Shown: positions 1-64,000 of the stretch, piece after piece
Numbering within the stretch: position 1 is the first letter of the stretch
Layout: each line of letters begins with the position of its first letter
Assembly: GCA_043814605.1 (NCBI GenBank)
Contig: JBDRJV010000002.1
Location: forward strand, 26,374 to 90,373
DNA length: 64,000 nt
Reading direction: 5' to 3'
DNA from: Candidatus Omnitrophota bacterium
GTDB taxonomy: Bacteria > Omnitrophota > Gorgyraeia > B26-G9
Notes under the pieces: model-generated
The model's database searches: none
Told to the model about the DNA's origin: nothing
What the model saw: only the letters and a program-made list of their open reading frames with translations
Translations under genes and position numbers: made by a program

Positions 1-528
1 TTTGCTGTTCGGGTCATTTTTTCTTAGGATATGTTCTTTTAAATAAACATGTGTGCCGGAATTAACTTCACGGGAAAGAATCACTATTTTACCATCTTTA
101 CCGCCCAGCTGGCTCCAATTCGCAATCTTCCCGGAAAAAATCCCGGCTAACTGGTCAATCGTAAGTTTACTTACCGGATTGCTGGGGTTAACCACAATCG
201 CTACCCCATCTAAAGCAACTTTAATTTCATAGGGATTTATACCGCGCTGATTAGCCAGAGAAATCTCTTTTTCTTTAATATTTCTGGAAGCCATGGCAAT
301 ATTACAAGTACCGCTGATCAAGCTGGATAATCCGGTACCGGAACCGCCGCCGGTAACCGCAATAAAATCCTGCGGATTATTTTTCATATATTCTTCAGCC
401 CAGGCCTGGCATAAATTAACTATTGTATCCGAGCCTTTAACTTGGATCATATCCTCCGCCTGCACCAGACTGCTGATAAAGAATACACTGATTATTGAAA
501 TTAACAATCCTGCACTAAACTTTTTCAT
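1..528 (-). CDS. pstS: Phosphate ABC transporter substrate-binding protein PstS, second paralog. The C-terminal part lies beyond the window edge.
   Basis: Reverse-complement translation of 301-528 gives MKKFSAGLLISIISVFFISSLVQAEDMIQVKGSDTIVNLCQAWAEEYMKNNPQDFIAVTGGGSGTGLSSLISGTCN. It has a signal peptide and the VTGGGSGTG motif, and is paralogous to the PstS at 4231-5109, with a shared nucleotide block GGAACCGCCGCCGGTAACCGC. The start is ATG at 528. Confidence 0.8.
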   Translation of the reverse strand, partial: MKKFSAGLLISIISVFFISSLVQAEDMIQVKGSDTIVNLCQAWAEEYMKNNPQDFIAVTGGGSGTGLSSLISGTCNIAMASRNIKEKEISLANQRGINPYEIKVALDGVAIVVNPSNPVSKLTIDQLAGIFSGKIANWSQLGGKDGKIVILSREVNSGTHVYLKEHILRKNDPNSK

Positions 529-588
529 TACTATCCCTCCTGTTTTTAACTCCATTACATTGTATTAAGATTTAAATGTATTATTTTA

Positions 589-610
589 TTGTGACAATTG
601 TGTGACAAAA
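589..610 (-). promoter_or_regulatory. Pho box (PhoB-binding direct repeats) upstream of the pstS paralog.
   Basis: On the gene strand it reads TTGTCAC-ACAA-TTGTCAC-AAT. Two 7-bp direct repeats separated by 4 bp (11-bp periodicity) match the CTGTCAT-N4-CTGTCAT Pho-box architecture. A near-identical copy lies upstream of the other pstS. Confidence 0.55.
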
Positions 611-872
611 TAGCAACGAAAATGTTACAATAAAAAACCAAACAGCATTATTGTTTTTATTTTTCTTTATTATTTAACATAACATAAATTCTGATTTAGT
701 GTTATAAGCACACACATTCGTCACATCCCTTTATTCTGCAAGAGTTCTGTATTTCAAAGATATGAAGCCCAGAACTACAAACTCAATATTTTCTGCGCAG
801 ACAAAAAAATGGAACCCTCACGGGTTAAAACACGTGTAGGCTCCATTTCTGATTTGAATTTATATTAATTTT

Positions 873-1562
873 CTATTCAATAGTATCTATATTTAATTCA
901 TCCAGATGATGCTTGACAACTTTGGCTTGGGCCATATAAATCACATCCTCGGCAATATTTGTCGCATGATCGCAAATTCTTTCTAGCTGCCGCGCGATAA
1001 GCAAAAGCGGTACTGCGCGGCTAGCAGTAGAAGCATCTTTACTCATATAATCATTTATCAGTTCTTCCTGTATTAAATTTCTTAAATTATCCGCTTCCGG
1101 ATCAGAAAGAATAACTTTTTTAGCTAAATTCTCATCGCTGTTCACAAAAGCTTCGATAACCTCTCTTACCATTTTTCTGGCTACATCGGTTAATTTCGGG
1201 ATATCGATCAGCGGTTTTAATAACGGCTTATCGCAAAGTTCCAGAACACGCTGTGCAATATTTACGGCTAAGTCCGCGATTCTTTCCAGCTCCGCGTTTA
1301 TTTTCATACCGGTAGTGATAAACCGCAGGTCACGGGCCATGGGCTGCCTTAAAGCTAAAAGGTCGATCGCGGTTTCTTCGATACTTAATTCTAATTCATC
1401 AATTTTTTGGTCTTCTTGAATAACCGCCTGCGCTAATTGCTCATCTCTATCTTTCAAGGCTTCGATAGATTTATATATTGCTTCTTCCGCAAGTACCGCT
1501 ATTTTTAAAATATCTGTTTTTAATTTTTTTAATTCATCATCAAAATGCCGTTCAATCATCAC
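873..1562 (-). CDS. phoU: Phosphate signalling complex protein PhoU.
   Basis: 229 aa with the two-repeat PhoU helical pattern. It follows pstB in the operon. Confidence 0.9.
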   Translation of the reverse strand: MMIERHFDDELKKLKTDILKIAVLAEEAIYKSIEALKDRDEQLAQAVIQEDQKIDELELSIEETAIDLLALRQPMARDLRFITTGMKINAELERIADLAVNIAQRVLELCDKPLLKPLIDIPKLTDVARKMVREVIEAFVNSDENLAKKVILSDPEADNLRNLIQEELINDYMSKDASTASRAVPLLLIARQLERICDHATNIAEDVIYMAQAKVVKHHLDELNIDTIE

Positions 1563-1624
1563 AAATCTCCTCTATATAATATTGATAACTGAAAACTTAG
1601 CCAAGCCTTTGGTGTTTTCATAAA

Positions 1625-2458
1625 TTAGCCAAACCTTCCTGTAATATAATCTTCGGTTATTTTTTTATTTGGCTTTGTAAAAATAAATTGGGTCAGGTCA
1701 TATTCGATCAGTTCTCCCAGCATAAAAAACGCCGTAAAATCTGAAATCCTGGCCGCCTGCTGCATATTATGCGTTACGATAATTATCGTATATTTTTTCT
1801 TTAATTCATGGATTAACTCTTCTACTTTTGCGGTCGCAATCGGATCCAAGGCTGAAGCCGGCTCATCCAGCAATAATATTTCCGGCTCAACCGCTAATGC
1901 CCGCGCAATACACAGCCGTTGCTGCTGGCCTCCGGATAGATCAAAAGCACTCCGGTAAAGCCGGTCTTTTACTTCTTTCCATAACGCCGCGTCTTTTAAG
2001 CTTTTCTCTACCTTCTGAATTATATAATCCTTATCTTTTATTCCGTTTATTCTCAAGCCATAGGCCACATTCTCAAAAATTGATTTCGGGAAAGGGTTTG
2101 ATTTTTGAAAAACCATACCCACATTACGCCTTAAATCCACCACATCTAATTCTTTATTAAAAATATTGTTTCCGTCAATACAAATTTCCCCCTCATAACG
2201 AATTCCCGTAATCGTATCGTTCATCCGGTTGAAGCACCGTAAAAACGTTGATTTGCCGCATCCGGAAGGGCCGATTATTCCGACCACTGTATTTTCTTTT
2301 ATATTAAGATTGATATTTTTCAGCGCCTGTGCTGATTCATAATAAAAATTAAAATTATTTACAGAAATTTTTATATTATTATTTTTACTATTCATTATAT
2401 TTTCCTGTTTTAAAACATGTCTCTGAATTTCATTATTCCCTTTTGCTAATAACCTCAT
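1625..2458 (-). CDS. pstB: Phosphate ABC transporter ATP-binding protein PstB.
   Basis: Walker [13 protein letters not shown] signature LSGGQQQRL and Walker B ILLLDEP. The 4-nt ATGA overlap with pstA suggests translational coupling. An internal Met (MNSKNN...) is an alternative start near 2395. Confidence 0.9.
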
Positions 2459-3309
2459 TTGAGCTTAACCTTTCTTAACTTATAACGAATGATTACCGCG
2501 AAAATATTCATACAAAAAATTAACACGATCAGCACCAAAGCTGTTCCGTAAGCCAAAGGCCGGACCTGTTCGATCAAATGATGCTGTGTGGCCATAATAT
2601 ACAAATGATACGGTAACGCCATAAACTGGTCAGATAATGATTTGGGTAAAAACGGCAAATAAAAAGCAGCTCCGGTAAATAAAATCGGAGCGGTTTCTCC
2701 TGCAGCCCGGGAGAGGCCTAAAATCGTACCGGTCAACATCCCGGGAATAGAATACGGCAACACATTCGTACGAATTGACTGCCATTTTGTGGCGCCTAAA
2801 GCTAATGCCCCATCCCGGTAGGCTTGCGTCACATTTTTTAATGCCTCTTCGCTGGCCGTAATTGTCCAGGGAAGCGTCATCAAACCTAATGTTAATCCGG
2901 CAGAAAGGATTGATGTATTTAACCGTAAAAGCTGGACAAATAAGACCACTCCGAATAACCCATAAACAATAGAAGGCACCCCGGACAAATTACGAATGGA
3001 CATCCGGATCAGTCTGGTTATCTTTCCTTTTTTAGCATATTCGTGTAAATATATCGCACAGCCCATGCCTAAGGGAATTGATAAAATAGCTGTAATTAAA
3101 GTAACAAAGAATGTTCCGACAATAGCCGGAAAGATTCCGCCTTCGGTCATTCCCTTTTTTGGCATTTTACTCAAAAAATCCCAGCTGATACTGCCGGCGC
3201 CTTTTGTAAAAATATCAAATAAAATTATCAGCAAAACTGAGATAACGAAAACTATGCATACTCTTAAGAGCATAAATCCGAAAAATTGTTCTGCCTTACG
3301 GTTTTTCAT
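2455..3309 (-). CDS. pstA: Phosphate ABC transporter permease PstA.
   Basis: 284 aa polytopic membrane protein with the EAA-like permease loop ([10 protein letters not shown]), sitting between pstC and pstB. Confidence 0.85.
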
Positions 3310-4226
3310 CTATTTACCTTTTCGTATTTATTTAAAATAATATCGGAAGTCAAATTAACAAAAAATGTAATAATAAACAAAACCAATCCTAACGCGAACA
3401 AAGCATAATAATGTGTCGTATTATAGGCCACTTCTCCTAATTCTATGGCAATGGATGAAGTCAAAGTCCGCACCGGCCCTAAAAAACTCTCCGGCATCGC
3501 CGGTGCGCATCCGGTAGCCATAAGAACAGTCATTGTCTCCCCGATTGCCCGGCCCATACCTAACATACAGGCGGCAATAATCCCGGATAATCCCGCGGGA
3601 ATTTTAACCTTAATGATTGTTTGCCATTGTGTGGCCCCCAAAGCCAGTGAAGCCTGGTTATAAGAATCCGGAATATTGCTTAATGTATCTTCAGAAATAC
3701 TGATAATTGTCGGCAAAGCCATAACCGCTAAAAGTATTGAGCCGTTTATAGCATTTAAACCATTATGCGTACCGAAAATTTTAGCAATAAACGGCCCCAC
3801 TAAAACAATTCCTAAAAATCCGATAACTACGGATGGGATCCCGGCAAGAATTTCAATTATCGGCTTGGCAATTTCCCTCACCCGCGTATTGGCAACATCG
3901 GATAAATAAGCCGCGGTACCGACCCCTAAAGGAATGGCAATTATTAAAGCACCTAAAGTAACCATAAACGTACTCACTAACATCGGAATAATACCGAACT
4001 GTTCTTTTACATAGGAAGTAGGATTCCATTCTATTCCCATTAAAAATCGTATTAAATTAATTTCTTTAAACGCCGGTAAAGAAGTGAATATTAAAAGCGC
4101 GAATATCCCGATTAGCACAATGACTGAAATAATGCCGTTAAAAAAGAAAAACCCATGGATAAGCTTTTCCTGATTCTCTCTGCTTATCCATGTTTTTTTC
4201 TTATTTTTTGCAAAACCGCTCTGCAT
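3306..4226 (-). CDS. pstC: Phosphate ABC transporter permease PstC.
   Basis: 306 aa polytopic membrane protein with the permease motif GMGRAIGETMTV. Start and stop overlap the neighbouring genes. Confidence 0.85.
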   Translation of the reverse strand: MQSGFAKNKKKTWISRENQEKLIHGFFFFNGIISVIVLIGIFALLIFTSLPAFKEINLIRFLMGIEWNPTSYVKEQFGIIPMLVSTFMVTLGALIIAIPLGVGTAAYLSDVANTRVREIAKPIIEILAGIPSVVIGFLGIVLVGPFIAKIFGTHNGLNAINGSILLAVMALPTIISISEDTLSNIPDSYNQASLALGATQWQTIIKVKIPAGLSGIIAACMLGMGRAIGETMTVLMATGCAPAMPESFLGPVRTLTSSIAIELGEVAYNTTHYYALFALGLVLFIITFFVNLTSDIILNKYEKVNR

Positions 4227-4230
4227 AGCT

Positions 4231-5109
4231 TTATAATCCCACTTTTGCGTTTAGCTCTTCATATTCTTGGGAAATCGGAAAAAACCCTTCCTCTTCCACT
4301 ATTACCTGCCCGTGAGAACTTAACTCAAATTCAAGAAAATCTCTGACATCCCCTTTAGGAGTACCGTTAATATACTGGTTTAACGGACGGGAAATGGGAT
4401 ATACTCCGCTTTTTACGTCGTCTGCATTAAGCGGGCTGGCGTACAATCCTCCGGCGCGCGCGGCAACTCTTAAAACATTCAAACCTGTAGTTTTCTTTAC
4501 ATAACCCACGCCGACATAACCAATACCGGAACGGTCTTGTTTTATGGCTTCGACAATCTGAGCATTTCCATTCATCCGATTCATCTTTTGAGAATAATCG
4601 CCTTTTAAAACAGCATCCATAAAGAAAGAAAATGTCCCGGAATTAGACTGACGCCCGTAAAGAGTTATGGACATATCCGCTCCGCCGACGTCTTTCCAGT
4701 TTGTTATTTCCCCGCGGAAGATTTTACCGATTTCATCTATTGTTAATTGTTTAACTGAATTATACCCGTTTGTGATCACACTTAACCCGTCCACAGCAAT
4801 AACCACGCGGTTAACATTCACACCGTTTGACACAGCTTGAGCGACTTCTGATGATTTCATTAATCTTGACGAATTAGCAATATCACATTTTTTATTAATT
4901 ATACCTGCTACTCCGGTTCCGGAACCGCCGCCGGTAACCGCGATATATTTTTCCGGATTTTTATCCATATAAACTTCTGATAATCTTTGCACCAGATTTA
5001 TTAAAGTATCTGAACCTTTAATTTGCAGCATTTCCTCTGCCTGCACTAGGTTGCTGATACATAACAAACTGATCAATAAACTTAACAAACCTATACTTAT
5101 TTTTTTCAC
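4231..5109 (-). CDS. pstS: Phosphate-binding protein PstS.
   Basis: Signal peptide, TGGGSGTG motif and periplasmic binding-protein fold. It is the first gene of pstSCAB-phoU. Confidence 0.9.
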   Translation of the reverse strand: MKKISIGLLSLLISLLCISNLVQAEEMLQIKGSDTLINLVQRLSEVYMDKNPEKYIAVTGGGSGTGVAGIINKKCDIANSSRLMKSSEVAQAVSNGVNVNRVVIAVDGLSVITNGYNSVKQLTIDEIGKIFRGEITNWKDVGGADMSITLYGRQSNSGTFSFFMDAVLKGDYSQKMNRMNGNAQIVEAIKQDRSGIGYVGVGYVKKTTGLNVLRVAARAGGLYASPLNADDVKSGVYPISRPLNQYINGTPKGDVRDFLEFELSSHGQVIVEEEGFFPISQEYEELNAKVGL

Positions 5110-5165
5110 TTTACACTTCCTCCTTATTTTAATTTCACTTTATTCGTACATATTTTATATCTTTA

Positions 5166-5187
5166 TTGTGACAATTGTGTGAAAAAA
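5166..5187 (-). promoter_or_regulatory. Pho box upstream of pstS.
   Basis: On the gene strand it reads TTTCACA-CAAT-TGTCACA-ATAAAG. It is nearly identical to the element at 589-610, including the flanking ATTGTGACAATTGTGTGA core. Confidence 0.55.
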
Positions 5188-5206
5188 TCGCAATCATGCT
5201 GTTAAT

Positions 5207-6493
5207 TTAGAACTTTAATAATAGGTCTACTTGTAACAAGTCCTGTTCTTTTTTAGTTGATGCTGTATCTGTTTTTGATTTATAATAATCAAACCCCAAA
5301 ATCACATTTTTCGCTAAAGCATAGTTAAAAATTAATTCATAACCTTTTGCATCGGTAATCCCGCCTAAAAAATCAGAATCCGGCAAAAAATCAACCCAAG
5401 CGTCTTTTTCCAGTTTGCGATAAAGCGCTTTTGCCTGCCAGGTATTAGGATCTTTAACTTTCTTATCCCCGAACTTAACTCCGGTTAAATAACCGGTATT
5501 GTTTTCCGCAGGGTCGCTGTTTTTGATATAATCGCCAAACAATGAAACATAATTTATAAACTCATCAACTTCCGCATCCTCTTGCAAATTCATTCCTAGT
5601 TCCGTGCTAAAACCCATGGAATCATAATCATATTTAAAAGAAGCAGGCGTTGTACTGGTAGTGTTTGTACTGCCGCCGTCAACAATATTTGAATACCTAA
5701 AGCCATCTAAAGAATTGAACGCATAATAATTAATCGAAGTTTTTAAGGTAACCGCTTCCGACACGTCCCATTTAACTCCCGGCTGAATCGTAAACAATGA
5801 AGGTTCGGCTCCGGCACTAACTTCATCGATAATAAAATATCCGGTATTTAAAAATAATTCTGCTGAAGAATTTAACACTAAATTACCGTTTACAAATACG
5901 CCCTCCGGATTTATATCCCCATCCCACAGCAGGTCGGAAATTAACCATAATGTTTTTTTCAATTCTATTTTACCGCCGCGGATATCAATGTTATTATTCA
6001 AAGCATAAGTACCGTAGGCATAATCAAGCATAATCCCTTTGGAAGCAAAATTATCCTGAAATGTCTGGTTGGTCGAACGCGGGTCTGTACTGCCGGAAGC
6101 TAAGCCAAAATTTACTTCCCAATCTTTTGTCACTTTTGCTTCTGCGCCTAAACGAAATCGGACTCTGGCTCTTTCTCTTTTGGCAGTCGTAGTACTGGAA
6201 GCACTGATCGTGTCTTGTTCTTCAGTCTGATAACGCAAACGCAGATCGCCTTTAAATGTCATGGTTTGAATCCACCCCGGCAATGTCCCGGATTTGCCTT
6301 CCGCGATTTCTTTGGCCACTGCGGTTTGTGTTTCATCCAGTAAAATTTGCGCGTCCACCGGAGTTAAAACATCTTTTTCCACTAATTTATCCACCAGAAG
6401 ATTTACTTCACCGGCAAAAACATTACCCGGATTTGCGCTAAAAGCTAATAAAACCATAATTCCTGCAACTACTCCACACAACATTTTCTTCAT
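5207..6493 (-). CDS. Outer-membrane beta-barrel porin, possibly phosphate-selective (OprO/OprP-like), inferred from context.
   Basis: Signal peptide MKKMLCGVVAGIMVLLAFSANPGNVFA, alternating amphipathic beta-strand pattern and a C-terminal Phe (…LLLKF). It lies between phoBR and pstS. Confidence 0.5.
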   Translation of the reverse strand: MKKMLCGVVAGIMVLLAFSANPGNVFAGEVNLLVDKLVEKDVLTPVDAQILLDETQTAVAKEIAEGKSGTLPGWIQTMTFKGDLRLRYQTEEQDTISASSTTTAKRERARVRFRLGAEAKVTKDWEVNFGLASGSTDPRSTNQTFQDNFASKGIMLDYAYGTYALNNNIDIRGGKIELKKTLWLISDLLWDGDINPEGVFVNGNLVLNSSAELFLNTGYFIIDEVSAGAEPSLFTIQPGVKWDVSEAVTLKTSINYYAFNSLDGFRYSNIVDGGSTNTTSTTPASFKYDYDSMGFSTELGMNLQEDAEVDEFINYVSLFGDYIKNSDPAENNTGYLTGVKFGDKKVKDPNTWQAKALYRKLEKDAWVDFLPDSDFLGGITDAKGYELIFNYALAKNVILGFDYYKSKTDTASTKKEQDLLQVDLLLKF

Positions 6494-6511
6494 TTTTAAA
6501 GCCTCCTTTAA

Positions 6512-6760
6512 TTAATTACTGCATACTTTTCTGAAACGATGTATGTTTTTCTCTATCCGTTTCATTGATTCCTGTATATAACCACTTTGATATCTTTTAG
6601 AGTTTTCCACGCTGATTAATATGTTCTGCAATGTGCTCAGCTGTGAGCGTAAAAAACTTCCCATATAATCTTGCTGCAATCTCGACAATGGTTTTACTTT
6701 TTTTGCCGGTTTTGCGTAAAAAGATTTCGCAAAAATTATACGCCCCATATTTAAATCCAT
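6512..6760 (-). CDS. Candidate small basic protein (MDLNMGRIIFAKSFYAKPAKK…).
   Basis: AAGGAGG sits 5 nt upstream of the ATG at 6760. It overlaps an alternative-frame ORF (6597-6791), so the true frame is uncertain. Confidence 0.2.
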   Translation of the reverse strand: MDLNMGRIIFAKSFYAKPAKKVKPLSRLQQDYMGSFLRSQLSTLQNILISVENSKRYQSGYIQESMKRIEKNIHRFRKVCSN

Positions 6761-6899
6761 CTTCACCTCCTTTCTTTCTGTCTTTTCTCATCTTTTAAAA
6801 TATTTAGGACTTTGCTTAAAATCTTTTTGCATAAACAATAATATAAAAATCCTATCAAAGTTAAAAATATCAATATTACCAGCCAAAAAATAATCTTCA
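6759..6899 (-). CDS. Candidate 46-aa single-TM small protein (MKIIFWLVILIFLTLIGFLYYCLCKKILSKVLNILKDEKRQKERR).
   Basis: GGAGAGG Shine-Dalgarno sequence 9 nt upstream of the ATG. One hydrophobic helix followed by a basic tail. Its TGA stop overlaps the SD and start of the next small ORF. Confidence 0.25.
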
Positions 6900-7016
6900 T
6901 TTTATTTACCTCTCCTTTCAAAATAAAGCATACAATTTGGATGTGAAGAAAAAATTACGGAAAAGTAAACTTTATGTAACGTTTAATATGAGGATATTTA
7001 GGGTAATTTAAAGAGG

Positions 7017-8789
7017 TCAGACTTTAGAAATAGTAAAACTAAATATAGAGCCTTGTCCTTCTACGCTTTGGACAGAGACTTCTCCGTTATGAGACTGGAT
7101 TATATGCTTAACAATAGAAAGGCCTAAACCGGTTCCGCCCATTTCCCGGGAACGGGCCTTATCCACCCGGTAAAACCGCTCAAAAAGACGGGGCAAATCT
7201 TTATCCGGGATGCCGATTCCGGTATCCGTAATATCGACCTGCACAAAATCATTTATTTCCTGAGCTGAAATCACGATCTTTCCTTTGGGCGTATTATATT
7301 TTATCGCGTTATCAATCAGGTTGAGTAAAACCTGCTTTATCCTGGTTTCATCCGCTAAAATATCCGGAATATTTCTAGGAATATCTACTTTGGTAATGAT
7401 TGTTTTTTCCTCGATTTTCCCTTTTAAACTAGCCAGTACGCTTTCTACTATCGGCAATAATTTATACGCTTTCTTTTCCATGCCCAATTTCCCGGACTCG
7501 ATCTGGGAAAGATTTAATAAGTCATCGATCAAATTGGACAAACGGTTGGAATCTGCCAGAATAATTTTTAAAAAATCCCGAGCATTTTCTTTATCCTGCA
7601 AGGCTCCTTCGAGTAATGTCTCGGCAAAACCTTTAATGCTGGAAATTGGTGTACGCAGCTCATGGGAAACATTGGCTACAAAATCCTGGCGTATCTTTTC
7701 CAGTTTTCTTAATTGTGTCATATCATGAAATACCAGCACTGCTCCTTCGGCCCGGCCGTCTTTTTCAATAAATGTCGAATGTACTAATAAAACTTTTTCC
7801 TCTGGAAGAAGAGGATATATTTCTTTTTCGATAAGTTGGCCTTGAGAACGTAATGTTTCATCGACAATTTCCTGTATTTGTAAATTCCGTACTACTTCTA
7901 TAGGTTTTCTTCCAAAATAATCTTTTTCTATTTTCAGCCCGCCACGAAGAGCTTCATTTATTAATAAGATTTCTCCGGCGGCATCCACAACCATCACCCC
8001 TTCAACCATACTCAGCAAAACCGCTTCCAGGCGTGATTTGCTTTCATTAATTTCTTTGATGCGTAATTTCATTTGTTCAGACATTTCATTAAAAGCCAAC
8101 GCTAAATCCCCGATTTCGTCATTGGATTTAAAATATATTTTCTTATCATAATCCCCGCAGGCAATATCTTGCGCGGCATAAGATATTTCACGAATCGGCC
8201 GGGAGATAAACAGGGAAGCCAGATAACTGACAAACATTGAAAGCATAAACGCCGCTAAAAGAGAAATTGATAAAATGTTTTTTAAGCGGCTTAACAGCTG
8301 TTCTATTTCTACAAGAGGCAAAGATAAACGAATGATTCCTTTAATATTGTTTTTCTTAAACACAGCTGCAATATATAGAAAATCTTTTTTAACAGTAGTA
8401 CTAAATCTCCGGCTTTCGCCTCTGCCGGTTTTAAGCGCCTGCTGTACCTCGGGCCGGTAAAGGTGGTTTTCCACGCTTGACAAAGCATTCCCCTCTAACT
8501 CTGAATCACCGTAAACCGTCCCGTCCAAACCCATAATTGTAGCTCTGAGGTCTAAATCTTTGCCGATTTTATCCGCGATTTTATCTAAATCATAAGAAGC
8601 AGTATTCTGTATCGGAGTATCTGCGATATAAGACTTGCATAATTCTGTTTGCTTAATCAGATTTGTTTTTATCCGGTTATAGGCATAATCCGTAAGATTA
8701 TCATTTAAGCAAATAAACAAACCCAAAAGAATCACTGCGCTAATCACTATAAACATCAGCGTAAGTTTATGATTAATTTTTATTCTCAT
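7017..8789 (-). CDS. phoR: Phosphate regulon sensor histidine kinase PhoR.
   Basis: N-terminal TM segment, HAMP/PAS region, HisKA H-box VSHELRTPISSIKGF, and HATPase_c G-boxes DTGIGIP and GGTGLGLSIVKH. Its start overlaps phoB. Confidence 0.8.
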   Translation of the reverse strand: MRIKINHKLTLMFIVISAVILLGLFICLNDNLTDYAYNRIKTNLIKQTELCKSYIADTPIQNTASYDLDKIADKIGKDLDLRATIMGLDGTVYGDSELEGNALSSVENHLYRPEVQQALKTGRGESRRFSTTVKKDFLYIAAVFKKNNIKGIIRLSLPLVEIEQLLSRLKNILSISLLAAFMLSMFVSYLASLFISRPIREISYAAQDIACGDYDKKIYFKSNDEIGDLALAFNEMSEQMKLRIKEINESKSRLEAVLLSMVEGVMVVDAAGEILLINEALRGGLKIEKDYFGRKPIEVVRNLQIQEIVDETLRSQGQLIEKEIYPLLPEEKVLLVHSTFIEKDGRAEGAVLVFHDMTQLRKLEKIRQDFVANVSHELRTPISSIKGFAETLLEGALQDKENARDFLKIILADSNRLSNLIDDLLNLSQIESGKLGMEKKAYKLLPIVESVLASLKGKIEEKTIITKVDIPRNIPDILADETRIKQVLLNLIDNAIKYNTPKGKIVISAQEINDFVQVDITDTGIGIPDKDLPRLFERFYRVDKARSREMGGTGLGLSIVKHIIQSHNGEVSVQSVEGQGSIFSFTISKV

Positions 8790-9481
8790 CCCGCATCCCC
8801 TTCGCTGAATCTATAGCCGATACCTCTTACGGTTTCAACTAGCTTGCCGGATTTACCCAGTTTTTCTCTCAGGCGTTTTATATGTGTATCTACAGTTCGC
8901 GTTGTAACATCTGAGGCAATATCCCAAACATCTTCCAGCAATGTGTCCCGGGATTGAACCCGGCCTTTTCTTTGGATCAATATGAGTAAGAGTTTAAATT
9001 CGATTTGAGTTAATATTACTTCTTTTTTGTCCACTCTGACTTTATGGCGGGGAATATCTATGATAATTTTATCAATACTTAAGATGTCTTTTTCTTCTGT
9101 TTGCGGTTTGCCGCGTTTCAATATTGCTTTGACCCGCAGAATCAGCTCCCGCGGGCTAAACGGTTTGACCACATAATCGTCTGCACCTAATTCAAAACCC
9201 ACAACTTTATCCACTTCCTCACCTTTAGCTGTAAGCATGATAATTGGAATATTGGCTAATTTCTTGTCCTGCTTTATATTGCGGCATGTTTCATAACCGT
9301 TCATTTTAGGCAGCATAATATCCAGGATTATTAAATCAATCGCCTCTTTATCCAAAATTTCTAAAGCTGTTTCACCGGTCATCGCCGCAGTACAAGCAAA
9401 GCCGGCTTTTTCCAAATTGTACTTAACCAGTTTAGAAATATGTTTATCATCCTCAACTACCAGAATTTTTTGTTCTGCCAT
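8786..9481 (-). CDS. phoB: OmpR-family response regulator PhoB/PhoP.
   Basis: Receiver domain (LVVEDDKHI…DLIILDIMLP) plus a winged-helix output domain (TRTVDTHIKRLREKL…GIGYRF). It sits immediately upstream of phoR. Confidence 0.8.
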   Translation of the reverse strand: MAEQKILVVEDDKHISKLVKYNLEKAGFACTAAMTGETALEILDKEAIDLIILDIMLPKMNGYETCRNIKQDKKLANIPIIMLTAKGEEVDKVVGFELGADDYVVKPFSPRELILRVKAILKRGKPQTEEKDILSIDKIIIDIPRHKVRVDKKEVILTQIEFKLLLILIQRKGRVQSRDTLLEDVWDIASDVTTRTVDTHIKRLREKLGKSGKLVETVRGIGYRFSEGDAG

Positions 9482-9662
9482 TTTTATTTCTCCTCACTTA
9501 CCTGCAATTAAATAATAACTATTCATAAATCTAATTATTATTGTATAGAATATATATTAAAGTTGGGTTAAATTTATGTAACTTTTTTGTAAATTTTATA
9601 TCCTTCTTAACTTTTTTTAATTATAACTTGAATCTACATCAACACAAATGTATTTCTTCCTC

Positions 9663-9956
9663 TCATGCACCACCAATACCTCTTTTTGCTGGAGATATAT
9701 AATCCAGATAACAGAAATCAAGATCCGGTGTATTCAAAAGCAGGGCAAATCCATTGATTTCGCCTTTATTATTATCTGCAACAAAAAGAATAGAATGGAA
9801 CTGGTACTTAAGCGGATTCTTCAGTAAATCCGGCAGCTTATCAATATCGCTTGAATTTAATAAAACAAATTGTTCGCGTAGTATTTGCTGAACTTGAGTA
9901 ACCGCTTTATTATTTATCGGGGTATTTGCATCATATATGCGGCGGATCCTAAACAT
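9663..9956 (-). pseudogene. Truncated GNAT acetyltransferase-like fragment (97 aa).
   Basis: It ends right after a motif-A-like RGIGGA. No downstream frame continues the fold, so it is likely a gene remnant. Confidence 0.3.
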
Positions 9957-9993
9957 GCATCATCTTTCTTTTAATTTAAAAAAATTACAGCTC

Positions 9994-12465
9994 TTAACCC
10001 ACTTCTTTCCAAATCTCCTTGGCATACTCCTGAATTGTTCGGTCACTAGAAAAATGGCCGGATTTTGCTACATTAACTATTGACTTTCTTGTCCATGCTT
10101 CTTTTTTTTGATAGTAGTGTGAAACTATTTCTTGCATTTTAATATACGAATCGAAATCCGCGCAAATAAAAAAAGGGTCCGCGTTATATATTGAATCCAA
10201 TATCGGATTAAATAAGCCAGGATCATAAGCAGAAAAATAATTTTTCGAGATTAATTCCAAAACCTCTTTTAATACCGGAGACCGATTGATAAACTCACGA
10301 GGATGATATCCTTGCTGCCTAAGCTGCTCAATCTCCTGCGCATTATGCCCAAAAATAAAAATATTATCTTTCCCAACAAGCTCGGCAATCTCAATATTCG
10401 CTCCGTCTAAAGTGCCGATTGTTAATGCTCCATTTATCATAAATTTCATATTACCCGTTCCCGAAGCTTCTGTCCCCGCGGTGGAAATCTGCTCGGATAA
10501 ATCGCTTGCCGGGAAAATTCTCTCCGCCAAAGAAACACGGTAATTTTCTAAAAACACCACTTTCATTTTATCCTTAACAGATTTATCCTGATTGATAACA
10601 TCCGCAATGCAATTTATCAGCTTTATCGTAAGCTTAGACATCGAATAACTCGGCGCAGCCTTTCCTCCCACCATAAATGTCCGGGGTTGAATAAAACTTT
10701 TAATGTCATGCTTGGCTTTTAAATATTCCGCGATTATAAATAACGCAAAGAGAAGCTGTCTTTTATATTCATGAATACGCTTAACCTGAATATCAAATAA
10801 ACTCTTTGGGTCAACGATAATATTTGTTGATTTTTTTACGTATTCAGCCAGCTCATTTTTATTTTTATATTTTATTTTCTGCCACTTGGCGCAAAAAGAA
10901 TTTTGTTCGGTAAACGAAAGCAGTTTTTTAAGCTCCTCTAAATCTGTAATCCACTTCTCTCCTATTGTTTCGGTTATTAATTTAGATAAAGCCGGGTTTG
11001 CTTTTAAGAGCCATCTTCTTTGTGTAATTCCATTGGTTTTATTATTAAACTTTTCCGGATAAAGATCATTAAAATCTTTAAGCACTTTAGTCTTGAGAAG
11101 CTGTGTATGCAGCCGGGAAACTCCGTTAACTGAATAGCTGCTGATAATTGATAAAAATGCCATACGGACTTTTTTCGGGTATCCTTCCTCAATCAGAGAT
11201 ACACGCTGCAACTGCTCCATATTTCCTGGATATAGGGTAGAAACTTCATTAAGAAAGCGGGCATTTATTTCATAAATAATCTGCAAATGCCGCGGTAAAA
11301 TTCTTTCAAACAAATCAACCGGCCAGCATTCCAGCGCTTCCGGCATCAGTGTATGGTTTGTATAGGCAAATGTTTTTGTGGTAATATTCCAGGCTGTATC
11401 CCAGTCAAAATCATAATCATCCAGTAAAATCCGCATAAGCTCAACAATTGCTAATGCCGGGTGTGTATCGTTAAGCTGGATAGTGGCCTTTTCCGGTATT
11501 TTTTTTAAATCAGAATTTTCTGATTTAAAACGGCGAATAATATCTGCTATGGAAGCTGCGGCAAAAAAATACTCCTGCTGCAACCGCAGTTCTTTTCCTT
11601 TACTTATATCATCGCTGGGATAAAGAACTTTGGAGATGTTTTCTGATAAAATTTTTTGATGAACAGCACGCTCATAATCTCCGTGCCGGAAATAATCAAA
11701 ATCAAATTCTTCCGTACTGCGCCCCGCCCATAAACGCAACGTATTCACCACATCATTTTTATATCCCGGAATCGGAAAATCATAGGGAACTGCCAATACA
11801 TCCTGTGTATTAACCCATCTGAATTTCAACTGAGAATTTTTATTTGAATATGCTTCTGTCCGCCCATAAAAACGTATCTTAACTGCATATTCCGGCCGTG
11901 CGAATTCCCAGGGGCTGCCGTTACGCAGCCATTCATCCGGCAGTTCGACTTGATACCCGTTTTTTATCTTCTGATTAAAAATACCGTAATCAAAACGGAT
12001 TCCATATCCATGCGCCGGAATCCCTAATGTTGCCATGGAATCTAAAAAACATGCTGCTAAACGGCCTAATCCTCCATTGCCTAAACCCGCATCCAGTTCC
12101 TGATCGCGAATTTCTTCAAGATCAAATCCTAATTCCTCCAGTGCATCAGTTAATTCTTTTTCCAGGCCGAGATTGTACATATAGTTACCTAATAACCGCC
12201 CGATTAAAAATTCCATGGATAAATAATATACGCGCTTGACATTTTGTTTATGATATTTTTGTTGGGTTTGAATCCAGCGTTCTACAACTCTATCGCGCAC
12301 TGCCAAAGCTGTAGCCCAAAAATTGTCATTTATTGTTGCTGAATATTGATCCTTGGAAATGGCATATTCTCTATTTTCACAAAAAGCCAGCTTTAAGGCA
12401 TCTTTTGTCATATTTTTATATTTAACTTGCCAAACAGTTTTGTTCTTTTTCGTATCGTAAATCAT
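9994..12465 (-). CDS. glgP: Glycogen/alpha-glucan phosphorylase (GT35).
   Basis: 823 aa with the PLP-site signature EASGTGNMKFMINGALTIGTLDGANIE. Confidence 0.9.
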   Translation of the reverse strand: MIYDTKKNKTVWQVKYKNMTKDALKLAFCENREYAISKDQYSATINDNFWATALAVRDRVVERWIQTQQKYHKQNVKRVYYLSMEFLIGRLLGNYMYNLGLEKELTDALEELGFDLEEIRDQELDAGLGNGGLGRLAACFLDSMATLGIPAHGYGIRFDYGIFNQKIKNGYQVELPDEWLRNGSPWEFARPEYAVKIRFYGRTEAYSNKNSQLKFRWVNTQDVLAVPYDFPIPGYKNDVVNTLRLWAGRSTEEFDFDYFRHGDYERAVHQKILSENISKVLYPSDDISKGKELRLQQEYFFAAASIADIIRRFKSENSDLKKIPEKATIQLNDTHPALAIVELMRILLDDYDFDWDTAWNITTKTFAYTNHTLMPEALECWPVDLFERILPRHLQIIYEINARFLNEVSTLYPGNMEQLQRVSLIEEGYPKKVRMAFLSIISSYSVNGVSRLHTQLLKTKVLKDFNDLYPEKFNNKTNGITQRRWLLKANPALSKLITETIGEKWITDLEELKKLLSFTEQNSFCAKWQKIKYKNKNELAEYVKKSTNIIVDPKSLFDIQVKRIHEYKRQLLFALFIIAEYLKAKHDIKSFIQPRTFMVGGKAAPSYSMSKLTIKLINCIADVINQDKSVKDKMKVVFLENYRVSLAERIFPASDLSEQISTAGTEASGTGNMKFMINGALTIGTLDGANIEIAELVGKDNIFIFGHNAQEIEQLRQQGYHPREFINRSPVLKEVLELISKNYFSAYDPGLFNPILDSIYNADPFFICADFDSYIKMQEIVSHYYQKKEAWTRKSIVNVAKSGHFSSDRTIQEYAKEIWKEVG

Positions 12466-12531
12466 ATTTACCTTTTACCTCTGATTATAAGTACCATGGT
12501 TAAGGCTAGGATGAACAAAATTTAATATTCT

Positions 12532-12651
12532 TTAAATTTTTTCCATTGGCTGATCACAGCAAACTAATTCTCCGCCGCCAACTTTTGTTACTGTAACCTC
12601 ATTCCCGCAGACATTACAACGGTATTTCTCGCCTATTTTCTCTACTGACAT
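12532..12651 (-). CDS. Desulforedoxin-like Fe(Cys)4 protein of 39 aa. It is not in the supplied ORF track.
   Basis: The translation MSVEKIGEKYRCNVCGNEVTVTKVGGGELVCCDQPMEKI shows the CxxC…GGG.LVCC motif of the desulforedoxin family and of the Dfx N-domain. Confidence 0.6.
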   Translation of the reverse strand: MSVEKIGEKYRCNVCGNEVTVTKVGGGELVCCDQPMEKI

Positions 12652-12675
12652 TTTACGCCCCCTTAGTTAATTAAC

Positions 12676-13398
12676 CTACCTTCTCCTTGTTTTGGCTAAT
12701 AATCTTAATATTTCAAGGTAAAGCCAAACCAACGTAACCATTAAGCCAAACGCACCGTACCATTCCATATATTTCGGAGCTCCGCTCTGTACCCCTTTTT
12801 CAATAAAATCAAAATCCAGCACCAGATTCAACGCAGCAATCACCACAACAAATAAACTAAATCCGATACCTAATGGCCCGCTGTCATAAATTAACGGTAT
12901 CTGGATTTTAAAAAAACTGAGAATCATACTAATGAAATAATAAACCGCAATGCCGCCGATTGCGGCAAAAACCCCCAAGCGAAAATTATCCGTAACTTTT
13001 ATTAATCTTGTCTTGTACACAAAAAGTAAAGAAAATAATGTGCCAAACGTCAGGCCTACTGCCTGTATTACTATTCCCGGATAAGTTTTTTCAAAAAATG
13101 CAGAAATCCCGCCCAGTAAAACCCCTTCAAAAACTGCATAAATCGGCGCAGTAACCTGTGCCCATTCTTTTTTAAAAATAGTCAGTATTGCCATAATCAC
13201 ACTGCCGATCATTGCCGGCCAGAATAACGGCATTAATTTCTGAGGTTCACTCCATATCCAGGATGCACTAATCAAAATAATAAAAAGCAAGGCAAAACTC
13301 TTGTTCGTTGTCCCCTGAATTGTCATTACCTCCGTAGAACCATAACTTCCTACATTTGAAAATACATCACTTCTTAAAGCCGGATTGCTTGTGCGCAT
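12676..13398 (-). CDS. Bax-inhibitor-1/YccA-family membrane protein (putative).
   Basis: 240 aa with seven predicted TM helices and a polar N-terminus. The layout resembles YccA/BI-1. Confidence 0.45.
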   Translation of the reverse strand: MRTSNPALRSDVFSNVGSYGSTEVMTIQGTTNKSFALLFIILISASWIWSEPQKLMPLFWPAMIGSVIMAILTIFKKEWAQVTAPIYAVFEGVLLGGISAFFEKTYPGIVIQAVGLTFGTLFSLLFVYKTRLIKVTDNFRLGVFAAIGGIAVYYFISMILSFFKIQIPLIYDSGPLGIGFSLFVVVIAALNLVLDFDFIEKGVQSGAPKYMEWYGAFGLMVTLVWLYLEILRLLAKTRRR

Positions 13399-13522
13399 GG
13401 TTTATCTCTCCTTTCTTTTAAGTACTAAAAAAATTTGCATTATCGAGTAAAAGTTTTATTTTTCTCTTTTACCCTATAAATTGTCTACTTTTATTCTCTG
13501 CGTTTTGTCCTGATTTTGATAT

Positions 13523-15454
13523 TTACACAGCCTCCTGCTTGAAAAATAACACCGCCAAGGGTGGGACAACTAATGAAAGAGAATAATATTTCCCTTGAGC
13601 AGGTAAAGGCGCAGCTTCCACTCCGCCTAAATTTCCTTGGCCGCTTCCGCCATATTCTTTGGCATCGCTATTTAAGATTTCTTTCCAAAATCCGCCTAAC
13701 GGAATACCAATCTTATAATTATTACGTGGAACCGGTGTAAAATTGCATATAACTAAAACAGAATTCTTTCTTGTTTTATTAATCCTCAGAAAACTAATTA
13801 CGCCTCTTTCCCAATCCTGGCAATCCACCCATTCAAATCCCTGACTATCAAAATCATTTTCATAAAGAGCTGGTTCGGTTTTATAAAAAAAGTTCAATTC
13901 CTTAACCCATCTTTGTAATTGAGCATGATTTTCGCACTCTAATAAATTCCACTCGAGACTATTCTCATGATTCCATTCTGAGCGCTGGCCAAACTCTTGC
14001 CCCATAAACAGCAGTTTCTTCCCGGGATGAGCATACATATATCCGAACAAAACCCTTAAATTAGCAAATTTTTGCCAATCATCTCCTGGCATTTTGTCGA
14101 GCAAAGACCCTTTACCGTATACTACCTCATCATGAGAAATTGACAAAAGAAAATTTTCTGTAAAAGCATAACATAAACTAAACGTCAACTGGTTGTGATA
14201 AAATTTTCGAAAAACAGGATCTTTGGAAAAATAATCCAGAGTATCATGCATCCAACCCATATTCCATTTTATCCCAAACCCCAGCCCTCCCATAAAAGTC
14301 GGCTGGGAAACCATTGGCCAGGAGGTAGATTCCTCCGCAATCATCTGTACATCCGGATAATTTTCATAAACTGTAAGGTTAAGTTTTTTTATGAAATTCA
14401 CTGCCTCGATATTTTCTTTTCCTCCGTATTCATTCGGAATCCATTCCCCTGCTTTGCGGGAATAATCAAGATACAACATTGAAGCAACAGCATCTACGCG
14501 GATACCGTCGATATGATATTTATCTAACCAGAATAACGCGCTGCTGATTAAAAAACACTTTGTTTCATTTCTGTTGTAATTAAAAATATAGCTTTTCCAA
14601 TCTGGGTGAAATCCTTTTCGGGGATCCGCATGTTCAAACAAATGCGATCCATCAAAATAAGCCAACCCGTGCCCGTCCGAAGGAAAATGCGATGGAACCC
14701 AGTCTAGGATAATCCCGAAACCTCTTTCATGCAAATATTCAATCAAGTACATTAAATCCTGAGGAATGCCGTATCGGCTGGTAGGAGCAAAATACCCGAT
14801 TGTTTGATACCCCCAGGAGCCATAAAACGGGTGTTCCATAAGCGGCAGAAACTCTACATGCGTAAAGTTTAGATCATGCAAATACTGGGCTAGTTGTTCT
14901 GCAGATTGCCGATAATTCAAAAACTTTCCCGGCTCTGCCGGCTGCTTTTGCCGCCAGGAACCTAGATGCACTTCATAAATCGAAATCGGAGCGGACAAAG
15001 AGTTTTTTTGATAACGGTTTTTCATCCACAAAACATCTTTCCAGGCATATTCAAGATCCCAGACAATCGATGCAGTTTGAGGTGGAATTTCAGAATAAAA
15101 AGCAAAAGGATCTCTTTTTTCCGTGCGGTAATTATTATTTTTCGAAATAATACAATACTTATATAAATTTCCTTTCTGCACACCGGGAATAAATCCCTCC
15201 CAAATACCGGAACTATCCCACCGCGGTGCCAGAGGATGGGATTGATCATTCCATTCATTAAAATCTCCGATCACACTGACTTGTTTGGCATTCGGAGCCC
15301 AGAGCGCAAAACAAACCCCTTCCACGCCTTCATGATACATTAGGTGCGAACCTAACTTTTCATATAAACGGAAATGGCTTCCTTCCCGAAAAAGATAAAT
15401 ATCTTGTTCTGTTAATAAACTAATGTTATGTTTAATTATACCAATATCAGTCAT
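13523..15454 (-). CDS. glgB: 1,4-alpha-glucan branching enzyme (GH13), short form.
   Basis: Catalytic region DGIRVDAVASMLYLDYSR and GH13 conserved blocks. It lies downstream of treS-mak. Confidence 0.9.
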   Translation of the reverse strand: MTDIGIIKHNISLLTEQDIYLFREGSHFRLYEKLGSHLMYHEGVEGVCFALWAPNAKQVSVIGDFNEWNDQSHPLAPRWDSSGIWEGFIPGVQKGNLYKYCIISKNNNYRTEKRDPFAFYSEIPPQTASIVWDLEYAWKDVLWMKNRYQKNSLSAPISIYEVHLGSWRQKQPAEPGKFLNYRQSAEQLAQYLHDLNFTHVEFLPLMEHPFYGSWGYQTIGYFAPTSRYGIPQDLMYLIEYLHERGFGIILDWVPSHFPSDGHGLAYFDGSHLFEHADPRKGFHPDWKSYIFNYNRNETKCFLISSALFWLDKYHIDGIRVDAVASMLYLDYSRKAGEWIPNEYGGKENIEAVNFIKKLNLTVYENYPDVQMIAEESTSWPMVSQPTFMGGLGFGIKWNMGWMHDTLDYFSKDPVFRKFYHNQLTFSLCYAFTENFLLSISHDEVVYGKGSLLDKMPGDDWQKFANLRVLFGYMYAHPGKKLLFMGQEFGQRSEWNHENSLEWNLLECENHAQLQRWVKELNFFYKTEPALYENDFDSQGFEWVDCQDWERGVISFLRINKTRKNSVLVICNFTPVPRNNYKIGIPLGGFWKEILNSDAKEYGGSGQGNLGGVEAAPLPAQGKYYSLSLVVPPLAVLFFKQEAV

Positions 15455-15474
15455 ATAACTAGTTTTGCTGGTTT

Positions 15475-18400
15475 TTACTTTTTAATTGCTTTTCTTATCT
15501 TAAAATTATTTAAAACCTGCTTGATTCCCCTTAAGGGAATAATTATCCAATCGAGTCTATTATTTAATTCATATCCTAATTCATATATTGCCTTATCTAA
15601 AAGATAAATCTGCAGGAGATTATTAAATTCAACATCGGTTTTAGGCAAAAATTCTGCCCTGCCTATTGTTTGAAAATATGACTTAACAAATATATTACTC
15701 ACATATAAATACCAATCTTCTGCAGCTGATTCCAAAATAGCAACATCTTCGTCTCTGACTGATTTATTCAGGAATAAAGTCACATAAGCGGCATAATGGA
15801 AAGAGCGCAGCATACCCGCAATATCACGAATCGCTGACCTTTTCAGCCTTCTTTCGCTTAGCGGCCTGGCTGGCTCGCCTTCAAAATCAATAATAATAAA
15901 ATCCTTACCCGTAAAAAGAACTTGCCCTAAATGATAATCCCCATGGATACGTATTTTTTTAGCAGAGTATTTTGTCTGCATGATTAATTTTAACCTCTGC
16001 ATAATTTGTTTCTCAACAGATAATACTGATTTTGCTTCCTGCTGTAAACTTTCTGATAATTTGCTTAAATTTTGTTTTAACAGCCTAAAAACAAGTCGTT
16101 CCTGGCTTCCCATGGATTGAAAAACCGAACGCTGATACAGCAAAGAAAAAATCTCTGGTTTAAAATCAGGATTTTGCGCCTCTTCTGAGAGGTTGATGTG
16201 CATTTCCCCTGTACGCTGGCCTAATTTTTTAATCATTTCCAAATATATGCTGTCAATTAAGCTGTTTGTTTCAATAAATTTCAGCTTCTTGGCCTGTTGC
16301 GTGAAAACTTCTGCGGAAGCTTCTTTTTTAAGTTCCTTAGATTTAGATAATACAAGGTCAAAATAATTTTTAACATGGTCTAAAGTATATTTCCATGCGT
16401 CCGATTCACTCGGGATATAACTTTGCAATAAACATATCGACATTGGTTCATTAACATTGCGGCTGTTATATTCGATAGACCCGGCAAAATTAGGTATATT
16501 TTGAGAACTCTTTTTTTCTGTAAGATACTTCATGATTTCAATATCCGGGTTAATTCCAGACTCGAGTTTTCTGAATAATTTCATGAAGAATATGTTCGCA
16601 TATAATATTGATGTATTACTTTGTTCTGCTTTAAGCAGTACCGAAGGTAACGGCATTTTTTGGTTCCCCAATAGCGCTTTTAATTTTTTGCCGGATTTCC
16701 CCACCAACACAGTCCCCTCACTCGCAACCCGTTTTTTCTTGATAATAATATCTAATAACATCTCATGCAAATATGGGTTATAAACCCCGTCATAAAGAAA
16801 ACCTTCTTTTCGGTTAATAAACAGCCGACAGACAATGCCTTTATGAAAATGCTGTATTTGGACTTTATTCCCGTTTATAAAAACAAATGACAAAGGCAAT
16901 AGGTATGTTTCCGGCATACCGCCTGCATAATTGACACTAATAAACAATAATTTAACAATGTCTTTTTTATGCTCAAGAGAAAGAATATCAGAAATTCTGA
17001 TTGTCCGTATCGTCCGAGACTTTCCGCCAAACCAGCGGCACCCATGCAAGTATTGTGGTAATATTTCAACTTCCAATTTGCGTATATTTTCAAGATTAAA
17101 TAACTCTTCCCATGATTTTTCCAATCTTATTTTCGGTGATTTCTGTAATGTTTCAGCAGAGGTTACCTCTTGTTTTTTTAATAAAAACCAAAAGTGGTTA
17201 TGCGGTCCTAAAGTAATGGTATAAAGGTTGTCTTTGATCACCGAAAAATTATTCTGGCTAAACACTTCCTCGGGAACAAAACCACTATATTCTTTCAAAT
17301 CCAGATCAACGGTTTGTGAAAACCGCGATAAATTAATTACAATCAACATGCTTTCATTTTTATATTCTCTAATAAAACTTAAAATCTTAGGATTTTCAGG
17401 GTATAAAAATTTGATATTCCCCTGGCTAAAGGCCTTAAATCTTTTACGCATAGCAATCACACGTTTCATCCACCATAAAAGTGATGAAAAGTTACTATCC
17501 TGTGTTTCCACATTAACAGTTTCGTAATGATATTCTGAGTCTATGATTACCGGTAAATATAACTGCTGGGGGTTGGCTTTTGAAAAACCCGCGTTTCGGT
17601 CTGGACTCCATTGCATTGGCGTGCGCACGCCATCGCGATCCCCCATAAATCTGTTATCACCCATACCAATTTCATCGCCATAATAAATTATCGGCGTACC
17701 CGGCAGAGAAAAAAGCAAGATGTTCATTAATTCAAATTTACGCCGGTTATTACTCAATAAAGGCAGTAATCTTCGCCTAATCCCTAAATTAATCTTGGAG
17801 CGTGCATCAGTCGCATATGCCCGATACATATAATCGCGTTCTTCATCTGTAACCATTTCTAATGTTAACTCATCATGGTTGCGCAAAAATATTGCCCATT
17901 GAGACAAACGGGGAATTTTAGGTGTCTGCTCCAGAATATCAATAATCGGAAACCGGTCTTCCATTTGAACACTCATGTACATTCGAGGCATAAGGGGAAA
18001 ATGAAAAGCCATATGGCATTCATCCCCTGTTCCGAAATATTCAACCGCATCTTCAGGCCATTGGTTAGCTTCAGCCAGCAGCATACGATTCTTGAATTTA
18101 CTGTCAACATGTTTTCTTAATTTTTTTAAAAAATTATGGGTTTCCGGTAAATTTTCACAGTTAGTCCCTTCGCGTTCAAAAAGATAAGGCACCGCATCCA
18201 GCCTCACTCCATCTACTCCCAGGGAAAACCAGAAATCAGTTACCCGGTATATTGCCTTCAAAACACTGGGGTTGTCAAAATTCAAATCCGGCTGATGGGA
18301 ATAAAACCGATGCCAGTAATAAGCTTTGGCTTCTTCTGACCATGACCAATTAGATACTTCAAAATCTTTAAAAATAATCCGGGCATCTTTATATTTTACT

Positions 18401-18843
18401 GCATTATTACTCCACACATAATAATTACGATGATTTGAATTTGCTTTCGATTGCTTGGCCCGAATAAACCAGGGATGCTGGTCTGAAGTATGATTAATCA
18501 CAAGTTCTGTAACCACTCTTAAGCCTCTTGCGTGAGCCGCTTTTAATAATTCTTTGAAATCTTTTAAAGTTCCGTATTGTGGATTAACACCATAATAATC
18601 AGCAATGTCATAACCGTCATCTTTTAAGGGCGAAGGATAAAAAGGCAATAACCAAATAACTGTTATCCCCAGATTTTTTAAATAATCCAATTTCTGAATC
18701 AATCCCTTAAAATCACCAATGCCATCGCCATTGCTGTCACAAAAGGTTTTAACATGCAATTGGTAAATTACCGCATCTTTATACCATAAGGGATTATTTT
18801 CAACACTAAAACGGGAACTACCCATAACTATTCCTTTCTTCAC
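15475..18843 (-). CDS. treS: Trehalose synthase / maltokinase fusion (TreS-Mak/Pep2).
   Basis: The N-terminal GH13 domain carries DGVRLDAVPYLFEREGT. The C-terminal ~450 aa has the maltokinase motifs HGDYHLGQVLF and IIIDFEGEP. Confidence 0.85.
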   Translation of the reverse strand: MKKGIVMGSSRFSVENNPLWYKDAVIYQLHVKTFCDSNGDGIGDFKGLIQKLDYLKNLGITVIWLLPFYPSPLKDDGYDIADYYGVNPQYGTLKDFKELLKAAHARGLRVVTELVINHTSDQHPWFIRAKQSKANSNHRNYYVWSNNAVKYKDARIIFKDFEVSNWSWSEEAKAYYWHRFYSHQPDLNFDNPSVLKAIYRVTDFWFSLGVDGVRLDAVPYLFEREGTNCENLPETHNFLKKLRKHVDSKFKNRMLLAEANQWPEDAVEYFGTGDECHMAFHFPLMPRMYMSVQMEDRFPIIDILEQTPKIPRLSQWAIFLRNHDELTLEMVTDEERDYMYRAYATDARSKINLGIRRRLLPLLSNNRRKFELMNILLFSLPGTPIIYYGDEIGMGDNRFMGDRDGVRTPMQWSPDRNAGFSKANPQQLYLPVIIDSEYHYETVNVETQDSNFSSLLWWMKRVIAMRKRFKAFSQGNIKFLYPENPKILSFIREYKNESMLIVINLSRFSQTVDLDLKEYSGFVPEEVFSQNNFSVIKDNLYTITLGPHNHFWFLLKKQEVTSAETLQKSPKIRLEKSWEELFNLENIRKLEVEILPQYLHGCRWFGGKSRTIRTIRISDILSLEHKKDIVKLLFISVNYAGGMPETYLLPLSFVFINGNKVQIQHFHKGIVCRLFINRKEGFLYDGVYNPYLHEMLLDIIIKKKRVASEGTVLVGKSGKKLKALLGNQKMPLPSVLLKAEQSNTSILYANIFFMKLFRKLESGINPDIEIMKYLTEKKSSQNIPNFAGSIEYNSRNVNEPMSICLLQSYIPSESDAWKYTLDHVKNYFDLVLSKSKELKKEASAEVFTQQAKKLKFIETNSLIDSIYLEMIKKLGQRTGEMHINLSEEAQNPDFKPEIFSLLYQRSVFQSMGSQERLVFRLLKQNLSKLSESLQQEAKSVLSVEKQIMQRLKLIMQTKYSAKKIRIHGDYHLGQVLFTGKDFIIIDFEGEPARPLSERRLKRSAIRDIAGMLRSFHYAAYVTLFLNKSVRDEDVAILESAAEDWYLYVSNIFVKSYFQTIGRAEFLPKTDVEFNNLLQIYLLDKAIYELGYELNNRLDWIIIPLRGIKQVLNNFKIRKAIKK

Positions 18844-20876
18844 ATAAAATAATCAAAATCTTGTTCGCGGCGTGTATGCCGTTTAATATTTATGATATGC
18901 GCCGGAGACCGCTGCGGATCTAATTCAATGTAACTTGTCGGCCCTTGCCAAATATATTTATCACCGCTTAAAAGATCATACGCTAAATATGACCGTTCTT
19001 TTTCAATCCCCAGTTCAGCCAGCGGCATTTGTAAATACCCGGTCTGAGTATGACGCGGATCAAGATTCACCACCACAAGAATAATATTTGAATAATCTGC
19101 GGTTGCCTTGTAATAACTTATTATAGAATCATTATTAACTTCACAAAATCTTATGTTTCGCGTAATTTGTAAAGCAGGATTTGTTTTGCGAATCTTATTG
19201 AGCCTGGCTAATACATCTTTTAAATGCCCGGTTTTATTCCAATCCCATTGTTTTATCTCATATTTTTCCGAGTTAAGATATTCTTCCCGGTTAGGAATTG
19301 CTTCGCAAACGCATAATTCAAACGCCGGCCCGTATATTCCGAAATTTGAAGAAAGGGTTGCCGCGAGAACCGCTCTGATAATAAAAGCCGGCCGGCCCCC
19401 ATATTGCAAGTGTTCCGGCAGAATATCCGGAGTATTGGGCCAAAAATTTGGACGGAAATATTCCGCAACTTCTGTTTGGGTTAATTCTGTTAAATATTCA
19501 ATAAATTCACGTTTTGTATTACGCCAGGTAAAATACGTATATGATTGGCTAAACCCTCCTTTTGCCAGACGATACATGATATTCGGACGGGTAAAAGCCT
19601 CGGCTAAAAATATTGTTTCCGGGTAATCACTTTTTATTTTTGAAATAAGCCAGTCCCAGAAGATAAATGGTTTTGTGTGCGGATTATCTACTCGGAAAAC
19701 CCGTACTCCCTGCTTTATCCAGAACATGACAATACTTTTTAATTCTTCCCAAAGATCTTGGACATTGTCAGTTTCAAAATTAATTGGTAAAACATCTTCA
19801 TATTTTTTGGGCGGATTCTCCGCATACTGGATCTGCCCATCGGGACGCCACTTAAACCAATGCGGATATTTCTGGACATAGGGATGATCCGGAGAACACT
19901 GATAAGCTAAATCTAAAGCCACTTCTAAATTATATTTTTTTACCTCATTAATAAAATGTTTAAACGATTGAATCGTCCCTAATTGAGGATGGATTGTTTT
20001 ATGCCCTCCCTCCTTTGCCCCAATCGCCCAAGGACAACCCGGTTCATTTTCTTTACATTTAACAGAATTATTTGCACCTTTTCTGTTAGTTTTACCAATC
20101 GGATGAATCGGCGGAAGATAAATAATATCAAATCCCATGCGGGCAATTTCCGGGATTAATTTTTCACAATCTTTTAATGAACCGTGTTCCCCCGGCTGCG
20201 CACCCCAAGAACGCGGAAAAAACTCATACCAGCTGCTAAAAAGTGCTAATTTCCTCTCTACATGAACTCTCAATTCTTTATCATAGGTAACACTCTCTTT
20301 AATATTAAGATTTTTCTGCATTATATTTAATAACTCATCCTTCATCAGAATCAAGGTGAGAATATTAACATCTTCACTTGCCTTTAGCTGATTAGAATAT
20401 GAATTAATAATTTTAAGTATTGATTTTTCTTTGATTCTTTTTTTTGTTTTCTCCAGAATCTGAATCCCTATTTTTAAATCTACAGCAATATCCTGTGCAG
20501 CATTAATCTTTTTCTTCAGATTATTGCGCCACGTACAAAATTCATCTATAAACCCGCGGATACTGTAATAATAATTTTCTTCCTTTTCTATAGTAAAAGA
20601 CCCAACCCAGCGATCATTGCCTAAAGGCTTCATATAAACTTCCTGCCACCCCTTTTCCTTGACCGTACGATAAAGAAGCACAGCCACAATCTCCTCATGT
20701 CCATCCGCAAAGATATTTGCCCGGACAACAACACTTTCTCCGACTGTTCTTTTAATAGGAATCAATCCTGTATCGATTTCAGGGGAAACTTTTTCAATCA
20801 TAACCCGTGAGAAAAAATTAACCTTTTTTTTAGGCCCATTTTTTTTATCCGCGGGAATATTAGTCCGTTTGGGCAT
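18840..20876 (-). CDS. glgE: Alpha-1,4-glucan:maltose-1-phosphate maltosyltransferase GlgE (GH13_3).
   Basis: The GlgE N-domain pattern (…VSPEIDTGLIPIKRTVGESVVV…NDRW) plus a GH13 catalytic core. It overlaps the treS start by 4 nt. An internal Met at about 20801 is an alternative start. Confidence 0.85.
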   Translation of the reverse strand: MPKRTNIPADKKNGPKKKVNFFSRVMIEKVSPEIDTGLIPIKRTVGESVVVRANIFADGHEEIVAVLLYRTVKEKGWQEVYMKPLGNDRWVGSFTIEKEENYYYSIRGFIDEFCTWRNNLKKKINAAQDIAVDLKIGIQILEKTKKRIKEKSILKIINSYSNQLKASEDVNILTLILMKDELLNIMQKNLNIKESVTYDKELRVHVERKLALFSSWYEFFPRSWGAQPGEHGSLKDCEKLIPEIARMGFDIIYLPPIHPIGKTNRKGANNSVKCKENEPGCPWAIGAKEGGHKTIHPQLGTIQSFKHFINEVKKYNLEVALDLAYQCSPDHPYVQKYPHWFKWRPDGQIQYAENPPKKYEDVLPINFETDNVQDLWEELKSIVMFWIKQGVRVFRVDNPHTKPFIFWDWLISKIKSDYPETIFLAEAFTRPNIMYRLAKGGFSQSYTYFTWRNTKREFIEYLTELTQTEVAEYFRPNFWPNTPDILPEHLQYGGRPAFIIRAVLAATLSSNFGIYGPAFELCVCEAIPNREEYLNSEKYEIKQWDWNKTGHLKDVLARLNKIRKTNPALQITRNIRFCEVNNDSIISYYKATADYSNIILVVVNLDPRHTQTGYLQMPLAELGIEKERSYLAYDLLSGDKYIWQGPTSYIELDPQRSPAHIINIKRHTRREQDFDYFM

Positions 20877-20949
20877 ACCTATCCTCCCTTTTATATAAAT
20901 ACAAAAAAATCAGCAATAATATAAATAACTTTTCACCTTTATTTTATTT

Positions 20950-21138
20950 TTACCAGCTCTTCCTGCCCATAAAAAATCCTAAAATAAATCCGATAAACAT
21001 TAACAAAGGTAAAAGAATTATCCGGGACATACTTATTTTCCAGAATAAAAGCTGCACGGAAACAACCTGCGTATTTTGCAGCAAAATAATCAGTAATATC
21101 CCGCTGAATATCAGTATTGCAATAGTTTTAGGTTTCAT
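20950..21138 (-). CDS. LapA/DUF1049-like small inner-membrane protein.
   Basis: 62 aa with two TM segments. QNTQVVSVQLLFWKISMSRIILLPLLMFIGFILGFFMG resembles the E. coli LapA N-terminus. Confidence 0.35.
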   Translation of the reverse strand: MKPKTIAILIFSGILLIILLQNTQVVSVQLLFWKISMSRIILLPLLMFIGFILGFFMGRKSW

Positions 21139-21156
21139 TAAAACATCTCCTGATTA

Positions 21157-22221
21157 TTATATCCATTTTTTTCTTTTAAAATAAACTAACAGCCCAAACC
21201 CCACAACCCCCATCAGGCCCAATAATGAAAAATATCCCCATTTCCATTTTAATTCCGGCATATATTCAAAATTCATACCGTAAATACCCGCGATAAATGT
21301 TAAGGGGATGAAGATTGCCGCGAATATGGTTAAGACTTTCATTATCTCATTCATACGGTTACTGACGCTGGATAAATAAATATCCAGAATTCCGGAAACC
21401 ATATCGCGAAATGTTTCAATGGTATCTATAGCCTGGATTGTATGGTCATAAAGATCACGCAAAAATATTCTTGTGCCTTTTTTAATCAGCTTAGACTCGC
21501 CCCTCTCCAGACCGCTGACAACCTCACGTAAAGGCCACACTGATTTTCTTAAAAATATTATATCCTGTTTTTGATTGTGTATTGCTTGTAAAGTTTGCGG
21601 CGTAGGGTTGGTGATTAATTCTTCTTCCATACTTTCAATCTTATCACCCATTTTTTCTAGAATTGAAAAATAATTATCTACCACTGCGTCTAAAAGGCTA
21701 TACGCAAGATAATCTGCTCCCATTTTCCTTATTCTTCCCTTATCTTTACGAATACGTTCACGGATAGGATCAAACACATCGCCTTCTCTTTCCTGGAAAG
21801 ATATCACAAAATTATCGCCAAAAATCAAACTTACCTGTTCGGAAATTATTTCCTTTTTAACTTCATCAAACATCAGCATTTTTAAAACAACAAAAATATA
21901 TTTATCTAAATCCTCGTATTTTGGACGCTGGCTGGTATTAACAATATCCTCAAGTGTTAACGTATGCATTTGGAAATTACTGCCAATTTTTTCAATTAAA
22001 CTCATATCATGCAATCCGTTAACATTAATCCAGGTAATAGTCTGGGTATCTTTAAAAGGAAAAACTTCTTCTATATTAGCTATTTCTTTTTCTTGAAAAT
22101 TTCTCTCATCATAATCAATAACTAAAATCCCTACTTTATCAATCATTTTTTCCCCTACATGCACCAGCTCACCGGGAATATGCCCAGCAGTTTTTGAAAT
22201 TCTTTTTATAAACCTAACCAT
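21157..22221 (-). CDS. corA: Magnesium/cobalt transporter CorA.
   Basis: Cytoplasmic domain plus two C-terminal TM helices with the YGMNF signature. Confidence 0.85.
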   Translation of the reverse strand: MVRFIKRISKTAGHIPGELVHVGEKMIDKVGILVIDYDERNFQEKEIANIEEVFPFKDTQTITWINVNGLHDMSLIEKIGSNFQMHTLTLEDIVNTSQRPKYEDLDKYIFVVLKMLMFDEVKKEIISEQVSLIFGDNFVISFQEREGDVFDPIRERIRKDKGRIRKMGADYLAYSLLDAVVDNYFSILEKMGDKIESMEEELITNPTPQTLQAIHNQKQDIIFLRKSVWPLREVVSGLERGESKLIKKGTRIFLRDLYDHTIQAIDTIETFRDMVSGILDIYLSSVSNRMNEIMKVLTIFAAIFIPLTFIAGIYGMNFEYMPELKWKWGYFSLLGLMGVVGFGLLVYFKRKKWI

Positions 22222-22391
22222 TACTGCCTCCCAAAAAATTGCCGATTTTAATTAAACTGCTTAATATTATACCAAATTATGTATAAAATAACATATTTTT
22301 CCTTATGCTCATTATCCCCGGACAGGAATGATTCAGGCAGGAGTTTATGTAAATTTGAACCTTATTCATTAACTAGCAAGTAGTTAAGAAT

Positions 22392-23567
22392 TTAAGTTTT
22401 AAACCAAAATTGTGTTTTTAGACAAATCCTGACTAGTATCAGCATTACAGGCACCTCGATCAATACTCCTACAACAGTTGCCAATGATGCTCCGGACGAT
22501 AAACCGAAAAGAATAGTTGATGTAGCAATGGCTACTTCAAAATGATTACTTGCACCGATTATCGCGCTGGGAGCTGCGTCTTCATAACTTAACTTTAATC
22601 TATTTGCCATCCAATACGTAATTGCAAATATCAAACAGGTTTGGATAAAAAGTGGTATCGCAATCCAAAGAATTGTCAACGGTTGAGCGAAAATAACCGC
22701 GCCTTTAAACGAGAACAAAAGCACCAAAGTAAAAAGTAAAGCGATAATTGAGATTGGAGACAAGATATACAGGAATTTTTCATTAAACCACTCGATACCT
22801 TTGCGGGAAACAATCCATTTTCTTGAAAAATAACCCGCCGCTAGCGGCAAGGCAACATAGATAGCAATGGATAATAACAGCGCTTCCCATGGTACCGGCA
22901 TTTTGCCCACACCCAAGAGGAAACCGCCAAGAACGCCGTAAAGCAAAAGCATTGTAAGCGAGTTAATGGCAACCATAACAAGCGTATGACCATCGTTGCC
23001 TTTTGAAAGAAATCCCCAAACAAGAACCATAGCTGTGCATGGAGCAATCCCCAAGAGAATACATCCGGCAAAATAACTCCGCCAAAGAGGAACCTGCAGC
23101 ATTTTTAATCCCTCATGTATAACAACTTTCCCTGCTCCGTGAATAGATCCAAGCGCCCAGTCCGCTCCGGGAGAAAGTTTCACAACGTCAACAGCGTCAA
23201 CGCCAATCAAACCCTTAAATAAGAAACCCAGAAAAAATAAAGCAATCGCATACATGGTAAAAGGTTTAATTGCCCAGTTAACAAAAAGGGTCAACAAAAC
23301 AGGTTTGGGAGATTTTCCCGCTTTAATAACTTCCGCGAAATCAATCTTCACCATAATCGGGTACATCATAAAGAATAAGCAAATAGCTATTGGGATCGAA
23401 ACGACTGGCGCGCCGTTTACAAAAATGGAAAAACCATCAAGTGCCTTTGCTAATTGAGGAGCGATTTTTCCGATAAAAATTCCTAATCCAATACAAATGA
23501 CAACCCATCCGGTAAGATATTTCTCAAAAAAACTTAATTGTCTTTCTTTATTAATAATATTATCCAT
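22392..23567 (-). CDS. Arsenite efflux transporter, ACR3 family.
   Basis: 391 aa with ten TM segments. The N-terminal [13 protein letters not shown] and [14 protein letters not shown] match the ACR3/BART-fold signature. Confidence 0.7.
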
Positions 23568-23580
23568 TTAGTCTCCTTCT

Positions 23581-24267
23581 CTAAAATAACTTTAAAATAT
23601 AAATTCCGGAGTAATAAAATCCGACAATAATAAAAATCACCCCAGTTATCCTGCGGGTATAAAATTCCAGCTTCGTGATCTTCTGAAACCAATGACTCAT
23701 TGAAGTCACGCCTAACGCAATAGCGACAGCAAACGCCAGTACTGGAAGCCCTGTCCCGACACCGTAAATAAAAGGCAGCAAGGTTCCCGCTTTACTGTTA
23801 AGCGCCAAAGGGATCAGGCTTCCGAAGAATAACGCCGCTGAGACCGGACAAAATGCCAAAGCGAATATAACACCCAAAAGAAAAGCTCCCGGAGCACCTG
23901 ACTCAACGAGTTTATTGTGATGTTTTTGAGACAATACTACACCGGGCAATTTTATGGTAATCACTTCCAATAAAAATAATCCGGTGATTATCAATAGGGG
24001 CCCTAATGCCTTCACCATGTATTTCTGTAAAAATTGCGCTACCTGCGGTACACTTAAAAGAGAACTTATAATGACCCAGCCAAGAACCGTATAAGCAACC
24101 ATCCGGCCCAAGGTATAGGCCAGCCCGGAAATAAAAACTAACCCTGGACGGGTTATCTTTTTCGCCAGAAACGAAACTGCCGCAATATTTGTTGCCAAAG
24201 GGCAAGGGCTGATTGAAGTCAAAATCCCTAGCCACAGAGCCCAGCCAAAAACTAACAAAATTTCCAT
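23581..24267 (-). CDS. CcdA/DsbD-like thiol:disulfide transmembrane electron-transfer protein.
   Basis: Six TM helices. Conserved Cys residues sit in TM1 (ISPCPLA) and TM4 (AFCPVSA), as in DsbD_2/CcdA. Confidence 0.5.
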   Translation of the reverse strand: MEILLVFGWALWLGILTSISPCPLATNIAAVSFLAKKITRPGLVFISGLAYTLGRMVAYTVLGWVIISSLLSVPQVAQFLQKYMVKALGPLLIITGLFLLEVITIKLPGVVLSQKHHNKLVESGAPGAFLLGVIFALAFCPVSAALFFGSLIPLALNSKAGTLLPFIYGVGTGLPVLAFAVAIALGVTSMSHWFQKITKLEFYTRRITGVIFIIVGFYYSGIYILKLF

Positions 24268-24692
24268 TATTTTATTTCCTTTAAAAACTGTTTTATTTCT
24301 TCGGTAACATAGGCAATAAATTTTTGCTGATCACGAGAAAGTTCCCAAATTTTATTCAGATTTTTTGATTTTATTTCCTTACCGCTATCCACAAGCGATA
24401 AAATTAGCGATTTTGTGTAAAGTTTATAATCTCGGGTAAAATGCTCATTTGCTTTTTCCTCTACGTTAACCGTTTTAAACTCGAGTTTGCCCAAAGCCAG
24501 GGCGTTTTTAAAATTCGTTTCAATTGCGGCTTTAGTATAATTTTCCATATTATTACAAGTAACACACCGAAATGATCCGTGGAAGTAATAAATAATAACC
24601 TTTTTTTTAATAATATCCTCTTGGCTTAAAGCAACCGAACTTATCATAAATAAAATTCCAAATAAAAAAATCAAATAAAATATTTTTTTCAA
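24267..24692 (-). CDS. Exported thioredoxin-fold CxxC protein (putative).
   Basis: Signal peptide and an FRCVTC motif. Its start overlaps the stop of the upstream gene. Confidence 0.35.
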   Translation of the reverse strand: MKKIFYLIFLFGILFMISSVALSQEDIIKKKVIIYYFHGSFRCVTCNNMENYTKAAIETNFKNALALGKLEFKTVNVEEKANEHFTRDYKLYTKSLILSLVDSGKEIKSKNLNKIWELSRDQQKFIAYVTEEIKQFLKEIK

Positions 24693-24711
24693 ATTTTCTC
24701 CTATCTTTTTA

Positions 24712-24945
24712 TTAACTAAGAAGTTTTTTTATTTCTTCTGTGCTCAGTAATTTACCCGCCGAAATAACTTTACCATTAATTGCTAATGCCGGCGTGATCA
24801 TTACTCCATATTCAGTGATTCTATCAATATCTGTAATTTTTTCAATTTGAACTTGAATATTTAACTCCTGAGCTGCAGCTTGAGTATTCGCGGCAAGTTG
24901 TTTACATTTTGGGCACCCGACCCCTAATATTTCTATTTTTACCAT
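24712..24945 (-). CDS. Small thioredoxin-family protein (redox-active disulfide protein 2 type).
   Basis: 77 aa with a GCPKC active site. The MVKIEILGVGCPKC layout is typical of the TIGR00412-like family. Confidence 0.65.
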   Translation of the reverse strand: MVKIEILGVGCPKCKQLAANTQAAAQELNIQVQIEKITDIDRITEYGVMITPALAINGKVISAGKLLSTEEIKKLLS

Positions 24946-24954
24946 TTTTATTCC

Positions 24955-26163
24955 TCATTTAACAAACATTCCGAATATCATCCCGCTCAATGCTGCTATA
25001 ATCACAACCAAACTCACATAAATAACTGTTTTCTTTGTTCCGATAACACTTCGTATCACAAGCATATTTGGTAAACTTAATGCCGGACCGGCTAAAAGTA
25101 ATGCCAACGCCGGGCCTTTTCCCATGCCTGCACCGATTAATCCCTGTAAGATTGGAACTTCGGTTAAAGTCGCAAAGTACATAAATGCACCGATAATTGA
25201 TGCAAAAAAATTTGAAAAAATTGAATTTCCGCCCACAGCTTTGGCAATAATCCCCGCAGGAATAATTCCTGCCTCATTTGGACGGCCGAGTAAAAAACCG
25301 GCAATCAATACCCCTGCAAGTAATAAAGGCATGATTTGTTTAGCAAAAGTCCAAGTACTTCTTATCCAATCCTGAATTTCTTTTTTTTTAAACCATTTTA
25401 AGAGCGTAATTGTCATGATTGCGAAAAAAACCGCGGCTAAATACCACTTCAGGACAAATATTACTGCCCATATCCGGTTATCTGTGCTTTGCGGTTTTGC
25501 CCAATTAGCAAACACTAAAAAACCAACCATTGACGAAAAATAGAGAGCATTCTGAGTTAAGGTCCTTGATTCTTTAACGTTATCTATAATTAAATCGCTT
25601 TCTGTATTTCTTGTCTTTTCCTCTTTAATAAATATTAACTGCATTAAAAAACCAATAACCACACTAAAAATTACCGCTCCCAGTGCTCTAGCTAAACCCA
25701 GCTGCCAGCCAAGGATCCGCGCCGTCATAATAATCGCCAGAACATTTATTGCCGGGCCAGAATAAAGAAACGCAATTGCCGGCCCTAAACCAGCGCCTCT
25801 TTTATATATACCCGAAAATAACGGCAGTACAGTGCAAGAACAAACCGCGAGCATTGTCCCGGACACAGCTGCTACAGTATAGGCCAGAAATTTATTTGCC
25901 TTTGCGCCAAAATATTTGATTACCGATGCCTGAGAAATAAATACAGAGATGGCTCCGGCAATAAAAAACGCCGGCACAAGGCAAAGCAAAACATGTTCTC
26001 TAGCATACCATTGCACTAGCGCCAGAGATTCAAATATCGGATTTCTAAACGGTAAAAATTCTATTGGCAGAAAAAAACATCCTAAAAAAGCAATAACCAT
26101 TATTAAAAATTTATTTTTTTCTTTCATCTGGTTTTCCTTTTTTTGCCGATAATATTGCAGCAT
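24955..26163 (-). CDS. DUF318/YraQ-family permease (ArsP-like).
   Basis: Polytopic, with the AVCSCTVLP (CSC) motif and an internal repeat. It commonly co-occurs with a small thioredoxin and a regulator. Confidence 0.65.
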   Translation of the reverse strand: MLQYYRQKKENQMKEKNKFLIMVIAFLGCFFLPIEFLPFRNPIFESLALVQWYAREHVLLCLVPAFFIAGAISVFISQASVIKYFGAKANKFLAYTVAAVSGTMLAVCSCTVLPLFSGIYKRGAGLGPAIAFLYSGPAINVLAIIMTARILGWQLGLARALGAVIFSVVIGFLMQLIFIKEEKTRNTESDLIIDNVKESRTLTQNALYFSSMVGFLVFANWAKPQSTDNRIWAVIFVLKWYLAAVFFAIMTITLLKWFKKKEIQDWIRSTWTFAKQIMPLLLAGVLIAGFLLGRPNEAGIIPAGIIAKAVGGNSIFSNFFASIIGAFMYFATLTEVPILQGLIGAGMGKGPALALLLAGPALSLPNMLVIRSVIGTKKTVIYVSLVVIIAALSGMIFGMFVK

Positions 26164-26435
26164 CCGCCTTCAATCTTTATCGCCTTAATATTCACAAGGG
26201 CATCGGCAATTTTTTGATGCGCTGATTCTAAAATACGGGATATGGTTGAGCGATGCACCTTCATTTTTTTAGCAACTTGTTCCTGAGCTAAACCTTCTAA
26301 ATGAGCGAGTCTAACCGCTTCAAACTCATCAATACTCATGACTACGCCTTCCAGTTTATTTACAGGTTTACACTCGGGACGAAAACACCGTTCGCCTGGC
26401 TCACATTTTACCCATCTGGTTTTTTTCGGTCTCAT
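26124..26435 (-). CDS. DUF134/UPF0251 DNA-binding regulator.
   Basis: Cys-containing N-terminal extension plus a sigma-70 region-4-like HTH (EFEAVRLAHLEGLAQEQVAKKMKVHRSTISRIL). Confidence 0.6.
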   Translation of the reverse strand: MRPKKTRWVKCEPGERCFRPECKPVNKLEGVVMSIDEFEAVRLAHLEGLAQEQVAKKMKVHRSTISRILESAHQKIADALVNIKAIKIEGGCCNIIGKKRKTR

Positions 26436-26472
26436 TTTTTCCTCAGTGACTTTATAGCTGCTTTTTTAGTTT

Positions 26473-26519
26473 TGCACATATGTGCATTATATTATAATCA
26501 ACTAAAAATGTTCCGTCAA
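26473..26519 (-). promoter_or_regulatory. Sigma-70-like promoter with an overlapping palindromic operator for the DUF134 operon.
   Basis: On the gene strand: -35 TTGACG (26514-26519), 17-nt spacer, -10 TATAAT (26491-26496), then the perfect 14-bp palindrome TGCACATATGTGCA (26473-26486) at the predicted +1. Confidence 0.45.
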
Positions 26520-26547
26520 TACAAAAGTTGTGTTTTTTTGCTTGGGA

Positions 26548-27432
26548 TTATTCCGGCTCAACACAAATAAAATCACAGGTATTGTTTTTAATATCATTGG
26601 CGAGAAAATTTTGCGGCTCTTTTGTTAAGGCAAGATTAAGGTAAAAATTAAACTTTTCCCTATCCCCTTTTAATTTATAAACCTGCGCTAATCGCACATA
26701 AGCATCCGTGATATTCGGATCAGTGGCAATTGTTTTTTCCAAATACTTCTGCGCCTCATCAATATCTTGGCCGGAAATCCCTGGAGCCAGCAAGTAAAAA
26801 CTGCCCAGTCCGTAATAAACTTCCGCAGAATCCGGCATTAAAGTCCTGGCTCTTTTTATATTTGTAAAAACCGGGGTGCCGTTCAAAAATTTAGATAACG
26901 GGCCTCCCCCATAAGCAATCATCCCCTTAGCCCCGGCAAATATTAAATAGGCTCGGGCTAAGGTATGTCTATCCGCATTCTGTTTTCCTTTACGAATCAC
27001 AATTTCTGATAACCTTACGGCTTCTTTATAATCCTTTAAGTTAAATTTTATATAGGATAAACTGATATAGGCAGGAAAAAAGTCCGGACTTTGCCTGATT
27101 ATCGCCGCAAGCATATTTTGGCTTTGTTCCATCTGGTATTCCCGGCGTAATACTTCGGCAATACCCCATTGCGCTTCTATTAATCCGGGTGATAATTCCT
27201 GCATTTTTTCAAATACTTTTTTAGCCTGCAAATGCTGGTATTCATTAAAATATACAATTCCCAAAACATATAAATATTCCAATGAATCTGGATTATCTTC
27301 TAAATTTTGCCGGGCACGATTTAAATCAAGATCGTCTGCCTGCGTATGCAGTATTTTCCAAGTCAGCCCAAAAGATGAATTAATTATTATAAATATCATC
27401 AGAGAGCTTATTATAAAAATTTTTATCTTCAT
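26548..27432 (-). CDS. Secreted tetratricopeptide-repeat protein.
   Basis: Signal peptide followed by multiple TPR-like helical repeats. Confidence 0.6.
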   Translation of the reverse strand: MKIKIFIISSLMIFIIINSSFGLTWKILHTQADDLDLNRARQNLEDNPDSLEYLYVLGIVYFNEYQHLQAKKVFEKMQELSPGLIEAQWGIAEVLRREYQMEQSQNMLAAIIRQSPDFFPAYISLSYIKFNLKDYKEAVRLSEIVIRKGKQNADRHTLARAYLIFAGAKGMIAYGGGPLSKFLNGTPVFTNIKRARTLMPDSAEVYYGLGSFYLLAPGISGQDIDEAQKYLEKTIATDPNITDAYVRLAQVYKLKGDREKFNFYLNLALTKEPQNFLANDIKNNTCDFICVEPE

Positions 27433-27729
27433 GTTCTTATTTCCTCTTAAGACAAAAAAAGGAGCTAAGCTTGCCCCTTTTATTTACGAATTTTTACATA
27501 CCTTTGTATTTGAACTTTTTCAAACATTATAAGATTACATGCTTTATTGTTTTATTATATATTTTTACTAATTCTAACGCAAGACAATAGATGCATCAGT
27601 GTTATTTACTCTATTTGGCCTAAGGTATATAATACATTTATGGCTAAATTAAAATTAGATTTGCATAATATTTTTAATCAAAAAAAATCTATCCAGTCAG
27701 AGCTGGAATTAATTATTAGGGAAGCTGTA

Positions 27730-27837
27730 AATGGAACCCCCACGGGCTAAAGCCCGTGGTTCCTGGGGTGGAATACTCAAGCGGCCTCCTTTTATCCGCG
27801 CCATAAATGGGCGCGGTTTTAGGCCGCGGATGTATAA
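27730..27837 (+). repeat. GC-rich structured ~105-nt interspersed repeat, copy A.
   Basis: The sequence AATGGAACCCCCACGGGCTAAAGCCCGTGGTTCC…CCGCGCCATAAATGGGCGCGG…GGCCGCGGATGTATAA contains two perfect hairpins. It is about 60% GC in a roughly 32% GC background. Copies at 30410 and 58201 are more than 90% identical. Confidence 0.7.
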
Positions 27838-27907
27838 AAAAATCCGGCTGATAGAAATAATCCCGGGCAAAGGCACCGGAGCTTTAAAAAAACACGTATT
27901 AAGGTTC

Positions 27908-29347
27908 TTAGCGCAAAAACATATTAAAAAACTTTACCACCGGATTGAAAAAGATTCTCATAATTTCGGCAGAATTTTTGTGCATTTTAGGTTTTAAACT
28001 TTTAAATTTTTTATTTAAAATATTCATTTCAATAGTTAAGATAATTATTGTCAGAATCATCGCAACCGTATTTGTCATCGGGAAACTAAACCAAACTCCA
28101 TTAAGGCCGTAAAAATGTGACATAAAAAATATTATTGGTACAAAAATAAATATCTGACGCATAAGCCCGAGAAAAATTGCCTGAATCCCTTTACCTACAG
28201 ACTGAAAATAACGCGCACTTAAAATGTGAATTGCTGTAAGCGGTGTTGTCAGCATTGATATTCTCAACACATAAGCGCTTAACTTAATCAGCAAATTGTC
28301 ATTGCGGCAAAACAATTGGGTTATGGATTCCGCAAAAATCATCAAAAAAATCACTAATATTGAAGTTATTAAAAAAGTTACACTACAGGAAGAGCGAAAA
28401 ACATCTTTTACTCTTTTAAAATTTTTAGCGCCATAATTATATCCGATCAGCGGCTGCATGCCCGCGGCCATCCCAAAAGTAAATAAATGGATTAAAGACA
28501 TTACCGGAAAAGCAATTCCCATTGCCGCAATGTCAACTTCTGAACCAAAAATAAGTATTCTGGAATTTAAAATCCCCACCTGTATACTTGCGGCAAAATC
28601 CATCAAAGCCGGAGAAAGGCCTAAATAAATTATTCTTTTTACATTAATTAGTTTTAATTTCAAATTCTGAATTTTGATATGAATAATACCCTTTTTATTC
28701 ATAACATAAATAACGCCCATAAAAACAACTGCTGCTTCGGAAATAATTGTGGCTAACGCTGCTCCGGTTGTACCCATTTTAAAAATAAAAATAAAAATCG
28801 GATCACATATTAAATTTATAATTGTTCCAGCAACAATCATCATTGTTGCATATAAAGGATTACCCTCGGACCGGATAAGAAAGGTAAAAGTAAAACCATA
28901 AAAGAAAAGAATCGTCCCCGAAAAAATAATCATCATATAACCGCGCGCATGCGGAATAATCTGTGGATTTATCGTAAAGAAGGAAATCAGATAATCAAAA
29001 AAGAATAACCCCAAAAAAGTAATTACTGTTCCAAAAATTGTCAGTAAAGTAAATGTATTCCCAAGTATTTCCTCAGCTTTATCGATTTTTTTCTTTCCTA
29101 AATAAATAGAAATTAACGATGATGAGCCGCTGCTAAAAAGCAGGCAAAACCCAAAGATAAACAGCATGATCGGGAAACAAAGCGTTACTCCGGCTAATCC
29201 TAATGCTCCCACGCCCCGGCCGATAAAAATCCGGTCTACAATATTGTACAACGCATGCAAGACTAAGCTAAAAATTGAAGGAATAGCAAATTTTGCTAAT
29301 AATTTTAAAATGGGTTTTGTCCCCATATCTTGAGCAAGGTTATTCAT
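27908..29347 (-). CDS. MATE-family multidrug/sodium efflux transporter.
   Basis: 479 aa with 12 TM segments and a MATE N-terminal signature (ILKLLAKFAIPSIFSLVLHALYNIVDRIFIG). Confidence 0.85.
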   Translation of the reverse strand: MNNLAQDMGTKPILKLLAKFAIPSIFSLVLHALYNIVDRIFIGRGVGALGLAGVTLCFPIMLFIFGFCLLFSSGSSSLISIYLGKKKIDKAEEILGNTFTLLTIFGTVITFLGLFFFDYLISFFTINPQIIPHARGYMMIIFSGTILFFYGFTFTFLIRSEGNPLYATMMIVAGTIINLICDPIFIFIFKMGTTGAALATIISEAAVVFMGVIYVMNKKGIIHIKIQNLKLKLINVKRIIYLGLSPALMDFAASIQVGILNSRILIFGSEVDIAAMGIAFPVMSLIHLFTFGMAAGMQPLIGYNYGAKNFKRVKDVFRSSCSVTFLITSILVIFLMIFAESITQLFCRNDNLLIKLSAYVLRISMLTTPLTAIHILSARYFQSVGKGIQAIFLGLMRQIFIFVPIIFFMSHFYGLNGVWFSFPMTNTVAMILTIIILTIEMNILNKKFKSLKPKMHKNSAEIMRIFFNPVVKFFNMFLR

Positions 29348-29467
29348 GGTTAATAATGCTTTCTATTGTTTTTTATTAGATAAAAGGGTAAGATTTTACA
29401 AAAAATAAGATAAATTTCAAGCCTATTTTAAAATTATACCAATTATTGGTTAGAAGAAAGATTTACA

Positions 29468-30157
29468 TTAATTATTTAATTCTTTGGCTGCTATTTCAAC
29501 AATTAATTTTACCCCCTTAGCCAGGGATATCTCCAGTTTTACAAAATCTTTTTCTTTTATCACGCTGTTAGAAATTATTCTAAATCCTTTATCATTCTCA
29601 AGCCCCAGCATCTTAAATAAAAACTCCAGCACTTGAGTAATATTCTGCGTATCTAAAGATTGCTGCAAAGAAGAAAGCTTAACAAAAACAGTGCTTTGAT
29701 CCTGGCTTAGTTCAACAGAAATATCTTTAACTAATTGTGTAATATTTTGTATATTATTAAAGGAAGCCTTTATTTTACCAACTATGTCTTTTTGTTCTAA
29801 AGCTTCTTTAATTATATTTTTTAATTCCAGCGCATCCCAGGGTTTGGAAATAAAACGAAAGATTTCACCCTCATTAATTGTTTTAACTAAACTATCAAAA
29901 TCACTATAACCCGAGACCATGATCCGCATCGTATCTGGAAATTCTTTTTTAGCTATTCTCAAAACTTCAAATCCGTTCATTCCGGCCATTCTCTGGTCAC
30001 AAAGAATTAAATCTATTTTTTTCCGGCGTAAAATGTCCAGGCCTTCTGCCCCGTTAGCAGCAGTAAAAATATTATACTCTTTTTCAAATATACGTTTAAA
30101 TAAATGCAGTATATTTTCTTCATCATCTATACATAATAATGTATAAGTTTTGTCCAT
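29468..30157 (-). CDS. Orphan response regulator (REC plus an uncharacterised C-terminal domain).
   Basis: Receiver motifs (LLCIDDEENI…DLILCDQRMAGMNG…MVSGY). The last ~100 aa show no recognisable output domain. Confidence 0.7.
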   Translation of the reverse strand: MDKTYTLLCIDDEENILHLFKRIFEKEYNIFTAANGAEGLDILRRKKIDLILCDQRMAGMNGFEVLRIAKKEFPDTMRIMVSGYSDFDSLVKTINEGEIFRFISKPWDALELKNIIKEALEQKDIVGKIKASFNNIQNITQLVKDISVELSQDQSTVFVKLSSLQQSLDTQNITQVLEFLFKMLGLENDKGFRIISNSVIKEKDFVKLEISLAKGVKLIVEIAAKELNN

Positions 30158-30409
30158 TTTAATTTATCCTATAAAAATTATTTCCGCTGCGAACACTCTT
30201 TCTTATCTGCTTTTTTGTTTAAAGAAAATACTATTTTTGTTTTTTTTGTGCCAAAAGCTTTTGCACCAATTCATCAATTTCTGATTGAGAAAGTTTTCTG
30301 TTTGGGTCATGGGGAGGCTTGATTTCATTTTTATTGTCTTTTTTTTTCACAAACACACCTTATTTTAAACTTTCTTAATTATGTCAAAATATAAATTTTC
30401 TACCACTTA

Positions 30410-30513
30410 AATGGAACCCCCACTAAAGCCCGTGGTTCCTGGGGTGGAATACTCAAGCGGCCTTCTTTTATCCGCGCCATAAATGGGCGCGGTTTTAGGC
30501 CGCGGATGTATAA
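30410..30513 (+). repeat. GC-rich structured repeat, copy B, with a 4-nt deletion in hairpin 1.
   Basis: Same element as 27730-27837, in the same orientation. It lacks GGGC in the first stem. Confidence 0.7.
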
Positions 30514-30643
30514 GCAAAATAAAAGCGCCTAAATATTACCTTTGCAATAGACTATAATTATTAATGATATAATTTTACAATTTATTGAAAAATTATGCAA
30601 GGAAAAGAAATCTTTAAAGGCAGTAGCTAGAAGTACACTGCGT

Positions 30644-32074
30644 TTAATTCTTTGTTAATATAAAAAAGTAAGTAACCCCAAAATCGTCTGATTCAACAGA
30701 AAGAGCCGCAGGGCTAAACCCGCTATCATAAAACAACTTTACCACTTCATCCTTATTGCGGGGAATAAAAGACCAATTACAAAACCAGTCCGGCGCAATA
30801 GGCGCAAAAGTCTTTTCTTTATTCCTGTGAGTTACCAGCAATTTTCCCCCAGGAGCTAAAAGTTCATATAATTCTTTAAGTAAATCTGCCAGAATATCAT
30901 TTTTTAAATAATCCATTAAATTTATACTATAAATTAAATCTTTTTTTCCGTAACAGTGGGCCGATGCTTTATCATTAATTAAATCCAAAACATCTTTTTT
31001 CACTAATTTAAATTCAATATTTTCCGGTAGCTCTTTTAAAGTTGAGTCCCGCAAAAATTTTAAAGCTTCGAGGTTAGAATCAAAACAAGTAAAAATAATG
31101 TGTTTTTTTGTTTTAATTTCAAACAGTAACTCTCTAATTTCCCGGCACGAACCACAATTGAGATTTAAAATATTAATCTGAGCCAGCGGGCTCACTTGGA
31201 TAAAACTTTTAATTTTTTCCTTTAAATTATCCTTCCTCTGCCGTATGGCTACAGCATAAGGACTCTTTAAAAATACTTTATCAAAACAAAAACCAATATT
31301 ACTAGATATCGGCTTATTCTCATAAATCATTTCATTAATTTCAAAATCCCTTTTGTATCCCGGTTCGCTTTCTAACGCTTTTTTCACAATTATGCTTTTA
31401 TAAATCCAGGTTCCGGCTAGTGTTCTAAAGTTATCCTTAACTTTTTGTATCATTGTTTTATCCGAAATCAATTCTTCCAAACAATACCCTTTTAATAAAA
31501 TTTTATCATTAATATGCTCTAATTCTTTTTCTTGGCCGGGAATATATTCTTGTTTTTTTAAAGTGGAACAAAAATCCGAGACTTCATTTATATAATCTAA
31601 AACATCTTGAGAAAAGAAATGAGATATTTCTTTTTTTTCTGATAAATTTATATCTTCATTTAAAAATTTGTCGATTTGAATTTTAATTAACTCTTTTCTT
31701 AAAAAATCTCTTTTTTCATTGCCGATATTTAAAAATTCTGCCCCGTATAAAGATGTATTTTTTGATTCATTTTTATTCCAAATAATCCGGGCTTTGGCTT
31801 TAAAAGTCCGGCGATTATTCGGCAAATGTATTTTTAAGGAAATATGGGAAAGAGGAATTTTTTCTGATTGCTTGCTTTTTGGGAATTGTTTAGCGTCTTT
31901 GAATTCTTCCGGTTTTTTAGATTTCTTCGATTTTTTAGATTTTTTAGATAGGCTAAAGCTTAATCCTGTTTCACTAAAATCAATTACACTCGCACTTATC
32001 TTATCGGAAAGATCAACTTTAAGACGAGTTTTTATCCGAGGGCACAATCTTTTTTCTTCACTGCTTAAAACCAC
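30644..32074 (-). CDS. PilZ-domain / class-I SAM-dependent methyltransferase fusion protein.
   Basis: N-terminal RxxxR (RLCPRIKTR) and D-x-S-x-x-G (DFSETGLSF) PilZ motifs. A KKSKKSKKSKK low-complexity linker follows. The C-terminal Rossmann methyltransferase motifs are ILNLNCGSC, DLIYSINLMDYL and LAPGGKLLV. Confidence 0.6.
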   Translation of the reverse strand: MVLSSEEKRLCPRIKTRLKVDLSDKISASVIDFSETGLSFSLSKKSKKSKKSKKPEEFKDAKQFPKSKQSEKIPLSHISLKIHLPNNRRTFKAKARIIWNKNESKNTSLYGAEFLNIGNEKRDFLRKELIKIQIDKFLNEDINLSEKKEISHFFSQDVLDYINEVSDFCSTLKKQEYIPGQEKELEHINDKILLKGYCLEELISDKTMIQKVKDNFRTLAGTWIYKSIIVKKALESEPGYKRDFEINEMIYENKPISSNIGFCFDKVFLKSPYAVAIRQRKDNLKEKIKSFIQVSPLAQINILNLNCGSCREIRELLFEIKTKKHIIFTCFDSNLEALKFLRDSTLKELPENIEFKLVKKDVLDLINDKASAHCYGKKDLIYSINLMDYLKNDILADLLKELYELLAPGGKLLVTHRNKEKTFAPIAPDWFCNWSFIPRNKDEVVKLFYDSGFSPAALSVESDDFGVTYFFILTKN

Positions 32075-32272
32075 CAGAAACCACCTTCTTTCATAAGTGG
32101 ATAGCTTTTTATTTTTACAAGAAGATCTTATCTGCCCCCTTTCCTTTAGTTAATTATATCTGAATATGACGATAAACTCAAGGTCAAAACAAAATATTAA
32201 TTTTATTTTAATAGCACAACGGCTTAAAGATTTTACCCTTAAGCCGTTGAAATTATTAATAGTTAACTTAAT

Positions 32273-33229
32273 TTATTTTTTGCGGCCTGAGCCTCCCATT
32301 CCACCGCGGCTGCCACCTCTTTGCTGCTGTAATTGGCCTTGACCTTGGCCCGGACCTTTATCACGATTATAACCAGGTCCTCCAGGGCCTCTGCCTTGGC
32401 CTGGGCCTTGCCCTAGACCTCCTTGGCCATCACGTTTATCTTTAATATCCTCTCTGCGATCTCTGATATCTTCCCGTCTATCTTGACGGTCTTCACGCCG
32501 ATCCATAACATCTTCTCTGCGATCGCGACGATCTTCACGACGGTCAAGGACATCTTCACGTCTATCCATTACATCTTCTGCTTTATCTTTGCGAATATTT
32601 TCACCTAATTTATTTATTTGTCTTTCTAGCCTGGCTTTCTCTGCTGGATCAGTTGTATTAGTCAGCTGCTCTTGAAGATTACTCATTTTATCCGCTTTAA
32701 TTTTATCATCCCGGCGATCACGAATATCTTCTTGCCTATCTCTGATATCCTCCTGCTTATCCCAATAATCTTCTTTCCGGTCACGTATATCTTCTCTGTG
32801 ATCCATTACGTCTTCACGGCGGTCACGGACATCTTCACGCTGATCGCGATAATCTTCACGCCGGTCTCTAAATTGTTCACGATGTTCTTGCCCGGCCTGT
32901 TTCTCTGTATCATCAACTTGACCGTCATTATTGCGGTCTAAACGGTTCTGAAATCTTTCTCTAACTCTTTCTCTTTCTTGTTCATCTATTTTTCCATTAT
33001 TATTAGCATCTATTTTCTGCTTACGTTCTTGCCAGCGGTGCCTTTCTTTTGCATCTATTGCTCCGTCATCATTGCGGTCAATACGATCCTGCTTTGAACC
33101 CGGGCGAAAACTTCCAACACCTGTTCCAGCCTCACCTGTAGACTCTTGCGCAAAATTCAAACCGCAAAAAACAAAAATAAATGCTACCAAAAATACTCCT
33201 GCCCATAAAAATTTACTGCTTTTAAACAT
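32273..33229 (-). CDS. Secreted repeat protein with EF-hand-like loops, RED/heptad repeats and a Gly/Gln-rich tail.
   Basis: Signal peptide. Three DxNxDGxID..E loops (DRNDDGAIDAKE, DANNNGKIDEQE, DRNNDGQVDDTE). More than 15 tandem DRREDxx 7-aa repeats, encoded by a 21-nt periodicity. The C-terminus reads GQGGLGQGPGQGRGPGGPG…GGSRGGMGGSGRKK. Confidence 0.5.
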   Translation of the reverse strand: MFKSSKFLWAGVFLVAFIFVFCGLNFAQESTGEAGTGVGSFRPGSKQDRIDRNDDGAIDAKERHRWQERKQKIDANNNGKIDEQERERVRERFQNRLDRNNDGQVDDTEKQAGQEHREQFRDRREDYRDQREDVRDRREDVMDHREDIRDRKEDYWDKQEDIRDRQEDIRDRRDDKIKADKMSNLQEQLTNTTDPAEKARLERQINKLGENIRKDKAEDVMDRREDVLDRREDRRDRREDVMDRREDRQDRREDIRDRREDIKDKRDGQGGLGQGPGQGRGPGGPGYNRDKGPGQGQGQLQQQRGGSRGGMGGSGRKK

Positions 33230-33322
33230 TTCGCCACCTCCTTAATTTATCCTTTTCCTGAACTTTGAACCCTTAAAAATTAAATATTAAATATTCAAAT
33301 AATATATAATATTTTATATGTT

Positions 33323-33739
33323 TTATTTCACAAAATCAAAGTAAATTGCTAAAATCAAAGCCACAGCCGATAAAACAAAAATAAACAAATAATTAATTTG
33401 CTCCTTTTTAGAGCTCAGACTGCAAAGAATTTCACCTAAGAAATTATAATCGGAATCTTTTAGTTTTTCACGCGCATTAATTCTCTGGAAAATTTGTGTT
33501 TTTTCTATTCTTTTCGACCGGGAAATTATAATTTTAAATTTATAAACAAAAAACACCGTAAATCCAATTATCCCCACATACCAGGAAATTTTAGCATGCA
33601 AAGGATTGACATGAATTAATATTGTAATTAAGCGGATTGCTACAGTAGCAATTATGCCGATTAAGAAAAATATCCAGGAACTAAAAGAATCCTTACAATT
33701 TCTATAACTTGAGCAGGTTTTACATTGTTTTTTGTCCAT
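33323..33739 (-). CDS. Hypothetical Cys-rich membrane protein.
   Basis: CKTCSSYRNC N-terminus followed by about three TM helices. No family was recognised. Confidence 0.4.
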   Translation of the reverse strand: MDKKQCKTCSSYRNCKDSFSSWIFFLIGIIATVAIRLITILIHVNPLHAKISWYVGIIGFTVFFVYKFKIIISRSKRIEKTQIFQRINAREKLKDSDYNFLGEILCSLSSKKEQINYLFIFVLSAVALILAIYFDFVK

Positions 33740-33749
33740 TTAATTATCC

Positions 33750-34988
33750 TTATAATTTACCGTTATGAAATCCCGGGGGAACCTTTTCCCAAGGGTATCC
33801 CTGTGCAGCTTTTTCAACTCCCAAACAAAAAAGTTTTTTCATTCGATCCGGATCAAACATTTCCTTTCGCTCAAACACATAGTCAGAAGGGATATAAGCC
33901 AAATTAAAATCACCTTTTGAGTTTTCGGTAAAAATATAAAGCCGGTACAAATCTCCCAATCCTTGCGCATTGACCATTGTATCTACCGTGCGTTCTGTAA
34001 TTGTACTCAGTTTATCCGGAATTTCTTTCCACACCGGGTTTAAATATCCGTTACGAATAATATATAATTGTAATTTTGTATGATAAATATCTATGCCTCT
34101 TTTATCAAAAGCATCTCTAAATCCTTGCAAAACACAAAAAAGAAAAAACACTTGTTTGGCTGTGCCTCCGTCAACATGCATTTCGTCATAACTTTTTCCC
34201 TCAACCTGAACATCGAAAAATACCGGAGGAAAAGCCACGGGAATAGCTGCCGAGGCTAAAATAACCTTACGAAATAATTTTAACGATTCTTTGTTTCCAA
34301 ACGAGGCAATTCTGCCCATATCCCAAATCACTAGGCTTTGTGCATCTAAATTCGTTGTCCCGACATAAAGACGCCTGCCTTTGGCATGTTCTTTCGCAAT
34401 TTCCGTTAATAACTCCAGATCAATATGTTTATCCAATAATCGCTTAAGCGGCCAGTTACTGGCAAAAGAATTACTGAAAAAAAGCGTGAATAAGCTTCTT
34501 TTCCGCATAATATCCCGGGTGGAAATAGAAGTATAAAGGCATTCAAGTTTTTCATCATATTCACTGCCCAAAAAAGCAAACGGAGCAATAATTGCTCCGG
34601 TACTAATACCGGTAACAACTTTAAAAACAGGCCGGGTTCCGTGTTCGGACCAGCCTTTTAAAACCCCGGCTCCATAAGCTCCGTCTGCAGAACCGCCGGA
34701 AATTGCCAGAACCGGATAAACTTTCACCCCATTTTCATCTTGTAAAAAATATTGGCCGGACTCCTGAACCATAGAAGTAACCATATCTTGATAAATCATT
34801 TCATTAGGGCCATCGGCAAAAATCCGGATATCTTCCATTCCATAAATTTGTGCTTTTTGATACAAATTAACCGGTATTGCGTGACGAAACCTGGCACATC
34901 CGGAGATAATAAAAATTATCACAAAAAAAACTGTTAAATTTTTAAAAAAAAGGCAGTTTCTGGACAATTGAACCTCTTTAATTATCAT
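33750..34988 (-). CDS. Patatin-like phospholipase.
   Basis: Oxyanion GGSADGAYGAG (GGxxxG), nucleophile GISTGAI (GxSxG) and catalytic-Asp DGG (VDGGTA). It has an N-terminal signal/TM segment. Confidence 0.8.
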   Translation of the reverse strand: MIIKEVQLSRNCLFFKNLTVFFVIIFIISGCARFRHAIPVNLYQKAQIYGMEDIRIFADGPNEMIYQDMVTSMVQESGQYFLQDENGVKVYPVLAISGGSADGAYGAGVLKGWSEHGTRPVFKVVTGISTGAIIAPFAFLGSEYDEKLECLYTSISTRDIMRKRSLFTLFFSNSFASNWPLKRLLDKHIDLELLTEIAKEHAKGRRLYVGTTNLDAQSLVIWDMGRIASFGNKESLKLFRKVILASAAIPVAFPPVFFDVQVEGKSYDEMHVDGGTAKQVFFLFCVLQGFRDAFDKRGIDIYHTKLQLYIIRNGYLNPVWKEIPDKLSTITERTVDTMVNAQGLGDLYRLYIFTENSKGDFNLAYIPSDYVFERKEMFDPDRMKKLFCLGVEKAAQGYPWEKVPPGFHNGKL

Positions 34989-35350
34989 AATGTTCTTACC
35001 GACTTAACTTGAAAATACGTTAAAAATTTTTTAGCACGATTTGTTTCTTCTCTTGAATATTTTCTTCTTCTCAGCTTATTAATTAATTCTTTGTCTTCTG
35101 AATCTTTAATCTTTTCTAAATACAACCTCTTTCCTTTATATTCTTTTGTATTTTCTAAAAACAAGTAAACAGCATTCGGATTTTGTGTTAAATTTTTGTG
35201 TGTTAGTTTATTTGACATGATAAATGCACAAATTTTTTCATCAATAAAATGCGGCCGGGCATAAATAGCTGCATCAACTATACCTTTAGCACTAGCTGTA
35301 CTTAAGATTCCGATCCCTTTCGTATTCTCAAAATAATCAAATAAATCCAT
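34985..35350 (-). CDS. PNPOx-like/FMN-binding split-barrel family protein (putative).
   Basis: 121 aa. GILSTASAKGIVDAAIYARPHF resembles the N-terminal strand pattern of the family. It overlaps the patatin start by 4 nt. Confidence 0.4.
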   Translation of the reverse strand: MDLFDYFENTKGIGILSTASAKGIVDAAIYARPHFIDEKICAFIMSNKLTHKNLTQNPNAVYLFLENTKEYKGKRLYLEKIKDSEDKELINKLRRRKYSREETNRAKKFLTYFQVKSVRTL

Positions 35351-35439
35351 AACTATCCCCCCATTATTAAACTCTAAATCCTAAATCTAAATACTAAACT
35401 CTATTTTAAAAAATGTAGTGTCTCAATGTAAAGTTTACA

Positions 35440-35600
35440 AATAACGGCTAAGGTTAAACGGTTACGATGTCCGCCGGAGAAGCAGCGAGACCTCGATATG
35501 CATTGTAGCGGGCCCGTATCGTCAATCGGTTATGGTGACGTATTTTTAATGTTTTGAACACGTTACCGTTGTGCGTTACCGAAACGGGCTTCGTTACCTT
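35440..35600 (-). other. GC-rich, repeat-containing structured element in the 5' leader of the operon (candidate ncRNA or cis-regulator).
   Basis: About 55% GC against a roughly 30% GC background. It has three GGTAACG repeats and several hairpins (CGTCACCATAACCGATTGACG, GGGCCCGC). It sits 90 nt upstream of the PNPOx-like start. Confidence 0.3.
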
Positions 35601-35659
35601 CACCTTTTACCGAATAATATAAATTTGTAAACACATCCTTGAGATTATACATAAAAAAA

Positions 35660-36712
35660 TTAAAAAATATTTTCGTATTCAGCATAACCTTCTTTTACTA
35701 AATCTTCCCGCGGGATAAATCTTAAAGCTGCAGAATTAATGCAAAACCGCTCTCCCGTGGGTGCTGGACCATCATCAAACACATGGCCTAAATGTGAATC
35801 TGCCTTTTTGCTGCGAACTTCGATTCTTTGCATCAACAAACTGTTATCTGCTTTCTCAACTACATTATCCGGATTAAGCGGCCGGGTAAAACTTGGCCAG
35901 CCTGTGCTGGATTTGAATTTATCCTTTGAGCTAAACAATGGTTCTCCGGAAACAATGTCCACATAAATCCCCTCCTTTTCATTATCCCAAAATTCATTGT
36001 CAAAAGGCTTTTCTGTGGCGCACTCTTGGGTTACGGAATATTGCAAAGCAGTAAGCTTGGATTTAAGCTTTCCCTCTTTCGGTTTATTAAAATTTTTCAC
36101 ATTCTCTTGCCCTGCCTTGACTGCTTGATTTTTTTTTATGTAAGCTTCCCGGCCGGAACCTTGTTTATACATTTTATACTGTGCGGGATTTTTCTGGTAA
36201 TAATTTTGATGGTACTCTTCCGCCGGATAAAAAATCATCGCGGGGATAATTTTTGTCGCAATCGGCTTATTGTATTTGCCGGAATTATCCAGTTTAGCTT
36301 TTGAAGCTTGAGCTTTGATTTTTTGCGCTTGATTATGATAGAAAATCGCCGTCTGATATTGAGAACCGCGGTCGCTAAATTGGCCTTGGGCATCCGTGGG
36401 ATCAATTTGCTGCCAATAAATATCCAGCAAATCATGATAATCAACCTTTTGCGGATCATAAGTTATCTGGACTGCTTCCAAATAACCAGTTTGCCCGGTT
36501 GAAACTTTCTCATAAGTTGGGTTTGGCTGCTTGCCTCCGGTATAGCCCGGAACAACTTCCTTAACCCCGTCAATTTTTACATAAGGCGGCTCCATGCACC
36601 AGAAACATCCGCCGGCAAAAGTTGCTTTTTCAATTATTTCCTTAGCCGTTAAATCAGTCTGCATCAGACACACTCCTGTGATTAACAGAAATATAATAGT
36701 TTTTAACTTCAT
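35660..36712 (-). CDS. msrAB: Exported bifunctional peptide-methionine sulfoxide reductase MsrA-MsrB.
   Basis: Signal peptide ([23 protein letters not shown]). The MsrA site is [11 protein letters not shown]. The MsrB motifs are [10 protein letters not shown] and RFCINSAAL. The ORF extends to 36781, but the start at MKLK is preferred. Confidence 0.85.
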
Positions 36713-36767
36713 ATCATTTATTCCAAACCTGCTGTAAATTAATAAACAGTTTTTGCGCAAAAAATAA

Positions 36768-37211
36768 TTATAAATCCACACTCGCTATCCAATTACCGTG
36801 CAGATTACAAAGTTCAATAACCGTAAGCTTACCCGCTTCTGCTTTTAAATGCAACGCTGCAGCAGGATTAAGATTTTTTGGGGTTAAGATTACTCTTGAT
36901 ATGAATTTCTTATCTAAATAAAAATCTATATGCTGGATAGAATGTTCTTGAGTCATGGGATGTTTTATCTGTCCCATTTTAACATGCACATCATTACAGC
37001 CATCCGGAATCAGGCCGCATTTTTTTTCAACCACAATTACGGGAATATGTTTTTTCTCCAGCTCATTGAGGTTATTGCTATCCGCGGGCATTTTTATCAC
37101 GTTTTCTTTTACAATGAATTCTGACTTCGGTGCCCCGCAAACAGGACACTTTTCCGGGGCATTTTCCCCTAATTCAATAAATCCGCAAACCTGACAAACT
37201 ATTCCTTTCAT
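36768..37211 (-). CDS. Superoxide reductase with an N-terminal rubredoxin-like domain of the rubrerythrin C-terminal type.
   Basis: The N-terminus reads [27 protein letters not shown] (CxxCG-x12-CPxCG). The SOR centre II ligands are HIPVI, HPMT, HSIQH and LCNLHGNW. Confidence 0.75.
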
Positions 37212-37288
37212 AACTAACCTCCTGGTATAATCCTCACTCCTGGATTGGATTATCCCTGATTACCACGATTAACAATAGATTACGAAGA

Positions 37289-37660
37289 TTAAACCATTAA
37301 TCTTCTAACTTGATAACTCTTATTACCAAAGTTTATTAATAGTCCAACTTTATATCCTGATGCTTTTAGATAAGATAAAACCTGTGATTCAAATACAGCA
37401 GGGATATTACCGCTAAAAGCTTTCAGTTCTGTTACAATCTTGTCGGCGATGACTAAATCGAGCCTACATTTACCAATGTTTTTACCCTGAAAACAAACAT
37501 CAAAACTTTTCTCATTTTGATACTTTAAACCCTGTTCTTTTAAAGTTATTTTTAATGGTTTATGGTATATACTTTCGTTAAATCCAGGACCAAGTTTACT
37601 ATGCACATTATAAGCACAAGCGATTATTTTCTCAGTTGACGGATCCCTCTCTTTAATCAC
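37289..37660 (-). CDS. GxxExxY-family protein (PD-(D/E)XK-like).
   Basis: HSKLGPGFNESIYHKPL…CRLDLVIADKIVTELKA…KVGLLINFG matches the family consensus. Confidence 0.7.
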   Translation of the reverse strand: MIKERDPSTEKIIACAYNVHSKLGPGFNESIYHKPLKITLKEQGLKYQNEKSFDVCFQGKNIGKCRLDLVIADKIVTELKAFSGNIPAVFESQVLSYLKASGYKVGLLINFGNKSYQVRRLMV

Positions 37661-37854
37661 GGTAATCTCCCTATAAAATATTTTTAATCTACATAATCAA
37701 GACATCCTCCTTTTTTTCCATTGTAGGATGTCTTTTTTTTGAGTAATAAGTAGCCCCGCAATAGCGGGATTTCGCAAAAATTATATTAATGTTCCCAAAG
37801 AGTAACGGTCGTCAGTAAAAACTTATCTCAAAACTTTTTTTATGAATAAACAAA

Positions 37855-37890
37855 AATAGAGGTATTTATAATCATACCTCTATCTAATAA
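37855..37890 (-). terminator. Intrinsic terminator downstream of the OMP gene.
   Basis: Stem TAGAGGTAT / ATACCTCTA followed by a T-run on the minus strand. Confidence 0.5.
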
Positions 37891-37917
37891 ATATTGTAAA
37901 GCACTTATTTTTAGTAT

Positions 37918-38583
37918 TTAAAAACTTAATTGCAGCTGAGTTCCTAACACATTGGCATCAATCCACTTATTTGAACTTTTTGTGCTCTCTAAAAGATAAA
38001 ATATTTTAGCCTTTAAATTATCCATAATTTTACTGCTGATTCCGGCATAAATACGGTTGCGATTTAAGGCATGATCATCAAAATCATAAAATATCTCATC
38101 TTCAATATAAGGATTAATTGCAAAGTTTGTCATTTGCCAGGGGGATTTAATTGAAAATTTATTTCTGTAGCGATAGGAATTTGCGCCTCCTACTTTATCC
38201 CTGATTTCTAATCTGGCCCTATTGCTTAAATCAGAATCAAATGCTTTACCTTTAACAGTAGCATTCAAATGCGGCCGGTTTTCCTGTTCCCAAACCCCGT
38301 TTTTTTTCTCCATAACATAGCGGTAATTTATCCCGAAAATAAGCCAGTCATTTAGCCCGGAATAACTGATGCCTAAATCACTGTGGCGGTAATATAAATA
38401 CGCGGCATCATCGCCAAAACGAAATTCTTCTTCAAAACTTATTTTAACATCCTTATTGATTTCCCCGTCAATACTCTCTGTATTCCAATATTGAAAATCT
38501 CTGTTATCAAAAGCAAATCCTGTTTTAACAAATAATCCCAAAGCAACTACGACAATTAAAACAAAAATTAATTTTTTAAACAT
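37918..38583 (-). CDS. Small outer-membrane beta-barrel protein (hypothetical).
   Basis: Signal peptide, alternating aromatic/hydrophilic pattern and a C-terminal LQLSF. Confidence 0.4.
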   Translation of the reverse strand: MFKKLIFVLIVVVALGLFVKTGFAFDNRDFQYWNTESIDGEINKDVKISFEEEFRFGDDAAYLYYRHSDLGISYSGLNDWLIFGINYRYVMEKKNGVWEQENRPHLNATVKGKAFDSDLSNRARLEIRDKVGGANSYRYRNKFSIKSPWQMTNFAINPYIEDEIFYDFDDHALNRNRIYAGISSKIMDNLKAKIFYLLESTKSSNKWIDANVLGTQLQLSF

Positions 38584-38656
38584 TATTTATCTCTCCTTAT
38601 CAAAATCAAAAATTTCCTGATCCAATTTTTATTTTAAACAATATTTTATTATTTAA

Positions 38657-40585
38657 TTATTTTTTTTCTATCAGGAAAGAAATTGTAAAGGTTGCGCCTT
38701 TGCCTTGTTCACTCTCTACTTTAATTTGAGCATTATGGTTTTCAACAATCCGGTAACAAATCGATAATCCTAATCCCATACCGCCATCAGGAGCCTTAGT
38801 TGTATAAAAAGGATTAAAAATATAGGATATTTGACTTTGAGGAATACCGCCGCCTGTATCCTGAAAAACCACAATTAAATTTTGCTGATCTTCACTTAAA
38901 AACACTTTAATATTTATTTGTTTATCTCTACTCTTATTCAATAAAATAGCATCTTTGGCATTGGTGATTAAGTTTATAAATAATTGTTGTAATTGATTTG
39001 CATCCGCACTAATCATTGGTAAATTATCCATAATTTCTTTACGTACTTCTATCTCACTCCTTTTTAGCTGTGCCTCAAGCAGCATTAAAGCATTATCAAT
39101 AGGATTTGTAATAATCAAATCTTTTAATTCAAATTCTGATTTTTTTGCAAAAAAACGTACATTTTTTATAATCGAATCCATTCTATCTGCCTGATAAATA
39201 ATCTGCTCCAAATCATTGCGCAGCGGGCTATCTCCTGGCAAATCCATTAAGATTGTCTGTGTAAACCCTCTGATTCCGGTTAAAGGCTGGGCTAATTCAT
39301 GGGAAATGCCTGCTGCCAACTGCCCCATTGCTGCCATTTTACCGGATTGAATCAATTCTTGTTGTACTTGTTTAAGATCAGCAAAAGCTTTTTTTAGCAG
39401 TTTTTCCGCTTTCTTTTTTTCAGTTATATCATGAGAAATAAATAAAATCTGATTTTTATTTAAAATATTGATTGTGCTCGAAAAATAACTCCATTGGCCG
39501 GATTTATGTTTTAAACGGAATTCTCTGACTTCTGAGAATTTTTCAATTCTTTTTTGAAAAAAAGCTTTTATTTTAAGCTTCAAATATTTTTTTAATAAAG
39601 GCATTGAATCCGTTATGTCCTGGGGATGCACAAGATCATATGCAGTTTTTTTCAATAATTCCCCGGAGGCATATCCTAATTTTTTTTCATAGGAGGGGCT
39701 TGCATATAAAAATTTTAACTTTAAATCAAAAGATACTATACAAATCAAATCATCTGTGTTTTCGGTGATTAATCGATATTTTTTTTCGCTTTCTAACAAT
39801 GCTTTTTCCACCAGTTTTTGCTTTGTAATATCACGTGCCGCTCCGACTATCCCAATTACTCCATCATGCTCATCTTTAACCGGAGACTCATCAATCTCCA
39901 GAAAAATATTCTCTCCATCTTTCTTTTTAACTTCCAGAATGTAAACCGGCTGTCTTTGCCCTGTTTTTATTGCTTTTTCTGTATTTTTAATCCCGGCTTC
40001 ATTTATCGGATTACCCGTGGTTAATTCTGTCCAGTTTATCTTCATTTCCTCGACGCTATATCCCATAATTTCTTGACACTGCGGACTGATATAGGTAAGA
40101 ACATTATCCGGATCATGCATATAAAAAATTTCATTGCTATGCTCAACTATATTGCGCAGTTTTGTTTCACTGTTTCTCAATCTATTCTCTGCAGATTTAA
40201 GTTCAGTAATATCATTCAGAAAAGTTAAGAGAACCGGCTCCCCTTGCAAGCTAATTATATGCGCTGAAAATAACCCCTGGCGGATATCGCCAGATTTGGT
40301 TTTTATTTCTAATATATAATTTTTAACATTTAAATTCTGTTTGATTTTTTCTTTAATTTCTTCTCTTATTGCATAATTTTGAAATATCCCCAATTCTTTA
40401 GAAGTTTTTCCAATTACCTCAAACTTTTCATAGCCTAATACACTTAAAAACTCCTCATTTACATCAATAAATTTTCCTTTTTCCAAAGTGCTTAGCGCCA
40501 TAAGCGCAACACTGGAATTGAAAATTTTAGAGAATTTTTCCTCACTCTCTTTTAAAATTTCATACACATCTTTATTTTTATCCAT
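38657..40585 (-). CDS. Cytoplasmic multi-PAS sensor histidine kinase.
   Basis: Three PAS-like modules, H-box ISHELAQPLTGIRGF and HATPase_c (QDTGGGIP…GMGLGLSICYRIVENH). No TM segments. Confidence 0.8.
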   Translation of the reverse strand: MDKNKDVYEILKESEEKFSKIFNSSVALMALSTLEKGKFIDVNEEFLSVLGYEKFEVIGKTSKELGIFQNYAIREEIKEKIKQNLNVKNYILEIKTKSGDIRQGLFSAHIISLQGEPVLLTFLNDITELKSAENRLRNSETKLRNIVEHSNEIFYMHDPDNVLTYISPQCQEIMGYSVEEMKINWTELTTGNPINEAGIKNTEKAIKTGQRQPVYILEVKKKDGENIFLEIDESPVKDEHDGVIGIVGAARDITKQKLVEKALLESEKKYRLITENTDDLICIVSFDLKLKFLYASPSYEKKLGYASGELLKKTAYDLVHPQDITDSMPLLKKYLKLKIKAFFQKRIEKFSEVREFRLKHKSGQWSYFSSTINILNKNQILFISHDITEKKKAEKLLKKAFADLKQVQQELIQSGKMAAMGQLAAGISHELAQPLTGIRGFTQTILMDLPGDSPLRNDLEQIIYQADRMDSIIKNVRFFAKKSEFELKDLIITNPIDNALMLLEAQLKRSEIEVRKEIMDNLPMISADANQLQQLFINLITNAKDAILLNKSRDKQINIKVFLSEDQQNLIVVFQDTGGGIPQSQISYIFNPFYTTKAPDGGMGLGLSICYRIVENHNAQIKVESEQGKGATFTISFLIEKK

Positions 40586-40679
40586 ATATTCTGTATCTGA
40601 CGTTTACCTCTAATTAAATTTAAAATATTCCTTTAATTATATTTTACTTTTATTTACACTAAAGAACAAGCTGAAATCA

Positions 40680-41609
40680 TCATCCAACCTGTATCTGCTC
40701 ACTTAACAGTTTGCCTTGGTAAGAGTTGCGTGCTTTTAATTCATTTTCTATATCTTTTATAACTTTTTGTTTATCATTTATCCAGGTTGGCCCGATGAGC
40801 ACATTTTCCCGGGTATTAGAAACCAACCTCATAATTACATATTCTTTATTTAAATTTTCTAAAAAATCACAAACTAAATCCACATATTCTGTTTTTGATA
40901 AAAGTTTAAACTTTTCTTTTTTATAAATTTCTTCAAACTGAGTGTTTTTTAAAATATGAAAAATATGAAATTTTATACCGTTAATCGGCATTTGGCTGAG
41001 TTTTTTAGCGCTTTGCATCATGTCCGCCTTTGTTTCTCCAGGCAGGCCTAAAATTACATGCACAGCTATCTTAATATTTCTTTTTGCTGTTTGCTCAATT
41101 GCGCTTTGACTTTGGCTGAATGTATGCTGGCGGTTTATTAATTTAAGGCTTTTTTCGTGTATTGTCTGAACCCCATACTCGATCCAAACTTCATACTTAT
41201 CTGTATAACTTTCAATCAAATCCAATTTTTCCGCATCAATACAATCCGGACGGGTAGAAATTGACAAACCAATAATTTCTGAAAATTCACGAATCACATC
41301 ATAAACATTCTTTAATTGTAGAACATCTGCATGAGTATTAGAGGCATTTTGAAAATAAGCAAAAAATTTTTCTGCCTTAAACCTCTTGCGGTAATATTCC
41401 ATGGAGGTAAGAATTTGGGTTTTAAGATTAACCTTTGTATCTTTAAAATTAGCAAAGCCGGCTTCATTACAAAAAAAACACCCTTTTGTTCCTTTACTTC
41501 CATCACGGTGCGGGCAACTAAACCCGGCATTTAAGCTGATTCGATGGACACGCGCTGAAAATTTCTGGCGTAAATAATTATTAAAAGAATAATAAGGCAC
41601 ATTTTCCAT
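40680..41609 (-). CDS. Radical-SAM protein, TIGR01212/YhcC family.
   Basis: Characteristic N-terminal SCPHRDGSKGTKGCFFC cluster. Confidence 0.75.
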   Translation of the reverse strand: MENVPYYSFNNYLRQKFSARVHRISLNAGFSCPHRDGSKGTKGCFFCNEAGFANFKDTKVNLKTQILTSMEYYRKRFKAEKFFAYFQNASNTHADVLQLKNVYDVIREFSEIIGLSISTRPDCIDAEKLDLIESYTDKYEVWIEYGVQTIHEKSLKLINRQHTFSQSQSAIEQTAKRNIKIAVHVILGLPGETKADMMQSAKKLSQMPINGIKFHIFHILKNTQFEEIYKKEKFKLLSKTEYVDLVCDFLENLNKEYVIMRLVSNTRENVLIGPTWINDKQKVIKDIENELKARNSYQGKLLSEQIQVG

Positions 41610-41620
41610 AATTTTTTATA

Positions 41621-42370
41621 TTATATTAAATCCCGCTGGGTTATGATTTCATAAGCAAACACTGTTGCAGCCATACTCACATTCAAAGAAAGCTTTGCGC
41701 CCTGCATCGGAATAAATACTTGCAAATTTAAAATCTTTTGAATTTCTGATGATATTCCGGTTGTCTCAGCCCCCAGAACCAGGGCTAGAGGAAATTTTAA
41801 TTTAGCTTTACTGATTTCTTTGGCTTTAAAATCAACCACTCCTCCGATAATAAAATAGCCTTTTTGTCCGGCAATTTTTATGGCAGCTAACAAATCCGAA
41901 GCTTTCGAAACCAAAACATGGTTTTCTCCGCCCTGGGCTACATGCATTACTGCTTCGGTAACAGAACAAGCTTCTTTTTCCGGAAGAATAATTGAAAAAT
42001 TGCCAAAACAAGCCAGACTTCTGATAATTAACCCCAAGTTTTGCGGATCATTTATCCGGTCTAAAAAAACCAAAGTTGTCCTATTTTTTAATGCTTTATC
42101 CAGCAACAAATCATATTCTGTATATTTAAAATCATTAACCCGCGCAATAATTCCCTGGATATTTTTTGCCCGTTTCATCTGTTCGATCTGACGCACAGAA
42201 ATATATTCGTAAGGAATTTTTTTAAGTTTTATTATTTTTTCTAAATCTTCAAAGTTAGAATTATCCTGCAGGAAAATTTTTTGTATGCTTCCAGGATTCT
42301 GCCTTAAGCGTTCCCGGATTGATTTTTTCCCGTACAAAAGCATATATTTCTTTACTTTATTTTTTACCAT
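41621..42370 (-). CDS. rlmB: SpoU/TrmH-family RNA 2'-O-methyltransferase (RlmB-like).
   Basis: N-terminal L30e-like domain and C-terminal SPOUT motifs (LVLGAETTGIS…IPMQG…SLNVSMAATV). Confidence 0.75.
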   Translation of the reverse strand: MVKNKVKKYMLLYGKKSIRERLRQNPGSIQKIFLQDNSNFEDLEKIIKLKKIPYEYISVRQIEQMKRAKNIQGIIARVNDFKYTEYDLLLDKALKNRTTLVFLDRINDPQNLGLIIRSLACFGNFSIILPEKEACSVTEAVMHVAQGGENHVLVSKASDLLAAIKIAGQKGYFIIGGVVDFKAKEISKAKLKFPLALVLGAETTGISSEIQKILNLQVFIPMQGAKLSLNVSMAATVFAYEIITQRDLI

Positions 42371-43396
42371 TTATTCTTTTCGATTAAATGCCAAATCAAT
42401 AAATTTTTGAATTAATTTATTATAAGTAATTCCGGCTTTTTCCGCAGACTGGGCAATTTCATCATTTTTAGCTAAACACGGATTAGCATTAGCTTCTAAA
42501 ATATAAACTCTCCCCTTAGGAGAAATTCTAATATCAAAGCGTGCATAAGCTTGTATATTTAAAACATGATACGCACGTTTGCAGGTCTCCGTTACTGTTT
42601 TTTCTAAACCTTCGGCTAATTTGCCGGCAAAAACATTTTTAATCCCCCATTTTTTCCGGTAATTATTATCCCATTTCGCTTTATATGTAGCAATCCGCGG
42701 TTCGTCTTCCTGTGTAATTGTGCCAAATTTCATTTCCCGCAAAGGCAGGACTTTAATTCTCCGCTGGCCTAAAACACTCACATAAAATTCCCGGCCTTCA
42801 ATATACTCTTCGGCAATTGCATCCATTTTCATTTTTTCGTGTGTAAATTTAACCCGTTCAATCAAAGACGCCTCATTATCCACAACCGAAGCTAAAGAAA
42901 TACCACGGGATGCTTCATCACATAAAGGTTTAACAACTAAAGGAAGTTTTAATTTTTTCGGCAGCCAGATCTTATGTTCACGGTGAAATGCATGAAACCG
43001 CGGGACTCTAATCCTGTGAAACCTTAATATTTTTTTATGTAATGCTTTATCATTACAAATAAGCAATGTTTTTGCCGAAGCTCCGGTATAAGGAATTTCG
43101 AGCATTTCCAGCAAAGCCACAAAATTTTTATCCAGAGATGACTTATTATCAAAAACTTCAGCCAGATTAAAAATTACATCCGGCGGATTTTCTTTTACTT
43201 CCTCAAGTAAAATATTTATATCACGGCAAATACCTAATACGCTAACTTTATGTCCATTAGCCAGAAGAGCTTCGTACACATTAGCCTCAGTATTCCAATC
43301 AATATCCTGAAATTCATCGATAAACTTATAGCCTCGAGGCTGCGGAACAGGTGTATCAAAAACAATTAATACGTTAAGTTTTTTCTTCATCTGCAA
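42371..43396 (-). CDS. ATP-grasp enzyme, D-alanine–D-alanine-ligase-like.
   Basis: EEYIEGREFYVSVLG and AYARFDIRISPKGRVYILEANANPC resemble the Ddl C-terminal ATP-grasp motifs. The N-domain is atypical. Confidence 0.5.
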   Translation of the reverse strand: MQMKKKLNVLIVFDTPVPQPRGYKFIDEFQDIDWNTEANVYEALLANGHKVSVLGICRDINILLEEVKENPPDVIFNLAEVFDNKSSLDKNFVALLEMLEIPYTGASAKTLLICNDKALHKKILRFHRIRVPRFHAFHREHKIWLPKKLKLPLVVKPLCDEASRGISLASVVDNEASLIERVKFTHEKMKMDAIAEEYIEGREFYVSVLGQRRIKVLPLREMKFGTITQEDEPRIATYKAKWDNNYRKKWGIKNVFAGKLAEGLEKTVTETCKRAYHVLNIQAYARFDIRISPKGRVYILEANANPCLAKNDEIAQSAEKAGITYNKLIQKFIDLAFNRKE

Positions 43397-43421
43397 TTTT
43401 TTTAGTAAATAAAATTATTAA

Positions 43422-43811
43422 TCATTCCTGGTTAAAGATTTTATTGATTTGATCAATCAAAACCTGAGCATCAAACGGCTTTGTCACAAAGCCGGCTATG
43501 CCTTGGCGCTCAATTAATATTTTCAACTGCTGATTATCCGTTCCGGTCATAATAATCACCGGTACTTTTGGGATAATCTCTTTAATTTTATTCATAACCA
43601 TAAGCACGGTAAGGCCGTCGGCTTCTGGCATCATTACATCTAAAAGCACTAAGTCCGGCTTTTCAAAAATTAGCTTACTCAGGCATTCTTTACCGCTATG
43701 AGCTACAATTGTTTCGAATTTATTTGCTCTTAGACGTGATTCCACTAACTTTGTCAAATTCTGATCATCATCTACCACTAATATTTTCTTGGCCATTTTT
43801 CCCCTCCTCAA
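43422..43811 (-). CDS. Single-domain CheY-like response regulator.
   Basis: 129 aa, receiver domain only (ILVVDDDQNL…DLVLLDVMMP…IIMTG…K). Confidence 0.8.
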   Translation of the reverse strand: MRRGKMAKKILVVDDDQNLTKLVESRLRANKFETIVAHSGKECLSKLIFEKPDLVLLDVMMPEADGLTVLMVMNKIKEIIPKVPVIIMTGTDNQQLKILIERQGIAGFVTKPFDAQVLIDQINKIFNQE

Positions 43812-43904
43812 TAAGCCCGCGACAGCGGGCGAATTAATCTCGAACCCTTTTTGGGTAAGAGACCTTTAATTAAAATATAAGAAAAACCTTAAATAACTAA
43901 TTCA

Positions 43905-44058
43905 TCAATCTATCAATTTAGCAATCTAGCAATTTAACAGTTTAACAGTTTATCAATTTATCAATTTAACAATATAACAATATAACAATTTAACAATTTA
44001 ACAATTTAACAATTTAACAATTTAACAGTTTAACAATTTAACAATTTAACAGTTTAAT
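43905..44058. repeat. Tandem array of about 19 copies of the 8-bp unit AATTTAAC and variants.
   Basis: Directly readable units: AATCTATC, AATTTAGC, AATTTAAC x many, AGTTTAAC, AATATAAC. The same unit recurs at 54806-54872. Confidence 0.8.
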
Positions 44059-45088
44059 ACTTCCTGTTCTTTTCTCCTCTTAACCTTCCGGTATACATAT
44101 AATTCATCATTAAACTGGTAATATATGCCGTAATTTTTAAAATCATTATACTTTCCGTATCTTTAATAATTAAATCTAAATCCTTAGATCTTTTAATTAA
44201 GGTTTTAACCAATCCATCAACAATATATTTTTTCTCACCTGTCCAGGTTGAAACACTATTAATTATTTGTTCTCTATATTTGTGAATTACTTTGTAGGCT
44301 TTTATGTGTTTTTTGTCTTCTTCAGTATTTAAACAAAAAATTCGTTTTAAATTTGTATCGTGAAAATCAAGAAAATCTTCCGCATAGGTATGTTTTTTTT
44401 TCTTATAATAATTTGCTAATGTTGAGGTTAGTTTTGCCGCCTGCCAGAATTTTTTCCCTTTTTCAACCCAGGGGTCTTTATCTTTTATTTGCGCCATTAA
44501 CTTATCTACATATTTAAGCTTTTGTAAAGCTCCCCAGCCCTTATATTGATTTTGCCAGTCAATATCCGGACAAAGCCAAACTGCAAACGTTTCGGCAAAA
44601 TCTTCATCCGGATGGTACTGTGCATAATAATCTTCCAAATGCCTGACAAAATTCTTACTGTAGAGCCGGAAACGGTAAGTATCCTTATATTCCTGATCAA
44701 ACGCACCAAAAAAATTTTGCCAGTTTGTTTTTTTGTACAACTTATAGGCATAATTTATAGCATGGCCTGTTTCGTGGCGCAATAACTGCATACACCAGGT
44801 TTTTGTCCCGCCTTCGACACTCAGCATCATTTGTTTTTCTAATTTCATCAAAGCCGGATGCGCCAGGAAAAAGGGAATACCCACAACCGGTTCGCCGTCC
44901 GGCGCAAGCCACTCATCCGCTAAATAACATTGCGGTTTGAATTTTATGCTTTTTGCCTGAAGTTCGTGATAAAGTTTATCCACACATTCCGCTAACCAAC
45001 ACTGATCTATGCTCAACGGTAAATCCCGAATCCTGGTTTTCAGCAAATCTACTTCGGGAACATTATCTAAATTTATTTTTTGTGCCAT
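44054..45088 (-). CDS. Putative zinc-dependent hydrolase (HExxH protein).
   Basis: 344 aa with a single HETGH motif (LLRHETGHAINYAY). No signal peptide and no confident family assignment. Confidence 0.45.
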   Translation of the reverse strand: MAQKINLDNVPEVDLLKTRIRDLPLSIDQCWLAECVDKLYHELQAKSIKFKPQCYLADEWLAPDGEPVVGIPFFLAHPALMKLEKQMMLSVEGGTKTWCMQLLRHETGHAINYAYKLYKKTNWQNFFGAFDQEYKDTYRFRLYSKNFVRHLEDYYAQYHPDEDFAETFAVWLCPDIDWQNQYKGWGALQKLKYVDKLMAQIKDKDPWVEKGKKFWQAAKLTSTLANYYKKKKHTYAEDFLDFHDTNLKRIFCLNTEEDKKHIKAYKVIHKYREQIINSVSTWTGEKKYIVDGLVKTLIKRSKDLDLIIKDTESIMILKITAYITSLMMNYMYTGRLRGEKNRKY

Positions 45089-45142
45089 TATTTTTTCACT
45101 GTTGCTGTTTTTTCTATTAACTTCTACTGGGTCCAGAATCTG

Positions 45143-45547
45143 TTACCAAAATTTTCCGCGAGGAGGAATTACTTCTTCTTCCTCCTCTTCTTCCTCTTCT
45201 TCCTCTTCTTCTGTTTCCGTACCATGATAAGAACAGACCACTACTGTCTGATAACTAGGATGAGATGAAGCATATGACTCCCAGGCATAAACTCCGCCGT
45301 TAGGACAACTCGGCATTTTGCTTAAATATCCTTCATCCAATAATTCCTGAAAAGTATCAGCATGCTGTTTTGTGTGGGATAAATACATGGTCTCTGCATT
45401 TTGTATCACTGCCCGGTTCTCAACACAAACACTCCTTTCTGCCGTACGCCGTCCGGAGAGAACTGCTAAAAAAGAATTTGCGCCCAAAAGCACAATAATT
45501 GCTAAAACAACCATAATTTCAATAAAAGTAAATCCCTTATTATTCAT
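45143..45547 (-). CDS. Type IV pilin/pseudopilin-like protein with a C-terminal poly-glutamate tract.
   Basis: Prepilin class-III N-terminus KG|FTFIEIMVVLAIIVLL and Cys-containing head domain. Fifteen consecutive Glu are encoded by a GAAGAG repeat at about 45172-45216. Confidence 0.75.
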   Translation of the reverse strand: MNNKGFTFIEIMVVLAIIVLLGANSFLAVLSGRRTAERSVCVENRAVIQNAETMYLSHTKQHADTFQELLDEGYLSKMPSCPNGGVYAWESYASSHPSYQTVVVCSYHGTETEEEEEEEEEEEEEVIPPRGKFW

Positions 45548-45549
45548 CT

Positions 45550-46107
45550 TTATTCCTGAGGATCATTTAATCTGACAATAACCGGCGGAGAATTGATCAC
45601 ATTGCAATAAATTTCGGTAATCTCAGTATTATGTTCATACGGCGACGGGCAGGCATAAACTCTAACATCATCCCGTTCTTTAAAAATATACGCTTTTTTA
45701 CTTACCGGGCAAATAAGTTCTTTATTTAAATATCTTCCTTTAACTAATTCATCCATTTCCTGCGGAAATTTTCCCTGATCTGCATAAAATAAATCTAAAG
45801 CTTTTCTTAAACGCCATAAATTAAGAAGGCAGCCGTCAATTTTAATATCAAACTCAGACCTTTCTCCCCTAGCCCAGGGCTGCGGTGTACGCAAAGGGCT
45901 GCTTCTACTAAATAATTTTCCGCACAAAGAAAAAACTAAGACCGTAATTATCATCAAGCCGACAATCAAAGATATTCTTCTTCCTTTTAAATTAACTGCT
46001 GATGATTTTTTTTGCTCGATTATTTCTTCCTGAGCTTCGGCTTGTTTTTTTGATTTAAAATCAGAAAATATATTTTTCAATTCCTGATCTATATTATGAT
46101 CATTCAT
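45550..46107 (-). CDS. Hypothetical bitopic membrane protein, possibly pilus-associated.
   Basis: Cytoplasmic acidic N-terminus, one TM helix, and a periplasmic Cys-containing domain. It sits 3 nt after the pilin gene. Confidence 0.4.
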   Translation of the reverse strand: MNDHNIDQELKNIFSDFKSKKQAEAQEEIIEQKKSSAVNLKGRRISLIVGLMIITVLVFSLCGKLFSRSSPLRTPQPWARGERSEFDIKIDGCLLNLWRLRKALDLFYADQGKFPQEMDELVKGRYLNKELICPVSKKAYIFKERDDVRVYACPSPYEHNTEITEIYCNVINSPPVIVRLNDPQE

Positions 46108-46151
46108 GTTTTTTTGGTTCTACCTTTTACTTTTCACCTTAATGATTTTTT

Positions 46152-48347
46152 TTATTTACGTTTTAAAAGCAGTTTGACCCGAGCTAACAACCTGACTCCG
46201 TCAAAAGGTTTGGCAATATAATCATCAGCTCCGGCATCTAATCCTTCAATCTCACTACTTGTATCTTTTTTAGCGGTAAGGAGAATAATCGGAATCCCCG
46301 CTGTTTTTAATTCAGACCGGATCCTGCGCGTTGCTTGAAATCCGTCCATAACCGGCATCATTACATCCATAATTAATAAATCCGGCGCTGTTCTCATACA
46401 GGCTTCAAAAGCTTCCTGGCCGTTTTCCGCTTCAATAATATCAAACCCTGCACTTTTTAAGCGCATACCCACAAGCTTACGAATATTTTTTTCATCATCT
46501 GTAACCAGAACCAGTGGTTTTTCCCGCAGAGGTTTTTGTTTAATAAGTTCTGTCTCAATCTGTTTCGGTTTTCCTTCTGGTTTTACTGCTGGTTTTACTT
46601 CTGGCTGGCCCTCAACTAAAGATTTTTCTTCAACCTGTTCTAAAACTGAAGTCTGCGTAACCTCTTCCAGAGTTGTTATCCCTAAAGCAACTTTCTCTAT
46701 CCCCGCCTCAGCCAAACTCCTTAACCCGGAATTTTGCGCCATAAGCGCAATTTCTGTTTGGGTTGCATTTTCTGAAACAAGAGCTTTAATTTTTTTCGTA
46801 AATTCAAATAGTTCCACAATCGCTACGCGGCCTAAATATCCGCTAAAACTGCATTCCGCACACCCCTTACCGTGATAAAATTTAGAGATACTGTATTTTT
46901 TAATAAAATTGGCAAATTTTTCCTGTAATTTTTTATCCGGGTTATATCCTTCTTTACAATGCGGGCAAATAACCCGCACCAAACGCTGCGCAATAATCAA
47001 AACTACAGAAGAAGCAATTAAATATGGCTCAAGGCCAATATCCAGAAGGCGGCTGATTGAAGATACCGCGTCATTAGTGTGCAATGTGGAAAAAACCAGA
47101 TGCCCGGTTAACGCAGCTTTAAACGCAACCTCTGCGGTCTCTGAGTCCCGGATTTCCCCGACTAAAATCACATCCGGGTCCTGGCGCAAGATACTACGCA
47201 GTCCGGCAGCAAAAGTAACATCTTTTTTCGGGTTAATCTGAATCTGGTTAATCCCTTCCATTAAATATTCAATCGGGTCTTCAACTGTAACAATATTTTT
47301 TGTCTCATTTTTTATATAAGCCAAGGCCGCATAAAGCGTGGATGTTTTCCCGGACCCTGTCGGCCCGGTAACTAACACCATTCCCTGCGGCCGGGTAAAA
47401 ACTTCTTTCATTATTTCCAATTCATTCGGAGCAAAACCTAATGTATCTATTTTAATTTTGGCTTTTTGCGGGTCTAATACGCGAAATACAATTTTTTCTC
47501 CGTAATAAGCCGGGATAATGGAAATTCTCAAATCAATTTTCCGGTTATTATACATTATATCTGCCCGGCCGTCTTGCGGTTTTCTTGTCTCCGCAATATC
47601 AAGATTAGAAAGAATTTTTACACGGGCTGTAAATTGCGGATACATTTCACTGGGAATTTTCATAATATTTTTTAAATAACCGTCCACGCGGTAACGTACA
47701 TCCACAAAATTTTCTTGCGGCTCAACATGAATATCCGTCGCCCGGTTACGGATAGCGTCGCTTAAAATAACTTTGACTAATCTGACCACCGGAGAACGTT
47801 CTAAATCAAATCTATTTGCATCAGTTATTTTGCCATCCGATGATTTATCATCCTTGATTACCTCTAAAGAAGAATCATCAACAATATTTTTTAATAAATC
47901 ATAGAGCGAATCATCAATATGATAGTGTTTTTCAATCTGGGTGGCAATATCTGTTTTACTGGCCAATACCGGCTGAATCGGGAATTTAACTAATAACCTT
48001 AAATCATCTAAAGCCACAATGTCCTGGGGATTACTCATAGCCAGAAGCAAATTGTTATTTTCCGTACGGATGGGGAAAACTCCGTAACGCCTGGCTAAAT
48101 CATAGGAAATTACTTTTATTGCATGATCATCTATTGTTTGGCCATTTAAGTTAATGATCGGCATTTTAAAAAAGCGCGATAAAACTTCCATCATTTTCTC
48201 TTCTGCAATAAATCCCATTTCTACTAATACATCTTGGATCGGGATTTTTGCACCGAGTTGACGCTGGCGCGCTTCTTGTAACTGAGCATCCGTAATAAGC
48301 TTTTCCTCAATTAAAACAGTTATTAATGTTTTAAACACAAGCTTCAC
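46152..48347 (-). CDS. GspE/PilB-family secretion/pilus ATPase fused to a C-terminal receiver domain.
   Basis: T2SSE_N-like N-domain, Walker A GPTGSGKTST, the VGEIRD motif and the His-box TLHTND. The C-terminal ~130 aa is a REC domain (LVLVTDDEKNI…DLLIMDVMMP…ILLTAKKD). Confidence 0.85.
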   Translation of the reverse strand: MKLVFKTLITVLIEEKLITDAQLQEARQRQLGAKIPIQDVLVEMGFIAEEKMMEVLSRFFKMPIINLNGQTIDDHAIKVISYDLARRYGVFPIRTENNNLLLAMSNPQDIVALDDLRLLVKFPIQPVLASKTDIATQIEKHYHIDDSLYDLLKNIVDDSSLEVIKDDKSSDGKITDANRFDLERSPVVRLVKVILSDAIRNRATDIHVEPQENFVDVRYRVDGYLKNIMKIPSEMYPQFTARVKILSNLDIAETRKPQDGRADIMYNNRKIDLRISIIPAYYGEKIVFRVLDPQKAKIKIDTLGFAPNELEIMKEVFTRPQGMVLVTGPTGSGKTSTLYAALAYIKNETKNIVTVEDPIEYLMEGINQIQINPKKDVTFAAGLRSILRQDPDVILVGEIRDSETAEVAFKAALTGHLVFSTLHTNDAVSSISRLLDIGLEPYLIASSVVLIIAQRLVRVICPHCKEGYNPDKKLQEKFANFIKKYSISKFYHGKGCAECSFSGYLGRVAIVELFEFTKKIKALVSENATQTEIALMAQNSGLRSLAEAGIEKVALGITTLEEVTQTSVLEQVEEKSLVEGQPEVKPAVKPEGKPKQIETELIKQKPLREKPLVLVTDDEKNIRKLVGMRLKSAGFDIIEAENGQEAFEACMRTAPDLLIMDVMMPVMDGFQATRRIRSELKTAGIPIILLTAKKDTSSEIEGLDAGADDYIAKPFDGVRLLARVKLLLKRK

Positions 48348-48351
48348 CTTT

Positions 48352-49104
48352 TTAATTTAATATTTCTTTTATTTTTGCCAATAATTCTTCGGCACTAAAA
48401 GGCTTGGTCAAATAACCGCTAATTTCCTCTGTCTCTAAGAGACTTCTTATCTCTTCCCCGGCACAAGCACTTAAAATTAATACGGGTATTTTAGGAATTG
48501 ATTCATCCCCTTCACTGGATTGCCTTAGTTCTTTTAGTGTAATCAAAGTGCTGTAACCATCCATTTCCGGCATCATTACATCGAGTAAAATTAAATCCGG
48601 TTTAGCCGCCATGATTTTTTCAATACATTCAACCCCGTTACTAGCAGTGATTACATCATAACCATTCGCTTTTAACCTGAACTCCATTAATTTAACTACA
48701 TGCGCCTCATCATCAACAATGAGTATTTTTTTCCTACGGGAAGGGGCCGCAATCTCAGAAGAAAACTTATTAATAATTTTATCAATATCTTCTAATTCAC
48801 AAGGCTTACTTAAATATTCATCTACACCAACGGATTTAGCAAAAAAATCCTGCATGCCGGAATATCCGGTTAAAATCACGGTTTTTGTCCTGATTTTATT
48901 TTCTTTGATAAACTTCACCAGCTCCATCCCGGTCATTTCCGGCATATTATGATCAATAAAAGCGACATCATAATTATTTTCTTTAATCATTTTTTTTGCC
49001 TGCAAACCATTCTCGGCAATCTCAATAGTGTGCCCCTTCCGCGTTAAGTAAGTATTTAACAAATCTGTAATTATTTTAGTATCATCGGCAACTAATATTT
49101 TCAT
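48352..49104 (-). CDS. Dual-receiver (REC-REC) response regulator.
   Basis: Two complete receiver domains (ILVADDTKII…FIDHNMPEM…; ILIVDDEAHV…LLDVMMPEMDG…). No output domain. Confidence 0.8.
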   Translation of the reverse strand: MKILVADDTKIITDLLNTYLTRKGHTIEIAENGLQAKKMIKENNYDVAFIDHNMPEMTGMELVKFIKENKIRTKTVILTGYSGMQDFFAKSVGVDEYLSKPCELEDIDKIINKFSSEIAAPSRRKKILIVDDEAHVVKLMEFRLKANGYDVITASNGVECIEKIMAAKPDLILLDVMMPEMDGYSTLITLKELRQSSEGDESIPKIPVLILSACAGEEIRSLLETEEISGYLTKPFSAEELLAKIKEILN

Positions 49105-49146
49105 AAGTTCACCTTTTTTTATCTGACAATTATTAATAAAGAATTA

Positions 49147-51363
49147 TCATAACAAATATCTGACTAATTTTTTAAGTTGTGATAATTCCATGGGTTTGCC
49201 AATAACCGGAATAGCTTTTTTCTTAACATAATCACTTATCTTTTCAAACTCAATAGAATATCCGGAAACAATCATAATTGGGATATCTTTGGTTTTCATG
49301 TCTTCTTTAAGCCGGCCAATTACTTCATACCCGTTCATTTTAGGCATTTGCATGTCGAGGATAATTAAGTCCGGAATATTATTATCGATTACTTTAAAAA
49401 CATCCTCACCGTTATTAACCGCATTCAGATTATTATATCCAATATTTTTTAGAGATTTTTGCATAAAAAATACAATGTCCATACTGTCATCGGCAATAAG
49501 AATTTTCTTTTTCAAGCGTTCTGATTTTTCGCTAACCATTGACCGGCAAGCTAGCGCAAAAAGTTCTTCGGCGTTGGATGCAGCTTTAGGAAAACTAGCC
49601 CAGCCGTAAGAAAAGTCCAGCTCCAGTTCATCATTAAATTTAAAAATCTCATTTTTTACAATCCTTTTTAAGCGTTCCTGCCAAGCAGCTGCATCATGCG
49701 AGGCAATATCAGCAATTAGAATAATCTGTCTTAATTCCAGAATCAGAAACGGTTCTACGGACCCGATTATTTGTTTAAGTTTGTAAAAAATTTCGTATAA
49801 AACTGTCGTAATTTTATTATCCCCCTCCTGTTTTATAATTTCCTCAGTCGGATTTAAAGACAAGACAAAAACAGCACACTCCCTTTCCTCTTTACTAGAT
49901 TTATTAATTAATTGTCCCAGCGATTCCAAGACAAGCTGTTTTTGCGTAGTTTGTTTCGGCAGGGTAAAAATAAATTTTGTGCCTTTATTTATTTCGCTTT
50001 CTACCCAAATTTGGCCATGATGTAATTCAATTATTCCTTTACAAATTGCTAATCCCAAGCCAGTCCCTTTTTCTCCCGGTCCATATTGCCGGTCAAATTG
50101 TTTAAATTTATCAAAAACACTCACAATCTCATCCGGCGTTAATCCTTTGCCTGTATCAATAACCGCGCATTGGATCATTTCCCCCTGATCACTAACAGAA
50201 ATTTCAATTTTCCCTTTTTGCGTAAATTTTAAGGCATTGCCCATAAGATTAGTCAGCACTTGGATTATTTTATCGCGGTCTGCATTGACCTCAATTTGAT
50301 CGCCGGAAAAACTTGTGATCATTTCTATTTTTTTCTCTTTTAACCTTGGCGTAAAAGTATTTTGTACGCTTTTGATCACGCTAATCATGTCAAAATTATC
50401 TTTATATAATTCAACTTTTTGTGCCTCGAGCTTGGATATATCTAATAAATCATTAATGATTCTCATTAAACGGTCTACATCCTGTAAACAGATTAAAAGA
50501 AAATCTCTTTGCTCAGCTGTGGTCGGGCCTAATATTCCGTCTAAAATTTGAGAAACAACTTCCCGGATAGTAGTTAAAGGAGTCCTTAGTTCATGAGAAA
50601 CAGTACTGATTAAATCATCCTTAAGCTGTTCATTTCTTTTACTTTCAGTAATATCTTTAATTACATGTATAATTTTAATCATTTCTTGTTTTTCATTTAG
50701 AATAGGCGTGACCGCTATTTCCACATATTTTTTTAAACGTGAATCATAGGTTTGAATAAATTCTTGTTTTTTGCTTTTTAATACTTTTTTATACGGGCAA
50801 TTTTTTATGCATTCATTTGTTCCGTGAACAACTGTATGGCAAATTAATCCTCGACACTCCTCAACCCCAATATTATAAGCACGCGCAAAAGCCTGATTTA
50901 CCATTAGCAAACGGCCTTCCTGATCCATAACCGAAACTATATCGGTTAAAGAATTAAATGTATTTTCTAAATTCTCCGCAAGCTGAATAATTTTGCCTTC
51001 TTCTCTTTTACGCTCGCTAATATCCTCAAAACATTCCACCACGCCAATAATCTGACCATTTTTATCCGTCAAAACCTCGGCTTTTTTAAATATTAAACAA
51101 AATTTTCCGTCTTTTCTTTTAATTATGCATTCTTTATTTTTTATCGGTGTTTTGATATCTTTAGCAAAAATCTGGCAGACTTTCTGACAGCTTTGCTCAA
51201 TAAAAAAATCACATTTTTTCCCGATAGCTTCCTCTTTAGTATATTGAGTGATTGCTTCGGCTTGATTGTTCCAATGGGTAATAATTTTATTATTATTTAA
51301 ACAATACACACCATAAGGCATAGTTTCAAACATTAATTCATAATATAAATTTTTATTTTCCAT
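49147..51363 (-). CDS. Hybrid PAS sensor histidine kinase with a C-terminal receiver.
   Basis: Two PAS modules, H-box VSHELRTPLTTIREV, HATPase_c (DTGKGLTPDE…GTGLGLAICKG), an uncharacterised middle domain and a REC domain (ILIADDSMDI…LIILDMQMPKMNG). Confidence 0.8.
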   Translation of the reverse strand: MENKNLYYELMFETMPYGVYCLNNNKIITHWNNQAEAITQYTKEEAIGKKCDFFIEQSCQKVCQIFAKDIKTPIKNKECIIKRKDGKFCLIFKKAEVLTDKNGQIIGVVECFEDISERKREEGKIIQLAENLENTFNSLTDIVSVMDQEGRLLMVNQAFARAYNIGVEECRGLICHTVVHGTNECIKNCPYKKVLKSKKQEFIQTYDSRLKKYVEIAVTPILNEKQEMIKIIHVIKDITESKRNEQLKDDLISTVSHELRTPLTTIREVVSQILDGILGPTTAEQRDFLLICLQDVDRLMRIINDLLDISKLEAQKVELYKDNFDMISVIKSVQNTFTPRLKEKKIEMITSFSGDQIEVNADRDKIIQVLTNLMGNALKFTQKGKIEISVSDQGEMIQCAVIDTGKGLTPDEIVSVFDKFKQFDRQYGPGEKGTGLGLAICKGIIELHHGQIWVESEINKGTKFIFTLPKQTTQKQLVLESLGQLINKSSKEERECAVFVLSLNPTEEIIKQEGDNKITTVLYEIFYKLKQIIGSVEPFLILELRQIILIADIASHDAAAWQERLKRIVKNEIFKFNDELELDFSYGWASFPKAASNAEELFALACRSMVSEKSERLKKKILIADDSMDIVFFMQKSLKNIGYNNLNAVNNGEDVFKVIDNNIPDLIILDMQMPKMNGYEVIGRLKEDMKTKDIPIMIVSGYSIEFEKISDYVKKKAIPVIGKPMELSQLKKLVRYLL

Positions 51364-51718
51364 TTTTCTTTTGGCCCATTAATATTTTTTAAAAACTTAA
51401 CGCTGTTTTAAACATAAAAATAAATTCATAACTCTAGTTTTATGAACCTGTTCTTAAAACAAGAAAATACATTAATATCTTCTTTTGCTAATACTTATTT
51501 TAAACTATGCAGTCTAAAACTTATTTTACAACACTTGATTTTTAAAAGCAAAACAAATATAATAAGGACCAAACATAAAATCTCAGGTCACAAGTTCCAA
51601 GCTGCAAGCAATAATTAATAAGCCTATTCGGATTCTGAATTATAAATTTTAGATCCTAGATATAGGAAAAAGCTGGATAAAAATACGCGAAAACCAAAAC
51701 CGAAAAGGGAGTAAAACT

Positions 51719-52465
51719 ATGTATAAAGTAGTATTGTTACGTCACGGCGAAAGTATTTGGAACAAGGAAAATAAATTCACCGGATGGACAGATGTTGATC
51801 TTTCTGAAAAAGGGCTGGAAGAAGCCAAACAAGCTGGTATTTTACTCAAAAACGAAGGATATACATTTGACATTGCGTTTACAAGTGTACTTAAACGAGC
51901 TATCCGCACCTTGTGGATTACCCTCGATGAAATGGATTTAATGTGGATTCCTGTACACCGCTCCTGGCGGCTTAACGAAAGACATTACGGTGCATTACAA
52001 GGATTGAACAAGGCAGAAACTGCAGTCAAATACGGAGATGAAAAAGTGCTAATCTGGCGCCGCAGTTATGAGACTCCGCCGCCAGGATTGGAAAAAGAAG
52101 ATCCGCGCTGGCCAGGCCATGACCCCAGATACGGGGACATGAAAGAAAGAGAAATCCCGCAAACCGAGTGCCTTAAAGATACAGTTACCCGGTTTTTGCC
52201 TTACTGGCATGAAACTATTGCCCCGGCTATTCGGTCTGGAAATAATGTTTTAATTGCTGCACACGGTAACAGCCTGAGAGCATTAGTAAAATATTTAGAT
52301 GATATTTCAGAAGATGAAATTGTAAAATTAAATATCCCGACCGGAGTTCCTCTGGTCTATGAGTTAGCTGAAAACCTCAAACCGATAAAGCATTATTATC
52401 TTGGGGATCAGGCAGCAATTCAAAAAGCAATGCAGGCTGTGGCTAATCAGGGAAAAGCAAAATAA
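51719..52465 (+). CDS. gpmA: 2,3-bisphosphoglycerate-dependent phosphoglycerate mutase.
   Basis: [27 protein letters not shown] catalytic-His motif and the full dPGM fold. A GGGAG ribosome-binding site lies 8 nt upstream. Confidence 0.9.
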
Positions 52466-52630
52466 ATCAGATTCTAGGCCTTAGATACTGGATGCTAGTT
52501 AACAGAAAAAAGCGTTATCCTAAAAAGTTTAATAGTAACTAGCTGATGGCTGATAGCTCTTAGCAAAAGCAAAAAAAACAGATCGAAACCAAGCAACGAA
52601 GGACGAGAGACGAAAAAGCAAAAAAAACAT

Positions 52631-52676
52631 AAACAGGCAGCAGTTAAAATTTAACTTGTTGCCTGTTTTCTTTTTA
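52631..52676 (+). terminator. Intrinsic terminator after gpmA.
   Basis: Stem ACAGGCA / TGCCTGT with a nested GTTAAA/TTTAAC hairpin in the loop, then TTTCTTTTTATT. Confidence 0.55.
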
Positions 52677-52707
52677 TTATAATTTTTTAGTCTTTTGTCT
52701 CTGGTCT

Positions 52708-53571
52708 TTAGTCTGATAGATATTCACTCGCAATGTAGGAACTGCGTACATACGGCGCGCTTTCCACATGTTTAAAACCTAATTCCTGGGCTCTTATTTT
52801 ATAAAAAACAAAATCTTTCGGCTTTATGTACTCAACTACAGGGTAATAGTTTTTCCCCGGGGATAAATACTGCCCGATACTGAGAAAATCACAACGGCTA
52901 TTTTTTAAATCATCAAGCACAGTTAAAACCTCTTCTTTTCTCTCCCCTACTCCCAGCATAATGCCTGATTTTGTATAAATATAGGGATTAATTTCCTTGG
53001 CCAGTTTTAATATGCCCAAAGAGCGTTTATAGTTTGCCTGAGGCCGGATTTTTGGATATAAATCTGGTACAGTTTCCACATTGTGCGCAAAAATATCCGG
53101 ACAGGCTTTGGTTACACTTTCAATAGCAGCATAATCAGCTTGAAAATCCGGCACTAACACTTCCACTTTAATATCCGGATTAATTTTACGGATTGCTTTA
53201 ATTGTGCGCACAAACATCTCAGATCCCTGATCCTTTAAATCATCCCGCGTTACACTGGTAATTACTACATGCCTCAGGCCCATTTTTTTTACAGCCTGGG
53301 CCACATTATCCGGCTCGTTAAAATCAGGCACTAGCGGCTTTCCCGTATCAACCGCACAGAAATTACAATTTCTCGTACAAATACTACCTAATATTAAAAA
53401 AGTCGCAACTCTCTTCGAAAAACATTCCCCGATATTCGGGCATTGCGCTTGCTGGCAAACTGTATTCAGTTTTAGCCCTTTAAAAAGACGTTTCAATTCT
53501 TCACACCCTTTTAAATTAATTTTTTTATTCAGCCAGGACGGCCGGCGTATTTCCGATGTTTTTTCTATCAT
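52708..53571 (-). CDS. lipA: Lipoyl synthase.
   Basis: N-terminal RRPSWLNKKI, auxiliary-cluster Cys residues (CQQAQCPNIGEC) and radical-SAM CTRNCNFC. Confidence 0.9.
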   Translation of the reverse strand: MIEKTSEIRRPSWLNKKINLKGCEELKRLFKGLKLNTVCQQAQCPNIGECFSKRVATFLILGSICTRNCNFCAVDTGKPLVPDFNEPDNVAQAVKKMGLRHVVITSVTRDDLKDQGSEMFVRTIKAIRKINPDIKVEVLVPDFQADYAAIESVTKACPDIFAHNVETVPDLYPKIRPQANYKRSLGILKLAKEINPYIYTKSGIMLGVGERKEEVLTVLDDLKNSRCDFLSIGQYLSPGKNYYPVVEYIKPKDFVFYKIRAQELGFKHVESAPYVRSSYIASEYLSD

Positions 53572-54376
53572 TTTCTCTAATTTTAGTCTGCCGATAATTG
53601 TTCCAATTTTTTGTATTATATTTTTCTTTTATCAGCCTATTCGTTAATTCTTTTTCAAAATCAGTCAGCTCTGCTTTATTTAATTCTAAAGAAAACATTT
53701 GTTTGAAATTATCAATTAAAGCACAGCGAAGCTGATCAAAATCAATATTTTTATTCAAAGCCTGCGATAACGAAATAATTTTATTTTCAAGATTAACAAA
53801 TTTCTCTTTAAAAATAGATTTTATTTCTCCAAAATCTAAAGCTAAAGGAAGAGAACCGTGCTGAAAAATAAAATTTTTTTCTCTTTTTTGTGCATTGCCG
53901 CCAATTTTTTTATTATTTATTAAAATATCGAATTTTTCCCGGGTGGCAAAACAAAAATTAGATTCATCCCCGTGCGTATAATCTCCTTTTGTATCGGCAA
54001 AATAAGCACAAAGGCCCAGGCTTTTATAAGTATTGATAATAAATGCAGTTAATATTTTAAAACTTTTTCTTACGGAATCTCCTAAATCCAGATCATTTTT
54101 TGTGCAAACCAGGCTATAAGTAAGTTCCTGATCGTGAAAAATTGCTTCTCCGGCGCTGATGCGTCTTACATATTCGATTTGTTTTGCTTTGCATAAATCA
54201 AGATGCAAAACAGCCTGCGGATTTTGCCTTATTCCTAAAGATATGCTGGGTTTCTGCCAACTGTATATGCGTAATGTAGGCCGAATAAGGCCTTGCTTAT
54301 AGGATTGAAATATCGCTTCATCAATAGCCATATTGGTATAAGCATTGCCAGGATCAGAAAGTATTAAACGCCACAT
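53525..54376 (-). CDS. Lipoate-protein ligase / octanoyltransferase-family protein (LplA/LipM-like).
   Basis: BPL_LplA_LipB catalytic domain (PTLRIYSWQKPSISLGIRQN…GEAIFHDQELTYSL). It overlaps the lipA start by 47 nt. Confidence 0.7.
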   Translation of the reverse strand: MWRLILSDPGNAYTNMAIDEAIFQSYKQGLIRPTLRIYSWQKPSISLGIRQNPQAVLHLDLCKAKQIEYVRRISAGEAIFHDQELTYSLVCTKNDLDLGDSVRKSFKILTAFIINTYKSLGLCAYFADTKGDYTHGDESNFCFATREKFDILINNKKIGGNAQKREKNFIFQHGSLPLALDFGEIKSIFKEKFVNLENKIISLSQALNKNIDFDQLRCALIDNFKQMFSLELNKAELTDFEKELTNRLIKEKYNTKNWNNYRQTKIRENDRKNIGNTPAVLAE

Positions 54377-54428
54377 AGCAAATTGGTAAACTGTTAAAGG
54401 GTTATACTGTTAAATTACGAAAAACTAA

Positions 54429-54803
54429 TTATTTTGTTAATTTTGTATCTGTATAAGAGATAAGATGGTTTATTTCTACAGGCAGTTTATTTAACTCTTT
54501 GGTTATATATTCACATTGTTCTTTGGTCAGTAATTTTCTTTTCTCTGCTTTATTAATCCAGTCAAACGATTCCTTTAAAGAGCCAAAGCTGTAACGATAA
54601 AAATTAATTTTATCTTTTTTAAAATATCGGCCGAAACCTTCTGCTATATTTGCAGATATTGAATCAACCGATTCTACTAATTGCTGGCCAACAGTACGTT
54701 TAGCAAAATAATCCCATTTTGTTACAATATCCCAAATATAATTAGATAAACTGAAGGAAATTTTATAAGAACTAATGTCTTCCAATAATAAATACTTTTT
54801 CAT
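54429..54803 (-). CDS. Four-helix-bundle protein (rRNA intervening-sequence protein family).
   Basis: GQQLVESVDSISANIAEGFGR… fits the family consensus. No SD precedes it; the 8-bp tandem repeat abuts its start codon. Confidence 0.6.
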   Translation of the reverse strand: MKKYLLLEDISSYKISFSLSNYIWDIVTKWDYFAKRTVGQQLVESVDSISANIAEGFGRYFKKDKINFYRYSFGSLKESFDWINKAEKRKLLTKEQCEYITKELNKLPVEINHLISYTDTKLTK

Positions 54804-54805
54804 AT

Positions 54806-54872
54806 TGTCAGTTTAACAGTTTAGCAGTATAACAATTTAGCAATTTAACAATTTAACAGTATAACAATTTAT
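54806..54872. repeat. Second array of 8 copies of the 8-bp AATTTAAC tandem repeat.
   Basis: Units AGTTTAAC, AGTTTAGC, AGTATAAC, AATTTAGC, AATTTAAC x2, AGTATAAC and AATTTATT lie between the gcvPB stop and the four-helix-bundle start. Confidence 0.75.
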
Positions 54873-56317
54873 TTTCGCCATCTCAGGTTTAAATCGCGTG
54901 CGGCTTTTGTTTCATCCAGCCTTTTCACCGGCATATTCTGCGGAGCATTTTTTAAAACTTGCGGATCTTCTTGAACCAGTTTTGCAGCAGTAATCATCAC
55001 TGCAATAAAATTATCTAGAGTTTCTTTGGATTCTGTTTCTGTCGGCTCAATCATTAAGGCTTCTTTAACAATCAACGGGAAATATACTGTCGGAGGATGA
55101 ATCCCCTGCGCAATCAGATATTTTGCAATATCTAAGGCACTGGTCCCCTTTTCTTTAGCTTTAGCTAAGGATAAAACAAATTCATGCATACAAATACGAT
55201 CATAAGGAACATCAAAATATTTTTTTAAAAGCACGCGGACATAATTTGCATTAAGTACAGCCAGTTCTGCAACTTCGATTAATCCCGCAGCCCCGAGCAT
55301 CATGATATAAGCATAACTTTTAAGGATAACGCTGAAATTACCGCAAAACGGCGCAATATAACCTAAGGATTTTGGGGCATTATAATTTAACGCATATGTT
55401 CCATCCGTGCGTTTAATAACCCGAGAAATTGGCAGATAAGGTTCCAGTTTTTTGTTTACTCCCACCGGACCCGCTCCCGGACCGCCGCCGCCATGAGGAG
55501 TAGCAAAAGTTTTATGCAGGTTTAAATGCACAATATCAAACCCTAAATCACCTGGCCGAGCCTTACCTAAAATCGCATTAAGATTAGCTCCATCATAGTA
55601 GACCAGTGCTCCTACTGCATGCGCAGCATCACAAATTTGTTTAATTTGGGGATTAAAAATCCCAAGCGTGTTGGGACAAGTTAACATTACTCCGGCAATA
55701 TCTTTATTTAACTTACTTTTATACTCATCAAAATTCATACAGCCATTTTTATCAGTAGAAACAACAATAACTTCATAACCAGCTATTGCCGCACTTGCAG
55801 GATTAGTGCCATGCGATGAATCCGGAACAATAATATATTTACGTTTTTCATTATTAAAACGATGATATGCGGCAATGATCATTGCCCCGGTAAGTTCTCC
55901 GTGCGCCCCGGCTAAAGGCTGCATTGTAAAAGCACTCATCCCGGTAATTTCCGCTAAAACTTTTTCTGTTTTATAGACTACTTCTAAAGAACCTTGCGCT
56001 AACATCCCGCCGCCCCTTAATTGAGGCATTAAAGGATGCAAATTTATAAACCCATCCAGACTTGCAATTTTCTCTGTAAATTTAGGATTATACTTCATTG
56101 TACAAGACCCCAGCGGATAAAAATTTGTATCTACGGAAAAATTCATACGGGATAAATTAGTATAATGGCGTACAACATCTAATTCAGAAACTTCCGGCAA
56201 ATCTGCACTTTCTGCTCTGGCATATTCTTTTGGGAATTTAAGATCTTTTTTTACCGTGCACTCAGGAAGCTTGAACCCGTTTGTCCCTTTTCGGCTTTTC
56301 TCAAATATTAATCGCAT
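54869..56317 (-). CDS. gcvPB: Glycine dehydrogenase (decarboxylating) subunit 2.
   Basis: PLP-Lys motif NLHKTFATPHGGGGPG. The likely start is MRLIFEK at 56317; the ORF extends to 56344. Confidence 0.9.
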   Translation of the reverse strand: MRLIFEKSRKGTNGFKLPECTVKKDLKFPKEYARAESADLPEVSELDVVRHYTNLSRMNFSVDTNFYPLGSCTMKYNPKFTEKIASLDGFINLHPLMPQLRGGGMLAQGSLEVVYKTEKVLAEITGMSAFTMQPLAGAHGELTGAMIIAAYHRFNNEKRKYIIVPDSSHGTNPASAAIAGYEVIVVSTDKNGCMNFDEYKSKLNKDIAGVMLTCPNTLGIFNPQIKQICDAAHAVGALVYYDGANLNAILGKARPGDLGFDIVHLNLHKTFATPHGGGGPGAGPVGVNKKLEPYLPISRVIKRTDGTYALNYNAPKSLGYIAPFCGNFSVILKSYAYIMMLGAAGLIEVAELAVLNANYVRVLLKKYFDVPYDRICMHEFVLSLAKAKEKGTSALDIAKYLIAQGIHPPTVYFPLIVKEALMIEPTETESKETLDNFIAVMITAAKLVQEDPQVLKNAPQNMPVKRLDETKAARDLNLRWRK

Positions 56318-57645
56318 AATACTGCCTCTAAACTTTCTGCACACTTAATAATTTCTTCTTTTGTTCTTTTTTCCGTAACAGTTACTAAAAGATAATTCTG
56401 CATATTTTTATAAAATCTGCTTAAGGGAAACCCACAGGCAAACCCCTTATTAATCATTTTATTCACAACTTCACCGGCATTTTGCGGCAGTAATACAGTA
56501 AATTCATTGAAAGTCGGAGAACGTTTTTTTACTTCCACCCCAGGGATTTGACCAAAAATTTCCTTAGCAAATTCCGCTTTTTTGTAATTAATTTCCGCTA
56601 ATTCTTTTAATCCTTGTTTGCCTAATAATGATAAATAAATAACTGCCCGCAAAGCACAAAGCGCTTCATTACTGCAAATATTAGAAGTCGCTTTTTCCCG
56701 GCGGATATGCTGTTCCCGTGCCTGAAGAGTTAAAACAAAACCGCGTTTACCATCTTCATCTACGGTTTCCCCGACAACTCTGCCCGGGATTTTACGTAAG
56801 TATTCTTTTTTTACAGCCATAAAGCCTAAATAAGGACCGCCAAAAGAAAGCGGCAAGCCTAAACTTTGTCCTTCGCCTGTAGCAATATCCACATCCATTT
56901 CCGCAGGGCTCTTAAGTAATCCTAAAGCAATCGGATATACCGATTGAATTAATAAAGCCCCTGCCGCATGTGCTTTTTTCACAATATCAGAATGGTCATC
57001 AATTACGCCAAAAAAATTAGGGTTTTGCACAATTACCGCTGCGGTTTTATCATCTAAATATTTATAGATTTCATCGCGGTAACTGTGTCCATGGACAACC
57101 TGAGTCTCGATAAACTCAACTGCCAAATTTTTTGTATAGCTATAAAGCATACTCCGGTAAACAAGATTTACGCCGCTATCCACAATTATTTTTCTGCGGC
57201 CGGTAATGCGTACTGCCATCATTGCGGCTTCATACAAAGCCGTGCCTCCATCATAAAGTGAAGCATTTGACGCGTCCAGTCCGGTTAATTGACAGATTAC
57301 GCTTTGGTATTCATAAATAGCCTGTAACCATCCTTGTGAACATTCCGGCTGATAAGGGGTGTAAGCTGTATAAAATTCAGAACGGCCGGCTATTGCATCT
57401 ACAGCCGCAGGAATATAATGGTCATAAAAACCTGCCCCTAAAAAATTAATGAGATTCGTGGCATTTTTTGCGGCCAGTTTTTTAAAATGTTCGATAACTT
57501 CAAACTCAGATTTACCTTCTGGTAAATTAAAAGACTGCGCTTTTAAATCATCCGGGATATCACAAAATAATTCATCAATTTTGGATACACCGATGGTTTT
57601 GAGCATTGATTTTATTTGTTCTTTAGTATGGGGAGTATATCCCAT
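56308..57645 (-). CDS. gcvPA: Glycine dehydrogenase (decarboxylating) subunit 1.
   Basis: 445 aa GcvPA homolog. Its stop overlaps the gcvPB start. Confidence 0.9.
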   Translation of the reverse strand: MGYTPHTKEQIKSMLKTIGVSKIDELFCDIPDDLKAQSFNLPEGKSEFEVIEHFKKLAAKNATNLINFLGAGFYDHYIPAAVDAIAGRSEFYTAYTPYQPECSQGWLQAIYEYQSVICQLTGLDASNASLYDGGTALYEAAMMAVRITGRRKIIVDSGVNLVYRSMLYSYTKNLAVEFIETQVVHGHSYRDEIYKYLDDKTAAVIVQNPNFFGVIDDHSDIVKKAHAAGALLIQSVYPIALGLLKSPAEMDVDIATGEGQSLGLPLSFGGPYLGFMAVKKEYLRKIPGRVVGETVDEDGKRGFVLTLQAREQHIRREKATSNICSNEALCALRAVIYLSLLGKQGLKELAEINYKKAEFAKEIFGQIPGVEVKKRSPTFNEFTVLLPQNAGEVVNKMINKGFACGFPLSRFYKNMQNYLLVTVTEKRTKEEIIKCAESLEAVLCD

Positions 57646-58031
57646 TATGAAAGCTCCTCTAAATATTTTAGATAATCAGCCGGTGTTATTAAATTATCTT
57701 TTTCTTTGTGATCAGAAACTTCAATAATTAGAAACCAACCCTTTTCATAAGGAGATTGATTAATTAATTCCGGCTGATTAACAACATCCTGATTTATTTC
57801 TCTAACTTTACCGGACAAAGGGGCATAAACATCTGATGCTGCTTTTACGGATTCAACTGTGGCGATTTGTTTTGACTGTACGCATTCTGCATTAATCTTA
57901 GGGAGTTCCACAAAAGTAATATCGCCTAACGAACCTTGAGCATAATCAGTTATGCCTATTTTAGCACGATTATTCTCAATTTTCACCCATTCATGCTCTT
58001 TGGTATACAATAAATCCTGGGGTACATTCAT
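57645..58031 (-). CDS. gcvH: Glycine cleavage system H protein.
   Basis: Lipoyl-Lys region (VESVKAASDVYAPLSGKV). The preferred start is MNVPQDLLYTKEHEW at 58031, with GGAGG 7 nt upstream. Confidence 0.85.
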   Translation of the reverse strand: MNVPQDLLYTKEHEWVKIENNRAKIGITDYAQGSLGDITFVELPKINAECVQSKQIATVESVKAASDVYAPLSGKVREINQDVVNQPELINQSPYEKGWFLIIEVSDHKEKDNLITPADYLKYLEELS

Positions 58032-58035
58032 AAAA

Positions 58036-58066
58036 TTCCTCCATAATTGTCCCGCTACAGCGGGAT
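58036..58066 (-). promoter_or_regulatory. Near-perfect 13-bp-arm hairpin/palindrome abutting the gcvH ribosome-binding site.
   Basis: On the gene strand: ATAATTATCCCGC-TGTA-GCGGGACAATTAT, immediately followed by GGAGG and the ATG. Confidence 0.4.
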
Positions 58067-58200
58067 AATTATGCCTCGCCACTGTAGATTTCTTTGCGTT
58101 TACTTGGCGGGCAAGTTAAAATTCCAGCCATAAAAAATAAATCCAGAAAACTATTGTTAGCTCTCAAACATTTTATTCTTTTGCAGATACTGTCTCTTAT

Positions 58201-58310
58201 TTATACATCCGCGGCCTAGAACCGCGCCCATTTATGGCGCGGATAAAAAAGGAGGTCGCTTGAGTATTCCACCCCAGGAACCACGGGCTTTAGCCTGTGA
58301 GGGTTCCATT
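58201..58310 (-). repeat. GC-rich structured repeat, copy C, inverted and lying inside the gcvT–gcvH spacer.
   Basis: Reverse complement: AATGGAACCCTCACAGGCTAAAGCCCGTGGTTCC…CCGCGCCATAAATGGGCGCGG…GGCCGCGGATGTATAA. It has about 6 differences from copy A. Confidence 0.7.
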
Positions 58311-58470
58311 CACACCGGAACACCGTTGGCGAGGCCTAACTTCGTTCGACGATTCGTGTTCGCTCTTGAGGCAATATTTGCTTTTTTAGCCTCAATCCGT
58401 GCCCGCTCACACTTCTCAACGTCCGGTTTTGAATAAATAAGCCATCAACTATCAGCTAGTTACTCTCTAC

Positions 58471-59562
58471 TCAAATTCGGGCTGTTCCTTTTTTATAAAA
58501 TGGTTTTTCTGTTATTTTTGCTTTAATTTCTATCTCTTTATCTTTTAATATAATTTCCGTTCCGGGTGTAATAAAATTTATATCTACATAGCCCATCCCA
58601 ATACCGCAAGTTAAGCTGGGCGAAAAAGACCCGCTTGTAACAACTCCAATTTTTTTATCCCCAAAAAAAATATCATAATTATGCCGGGGTGCACGCCTTG
58701 ATTCCGTAATAAAAAAAGTGAGTTTTTTAGTAATCCCCGCTGCTTTTTGCTTTGCTAAAGACTCTTTTCCGATAAAATCTTTACTAAAATCAAGCACTTT
58801 TTCAAATCCCGCTTCCAGCGGGGTTATGTTGATATCAATGTCTTGTGAATATAATGGATAGCCTGCTTCCAATCTTAAAGTATCTCGTGCTCCAAGCCCT
58901 GCTGGTTTAACCCTTTCATCTGACAAAAGAGTTTTCCACAATTCTGATATTTTATCATTACTGATATATAATTCATAGCCTAATTCACCTGTATATCCGG
59001 TGCGGCTAATGATTATATTTTCGTTTAATATATTAAAACGATCAAAATTATAATATTTTAAATTTTCAAATTTTTCTTTATCAATAAGCATCTTTAATAC
59101 TGCTTTTGCTTGCGGACCCTGCAAATCTAATTTTCCGGTTATTTGTGAAATATCTTTCCACTCAGTATTTTTACTTAAATTCTTTCTTAAATGTTCTTTA
59201 TCTGAATCTTTTGTTGCCGCATTAACAACCAACATGTATTCATTATCTTTAATCCGATAAACAAGTACATCATCAATAATCCCGCCAGCTTGATTTAACA
59301 TAAAACCGTATTTACAGCTTTTGACCGGCATCTTTTGCGTATTAACTGTAACTATCTTTTCAAATGAAAGATCATCCGCAGGTACTTGTACAATAAACTC
59401 ACCCATATGGCAAATATCAAAAATCGAACATTTTTTCCTCGTCCAATTATGCTCAGTAATAATTCCTTGGTATTGGATCGGCATCAGCCACCCGCCAAAA
59501 CCCGCCATGCGTGCTTTAAGCTGCTTATGCTCTTCTAATAACCTTGTTACTTTCTCTTTCAT
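58471..59562 (-). CDS. gcvT: Glycine cleavage system aminomethyltransferase.
   Basis: 363 aa GcvT homolog (…FGGWLMPIQY…DICHMGEF…). Confidence 0.9.
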   Translation of the reverse strand: MKEKVTRLLEEHKQLKARMAGFGGWLMPIQYQGIITEHNWTRKKCSIFDICHMGEFIVQVPADDLSFEKIVTVNTQKMPVKSCKYGFMLNQAGGIIDDVLVYRIKDNEYMLVVNAATKDSDKEHLRKNLSKNTEWKDISQITGKLDLQGPQAKAVLKMLIDKEKFENLKYYNFDRFNILNENIIISRTGYTGELGYELYISNDKISELWKTLLSDERVKPAGLGARDTLRLEAGYPLYSQDIDINITPLEAGFEKVLDFSKDFIGKESLAKQKAAGITKKLTFFITESRRAPRHNYDIFFGDKKIGVVTSGSFSPSLTCGIGMGYVDINFITPGTEIILKDKEIEIKAKITEKPFYKKGTARI

Positions 59563-59761
59563 TTTTTTATAATAATATCTAATAACTGCGCTTTATTTTT
59601 AAGATAGCTTCTTATATAATCGGACAAAATTATCCCGGCTTTTAACTGTGAGAACACCGCAAACTATTTATATATTATATCAAAATTCTCTGTTATACAA
59701 AACCATTTTTAACCTAATATTATCTTAAAAATTATCATAAATTTTAGAACCTTGAAAACAA

Positions 59762-60013
59762 TTATTTTCCCTGCTCAACATCAAAGGAAAGAACTTGAAT
59801 TATTGAACCCGGGAAAAAAGTAAGCTCAAGCGCAGCTCCTTCTAAAATCGTGCCTTGAGCTAAGACAGAAAAAGTTTCTTTGAATGATTCTTCACTAACT
59901 CCGGTAAGCATTCCCACCTTAATTCTCACTCGCGTTACAGCTACAGCTCCCTCTGCCTGAGCATGTTCAGATATCCCTTTTATAACCGGCTCAATCAAAT
60001 GCGTTTCATGCAT
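59762..60013 (-). CDS. HypA-like nickel-binding N-domain protein lacking the C-terminal zinc finger.
   Basis: MHETHL start (MHE nickel site) and about 80 aa of HypA-like sequence. There is no CxxC…CxxC, and no Cys codons occur downstream. Confidence 0.5.
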   Translation of the reverse strand: MHETHLIEPVIKGISEHAQAEGAVAVTRVRIKVGMLTGVSEESFKETFSVLAQGTILEGAALELTFFPGSIIQVLSFDVEQGK

Positions 60014-60486
60014 TATTTTTTTCTCCTGAGATTATTGGTTAATATTACAAATATTTCTTCTAATGTCTTTTTTACCTTGTCTGACATTTCTTCTCCTAAG
60101 CGGATATTTTCCGGCTGAACCCCGAGCATAAAAATATCCGCGTTTGTTTCCTTTTCTAGATATTCGATAAACATACTGGGTGAAATATCATGGGTCGTAA
60201 AACCGCTTTTGATTATATCGGATTTTCTTAAGATTGCATATGTCCCGGCTTCCGAATTTAGTTCCACAGCATCGACGATTAAAACAGTCTCCGGTTTTAA
60301 CTTGGCAATCTTTCCAATATAATTCTCCGGAGCAGTACCCGCATCAATGCATACTGCATCCAGTCTTCCCTGGATTAATTCAATTAAAGCCGGACCAAAT
60401 CCATCATCAGCACGCAGCAGATTGCCAATCCCAATAATAACGACTTTGCCTTTGAATTGAAATTTTAATCCCATCTGAGATTTCAT
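60013..60486 (-). CDS. Hydrogenase maturation endopeptidase (HycI/HyaD family).
   Basis: IGIGNLLRADDGFGP motif and a conserved Asp/His arrangement. Its start abuts the hypA-like stop. Confidence 0.75.
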   Translation of the reverse strand: MKSQMGLKFQFKGKVVIIGIGNLLRADDGFGPALIELIQGRLDAVCIDAGTAPENYIGKIAKLKPETVLIVDAVELNSEAGTYAILRKSDIIKSGFTTHDISPSMFIEYLEKETNADIFMLGVQPENIRLGEEMSDKVKKTLEEIFVILTNNLRRKK

Positions 60487-60809
60487 CTATTAAAACTATT
60501 TTATGTTAGAAAAAAAATGGTTCTTTCTTGTTTAGTGTGGTAAAAGAACCTGATTACACAAATTAAAACAAGATTACACATATTCATTCTCTGTCCTAAG
60601 TAATCGCTGTAACCTGTTTTTAATCGTTGTAATCATGGGTGATTCTTATTTCTATCTAACTGCTTCACTTTTATTACCTTACAGAAACTATTCCACTTTA
60701 AATAAGAATGACCCAAAAAAATTAATAAATTTTTAAAAAATTTCATAATTTTATTCAAATATACTGTAAATTTAAGTCCTGTAATCTAAACAAGAATGGC
60801 CTTATTTTC

Positions 60810-61421
60810 TCATTTTGTCGTCAAAGTAGTTTGTCTGCGGCAGCGGGCACAAAGTATTTTCACTCTATCCGACCGCCCCTGGTCCGCTAAGGCACTCATA
60901 ATATTCTCATCTACAATTCCCAGGCTTCTGAGGCGGGCAAGATACAATGTGGGGCTGGAAAAACTTAGTTCGCCTATTTTTTTGGTGATCCATTCTAAAT
61001 GATCTTTACACGCGATAATCGAACCACACATCTCGCAAAGCTGCAATTCTTTTTCTATAGTCTCAAATGATTTCTTCCTATCAAAAAAAGCCAGTTCCCA
61101 ATCGCGGGATAATTTAATTCCTTCATGCTCAGCAATACAAGCTGCTTCACATTCTCCGCAGAATATACACGTATCTGTATAATGAATCATTATTCTTTTT
61201 GGGGGTTGAACTTTTTCAGTTTCGTCTTTAAACCCCAGTGCTTCTGCCGGGCAAACCTGTACACAAGCTAAACATCCCACGCATTTCTCCTGATTATATT
61301 TCGGCTGTCCTCTAAAATTAGGATGCGGAATGTGCTCTTTTACCGGAAAATCAGACGTATACGGCCCTTTTATCAAGGCCTTAATTGCTTCAATTAATTC
61401 TCTAATCTTGGGTAACTTCAT
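60810..61421 (-). CDS. 2x[4Fe-4S] ferredoxin-domain protein with an extra C-terminal Cys pair.
   Basis: CVGCLACVQVCP and CIFCGECEAACIA cluster motifs, then CEMCGSIIAC…CARCRR. Confidence 0.65.
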   Translation of the reverse strand: MKLPKIRELIEAIKALIKGPYTSDFPVKEHIPHPNFRGQPKYNQEKCVGCLACVQVCPAEALGFKDETEKVQPPKRIMIHYTDTCIFCGECEAACIAEHEGIKLSRDWELAFFDRKKSFETIEKELQLCEMCGSIIACKDHLEWITKKIGELSFSSPTLYLARLRSLGIVDENIMSALADQGRSDRVKILCARCRRQTTLTTK

Positions 61422-61463
61422 TATAATTCTTTCTTTTAACTTTCTTTCCCTTTTATCTATTTA

Positions 61464-61802
61464 TTATGCTTCACCCTCTTTATCTTCCTTGTATCTATCA
61501 ACCACACTGCATGGGGCAAGCTTACTGCCAGTTCGATGCGCTCCTCTGGCAATAGCATGCGCTGCAACCGGTGAAGTTAAAATAAGAAATATTATGGCTA
61601 AAAGAGACTTTAACCCGGCAGCACTGAACCCCATAATCAGAAATACACCAAAAAGCATACTGCATGTGCCCAAGGTAACACATTTTGTCGCAGCCTGCAG
61701 ACGGTTATACACATCCGGAAGCCGTATTAACCCCAGACATCCAATACAATCAAAAGTAAGCCCAATCGCAATTAATCCTAATCCAATAGTATTATTCATC
61801 AA
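61464..61802 (-). CDS. mrpG: Mrp/Mnh-type cation:proton antiporter subunit G.
   Basis: Three-TM small subunit matching the MnhG consensus (…IRLPDVYNRLQAATK…TSPVAAHAIARGAHR). Confidence 0.7.
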   Translation of the reverse strand: MMNNTIGLGLIAIGLTFDCIGCLGLIRLPDVYNRLQAATKCVTLGTCSMLFGVFLIMGFSAAGLKSLLAIIFLILTSPVAAHAIARGAHRTGSKLAPCSVVDRYKEDKEGEA

Positions 61803-62178
61803 AATCTCTTCCTTCCAAATATTTAGAAAGCGCTAACGTGCTAATAAAACTTTGTAATGCCCAAGCAATCCCAATATCAATATACCATGACCTTCCTGTA
61901 GAAATAGTCAGCAAAGCACAAAGACCCACAATCATAATACCTAAAATATCTATTGCTACAATTCTATCTGCTCCGGTTGGGCCTTTATATATACGGAAAA
62001 GACATAAAAAGCAGGAAAGAACAATGATGTAGCAACCCCGGCCCAAGAAACCGATAAAAGGTAAATCCTGCTCAAAAATAAAGGTGAGAGGATAGCGAAC
62101 CATTAAGAACAAAATTACCGCAAGAATAACTGCCCCTATTTTCCACTTTAATATTCTAATCTTTTCTGTTTCTTTCAT
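61792..62178 (-). CDS. mrpF: Mrp/Mnh antiporter subunit F.
   Basis: GPTGADRIVAIDIL motif typical of MnhF. The start may be at an internal Met. Confidence 0.6.
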   Translation of the reverse strand: MKETEKIRILKWKIGAVILAVILFLMVRYPLTFIFEQDLPFIGFLGRGCYIIVLSCFLCLFRIYKGPTGADRIVAIDILGIMIVGLCALLTISTGRSWYIDIGIAWALQSFISTLALSKYLEGRDFDE

Positions 62179-62211
62179 ATTTCCTCAATAAATAAAATTA
62201 TCTTTTAATTT

Positions 62212-62709
62212 TTAATCGAAAATTTTTTCCAGTATTTTTTCAAACCGCGACACAATTGCCTTTGTGGCGTTTTTTGTATCAGTATCCGTTACGTTAATCC
62301 AGTGCACATATAAAATTCCGTTGTCTGCATCAATATCCACAGTCAATGTACCCGGGGTAAGCGTTATGGAATTAGCCAAAAATGTTAATGCCATATCTGA
62401 TTTTAAATTGGTTTTTACCTTAACTATCCCGGGATTTATCGGTAATTTAGGATGTAAAACCCGATAAGCTACATCAAAATTCGCTTTTATGCATTCCCAG
62501 ATAAATACCGGCAAATAATAGAATAGGAAATACCAGTAACGCAATGGCTGACGTAAACGATAAGGCCTCCTTATAAACAAATCTCCCGTTAAAGCTGCTA
62601 CTATTCCGGCAACAAAAACCCCCACAATAATATGCTCAAGATCCGGCAGCCAATTTAAGAACAACCAGACAAAAAATGCAACTAAGAATAATACCAGTTT
62701 ACTTTTCAT
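62212..62709 (-). CDS. mrpE: Mrp/Mnh antiporter subunit E.
   Basis: NSITLTPGTLTVD and LYVHW signatures. Confidence 0.7.
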   Translation of the reverse strand: MKSKLVLFLVAFFVWLFLNWLPDLEHIIVGVFVAGIVAALTGDLFIRRPYRLRQPLRYWYFLFYYLPVFIWECIKANFDVAYRVLHPKLPINPGIVKVKTNLKSDMALTFLANSITLTPGTLTVDIDADNGILYVHWINVTDTDTKNATKAIVSRFEKILEKIFD

Positions 62710-62712
62710 TGA

Positions 62713-64000
62713 TTACTGTATACCTTTCAAAATTAATTCCGCGTATTTTGCCCCTTGAAAAAGCATATCTGCCGCAGGCACTAAGAAAATTTGTTTAACC
62801 GCAGGCATAATTAAAATCCCGCTTACAGCACAAATAAGTGCTAACATGCACATGGAAAGCTGCATAAAAAACGGAACTTCTTTAATCCCTGCCCATTTTT
62901 TTCGTAAACTACCGTAAAAAGCATATTTCATAACTTTCATGAACGAAGCCAGGGTTAATATGCTTGCTAAAACCGCCCAGAATGCATAACCAAAACGTCC
63001 CGCCTCAACTGCGGCGATAATGATTATTAATTTACTCCAGAACCCGTTAAAAGGAGGTATCCCGGCAATAGACATCGCTGCGGTAAGACTGGTTGCGCCT
63101 GTAACCGGCATATTGGCAAAAAGTCCTCCCATTTTTTGTAAATTACGTGTACCTGTAGAATATTCAACTGCTCCGGAATTCAAAAACAGCAAAGATTTAA
63201 AAACAGAGTGATTGAAAAGGTGAAATAATCCTCCTAAAATACCTAGTGGTGTACCCAATCCAATCCCTAGGACAACATACCCTATCTGGCTAATCGAATG
63301 ATAAGCCAAAAGACGTTTAAAATCCCACTGACCAATTGCCAGGAAAACACCCACAATCATAGAAAGCGCTCCCAGAAACATTAAGACTGAAGATATGCTT
63401 TGATTTATTCCGAGCACATTATATAATATCCGGCATAATGCATATACACCGAGAGATTTTATTAAAACTCCAGAAAGCATTGCGGATATTGGAGCCGGTG
63501 CAGATGGATGCGCATCCGGCAGCCAGGCATGAAAAGGTACAAGTGCGGCTTTGAGCCCAAATCCCATAATAAACAGTACACTGACTAAAAGGGTAACTTT
63601 GTCTATTCCCTTTTGAGCAAGAACAACAGCCATATCTGCCATATTCAAGGTTGAAGTATAACTATATAAAAAAGCAATACCCAGAAGTATAAACAACGAT
63701 CCTATGGTTCCCATTATTGCATATTTGAACGCAGCTTCAAGTTCATGCCGTTCTGTCCCAAAAGCAACCAGAGCATAGCTGGCCACAGAAGCAATTTCTA
63801 AAAACACAAAAAGATTAAATAGATCACCTGTTACCACCACTCCGTTCATTCCCGCGACCATCAGCAGAAACAGTGTATAAAACTTCCACTTAGCAGTAAA
63901 CCGCTCCATATAATTTACTGAATAAAGGGTGACACAAAATGCAATCAAATTTACAGTAACAAGCATAAACGCAGTCAATCCATCCAGCACAAGGCCTATT
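62713..64000 (-). CDS. mrpD: Mrp subunit D / NuoN-NuoL-family proton-translocating membrane protein. The N-terminus probably lies beyond the window.
   Basis: Polytopic, with the conserved complex-I antiporter-like core (…WLPDAHPSAPAPISAMLSGVLIK…). The ORF continues to the window edge. Confidence 0.7.
   Translation of the reverse strand, partial: IGLVLDGLTAFMLVTVNLIAFCVTLYSVNYMERFTAKWKFYTLFLLMVAGMNGVVVTGDLFNLFVFLEIASVASYALVAFGTERHELEAAFKYAIMGTIGSLFILLGIAFLYSYTSTLNMADMAVVLAQKGIDKVTLLVSVLFIMGFGLKAALVPFHAWLPDAHPSAPAPISAMLSGVLIKSLGVYALCRILYNVLGINQSISSVLMFLGALSMIVGVFLAIGQWDFKRLLAYHSISQIGYVVLGIGLGTPLGILGGLFHLFNHSVFKSLLFLNSGAVEYSTGTRNLQKMGGLFANMPVTGATSLTAAMSIAGIPPFNGFWSKLIIIIAAVEAGRFGYAFWAVLASILTLASFMKVMKYAFYGSLRKKWAGIKEVPFFMQLSMCMLALICAVSGILIMPAVKQIFLVPAADMLFQGAKYAELILKGIQ

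Follow-up and report, generated by a model that had tools for sequence, protein, structure and literature searches.

The 64-kb stretch of Candidatus Omnitrophota DNA analyzed here (the window) encodes a fusion protein, PilB-REC, which is likely a working extension ATPase of the PilB class in a type IV filament machine, gated by phosphorylation of a receiver domain tethered to it by a linker. The protein seems to place pilus extension under direct two-component control. Its homologs constitute a conserved, apparently undescribed family, and no earlier description of the fusion was found in the literature. The seven genes of the original prediction were all found as open reading frames (ORFs) on the minus strand where it had placed them, and Pfam matched the domain architectures claimed for the kinase, the REC-REC protein, the ATPase, the pilin, and the CheY-like regulator. 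The features discussed below are as follows.

49147-51363, minus strand: hybrid sensor kinase (Pfam: PAS, PAS, HisKA, HATPase_c, degenerate GGDEF-like, REC)
48352-49104, minus strand: REC-REC protein (Pfam)
46152-48347, minus strand: PilB-REC gene (Pfam: MshEN 2.8e-20, T2SSE 4e-134, Response_reg 2.4e-28)
47802-48347, minus strand: PilB-REC residues 1-182, MshEN-type N-terminal region (Pfam MshEN)
46653-47801, minus strand: PilB-REC residues 183-565, T2SSE hexameric ATPase core (Pfam T2SSE)
46518-46652, minus strand: PilB-REC residues 566-610, Pro/Lys/Glu-rich flexible linker (AF2 pLDDT)
46155-46517, minus strand: PilB-REC residues 611-731, predicted canonical receiver domain (Pfam Response_reg)
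45550-46107, minus strand: bitopic protein BIT, 185 aa (one predicted TM helix)
45143-45547, minus strand: prepilin-type pilin, 134 aa (N_methyl 2.2e-6, TIGR02532)
45173-45211, minus strand: imperfect GAA/GAG trinucleotide array, 13 consecutive Glu (sequence)
44054-45088, minus strand: HExxH protein, Peptidase_Mx-like (sub-threshold Pfam match)
43422-43811, minus strand: single-domain CheY-like receiver (Pfam single REC)
42371-43396, minus strand: Ddl-like ATP-grasp ligase (Pfam Dala_Dala_lig_C 1.3e-23)

The shared orientation of these genes, which had been taken as evidence of a unit, is uninformative, because nearly the whole 64-kb window is minus strand: short ORFs nested inside minus-strand genes aside, the sole plus-strand ORF of at least 110 aa lies at 51719-52465.

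PilB-REC is 731 aa long. Its MshEN match (PF05157, E value 2.8e-20) spans residues 60-146, and its T2SSE ASCE ATPase core contains Walker A, Walker B with the catalytic Glu, the His box, and a tetracysteine zinc site. Conservation was counted over 121 sequences, the window protein and its 120 best homologs. Within the core, K334 (Walker A), E398 (Walker B), and H423 (His box) are invariant in 121/121, as are C461, C464, C496, and C499 of the zinc-binding motif. The Asp, Lys, and Thr residues of the C terminus on which the reading as a novel system had been staked beforehand are present on alignment in 120 to 121 of the 121 sequences: phospho-acceptor D661 (121/121), T691 (121/121), and K713 (120/121), together with the acidic pair D617/D618 (119/121 and 121/121). 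The AF2 model (pLDDT 87.9, pTM 0.83) has a core, residues 183-565, mostly at pLDDT >90 and a (beta-alpha)5 receiver of five strand-helix units at residues 612-729 (pLDDT 88-97), joined by a linker that falls below pLDDT 50 at residues 573-583 and 587-604; linker length across the family is 11-51 aa, with a median of 20. The C-terminal domain is predicted to be a canonical, phosphorylatable receiver. The MshEN-T2SSE-REC architecture recurs in 120/120 best database homologs at 50-68% identity, and the fusion is, judging from these sequences, real, conserved, and selected for across a large family.

The best NCBIfam model for PilB-REC is type_IV_pilB (TIGR02538), matched over model positions 2-562 of 564 at 620.5 bits, under the PilB equivalog cutoff of 675.65; the cutoff of the GspE equivalog, TIGR02533, is likewise unmet (565 versus 630). 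In the PDB, solved type IVa pilus (T4aP) PilBs (Geobacter 5zfr, the best match, 9e-139 over residues 10-569; 3jc8; PilF) match the core better than GspE does. The core's similarity to these solved PilBs is about what orthology across distant phyla would give.

Could c-di-GMP gate the motor as well? The N-terminal domain belongs to the same family as that of MshE-type ATPases, which bind c-di-GMP via MshEN through two tandem 24-residue motifs, RLGxx(L/V/I)(L/V/I)xxG(L/V/I)(L/V/I)xxxxLxxxLxxQ (Wang et al. 2016, PMC5013675). None of the 121 family members matches this motif, even in the relaxed form that those authors give. Motif 1 has a gap at position 1 in 110/121 sequences and I/L/T/V in place of Gly3; motif 2 has Pro for Arg1 in 113/121, Q/H for Gly3, and V/I for Gln24. 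The original prediction proposed gating by phosphotransfer "rather than, or in addition to, c-di-GMP"; the first option is favored and the second disfavored, because the N-terminal motif is degenerate in 121/121. Both kinds of ATPase carry a regulatory domain within the motor protein itself, and PilB-REC appears to have shifted this input from MshEN to a putatively phosphorylatable receiver at the opposite end of the protein.

Downstream of PilB-REC lie BIT and the pilin, with gaps of 44 bp and 2 bp, respectively. The description of BIT as a bitopic membrane protein fits its single predicted TM helix (residues 45-63, preceded by KGRR), to which our analysis adds a periplasmic pilin-like domain with four conserved Cys and a C-terminal SPPVI(E/V)R motif. 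BIT has no Pfam or NCBIfam match, but it aligns with the neighboring pilin family at a probability of 91.9% (hhalign, E value 6.9e-7). Its cytoplasmic N terminus of 44 aa carries a conserved IFSDF..KKQ motif. The prepilin cleavage motif is absent, there being no G-F-T-x-x-E in BIT and a 44-residue region before the TM helix. BIT is predicted to retain its membrane anchor uncleaved, and only its periplasmic domain resembles a pilin. Orthologs directly follow PilB-REC in loci L001, L088, L097, L170, and L171.

The pilin itself is of prepilin type, as claimed. Its start, MNNKG/FTFIEIMVVLAIIVLLG (motif KG/FTFIE), combines Gly-1, Phe+1, and Glu+5 with a short basic leader and a hydrophobic alpha1-N helix; the TIGR02532 score of 25.5 bits exceeds the cutoff of 16.3, and the pilin profile matches PDB pilins at up to 9e-8. 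It does not, however, end in 15 consecutive Glu: there are 13 (residues 113-125 of 134), followed by the nine residues VIPPRGKFW. The family has a conserved core of ~110 aa ending in C-S-x-H and then a variable tail, of 26 aa including the 13 Glu in the window pilin. In its close orthologs the tail ranges from none to strongly basic, short charged low-complexity tails instead of domains occur in ~40% of the family members examined, and other relatives carry ConA-like lectin, CBM5/12, BspA-LRR, or 3-keto-disaccharide-hydrolase-like modules at the C terminus. The poly-Glu tail, put forward as a defining feature, is absent from the closest orthologs and looks like a repeat-driven variant, one state among others, of a hypervariable C-terminal display module in a modular pilin family.

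One might argue that BIT and the pilin adjoin PilB-REC by inherited gene order with no functional tie, and that the poly-Glu tail is neutral low-complexity drift. The BIT-pilin pair occurs in six loci only (the window and the five named above), most PilB-REC family members lack it, the tails of close orthologs range from none to strongly basic, and the Glu tract is a trinucleotide repeat. We nevertheless regard this explanation as unlikely, since the two genes are found behind PilB-REC on separate branches of the tree, two in number (57% and 64-70% ATPase identity), with downstream pilin genes in both the window clade and L097, the intergenic gaps in the window are very tight, different pilin genes follow other family members, and binding domains are grafted at the tail position in relatives. 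BIT and the modular pilin are probably a substrate or accessory of PilB-REC.

The boundaries proposed for the unit need revision on the far side of the pilin. The HExxH protein (motif HETGH) scores 22.1 bits for Peptidase_Mx (PF15887) against a gathering threshold of 27, and most of its close homologs have a precomputed PF15887 match; it has no PDB relative. There are 7587 homologs, the best 120 being at least 59% identical. The ATP-grasp gene at 42371-43396, overlooked in the original prediction, is its conserved partner; the encoded ligase falls under every NCBIfam Ddl cutoff and has a PDB Ddl match at 8.5e-20. The two genes are also paired in L168 and L169, where no PilB-REC is nearby. The HExxH gene, which comes first, and the ligase gene are an independent, widespread two-gene module and not part of the PilB-REC unit. 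We also considered whether the ligase might be a RimK-type enzyme that adds poly-glutamate to the pilin tail, and rejected this: the ligase is Ddl-like, the Glu run is genome encoded and not C-terminal, and the ligase-peptidase pair is widespread without the pilin. Both the poly-Glu pilin and the HExxH protein are side issues to PilB-REC.

The genomic context of the family was surveyed in 32 dereplicated fused loci with at least six neighbors each. PilB-REC lies among histidine kinase or receiver genes in 27 of them, and PilC is immediately downstream in 5 (T2SSF, 3e-56 and 6e-59), with prepilin-motif genes next in 4 of the 5; no locus lacks both arrangements. The five PilC-linked members form a single subclade nested inside the PilB-REC family, and in their PilB-PilC-pilin operons PilB-REC is the sole ATPase gene. 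Pilin-type genes follow PilB-REC in four further lineages. A PilC, PilM/N/O/Q, PilT, or prepilin peptidase gene was not found within ±10 kb of PilB-REC in most loci of the family.

The window offers a similar picture. A Pfam/NCBIfam scan of the ORFs in 38657-51363 found no PilC, PilM/N/O, secretin, or PilT, in keeping with the claimed absence of platform (PilC/GspF), secretin, and PilMNO genes, and neither PilC, PilM/N/O/Q, PilT, nor a prepilin peptidase was recognized in the 64-kb window, where ORFs outside the scanned interval were judged from N-terminal sequences only and appear to be housekeeping. The proposal of a minimal or novel machine is not supported: since a nested subclade sits in ordinary PilB-PilC-pilin operons and the core is ortholog-like to solved T4aP PilBs, the parts absent from the window are most simply explained as encoded elsewhere in the genome. 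Given the 27 loci with kinases or receivers and the 5 with PilC and pilins, PilB-REC seems to be a genuine motor for filament assembly that phosphorylation controls in cis, rather than a new machine of minimal design.

What kind of filament it extends has to be weighed as well. A type II secretion-like or Com-like pseudopilus, with the receiver gating secretion or DNA uptake instead of adhesion or motility, would suit the pilin's best NCBIfam matches (GspG at 1.3e-6 and ComGC at 5.2e-6, both far under cutoff), the weak T2SSG match of the major pilin in L125, and the PilC-linked operons, which resemble E-F-G plus minor pilins without PilM/N/O/Q or PilT nearby. Yet the ATPase is nearer PilB than GspE or ComGA (620 versus 565 versus 267 bits in NCBIfam, and by PDB matches), GspC/D/L/M partners appear in no locus surveyed, and the lectin, CBM5/12, and LRR modules on pilin relatives suit an exposed adhesive filament, not a periplasmic piston, so that a pseudopilus is quite unlikely. 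Very improbable is a non-motor PilB-REC, a signaling protein or phosphate sink acting as an ATPase-shaped response regulator with an output other than filament assembly: no filament genes lie within five genes of it in 27 of the 32 informative loci, where it stands among kinases and receivers, a Pfam census of 121 otherwise unclassified neighbors has no PilM/N/O, secretin, PilT, or PilZ among its top families, such a role would be comparable to the signaling that the PilB of Myxococcus reportedly performs in exopolysaccharide regulation, and PilB as a signaling protein is the subject of a paper (PMC5544727), but the catalytic, zinc-binding, and N-terminal features of a working PilB are all invariant or nearly so, identity to solved PilBs is at ortholog level (43% to a Bacillota PilB), and both the PilC-linked subclade and the four lineages with pilin-type genes tie the protein to filaments.

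The proposal that phosphotransfer controls the motor fits these data, because the conserved genomic partners of PilB-REC are kinases and receivers, alongside a putatively canonical receiver in a fusion that appears to be selected for. The hybrid kinase at 49147-51363, whose GGDEF-like stretch (residues 476-615) is degenerate with no GGDEF motif, shares its architecture with kinases at the PilB-REC loci L001, L170, L171, L004, and L085 and is the likely phosphodonor. A REC gene lies upstream of PilB-REC in 28 of 40 dereplicated loci. The REC-REC gene, 4 bp from the start of PilB-REC, sits where most relatives have a single small REC gene directly upstream; it keeps the phospho-acceptor Asp in both receivers, and its REC2 is similar to the upstream RECs of relatives. 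The CheY-like receiver at 43422-43811 is a paralog of REC2 (44% identity). It separates the HExxH gene from the ATP-grasp gene in the window genome only (absent at that position in L001, L088, L170, and L171) and may give the pathway an additional branch or a phosphate sink. Elsewhere in the family, a stand-alone Hpt gene directly follows PilB-REC in L089, L090, L098, and L101, a CheC/X phosphatase gene is present at L106, and L143 has a cluster of CheR, CheW, MCP, and CheA-REC. The claimed phosphorelay is putative at this locus: of the components of a multi-step His-Asp-His-Asp relay, the window encodes the hybrid kinase and terminal receivers, but the Pfam/NCBIfam scan detected no Hpt there.

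In the mechanism that we propose, the PAS sensor kinase next to PilB-REC would autophosphorylate on a cue, and the phosphoryl group would pass to Asp661 of the motor's receiver, either directly or, in relatives encoding one, via a stand-alone Hpt. The free receivers (REC-REC, CheY) would compete for it as sinks or branch points. Phosphorylation may alter the conformation or dimerization of the receiver and thereby switch whether the hexamer assembles, hydrolyzes ATP, or docks onto its PilC platform, so that gating pilus extension would require neither a second messenger nor an adaptor protein of its own. The donor kinase, an activating or inhibiting effect, and the mode of regulation are inferred.

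A far bolder, rather improbable extension is that, across Omnitrophota and some neighboring candidate phyla, direct phosphorylation of the motor has taken over from c-di-GMP and adaptors in switching the extension of type IV filaments, and that the motor of the window lineage also works with an uncleavable, membrane-anchored BIT. Through its conserved cytoplasmic tail, BIT would touch the motor or its receiver, and it would prime or anchor a modular-pilin filament with a surface charge retuned by trinucleotide-repeat slippage. If this were true, BIT would be a previously unrecognized component working with the PilB-REC motor.

Compared with known systems, PilB-REC is closest to the T4aP PilBs (Geobacter 5tsg/5zfr, Myxococcus 3jc8, and Thermus PilF), which are homologous over residues 10-569 (E values of 9e-139 to 1e-131) and whose MshEN-type region, ASCE core, Walker and His boxes, and tetracysteine zinc site are also intact in PilB-REC. 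It differs in adding a C-terminal receiver on a flexible linker, to which no PDB homolog at an E value of ≤1e-30 aligns, and in its usual place beside kinases and receivers instead of pilC/pilT. NtrC-class REC-AAA+ activators likewise have a receiver fused to a ring-forming ATPase, and phosphorylation controls their ring assembly and ATPase activity. Their receiver is N-terminal, their output is transcription, and they belong to another branch of the ATPase superfamily, whereas PilB-REC has a C-terminal receiver and would act in filament assembly; by analogy, they are the most plausible mechanistic template.

The pilin finds its parallel in the modular type IV pilins PilB and PilC of Streptococcus sanguinis, in which a functional module is grafted to the C terminus (PMC8179133, PMC9934059). 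Relatives of the window pilin have such grafted modules as well, whereas its own graft is merely a 26-aa tail with 13 Glu, and its sequence is not closely related to those of the streptococcal pilins.

Control of an extension motor by chemosensory systems acting in trans is described for Synechocystis Tax1 (PixL, PixG, PixH), in which phospho-PixG binds PilB1 and PixH is a sink (PMC11181946), and for Pseudomonas Pil-Chp (ChpA, PilG, PilH) (PMC11656802). These systems comprise a kinase with its own receiver, a phospho-receiver acting on the extension motor, and a single-domain sink receiver, to which the hybrid kinase, PilB-REC, and free receivers of the window correspond; the full Che cluster of L143 is a further parallel. 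In PilB-REC, by contrast, the effector receiver belongs covalently to the motor polypeptide, PATAN and other adaptor domains being absent, and most of its loci use ordinary PAS kinases in place of CheA.

The minus-strand gene at 46152-48347 encodes a 731-aa protein, here called PilB-REC (as is its family), in which MshEN and T2SSE domains are followed by a linker and a C-terminal receiver. All seven minus-strand ORFs named for this locus in the original prediction were found, and their domain calls were confirmed with Pfam and NCBIfam; an ATP-grasp gene at the downstream end had been overlooked.

Genes of the PilB-REC locus in the window.
49147-51363, minus strand: hybrid kinase with PAS, PAS, HisKA, HATPase_c and REC domains (Pfam)
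48352-49104, minus strand: REC-REC protein (Pfam)
46152-48347, minus strand: PilB-REC, with MshEN (2.8e-20), T2SSE (4e-134) and Response_reg (2.4e-28)
45550-46107, minus strand: bitopic protein, one strong TM helix at residues 45-63, no family match
45143-45547, minus strand: pilin, prepilin N_methyl motif KG/FTFIE
44054-45088, minus strand: HExxH protein, HExxH motif and a weak Peptidase_Mx match
43422-43811, minus strand: single receiver, CheY-like (Pfam)
42371-43396, minus strand: ATP-grasp ligase

The shared orientation of these genes is real and carries no information, because essentially all genes of the 64-kb window lie on the minus strand. Promoter and terminator scans returned sites no commoner than in shuffled sequence, leaving gene spacing as the support for an operon structure. 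Among the ORFs scanned with Pfam and NCBIfam at 38657-51363, none encodes PilC, a secretin or PilM/N/O, as had been predicted, and none encodes PilT. The same scan found no Hpt domain, and a phosphorelay is a tentative reading of the window locus. ORFs beyond this interval resemble housekeeping genes, as judged on N-terminal sequences alone, and Rfam and tRNA scans of the whole window gave no matches. GC skew is uniformly negative over positions 1-64000 and cumulative skew falls steadily, which together with the strand pattern fits one replichore with strong gene-strand bias.

PilB-REC homologs were sought among 5.8 billion proteins, and the best 120 matches, at 50-68% identity, were taken. 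All 120 have the same three Pfam domains; their named sources are mostly Omnitrophota, with single cases in Firestonebacteria and Elusimicrobia. In the alignment of these proteins with the window sequence (121 in total), the Walker A Lys, Walker B Glu, His-box His and four zinc cysteines are invariant. Receiver residues D618, D661 (the phospho-Asp) and T691 are likewise present in 121/121, K713 in 120/121 and D617 in 119/121, indicating that both the motor and the receiver are under purifying selection and that the receiver is canonical, as predicted. An AlphaFold2 model built from 89 family sequences (mean pLDDT, 87.9; pTM, 0.83) places a five-unit canonical receiver at residues 612-729, preceded by a disordered linker at ~573-604; linker length ranges from 11 to 51 residues across the family. 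Residues 10-569 align with solved type IVa pilus extension ATPases, best with Geobacter PilB (9e-139), followed by Myxococcus PilB and Thermus PilF, and these match the core better than GspE does. Among NCBIfam models type_IV_pilB scores highest, its 620.5 bits falling just short of the cutoff of 675.65. Three family members (P0065, P0085, and P0094) carry an extra CxxC...CxxC zinc-ribbon-like stretch in the first ~45 residues, before the MshEN region, and the Firestonebacteria protein is among those with such an extension.

What accompanies PilB-REC in other genomes? Exact look-up of homologs yielded nine loci (L001 to L004, L085 to L087, L170, and L171), and scanning metagenomes with an N-terminal alignment specific to the family yielded 80; loci were annotated with HMMs built from our own collected sequences, with Pfam spot-checks. 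The C terminus of the PilB homolog is complete in 62 loci, and in 52 of these the receiver is fused. Nine of the ten unfused loci hold the most distant sequences (~31 to 37% N-terminal identity), and the tenth, L093, is a split gene. Frames are also split in L123, L124, and L167, into an N-terminal 208-aa ORF and a 536-aa T2SSE-REC ORF; these splits could be frameshifts, assembly errors or genuine split genes. Dereplication at 90% identity left 43 fused loci, and a small same-strand receiver gene lies directly upstream in 28 of the 40 that have an upstream ORF. In 32 dereplicated fused loci with at least six neighbors within five genes, histidine kinases and/or receivers were found in 27, PilC directly downstream in 5, and neither in none. 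Thus, homologs are not always found in complete canonical operons; regulator genes are the usual companions of the PilB-REC gene, and platform and pilin genes are occasional ones.

A CheR, CheW, MCP, and CheA-REC cluster adjoins PilB-REC in L143, a stand-alone Hpt directly follows it in L089, L090, L098, and L101, and a CheC/CheX phosphatase is encoded in L106 (all Pfam). No PilM/N/O, secretin, PilT, PilZ, or GGDEF/EAL family was found in the 25 commonest families among 121 otherwise unclassified neighbors. Pfam spot-checks confirmed PilC as T2SSF (3e-56 and 6e-59), along with a GspG-type pilin. In a neighbor-joining tree, the genes linked to PilC fall into one subclade, which is nested in the majority linked to two-component systems (TCSs), so that the family is most plausibly a single orthologous group of putative extension motors. 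The existence of PilB-PilC-pilin operons within the family weakens the idea of a minimal novel machine. In L157 (9616-12968) and L160, more distant unfused PilB genes (~570 aa) also have a small gene for a single-domain receiver in front of them, and in L157 PilC and a pilin come after; the receiver-PilB partnership may thus predate the fusion.

The original prediction had left open whether phosphotransfer acts rather than, or in addition to, c-di-GMP. According to Wang et al. (PMC5013675), MshE-type ATPases bind c-di-GMP through two tandem 24-residue motifs, for which a relaxed search pattern is also given. Not one of the 121 sequences fits even this relaxed pattern, which led us to reject c-di-GMP control through the N-terminal domain. 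Motif 1 has lost its Arg and carries a hydrophobic residue in place of Gly3; in motif 2 Arg1 is Pro in 113/121, Gly3 is Gln or His, and Gln24 is Val or Ile. The same authors report comparable substitutions in the nonbinding XpsE and warn that imperfect motifs can still bind c-di-GMP (PMC5013675). The degenerate motif with its XpsE-like substitutions suggests that phosphorylation replaces, and does not supplement, c-di-GMP input, favoring the first of the two options.

Two genes directly after PilB-REC recur with it. Orthologs of the bitopic protein and the pilin occupy this position in the window, L001, L088, L170, and L171, which form one clade, and in L097 on another branch (57% ATPase identity). 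Relatives of the bitopic protein are known from loci collected through PilB-REC only: a word-indexed search of the protein database with it returned the self match, which is annotated as hypothetical and belongs to a Candidatus Omnitrophota MAG, and profile searches of Pfam, NCBIfam, and PDB found no relatives. KGRR before the TM helix predicts a cytoplasmic N terminus. The cytoplasmic motif IFSDF..KKQ is conserved and the anchor appears uncleavable; in the periplasmic domain, four Cys are invariant and the C terminus bears the motif SPPVI(E/V)R. This domain matches the core of the neighboring pilin (hhalign probability, 91.9%; E value, 6.9e-7); the single-sequence AF2 model (pLDDT, 53.6) is too poor for a fold search. 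The bitopic protein may reasonably be guessed to be a pilin-like motor accessory anchored in the membrane.

The window pilin is a genuine pilin of the class III signal type. When its tail-less core was used for an exhaustive HMMER search, 60 representative clusters were obtained at E ≤ 1e-10, and in the 55 members examined the core ends at C-S-x-H, followed by no tail (6 members), a short charged or low-complexity tail (23 members), or a long extension (26 members). Tested long extensions are ConA-like lectin, CBM5/12, BspA-type LRR, or 3-keto-disaccharide-hydrolase-like domains, matching the modular-pilin concept of Streptococcus sanguinis, in which C-terminal modules are grafted onto a pilin (PMC8179133, PMC9934059). 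Six relatives (P0253 [744 aa], P0271 [783 aa], P0287, P0289, P0294, and P0299) have 3 to 7 tandem globular-core matches per protein and appear to be arrays of pilin-like domains. Among PilB-REC-linked orthologs, the tail position is hypervariable:

L088 and L170: tail absent
L001: mixed charge
L171: strongly basic
window: 13 Glu
L097: 30 consecutive Glu

The 15 terminal Glu originally reported for the window are in fact 13, followed by VIPPRGKFW. The poly-Glu tail thus exists and recurs, but it neither is conserved nor defines the family. Its coding tracts are trinucleotide arrays, imperfect in the window and nearly pure GAA in L097, so that slippage probably drives the variation.

The HExxH protein, previously counted as part of the unit, belongs to a separate module. 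It has 7587 homologs, the top 120 of which are 59-73% identical, spanning Omnitrophota, Aureabacteria, a PVC-group MAG, and Bacteroidota; PDB holds no relative. Its gene overlaps that of a Ddl-like ATP-grasp protein on one contig from Aureabacteria and in a second genome from Omnitrophota, in both cases with PilB-REC absent from the vicinity. This Peptidase_Mx and ATP-grasp pair (window 42371-45088; L168:6001-8038; L169:6001-8033) is highly conserved, with genes usually overlapping, across Omnitrophota and Aureabacteria. It lies downstream of the pilin only in close relatives of the window; in L097 it does not directly follow the pilin, and the contig ends ~2 kb further on. In the window alone, the CheY gene stands between the two genes, after a 242-bp gap. 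RimK-like making or trimming of the poly-Glu tail by the ligase and peptidase was rejected, since the Glu run is DNA encoded and not terminal, the ligase resembles D-Ala-D-Ala ligases, and the pair is a widespread independent module.

Glycogen/alpha-glucan genes (phosphorylase, GH57, GH77, branching enzyme, and GlgC) lie at 9994-20876 in the window. Such genes also lie close upstream of the REC-PilB-REC pair in L004 (6972-9455), L085 (1-7508), L087 (3050-9548), and L143 (5580-9528), a recurrence that spans several distant family members and may reflect inherited synteny or a functional tie between carbon storage and pilus signaling.

In Pseudomonas, Myxococcus, and cyanobacteria, the CheY-like regulators that switch PilB on, off, or between cell poles act in trans, often via adaptors. 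A conserved natural PilB-receiver fusion would be a single-polypeptide model for the effects of phosphorylation on hexamer assembly, ATPase rate, and platform binding, and a direct biochemical handle, amenable to cryo-EM, on receiver control of the extension motor. The fusion also points to a wiring of pilus deployment to two-component sensing, rather than to c-di-GMP, in a phylum that is large, uncultivated, and partly host dependent, with consequences for how Omnitrophota cells choose to attach. Type IV filament biology gains further leads from the anchored pilin-like protein and from the modular pilins, whose charged tails are repeat driven. Targeted full-text literature searches, of incomplete coverage, turned up no account of a PilB or GspE with a fused receiver. 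A 2024 review on PilB and its cofactors mentions receivers in partner proteins only; the architecture is already visible in domain databases, and PMC5013675 notes only that MshEN domains can co-occur with REC. The regulatory logic is not categorically new; the family is large, phylum-wide, and unstudied.

In the mechanism we propose, the PAS domains of the kinase beside PilB-REC would sense a cue, and the kinase would place a phosphoryl group on Asp661 of the tethered receiver, directly or through Hpt where encoded. The upstream REC-REC protein and the extra CheY would compete for the phosphoryl group as sinks or branches, and the phosphorylated receiver would alter hexamer assembly, ATPase activity, or platform docking. 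We infer which kinase would act as donor, in which direction the motor would be regulated, and where the remaining machine parts lie. A second, nonhybrid PAS-PAS-PAS kinase at 38657-40585, three genes downstream of the ATP-grasp gene, could be an additional phosphodonor for the receivers of the locus. Residues 476-615 of the hybrid kinase form a degenerate GGDEF-like domain between HATPase_c and REC (22.8 bits, subthreshold in Pfam, no GGDEF motif), which is also present in the PilB-REC-adjoining kinases of L001, L004, L170, and L171. The NtrC class provides the obvious template for controlling a ring ATPase in cis. PilB regulation through two-component signaling is already known, and what would be new here is the cis arrangement. 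The closest characterized logic is that of Synechocystis, where PixL phosphorylates PixG and PixH, and PilB1 interacts with PixG but not with its nonphosphorylatable D326A variant, leading the authors to conclude that PixG must be phosphorylated to bind the motor (PMC11181946). In this system, PixH serves as a sink and the kinase is modulated by the receiver that PixL itself carries (PMC11181946). The ChpA-PilG-PilH system of Pseudomonas resembles this Pix logic (PMC11656802). Control in Synechocystis is exerted in trans, whereas in PilB-REC the receiver is fused to the motor itself.

Follow-up and report, generated by a model that had tools for sequence, protein, structure and literature searches.

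The closest known systems to the locus described here are the intervening sequences (IVS) of 23S rRNA that carry an S23p ORF, found in Leptospira, Coxiella burnetii and Xanthomonas (PMC4990558). In the Coxiella IVS, a homologous S23p ORF lies in the loop of a 28-bp terminal stem and RNase III cleavage has been mapped within this stem. Three to four tandem heptamers (GACAGAT), whose number varies between strains, are located directly 5' of the ATG, where the Shine-Dalgarno (SD) sequence is poor (PMC4990558). Excision by RNase III has been shown only for the IVS of Coxiella, Leptospira and Salmonella. Few uncharacterised families of small proteins are as abundant in bacterial genomes as S23p, or "four helix bundle protein". 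So far, it has been studied only as an rRNA intervening-sequence oddity and as the accessory protein Avd of diversity-generating retroelements (DGR).

Arrays of an 8-nt repeat in operon spacers

We analysed a 64,000-nt stretch of a Candidatus Omnitrophota contig (the window). The initial annotation had described two arrays of one 8-bp repeat in operon-internal spacers. Both arrays are real, with 20 and about 8 units, and each lies between co-directional genes. Tandem Repeats Finder identifies array 1 with a period of 8 at 43894-44057 (87% matches, score 214); its 20.4 copies are an approximate number because the source is a short-read MAG. The array starts about 10 nt earlier than first given. 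Array 2 has a period of 8 and 7.5 copies (54812-54871), and a period of 16 is also detected at 54809-54871. Direct inspection of the sequence concurs for both arrays, and the three point-variant units named at the time (AGTTTAAC, AATATAAC and AATTTAGC) were all found. A 16-mer made of two units gives 30 matches in the window with at most 3 mismatches, almost all of them inside the two arrays. This is far above chance (7.1 +/- 2.7 in shuffled sequences; none of 100 shuffles reaches 30).

Since the flanking genes are all on the minus strand, the transcript reads the unit as ATTGTTAA/GTTAAATT and the arrays as (ATTGTTAA)n. Every unit contains TAA on both strands. With a period of 8, three units therefore give stops in all six frames, so that such arrays are confined to spacers. 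Promoter and terminator scans of both array regions gave nothing above chance, and no Rfam family matched anywhere in the window.

A third array, absent from the initial annotation, directly follows the stop codon of the four-helix-bundle gene and is inverted (Table 1). Its presence alters the interpretation: together with array 2, it brackets this gene as an inverted pair of arms.

Table 1 Features of the two array regions (positions in the window).
Feature	Position	Strand	Remarks
Stand-alone receiver (CheY-like, REC) gene	43422..43796	-	Pfam Response_reg, E=5.9e-24; strong SD
G+C-rich hairpin	43816..43832	-	GCCCGC-TGTC-GCGGGC; between array 1 and the REC gene
Array 1 (orphan)	43894..44057	-	20 units; unit, variants and sense orientation as in the 5' arm
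Whole cassette (arm, ORF, arm)	54377..54868	-	Roughly 490 nt; occupies the full gcvPB-lplA spacer
3' arm	54380..54416	-	4-5 degenerate inverted units; sense AATTTAAC AGTATAAC CCTTTAAC AGTTTACC AATTTGCT
Cargo gene	54429..54803	-	124-aa four-helix-bundle protein (23S rRNA intervening-sequence protein / S23p family); no SD
5' arm (array 2)	54806..54872	-	About 8 tandem 8-nt units; sense ATTGTTAT ACTGTTAA ATTGTTAA ATTGCTAA ...

A gene cassette in the gcvPB-lplA spacer

The two arms and the gene form a cassette of general form 5'-(ATTGTTNN)n, four-helix-bundle (S23p/PF05635) ORF, (NNAACAAT)m-3'. It stands in sense orientation within a glycine-cleavage/lipoylation operon. The 5' arm begins right after the gcvPB stop codon and, as had been noticed, runs up to the start of the four-helix-bundle gene, stopping 3-6 nt short of its ATG. 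The 3' arm terminates at the lplA ATG. It is a 37-nt inverted repeat, 81% complementary to region 54834-54870, and matches the unit on the minus strand. Its sequence is unchanged in an independent ENA assembly, which makes an artefact of assembly less likely. The final codons of the cargo ORF (AAATTAACAAAATAA) also resemble decayed repeat units. In the MFE structure of the cassette RNA, both arms are paired (dG -102.2 kcal/mol, z -2.67).

The cargo protein matches PF05635 (E=1.8e-20) and TIGR02436 (E=3e-22). A profile of its relatives matches two PDB entries of 5 chains each, 2GSC (E=1.1e-10) and 2RLD. It is encoded by the sole ORF of the cassette, in which no nuclease, recombinase or transposase domain was found. 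PADLOC gave no defence-system match for the protein, and exact-sequence look-ups of the cargo and REC proteins returned no record.

In related Omnitrophota, the gcvPB-lplA spacer measures 54 nt in one lineage and 44 nt in another, with neither cassette nor 8-mers. The cassette is therefore an insertion. We looked for a target-site duplication, but the sequences of these empty-site spacers have diverged too far from the cassette flanks for an alignment. Within Omnitrophota, the cargo gene has its closest relative (72% identity) in another gene context, with arms of the same type. Relatives with 68-74% identity are distributed over Omnitrophota and several CPR phyla, which argues for horizontal spread.

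Recurrence of the cassette in bacterial genomes

The cassette design recurs across many bacterial phyla. We collected 80 metagenomic loci selected by protein similarity alone, 81 with the window included. Both arms are present at 78 of the 81. A lag of 8 is the best period in 70/80 5' arms and in 74/80 3' arms. The arms carry 3-16 units, mostly 4-6 with a mode of 4. Six positions of the unit form an invariant core, ATTGTT, and the other 2 nt vary freely, across elements whose proteins diverge by 25-46%. The subfamily of the cargo protein alone has more than 3,000 cluster representatives.

Arm-arm pairing is found in the MFE structures of 68/80 loci (median 27 bp), compared with 19/80 for shuffled and 17/80 for direct-orientation controls. 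A control with the 3' arm reversed was discarded as invalid and replaced by these two: the unit TTAACAAT is a mirror repeat, so that the reversed array is the array itself rotated by one base. In 38 of 78 elements the two arms agree in their variable dinucleotide, compared with 12.4 expected and at most 25 in any of 10,000 shuffles, and complementarity is higher between an element's own arms than across loci (p=2.6e-6).

Where the cassettes lie between co-directional genes, 46 of 47 are in sense orientation (p=7e-13), with a median of 63 nt from the upstream stop codon to the cargo start. ORFs of at least 80 codons are close on both sides in 76/80 relatives. The four relatives with ORF-free flanks show no rRNA in an Rfam scan.

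Phage carriage was considered and rejected. Only 10 viral contigs contain (AATTTAAC)3, with one weak cargo relative, and three composition-matched control 8-mer triplets are found in 17, 12 and 22 viral contigs. As AATTTAAC is not enriched in viral DNA over these controls, the breadth of genome matches to an A/T-rich 24-mer has no evidential weight by itself.

Array 1 and the REC gene insertion

Array 1, an 80-nt spacer and the REC gene form a 658-nt insertion; in syntenic relatives the genes that flank it overlap by ATGA. Both arrays border small insertions absent from related genomes. This supports the earlier remark that one unit at two distant loci argues for a function or a mobile origin, as does the recurrence of the arms around relatives of the four-helix-bundle gene.

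Array 1 is homogeneous toward the upstream gene and degenerate at the opposite end. The TAA stop codon of the upstream gene falls in its first degenerate unit. Neither an inverted partner arm nor a cargo remnant was found for array 1, and taken alone it is not unusually structured (z -0.93). An independent assembly breaks or diverges at its edge. The G+C-rich hairpin downstream scores no intrinsic terminator. A second hairpin is located nearby, at about 43838-43865.

The array has its unit and variants in common with the arm located 10 kb away and sits on an insertion boundary. It may be a single arm that has expanded at the edge of the REC insertion, either as a remnant of such an element or as a copy seeded by one, and probably has no regulatory role of its own. 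Phased DNA curvature, a role once suggested for the repeats, is unlikely at a period of 8. Arrays detached from the gene are common: among 120 loci found with the pattern (AATTTAAC)3, 117 are not beside a cargo gene, and only three have an adjacent cargo gene or pseudogene remnant. Such arrays may have a life of their own.

Possible origin and function of the arrays

We favour, with moderate confidence, the view that an IVS-like, promoter-less selfish gene cassette is present and that the arrays represent its terminal arms, with array 1 as an orphan array of the same units. The cassette would be transcribed as part of the gcvPB-lplA operon. In the polycistronic RNA, the ORF would be enclosed by a duplex of about 30-45 bp, which the arms would form with imperfect pairing. 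RNase III could then cut the arm stem, as in 23S rRNA intervening sequences with homologous ORFs, which would free the cargo mRNA and split the flanking cistrons. Because the arms are made of tandem 8-mers, pairing would tolerate register slips, and arm length may grow and shrink through slippage.

Some observations complicate a stem in RNA. The arms are only about 81% complementary, which counts against it. In a sense-strand wobble test, G.U-compatible and A-C mispairs between arms are equally frequent (94 vs 107), giving no RNA-strand signature. Variant units do not follow a mirrored order in the two arms (0.809 vs 0.816 permuted), so that there is no evidence for a fixed pairing register. 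Finally, the invariant ATTGTT core would be needless for a mere stem and therefore points to sequence-specific recognition, possibly by the cassette's protein as a putative pentamer.

Such recognition is central to a second explanation, which is possible although we lean against it: the 8-nt units would be candidate iterated recognition sites for the cassette's own protein. S23p/Avd-type proteins form positively charged homopentameric rings. In analogy to TRAP, whose ring binds tandem triplets, each ring would contact some five successive ATTGTTNN units on single-stranded RNA (or DNA). Such putative binding could control the protein's own translation, given that the 5' arm ends at the ATG, serve to mark both ends of the element, or do both. 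The orphan arrays, array 1 with its 20 units among them, would be putative targets in trans. (AUUGUUAA)5 and (ATTGTTAA)5 are candidate ligands. The idea of protein-binding sites, already raised in the initial annotation, is strengthened by the conservation of the core with its two free positions despite the protein divergence. The five chains of 2GSC and 2RLD point the same way. X. campestris S23p is described as a homopentameric toroid in work cited in PMC4990558, and Avd, the one family member characterised so far, forms a positively charged pentamer with a defined RNA element as its ligand (bioRxiv 10.1101/2023.10.23.563531). The near-exclusive R-loop-U polarity of short hairpins (28 to 1, p=1e-7) is expected for polar recognition, and the non-mirrored unit order suits unit-wise binding better than a fixed stem. 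Arms mostly have 4-6 units, but the modal length is 4, not 5, and with many arms of 5-6 units the pentamer arithmetic of five units per arm is suggestive at best. Moreover, binding alone leaves the concordance of the "free" dinucleotide between arms unexplained, and most of the arrays found by pattern are not close to a cargo gene.

A DNA-level foldback or MITE-like transposable element, with the arms as terminal inverted repeats, is rather unlikely. Here, a recombinase in trans or replication-fork hairpin processing would act on the arms, the ORF-less R-loop-U hairpins would be miniature derivatives, and the four-helix-bundle gene a passenger or accessory. This would suit the presence/absence polymorphism at two sites and the location of the cassette at different sites in different Omnitrophota. 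It would also suit the abundance of ORF-less hairpins of the same polarity, several per locus, in ribosomal-protein and ATP-synthase operons of CPR genomes. The arms are variable and unequal in length, as are those of eukaryotic foldback elements, and the symmetry of A-C and G-T mispairs is consistent with evolution at the DNA level. However, neither the cassettes nor their immediate surroundings revealed a transposase or recombinase, and no target-site duplication was identified, the empty-site spacers not being alignable. The element is rare in viral contigs, and the 46:1 sense bias demands the extra assumption of selection for expression.

It is very improbable that the arrays are domesticated intercistronic spacers that owe nothing to a mobile element, that is, A/U-rich, weakly structured leaders with all-frame stops that uncouple and re-start translation between operon genes. 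Many orphan arrays do span a spacer exactly from stop codon to start codon, every unit has TAA on both strands, and arrays reach start codons without an SD. Yet both sense orientations are seen (42 vs 22), relatives do with short ordinary spacers or overlapping genes, and inverted pairs around one gene family would be left unexplained.

The proposal of a contingency (phase-variable) locus, in which slippage would shift promoter or RBS spacing, hardly survives: copy number varies widely between elements, homologous Coxiella heptamers differ between strains (PMC4990558) and the independent assembly breaks or diverges at array 1, but the intra-operon position of the arrays between stop and start codons, with no SD, leaves no distance that copy number could adjust, sigma-70-like promoters were not detected in or around the arrays (0 promoter-like hexamers around array 1 vs 4.6 expected, and array 2 not above chance) and the 3' arm is identical in two assemblies.

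Implications for the S23p family

A literature search that covered few subscription journals returned no paper with the repeat sequence. Within the same scope, four-helix-bundle/S23p genes were not linked to flanking tandem arrays outside rRNA. We tentatively raise a broader idea, which we would not yet call probable. The ATTGTTNN-armed cassettes, the ORF-less hairpins and the orphan arrays would together be unrecognised, cross-phylum "mRNA intervening sequences". A pentameric S23p-type protein would recognise its own 8-nt arms, with about one unit per subunit, for transcript excision, self-regulation or spread. If so, a 30-year-old orphan family would gain a ligand and a role, and there would be a reason why its relatives sit in rRNA stems and beside DGR reverse transcriptases.

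The conserved subfamily, nearly always flanked by inverted arms of a single 8-nt motif and with known empty sites, offers a handle on the family in the form of a candidate ligand of 40 nt, a putative substrate for RNase III and mobility. The cassettes would also account for a class of hairpins and short tandem arrays at which short-read assemblies of Omnitrophota, CPR and Bacteroidota MAGs break. In genome annotation, it is better to read these arrays as cassette boundaries than as promoters or phase-variation tracts.

Comparison with known systems

In simple-sequence contingency loci, as in Haemophilus and Neisseria, genes are switched on or off by repeats located within the coding sequence or between the elements of a promoter. 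The arrays share with them a slippage-prone short tandem repeat, but are placed after a stop codon and ahead of a start codon, with no promoter. Like the arrays, REP/BIME sequences and cyanobacterial STRR are repeats dispersed over intergenic sites within operons. A REP is a single imperfect palindrome, and the protein associated with it is an HUH transposase (RAYT); in the cassettes, tandem 8-mers go with a four-helix-bundle protein instead. STRR also form short tandem arrays in spacers, but their units are of 7 nt rather than 8 and differ in sequence, and we know of no link between STRR and S23p genes. Arrays of the cassette's 8-nt unit are also found in the cyanobacteria Symploca and Caldora.

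Eukaryotic foldback (FB) transposons and bacterial MITEs have inverted arms of short tandem repeats in variable number, as well as many ORF-less hairpin copies. The cassettes resemble them in these respects and in their presence/absence polymorphism. In contrast, the cassettes are prokaryotic, very small, without a known transposase and sense-oriented inside operons.

Avd belongs to the same fold family as the cargo protein and is a positively charged, nucleic-acid-binding pentamer. To our knowledge, Avd genes are not bracketed by tandem-repeat arms. No reverse transcriptase or template/variable repeats adjoin the cargo gene, whose neighbours are glycine-cleavage and lipoylation genes.

The likeness to the 23S rRNA IVS extends to several features. 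The cargo families (PF05635/TIGR02436) are homologous, and complementary terminal inverted repeats form a stem enclosing the ORF, a predicted one in our case. Short tandem repeats of variable number directly precede the ATG, where the SD is poor or absent. Neither element has its own promoter, so that expression hangs on the host transcript, and both show sporadic distribution and horizontal spread. RNase III processing has been mapped for IVS, whereas that of the cassette is proposed here from its sequence. The rRNA elements occupy helices 9, 25 or 45; the cassettes lie in spacers between protein-coding operon genes, with no rRNA in their flanks. Where the IVS combine a unique 28-bp stem with heptamers, the cassette arms consist wholly of tandem 8-mers with an invariant ATTGTT core. 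Finally, the ORFs of the rRNA elements are decaying, whereas those of the cassettes are intact and conserved in hundreds of loci.

A repeat-armed gene in the glycine-cleavage operon

The initial annotation had reported two arrays of one AT-rich 8-bp repeat, and both are confirmed. Tandem Repeats Finder recovers them with period 8 (20.4 copies in array 1 and 7.5 in array 2), the raw sequence is concordant, and two-unit matches number 30 in the window against 7.1 +/- 2.7 in shuffles. A third array, short and inverted, had been overlooked; scanning all of the window for the motif revealed no further array of the ATTGTTAA kind besides these. Every gene of the region is encoded on the minus strand, so in the transcript the repeat appears as (ATTGTTAA)n.

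Array 2 and the third array frame a single gene. The surrounding glycine-cleavage/lipoylation operon, on the minus strand, comprises gcvT, gcvH, gcvPA, gcvPB, lplA and lipA (Pfam), and a gene for a 124-aa protein sits between gcvPB and lplA. This protein matches PF05635 '23S rRNA-intervening sequence protein' (E=1.8e-20) and TIGR02436 'four helix bundle protein' (E=3e-22). A profile built on related proteins matches PDB 2GSC (X. campestris XCC0516) and 2RLD, with five chains deposited for each. In the sense direction, the spacer reads gcvPB stop, about 8 ATTGTTAA-type units, ATG, ORF, TAA, 12 nt and a 3' array of 4-5 units of the reverse-complement repeat, which ends at the lplA ATG. This arm-ORF-arm arrangement is hereafter called the cassette, and its gene the cargo. 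The two arms are 81% complementary over 37 nt, and the RNA MFE fold pairs them around the ORF (dG -102.2 kcal/mol, z -2.67).

The 3' half of the cargo ORF and the 3' arm are base-for-base identical in an independent ENA assembly of the same strain, where the contig concerned (L222) begins at window position ~54592. Short-read contigs carrying the cargo family are mostly ~1 kb long and often broken inside the ORF or at the arms. This pattern fits the presence of many near-identical copies in a community, so MAGs probably contain too few of these cassettes.

Coordinates of the features discussed (L-numbers designate compared contigs)
Feature	Location	Strand	Remarks
Heptad-repeat protein	window 32273-33229	-	318 aa; signal peptide, mostly RREDxxD-type heptad repeats, Gly/Gln-rich tail
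21/42/63-nt tandem repeats	window 32443-32579		Tandem Repeats Finder; correspond to the heptad-repeat protein
REC gene	window 43422-43796	-	stand-alone CheY-like receiver; strong SD; other side of array 1 from the peptidase-like gene
Array 1	window 43894-44057		Tandem Repeats Finder
Peptidase_Mx-like gene	window 44054-45088	-	adjoins array 1
Pilin-like gene	window 45143-45547	-	N-methyl motif
CTT repeat	window 45172-45212		C-terminal run of ~13 glutamates of the pilin-like protein
PilB/MshE-type secretion ATPase gene	window 46152-48347	-	fused C-terminal receiver domain; upstream of the pilin-like gene
lplA	window 53525-54376	-	Pfam
Third array (3' arm)	window 54380-54416		inverted
Cargo gene	window 54429-54803	-
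Array 2 (5' arm)	window 54812-54871		Tandem Repeats Finder
gcvPB	window 54869-56344	-	Pfam
Hairpins with ATGCATAGCA(T) loop	L027 1030-1094 and 7803-7879; L072 7462-7550; L103 4259-4392
Array hairpin adjoined by REC-like gene	L103 ~2135-2317
Cassette beside three tRNA genes	L127 1770-2495
c-di-GMP-I riboswitch	L201 1121-1210		5' of small unannotated genes

Insertion and horizontal spread

The closest gcvPB homologues belong to Omnitrophota (80-81% identity) and lie in the same operon. There, gcvPB and lplA are separated by 54 nt (contigs L202/L203) or 44 nt (L204/L205), and neither an extra gene nor 8-mers were found in these spacers. Judged by this comparison, the cassette between gcvPB and lplA is an insertion. 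Within Omnitrophota, the cargo's nearest relative (72% identical) is located elsewhere, between a PqqD-like gene and radical-SAM genes, with arms of the same kind; its contig, L201, also carries a c-di-GMP-I riboswitch. Annotations of cargo relatives at 68-74% identity come from Omnitrophota, Andersenbacteria, Moranbacteria, Curtissbacteria and other Patescibacteria, a similarity far too close for vertical descent across phyla. The mobile origin envisaged in the initial annotation fits this evidence. In one further locus, a cassette adjoins a cluster of three tRNA genes.

A recurrent design among cargo relatives

The anatomy recurs in 80 metagenomic loci chosen by cargo-protein similarity alone (54-71% identity). 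Nearly all have a ATTGTTNN array running up to the ATG and a NNAACAAT array from the stop codon or just past it; counting the window, both arms are present in 78 of 81 loci. With lags 5-12 tested and no motif assumed, lag 8 is the best period in 70/80 5' arms and 74/80 3' arms. Most arms are 4-6 units long. In the consensus units ATTGTT is invariant, so that six of eight positions are conserved, and the last two are free. These two bases vary between elements, yet they match between the arms of one element in 38/78 cases (12.4 expected). Complementarity is global and higher between own arms than between arms across loci (p=2.6e-6).

RNA folds give at least 15 arm-arm base pairs in 68/80 cassettes (median 27), as compared with 19/80 with a shuffled 3' arm and 17/80 with a direct-orientation 3' arm. 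A folding control with a reversed arm still paired, which brought to light that the unit of (TTAACAAT)n is a mirror repeat: read backwards, the array is the same array shifted by one base (e.g. window 43987-44026).

The cargo shows a strong sense bias, with 46 genes in the same orientation as their co-directional neighbours and 1 opposed (p=7e-13). The median distance from the upstream stop to the cargo start is 63 nt; the spacer is therefore essentially the arm alone. ORFs of at least 80 codons are close on both flanks in 76/80 loci, and an Rfam scan found no rRNA in the four loci with ORF-free flanks.

Array 1 borders a second insertion

Two related Omnitrophota lineages show an ATGA overlap between the peptidase-like gene and the ATP-grasp gene that follows it; the two are translationally coupled. 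Gene order around the pair is conserved (PilB-REC, two small genes, peptidase-like, ATP-grasp, SpoU). Because these coupled genes stand 658 nt apart in the window (43397-44053), array 1 marks the edge of a second small insertion, composed of the array, the REC gene and, between them, 80 nt of spacer containing two small hairpins. Array 1 is oriented like a 5' arm, with unit variants that also occur in array 2. A partner arm and a cargo remnant are both absent, and its fold is not unusual (z -0.93). A REC-like gene also adjoins an array hairpin in L103.

An independent ENA contig, L206, shares 1.87 kb with the window at 100% identity. Its sequence departs from the window 12 nt short of array 1, and the contig runs for another 37 nt (L206 1869-1906 versus window 44057-44070); the peptidase-like gene thereby acquires a different C-terminus and stop. 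The divergent tail has no other occurrence in the window. The junction may vary between strains, or the repeat may have broken the assembly here.

Other genes in the window include the pilin-like gene and, upstream of it, the PilB/MshE-REC fusion, which follows genes for a double-REC protein and a PAS-HK-REC hybrid kinase. A heptad-repeat protein is encoded further away.

Arrays and hairpins without the cargo gene

An exact scan for (AATTTAAC)3, with one genome per species, returned at least 120 loci. The matches listed come from Bacteroidota, many CPR lineages, Gammaproteobacteria, cyanobacteria, Verrucomicrobia, Ignavibacteria and others, several genomes supplying many loci each. Only three of them contain a cargo gene (L084, L102, L110), each time exactly between a (ATTGTTAA)n and a (TTAACAAT)n array. 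Among the matches listed, paired arrays most often form a short hairpin of (ATTGTTAA)n, a loop below 100 nt and (TTAACAAT)n, in this order in 28 cases and in the opposite order in 1 (p=1e-7). They are often located between genes of ribosomal-protein, ATP-synthase or Rnf operons. Orphan arrays in the same list are almost never within ORFs; those flanked by co-directional genes lie in either orientation (42 versus 22).

Three composition-matched control triplets occur in 17, 12 and 22 viral contigs, versus 10 for AATTTAAC. Because control triplets are equally frequent there, the breadth of raw matches is not evidence alone; orphan arrays could in part be no more than simple microsatellites. What departs from chance is the polarity of the hairpins, the concentration of arrays in certain genomes and, most of all, the sample anchored on the protein.

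ORF-less hairpins of different CPR genomes have a common loop, ATGCATAGCA(T), made of ATG, a few codons and TAG. It resembles a cassette from which the ORF was deleted almost exactly. This likeness suggests that ORF-less hairpins derive from gene-bearing cassettes.

Possible mechanisms

We propose, with moderate confidence, that the cassette acts through an RNase III stem. It would be co-transcribed with the operon, its arms would pair in the transcript, and RNase III would cleave the resulting stem, as judged from homologous ORF-bearing rRNA IVSs. Two observations count against a simple stem: on the sense strand, G.U is not in excess among arm-arm mispairs (94 vs 107), and the order of unit variants is not mirrored between arms. 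Together with the invariant ATTGTT core, which pairing alone would not need, they speak for a factor that recognises each unit. Protein recognition, as rival or complement of the stem, thus takes a substantial share of our expectation. The candidate factor is the pentameric cargo product, with the five-unit 40-mers (AUUGUUAA)5 and (UUAACAAU)5 as candidate ligands; Avd, the sole characterised relative, forms a pentamer and binds a specific RNA element (bioRxiv 10.1101/2023.10.23.563531). The cassette may also be a DNA-level foldback or MITE element. A contingency locus, another reading offered in the initial annotation, has essentially no support.

Comparison with known systems

In the open-access literature, we found no description of the repeat sequence or of S23p genes flanked by tandem-repeat arms in mRNA spacers. 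The cassette differs from a DGR in having no RT, and from a classical transposon in having no transposase; no target duplication is detectable against the cassette-free spacers, which have diverged beyond alignment. The Coxiella IVS has a 28-bp terminal stem cut by RNase III, and tandem heptamers, variable in number, before an ATG with a poor SD (PMC4990558). The cassette shares with ORF-bearing rRNA IVSs the cargo family, the enclosing stem and the tandem repeats before the ATG, but is not in 23S rRNA, the defining IVS location. We consider its identity as an IVS-like element very probable. The finding makes a directly testable system of an abundant orphan protein family and of a class of intergenic arrays that had been puzzling.
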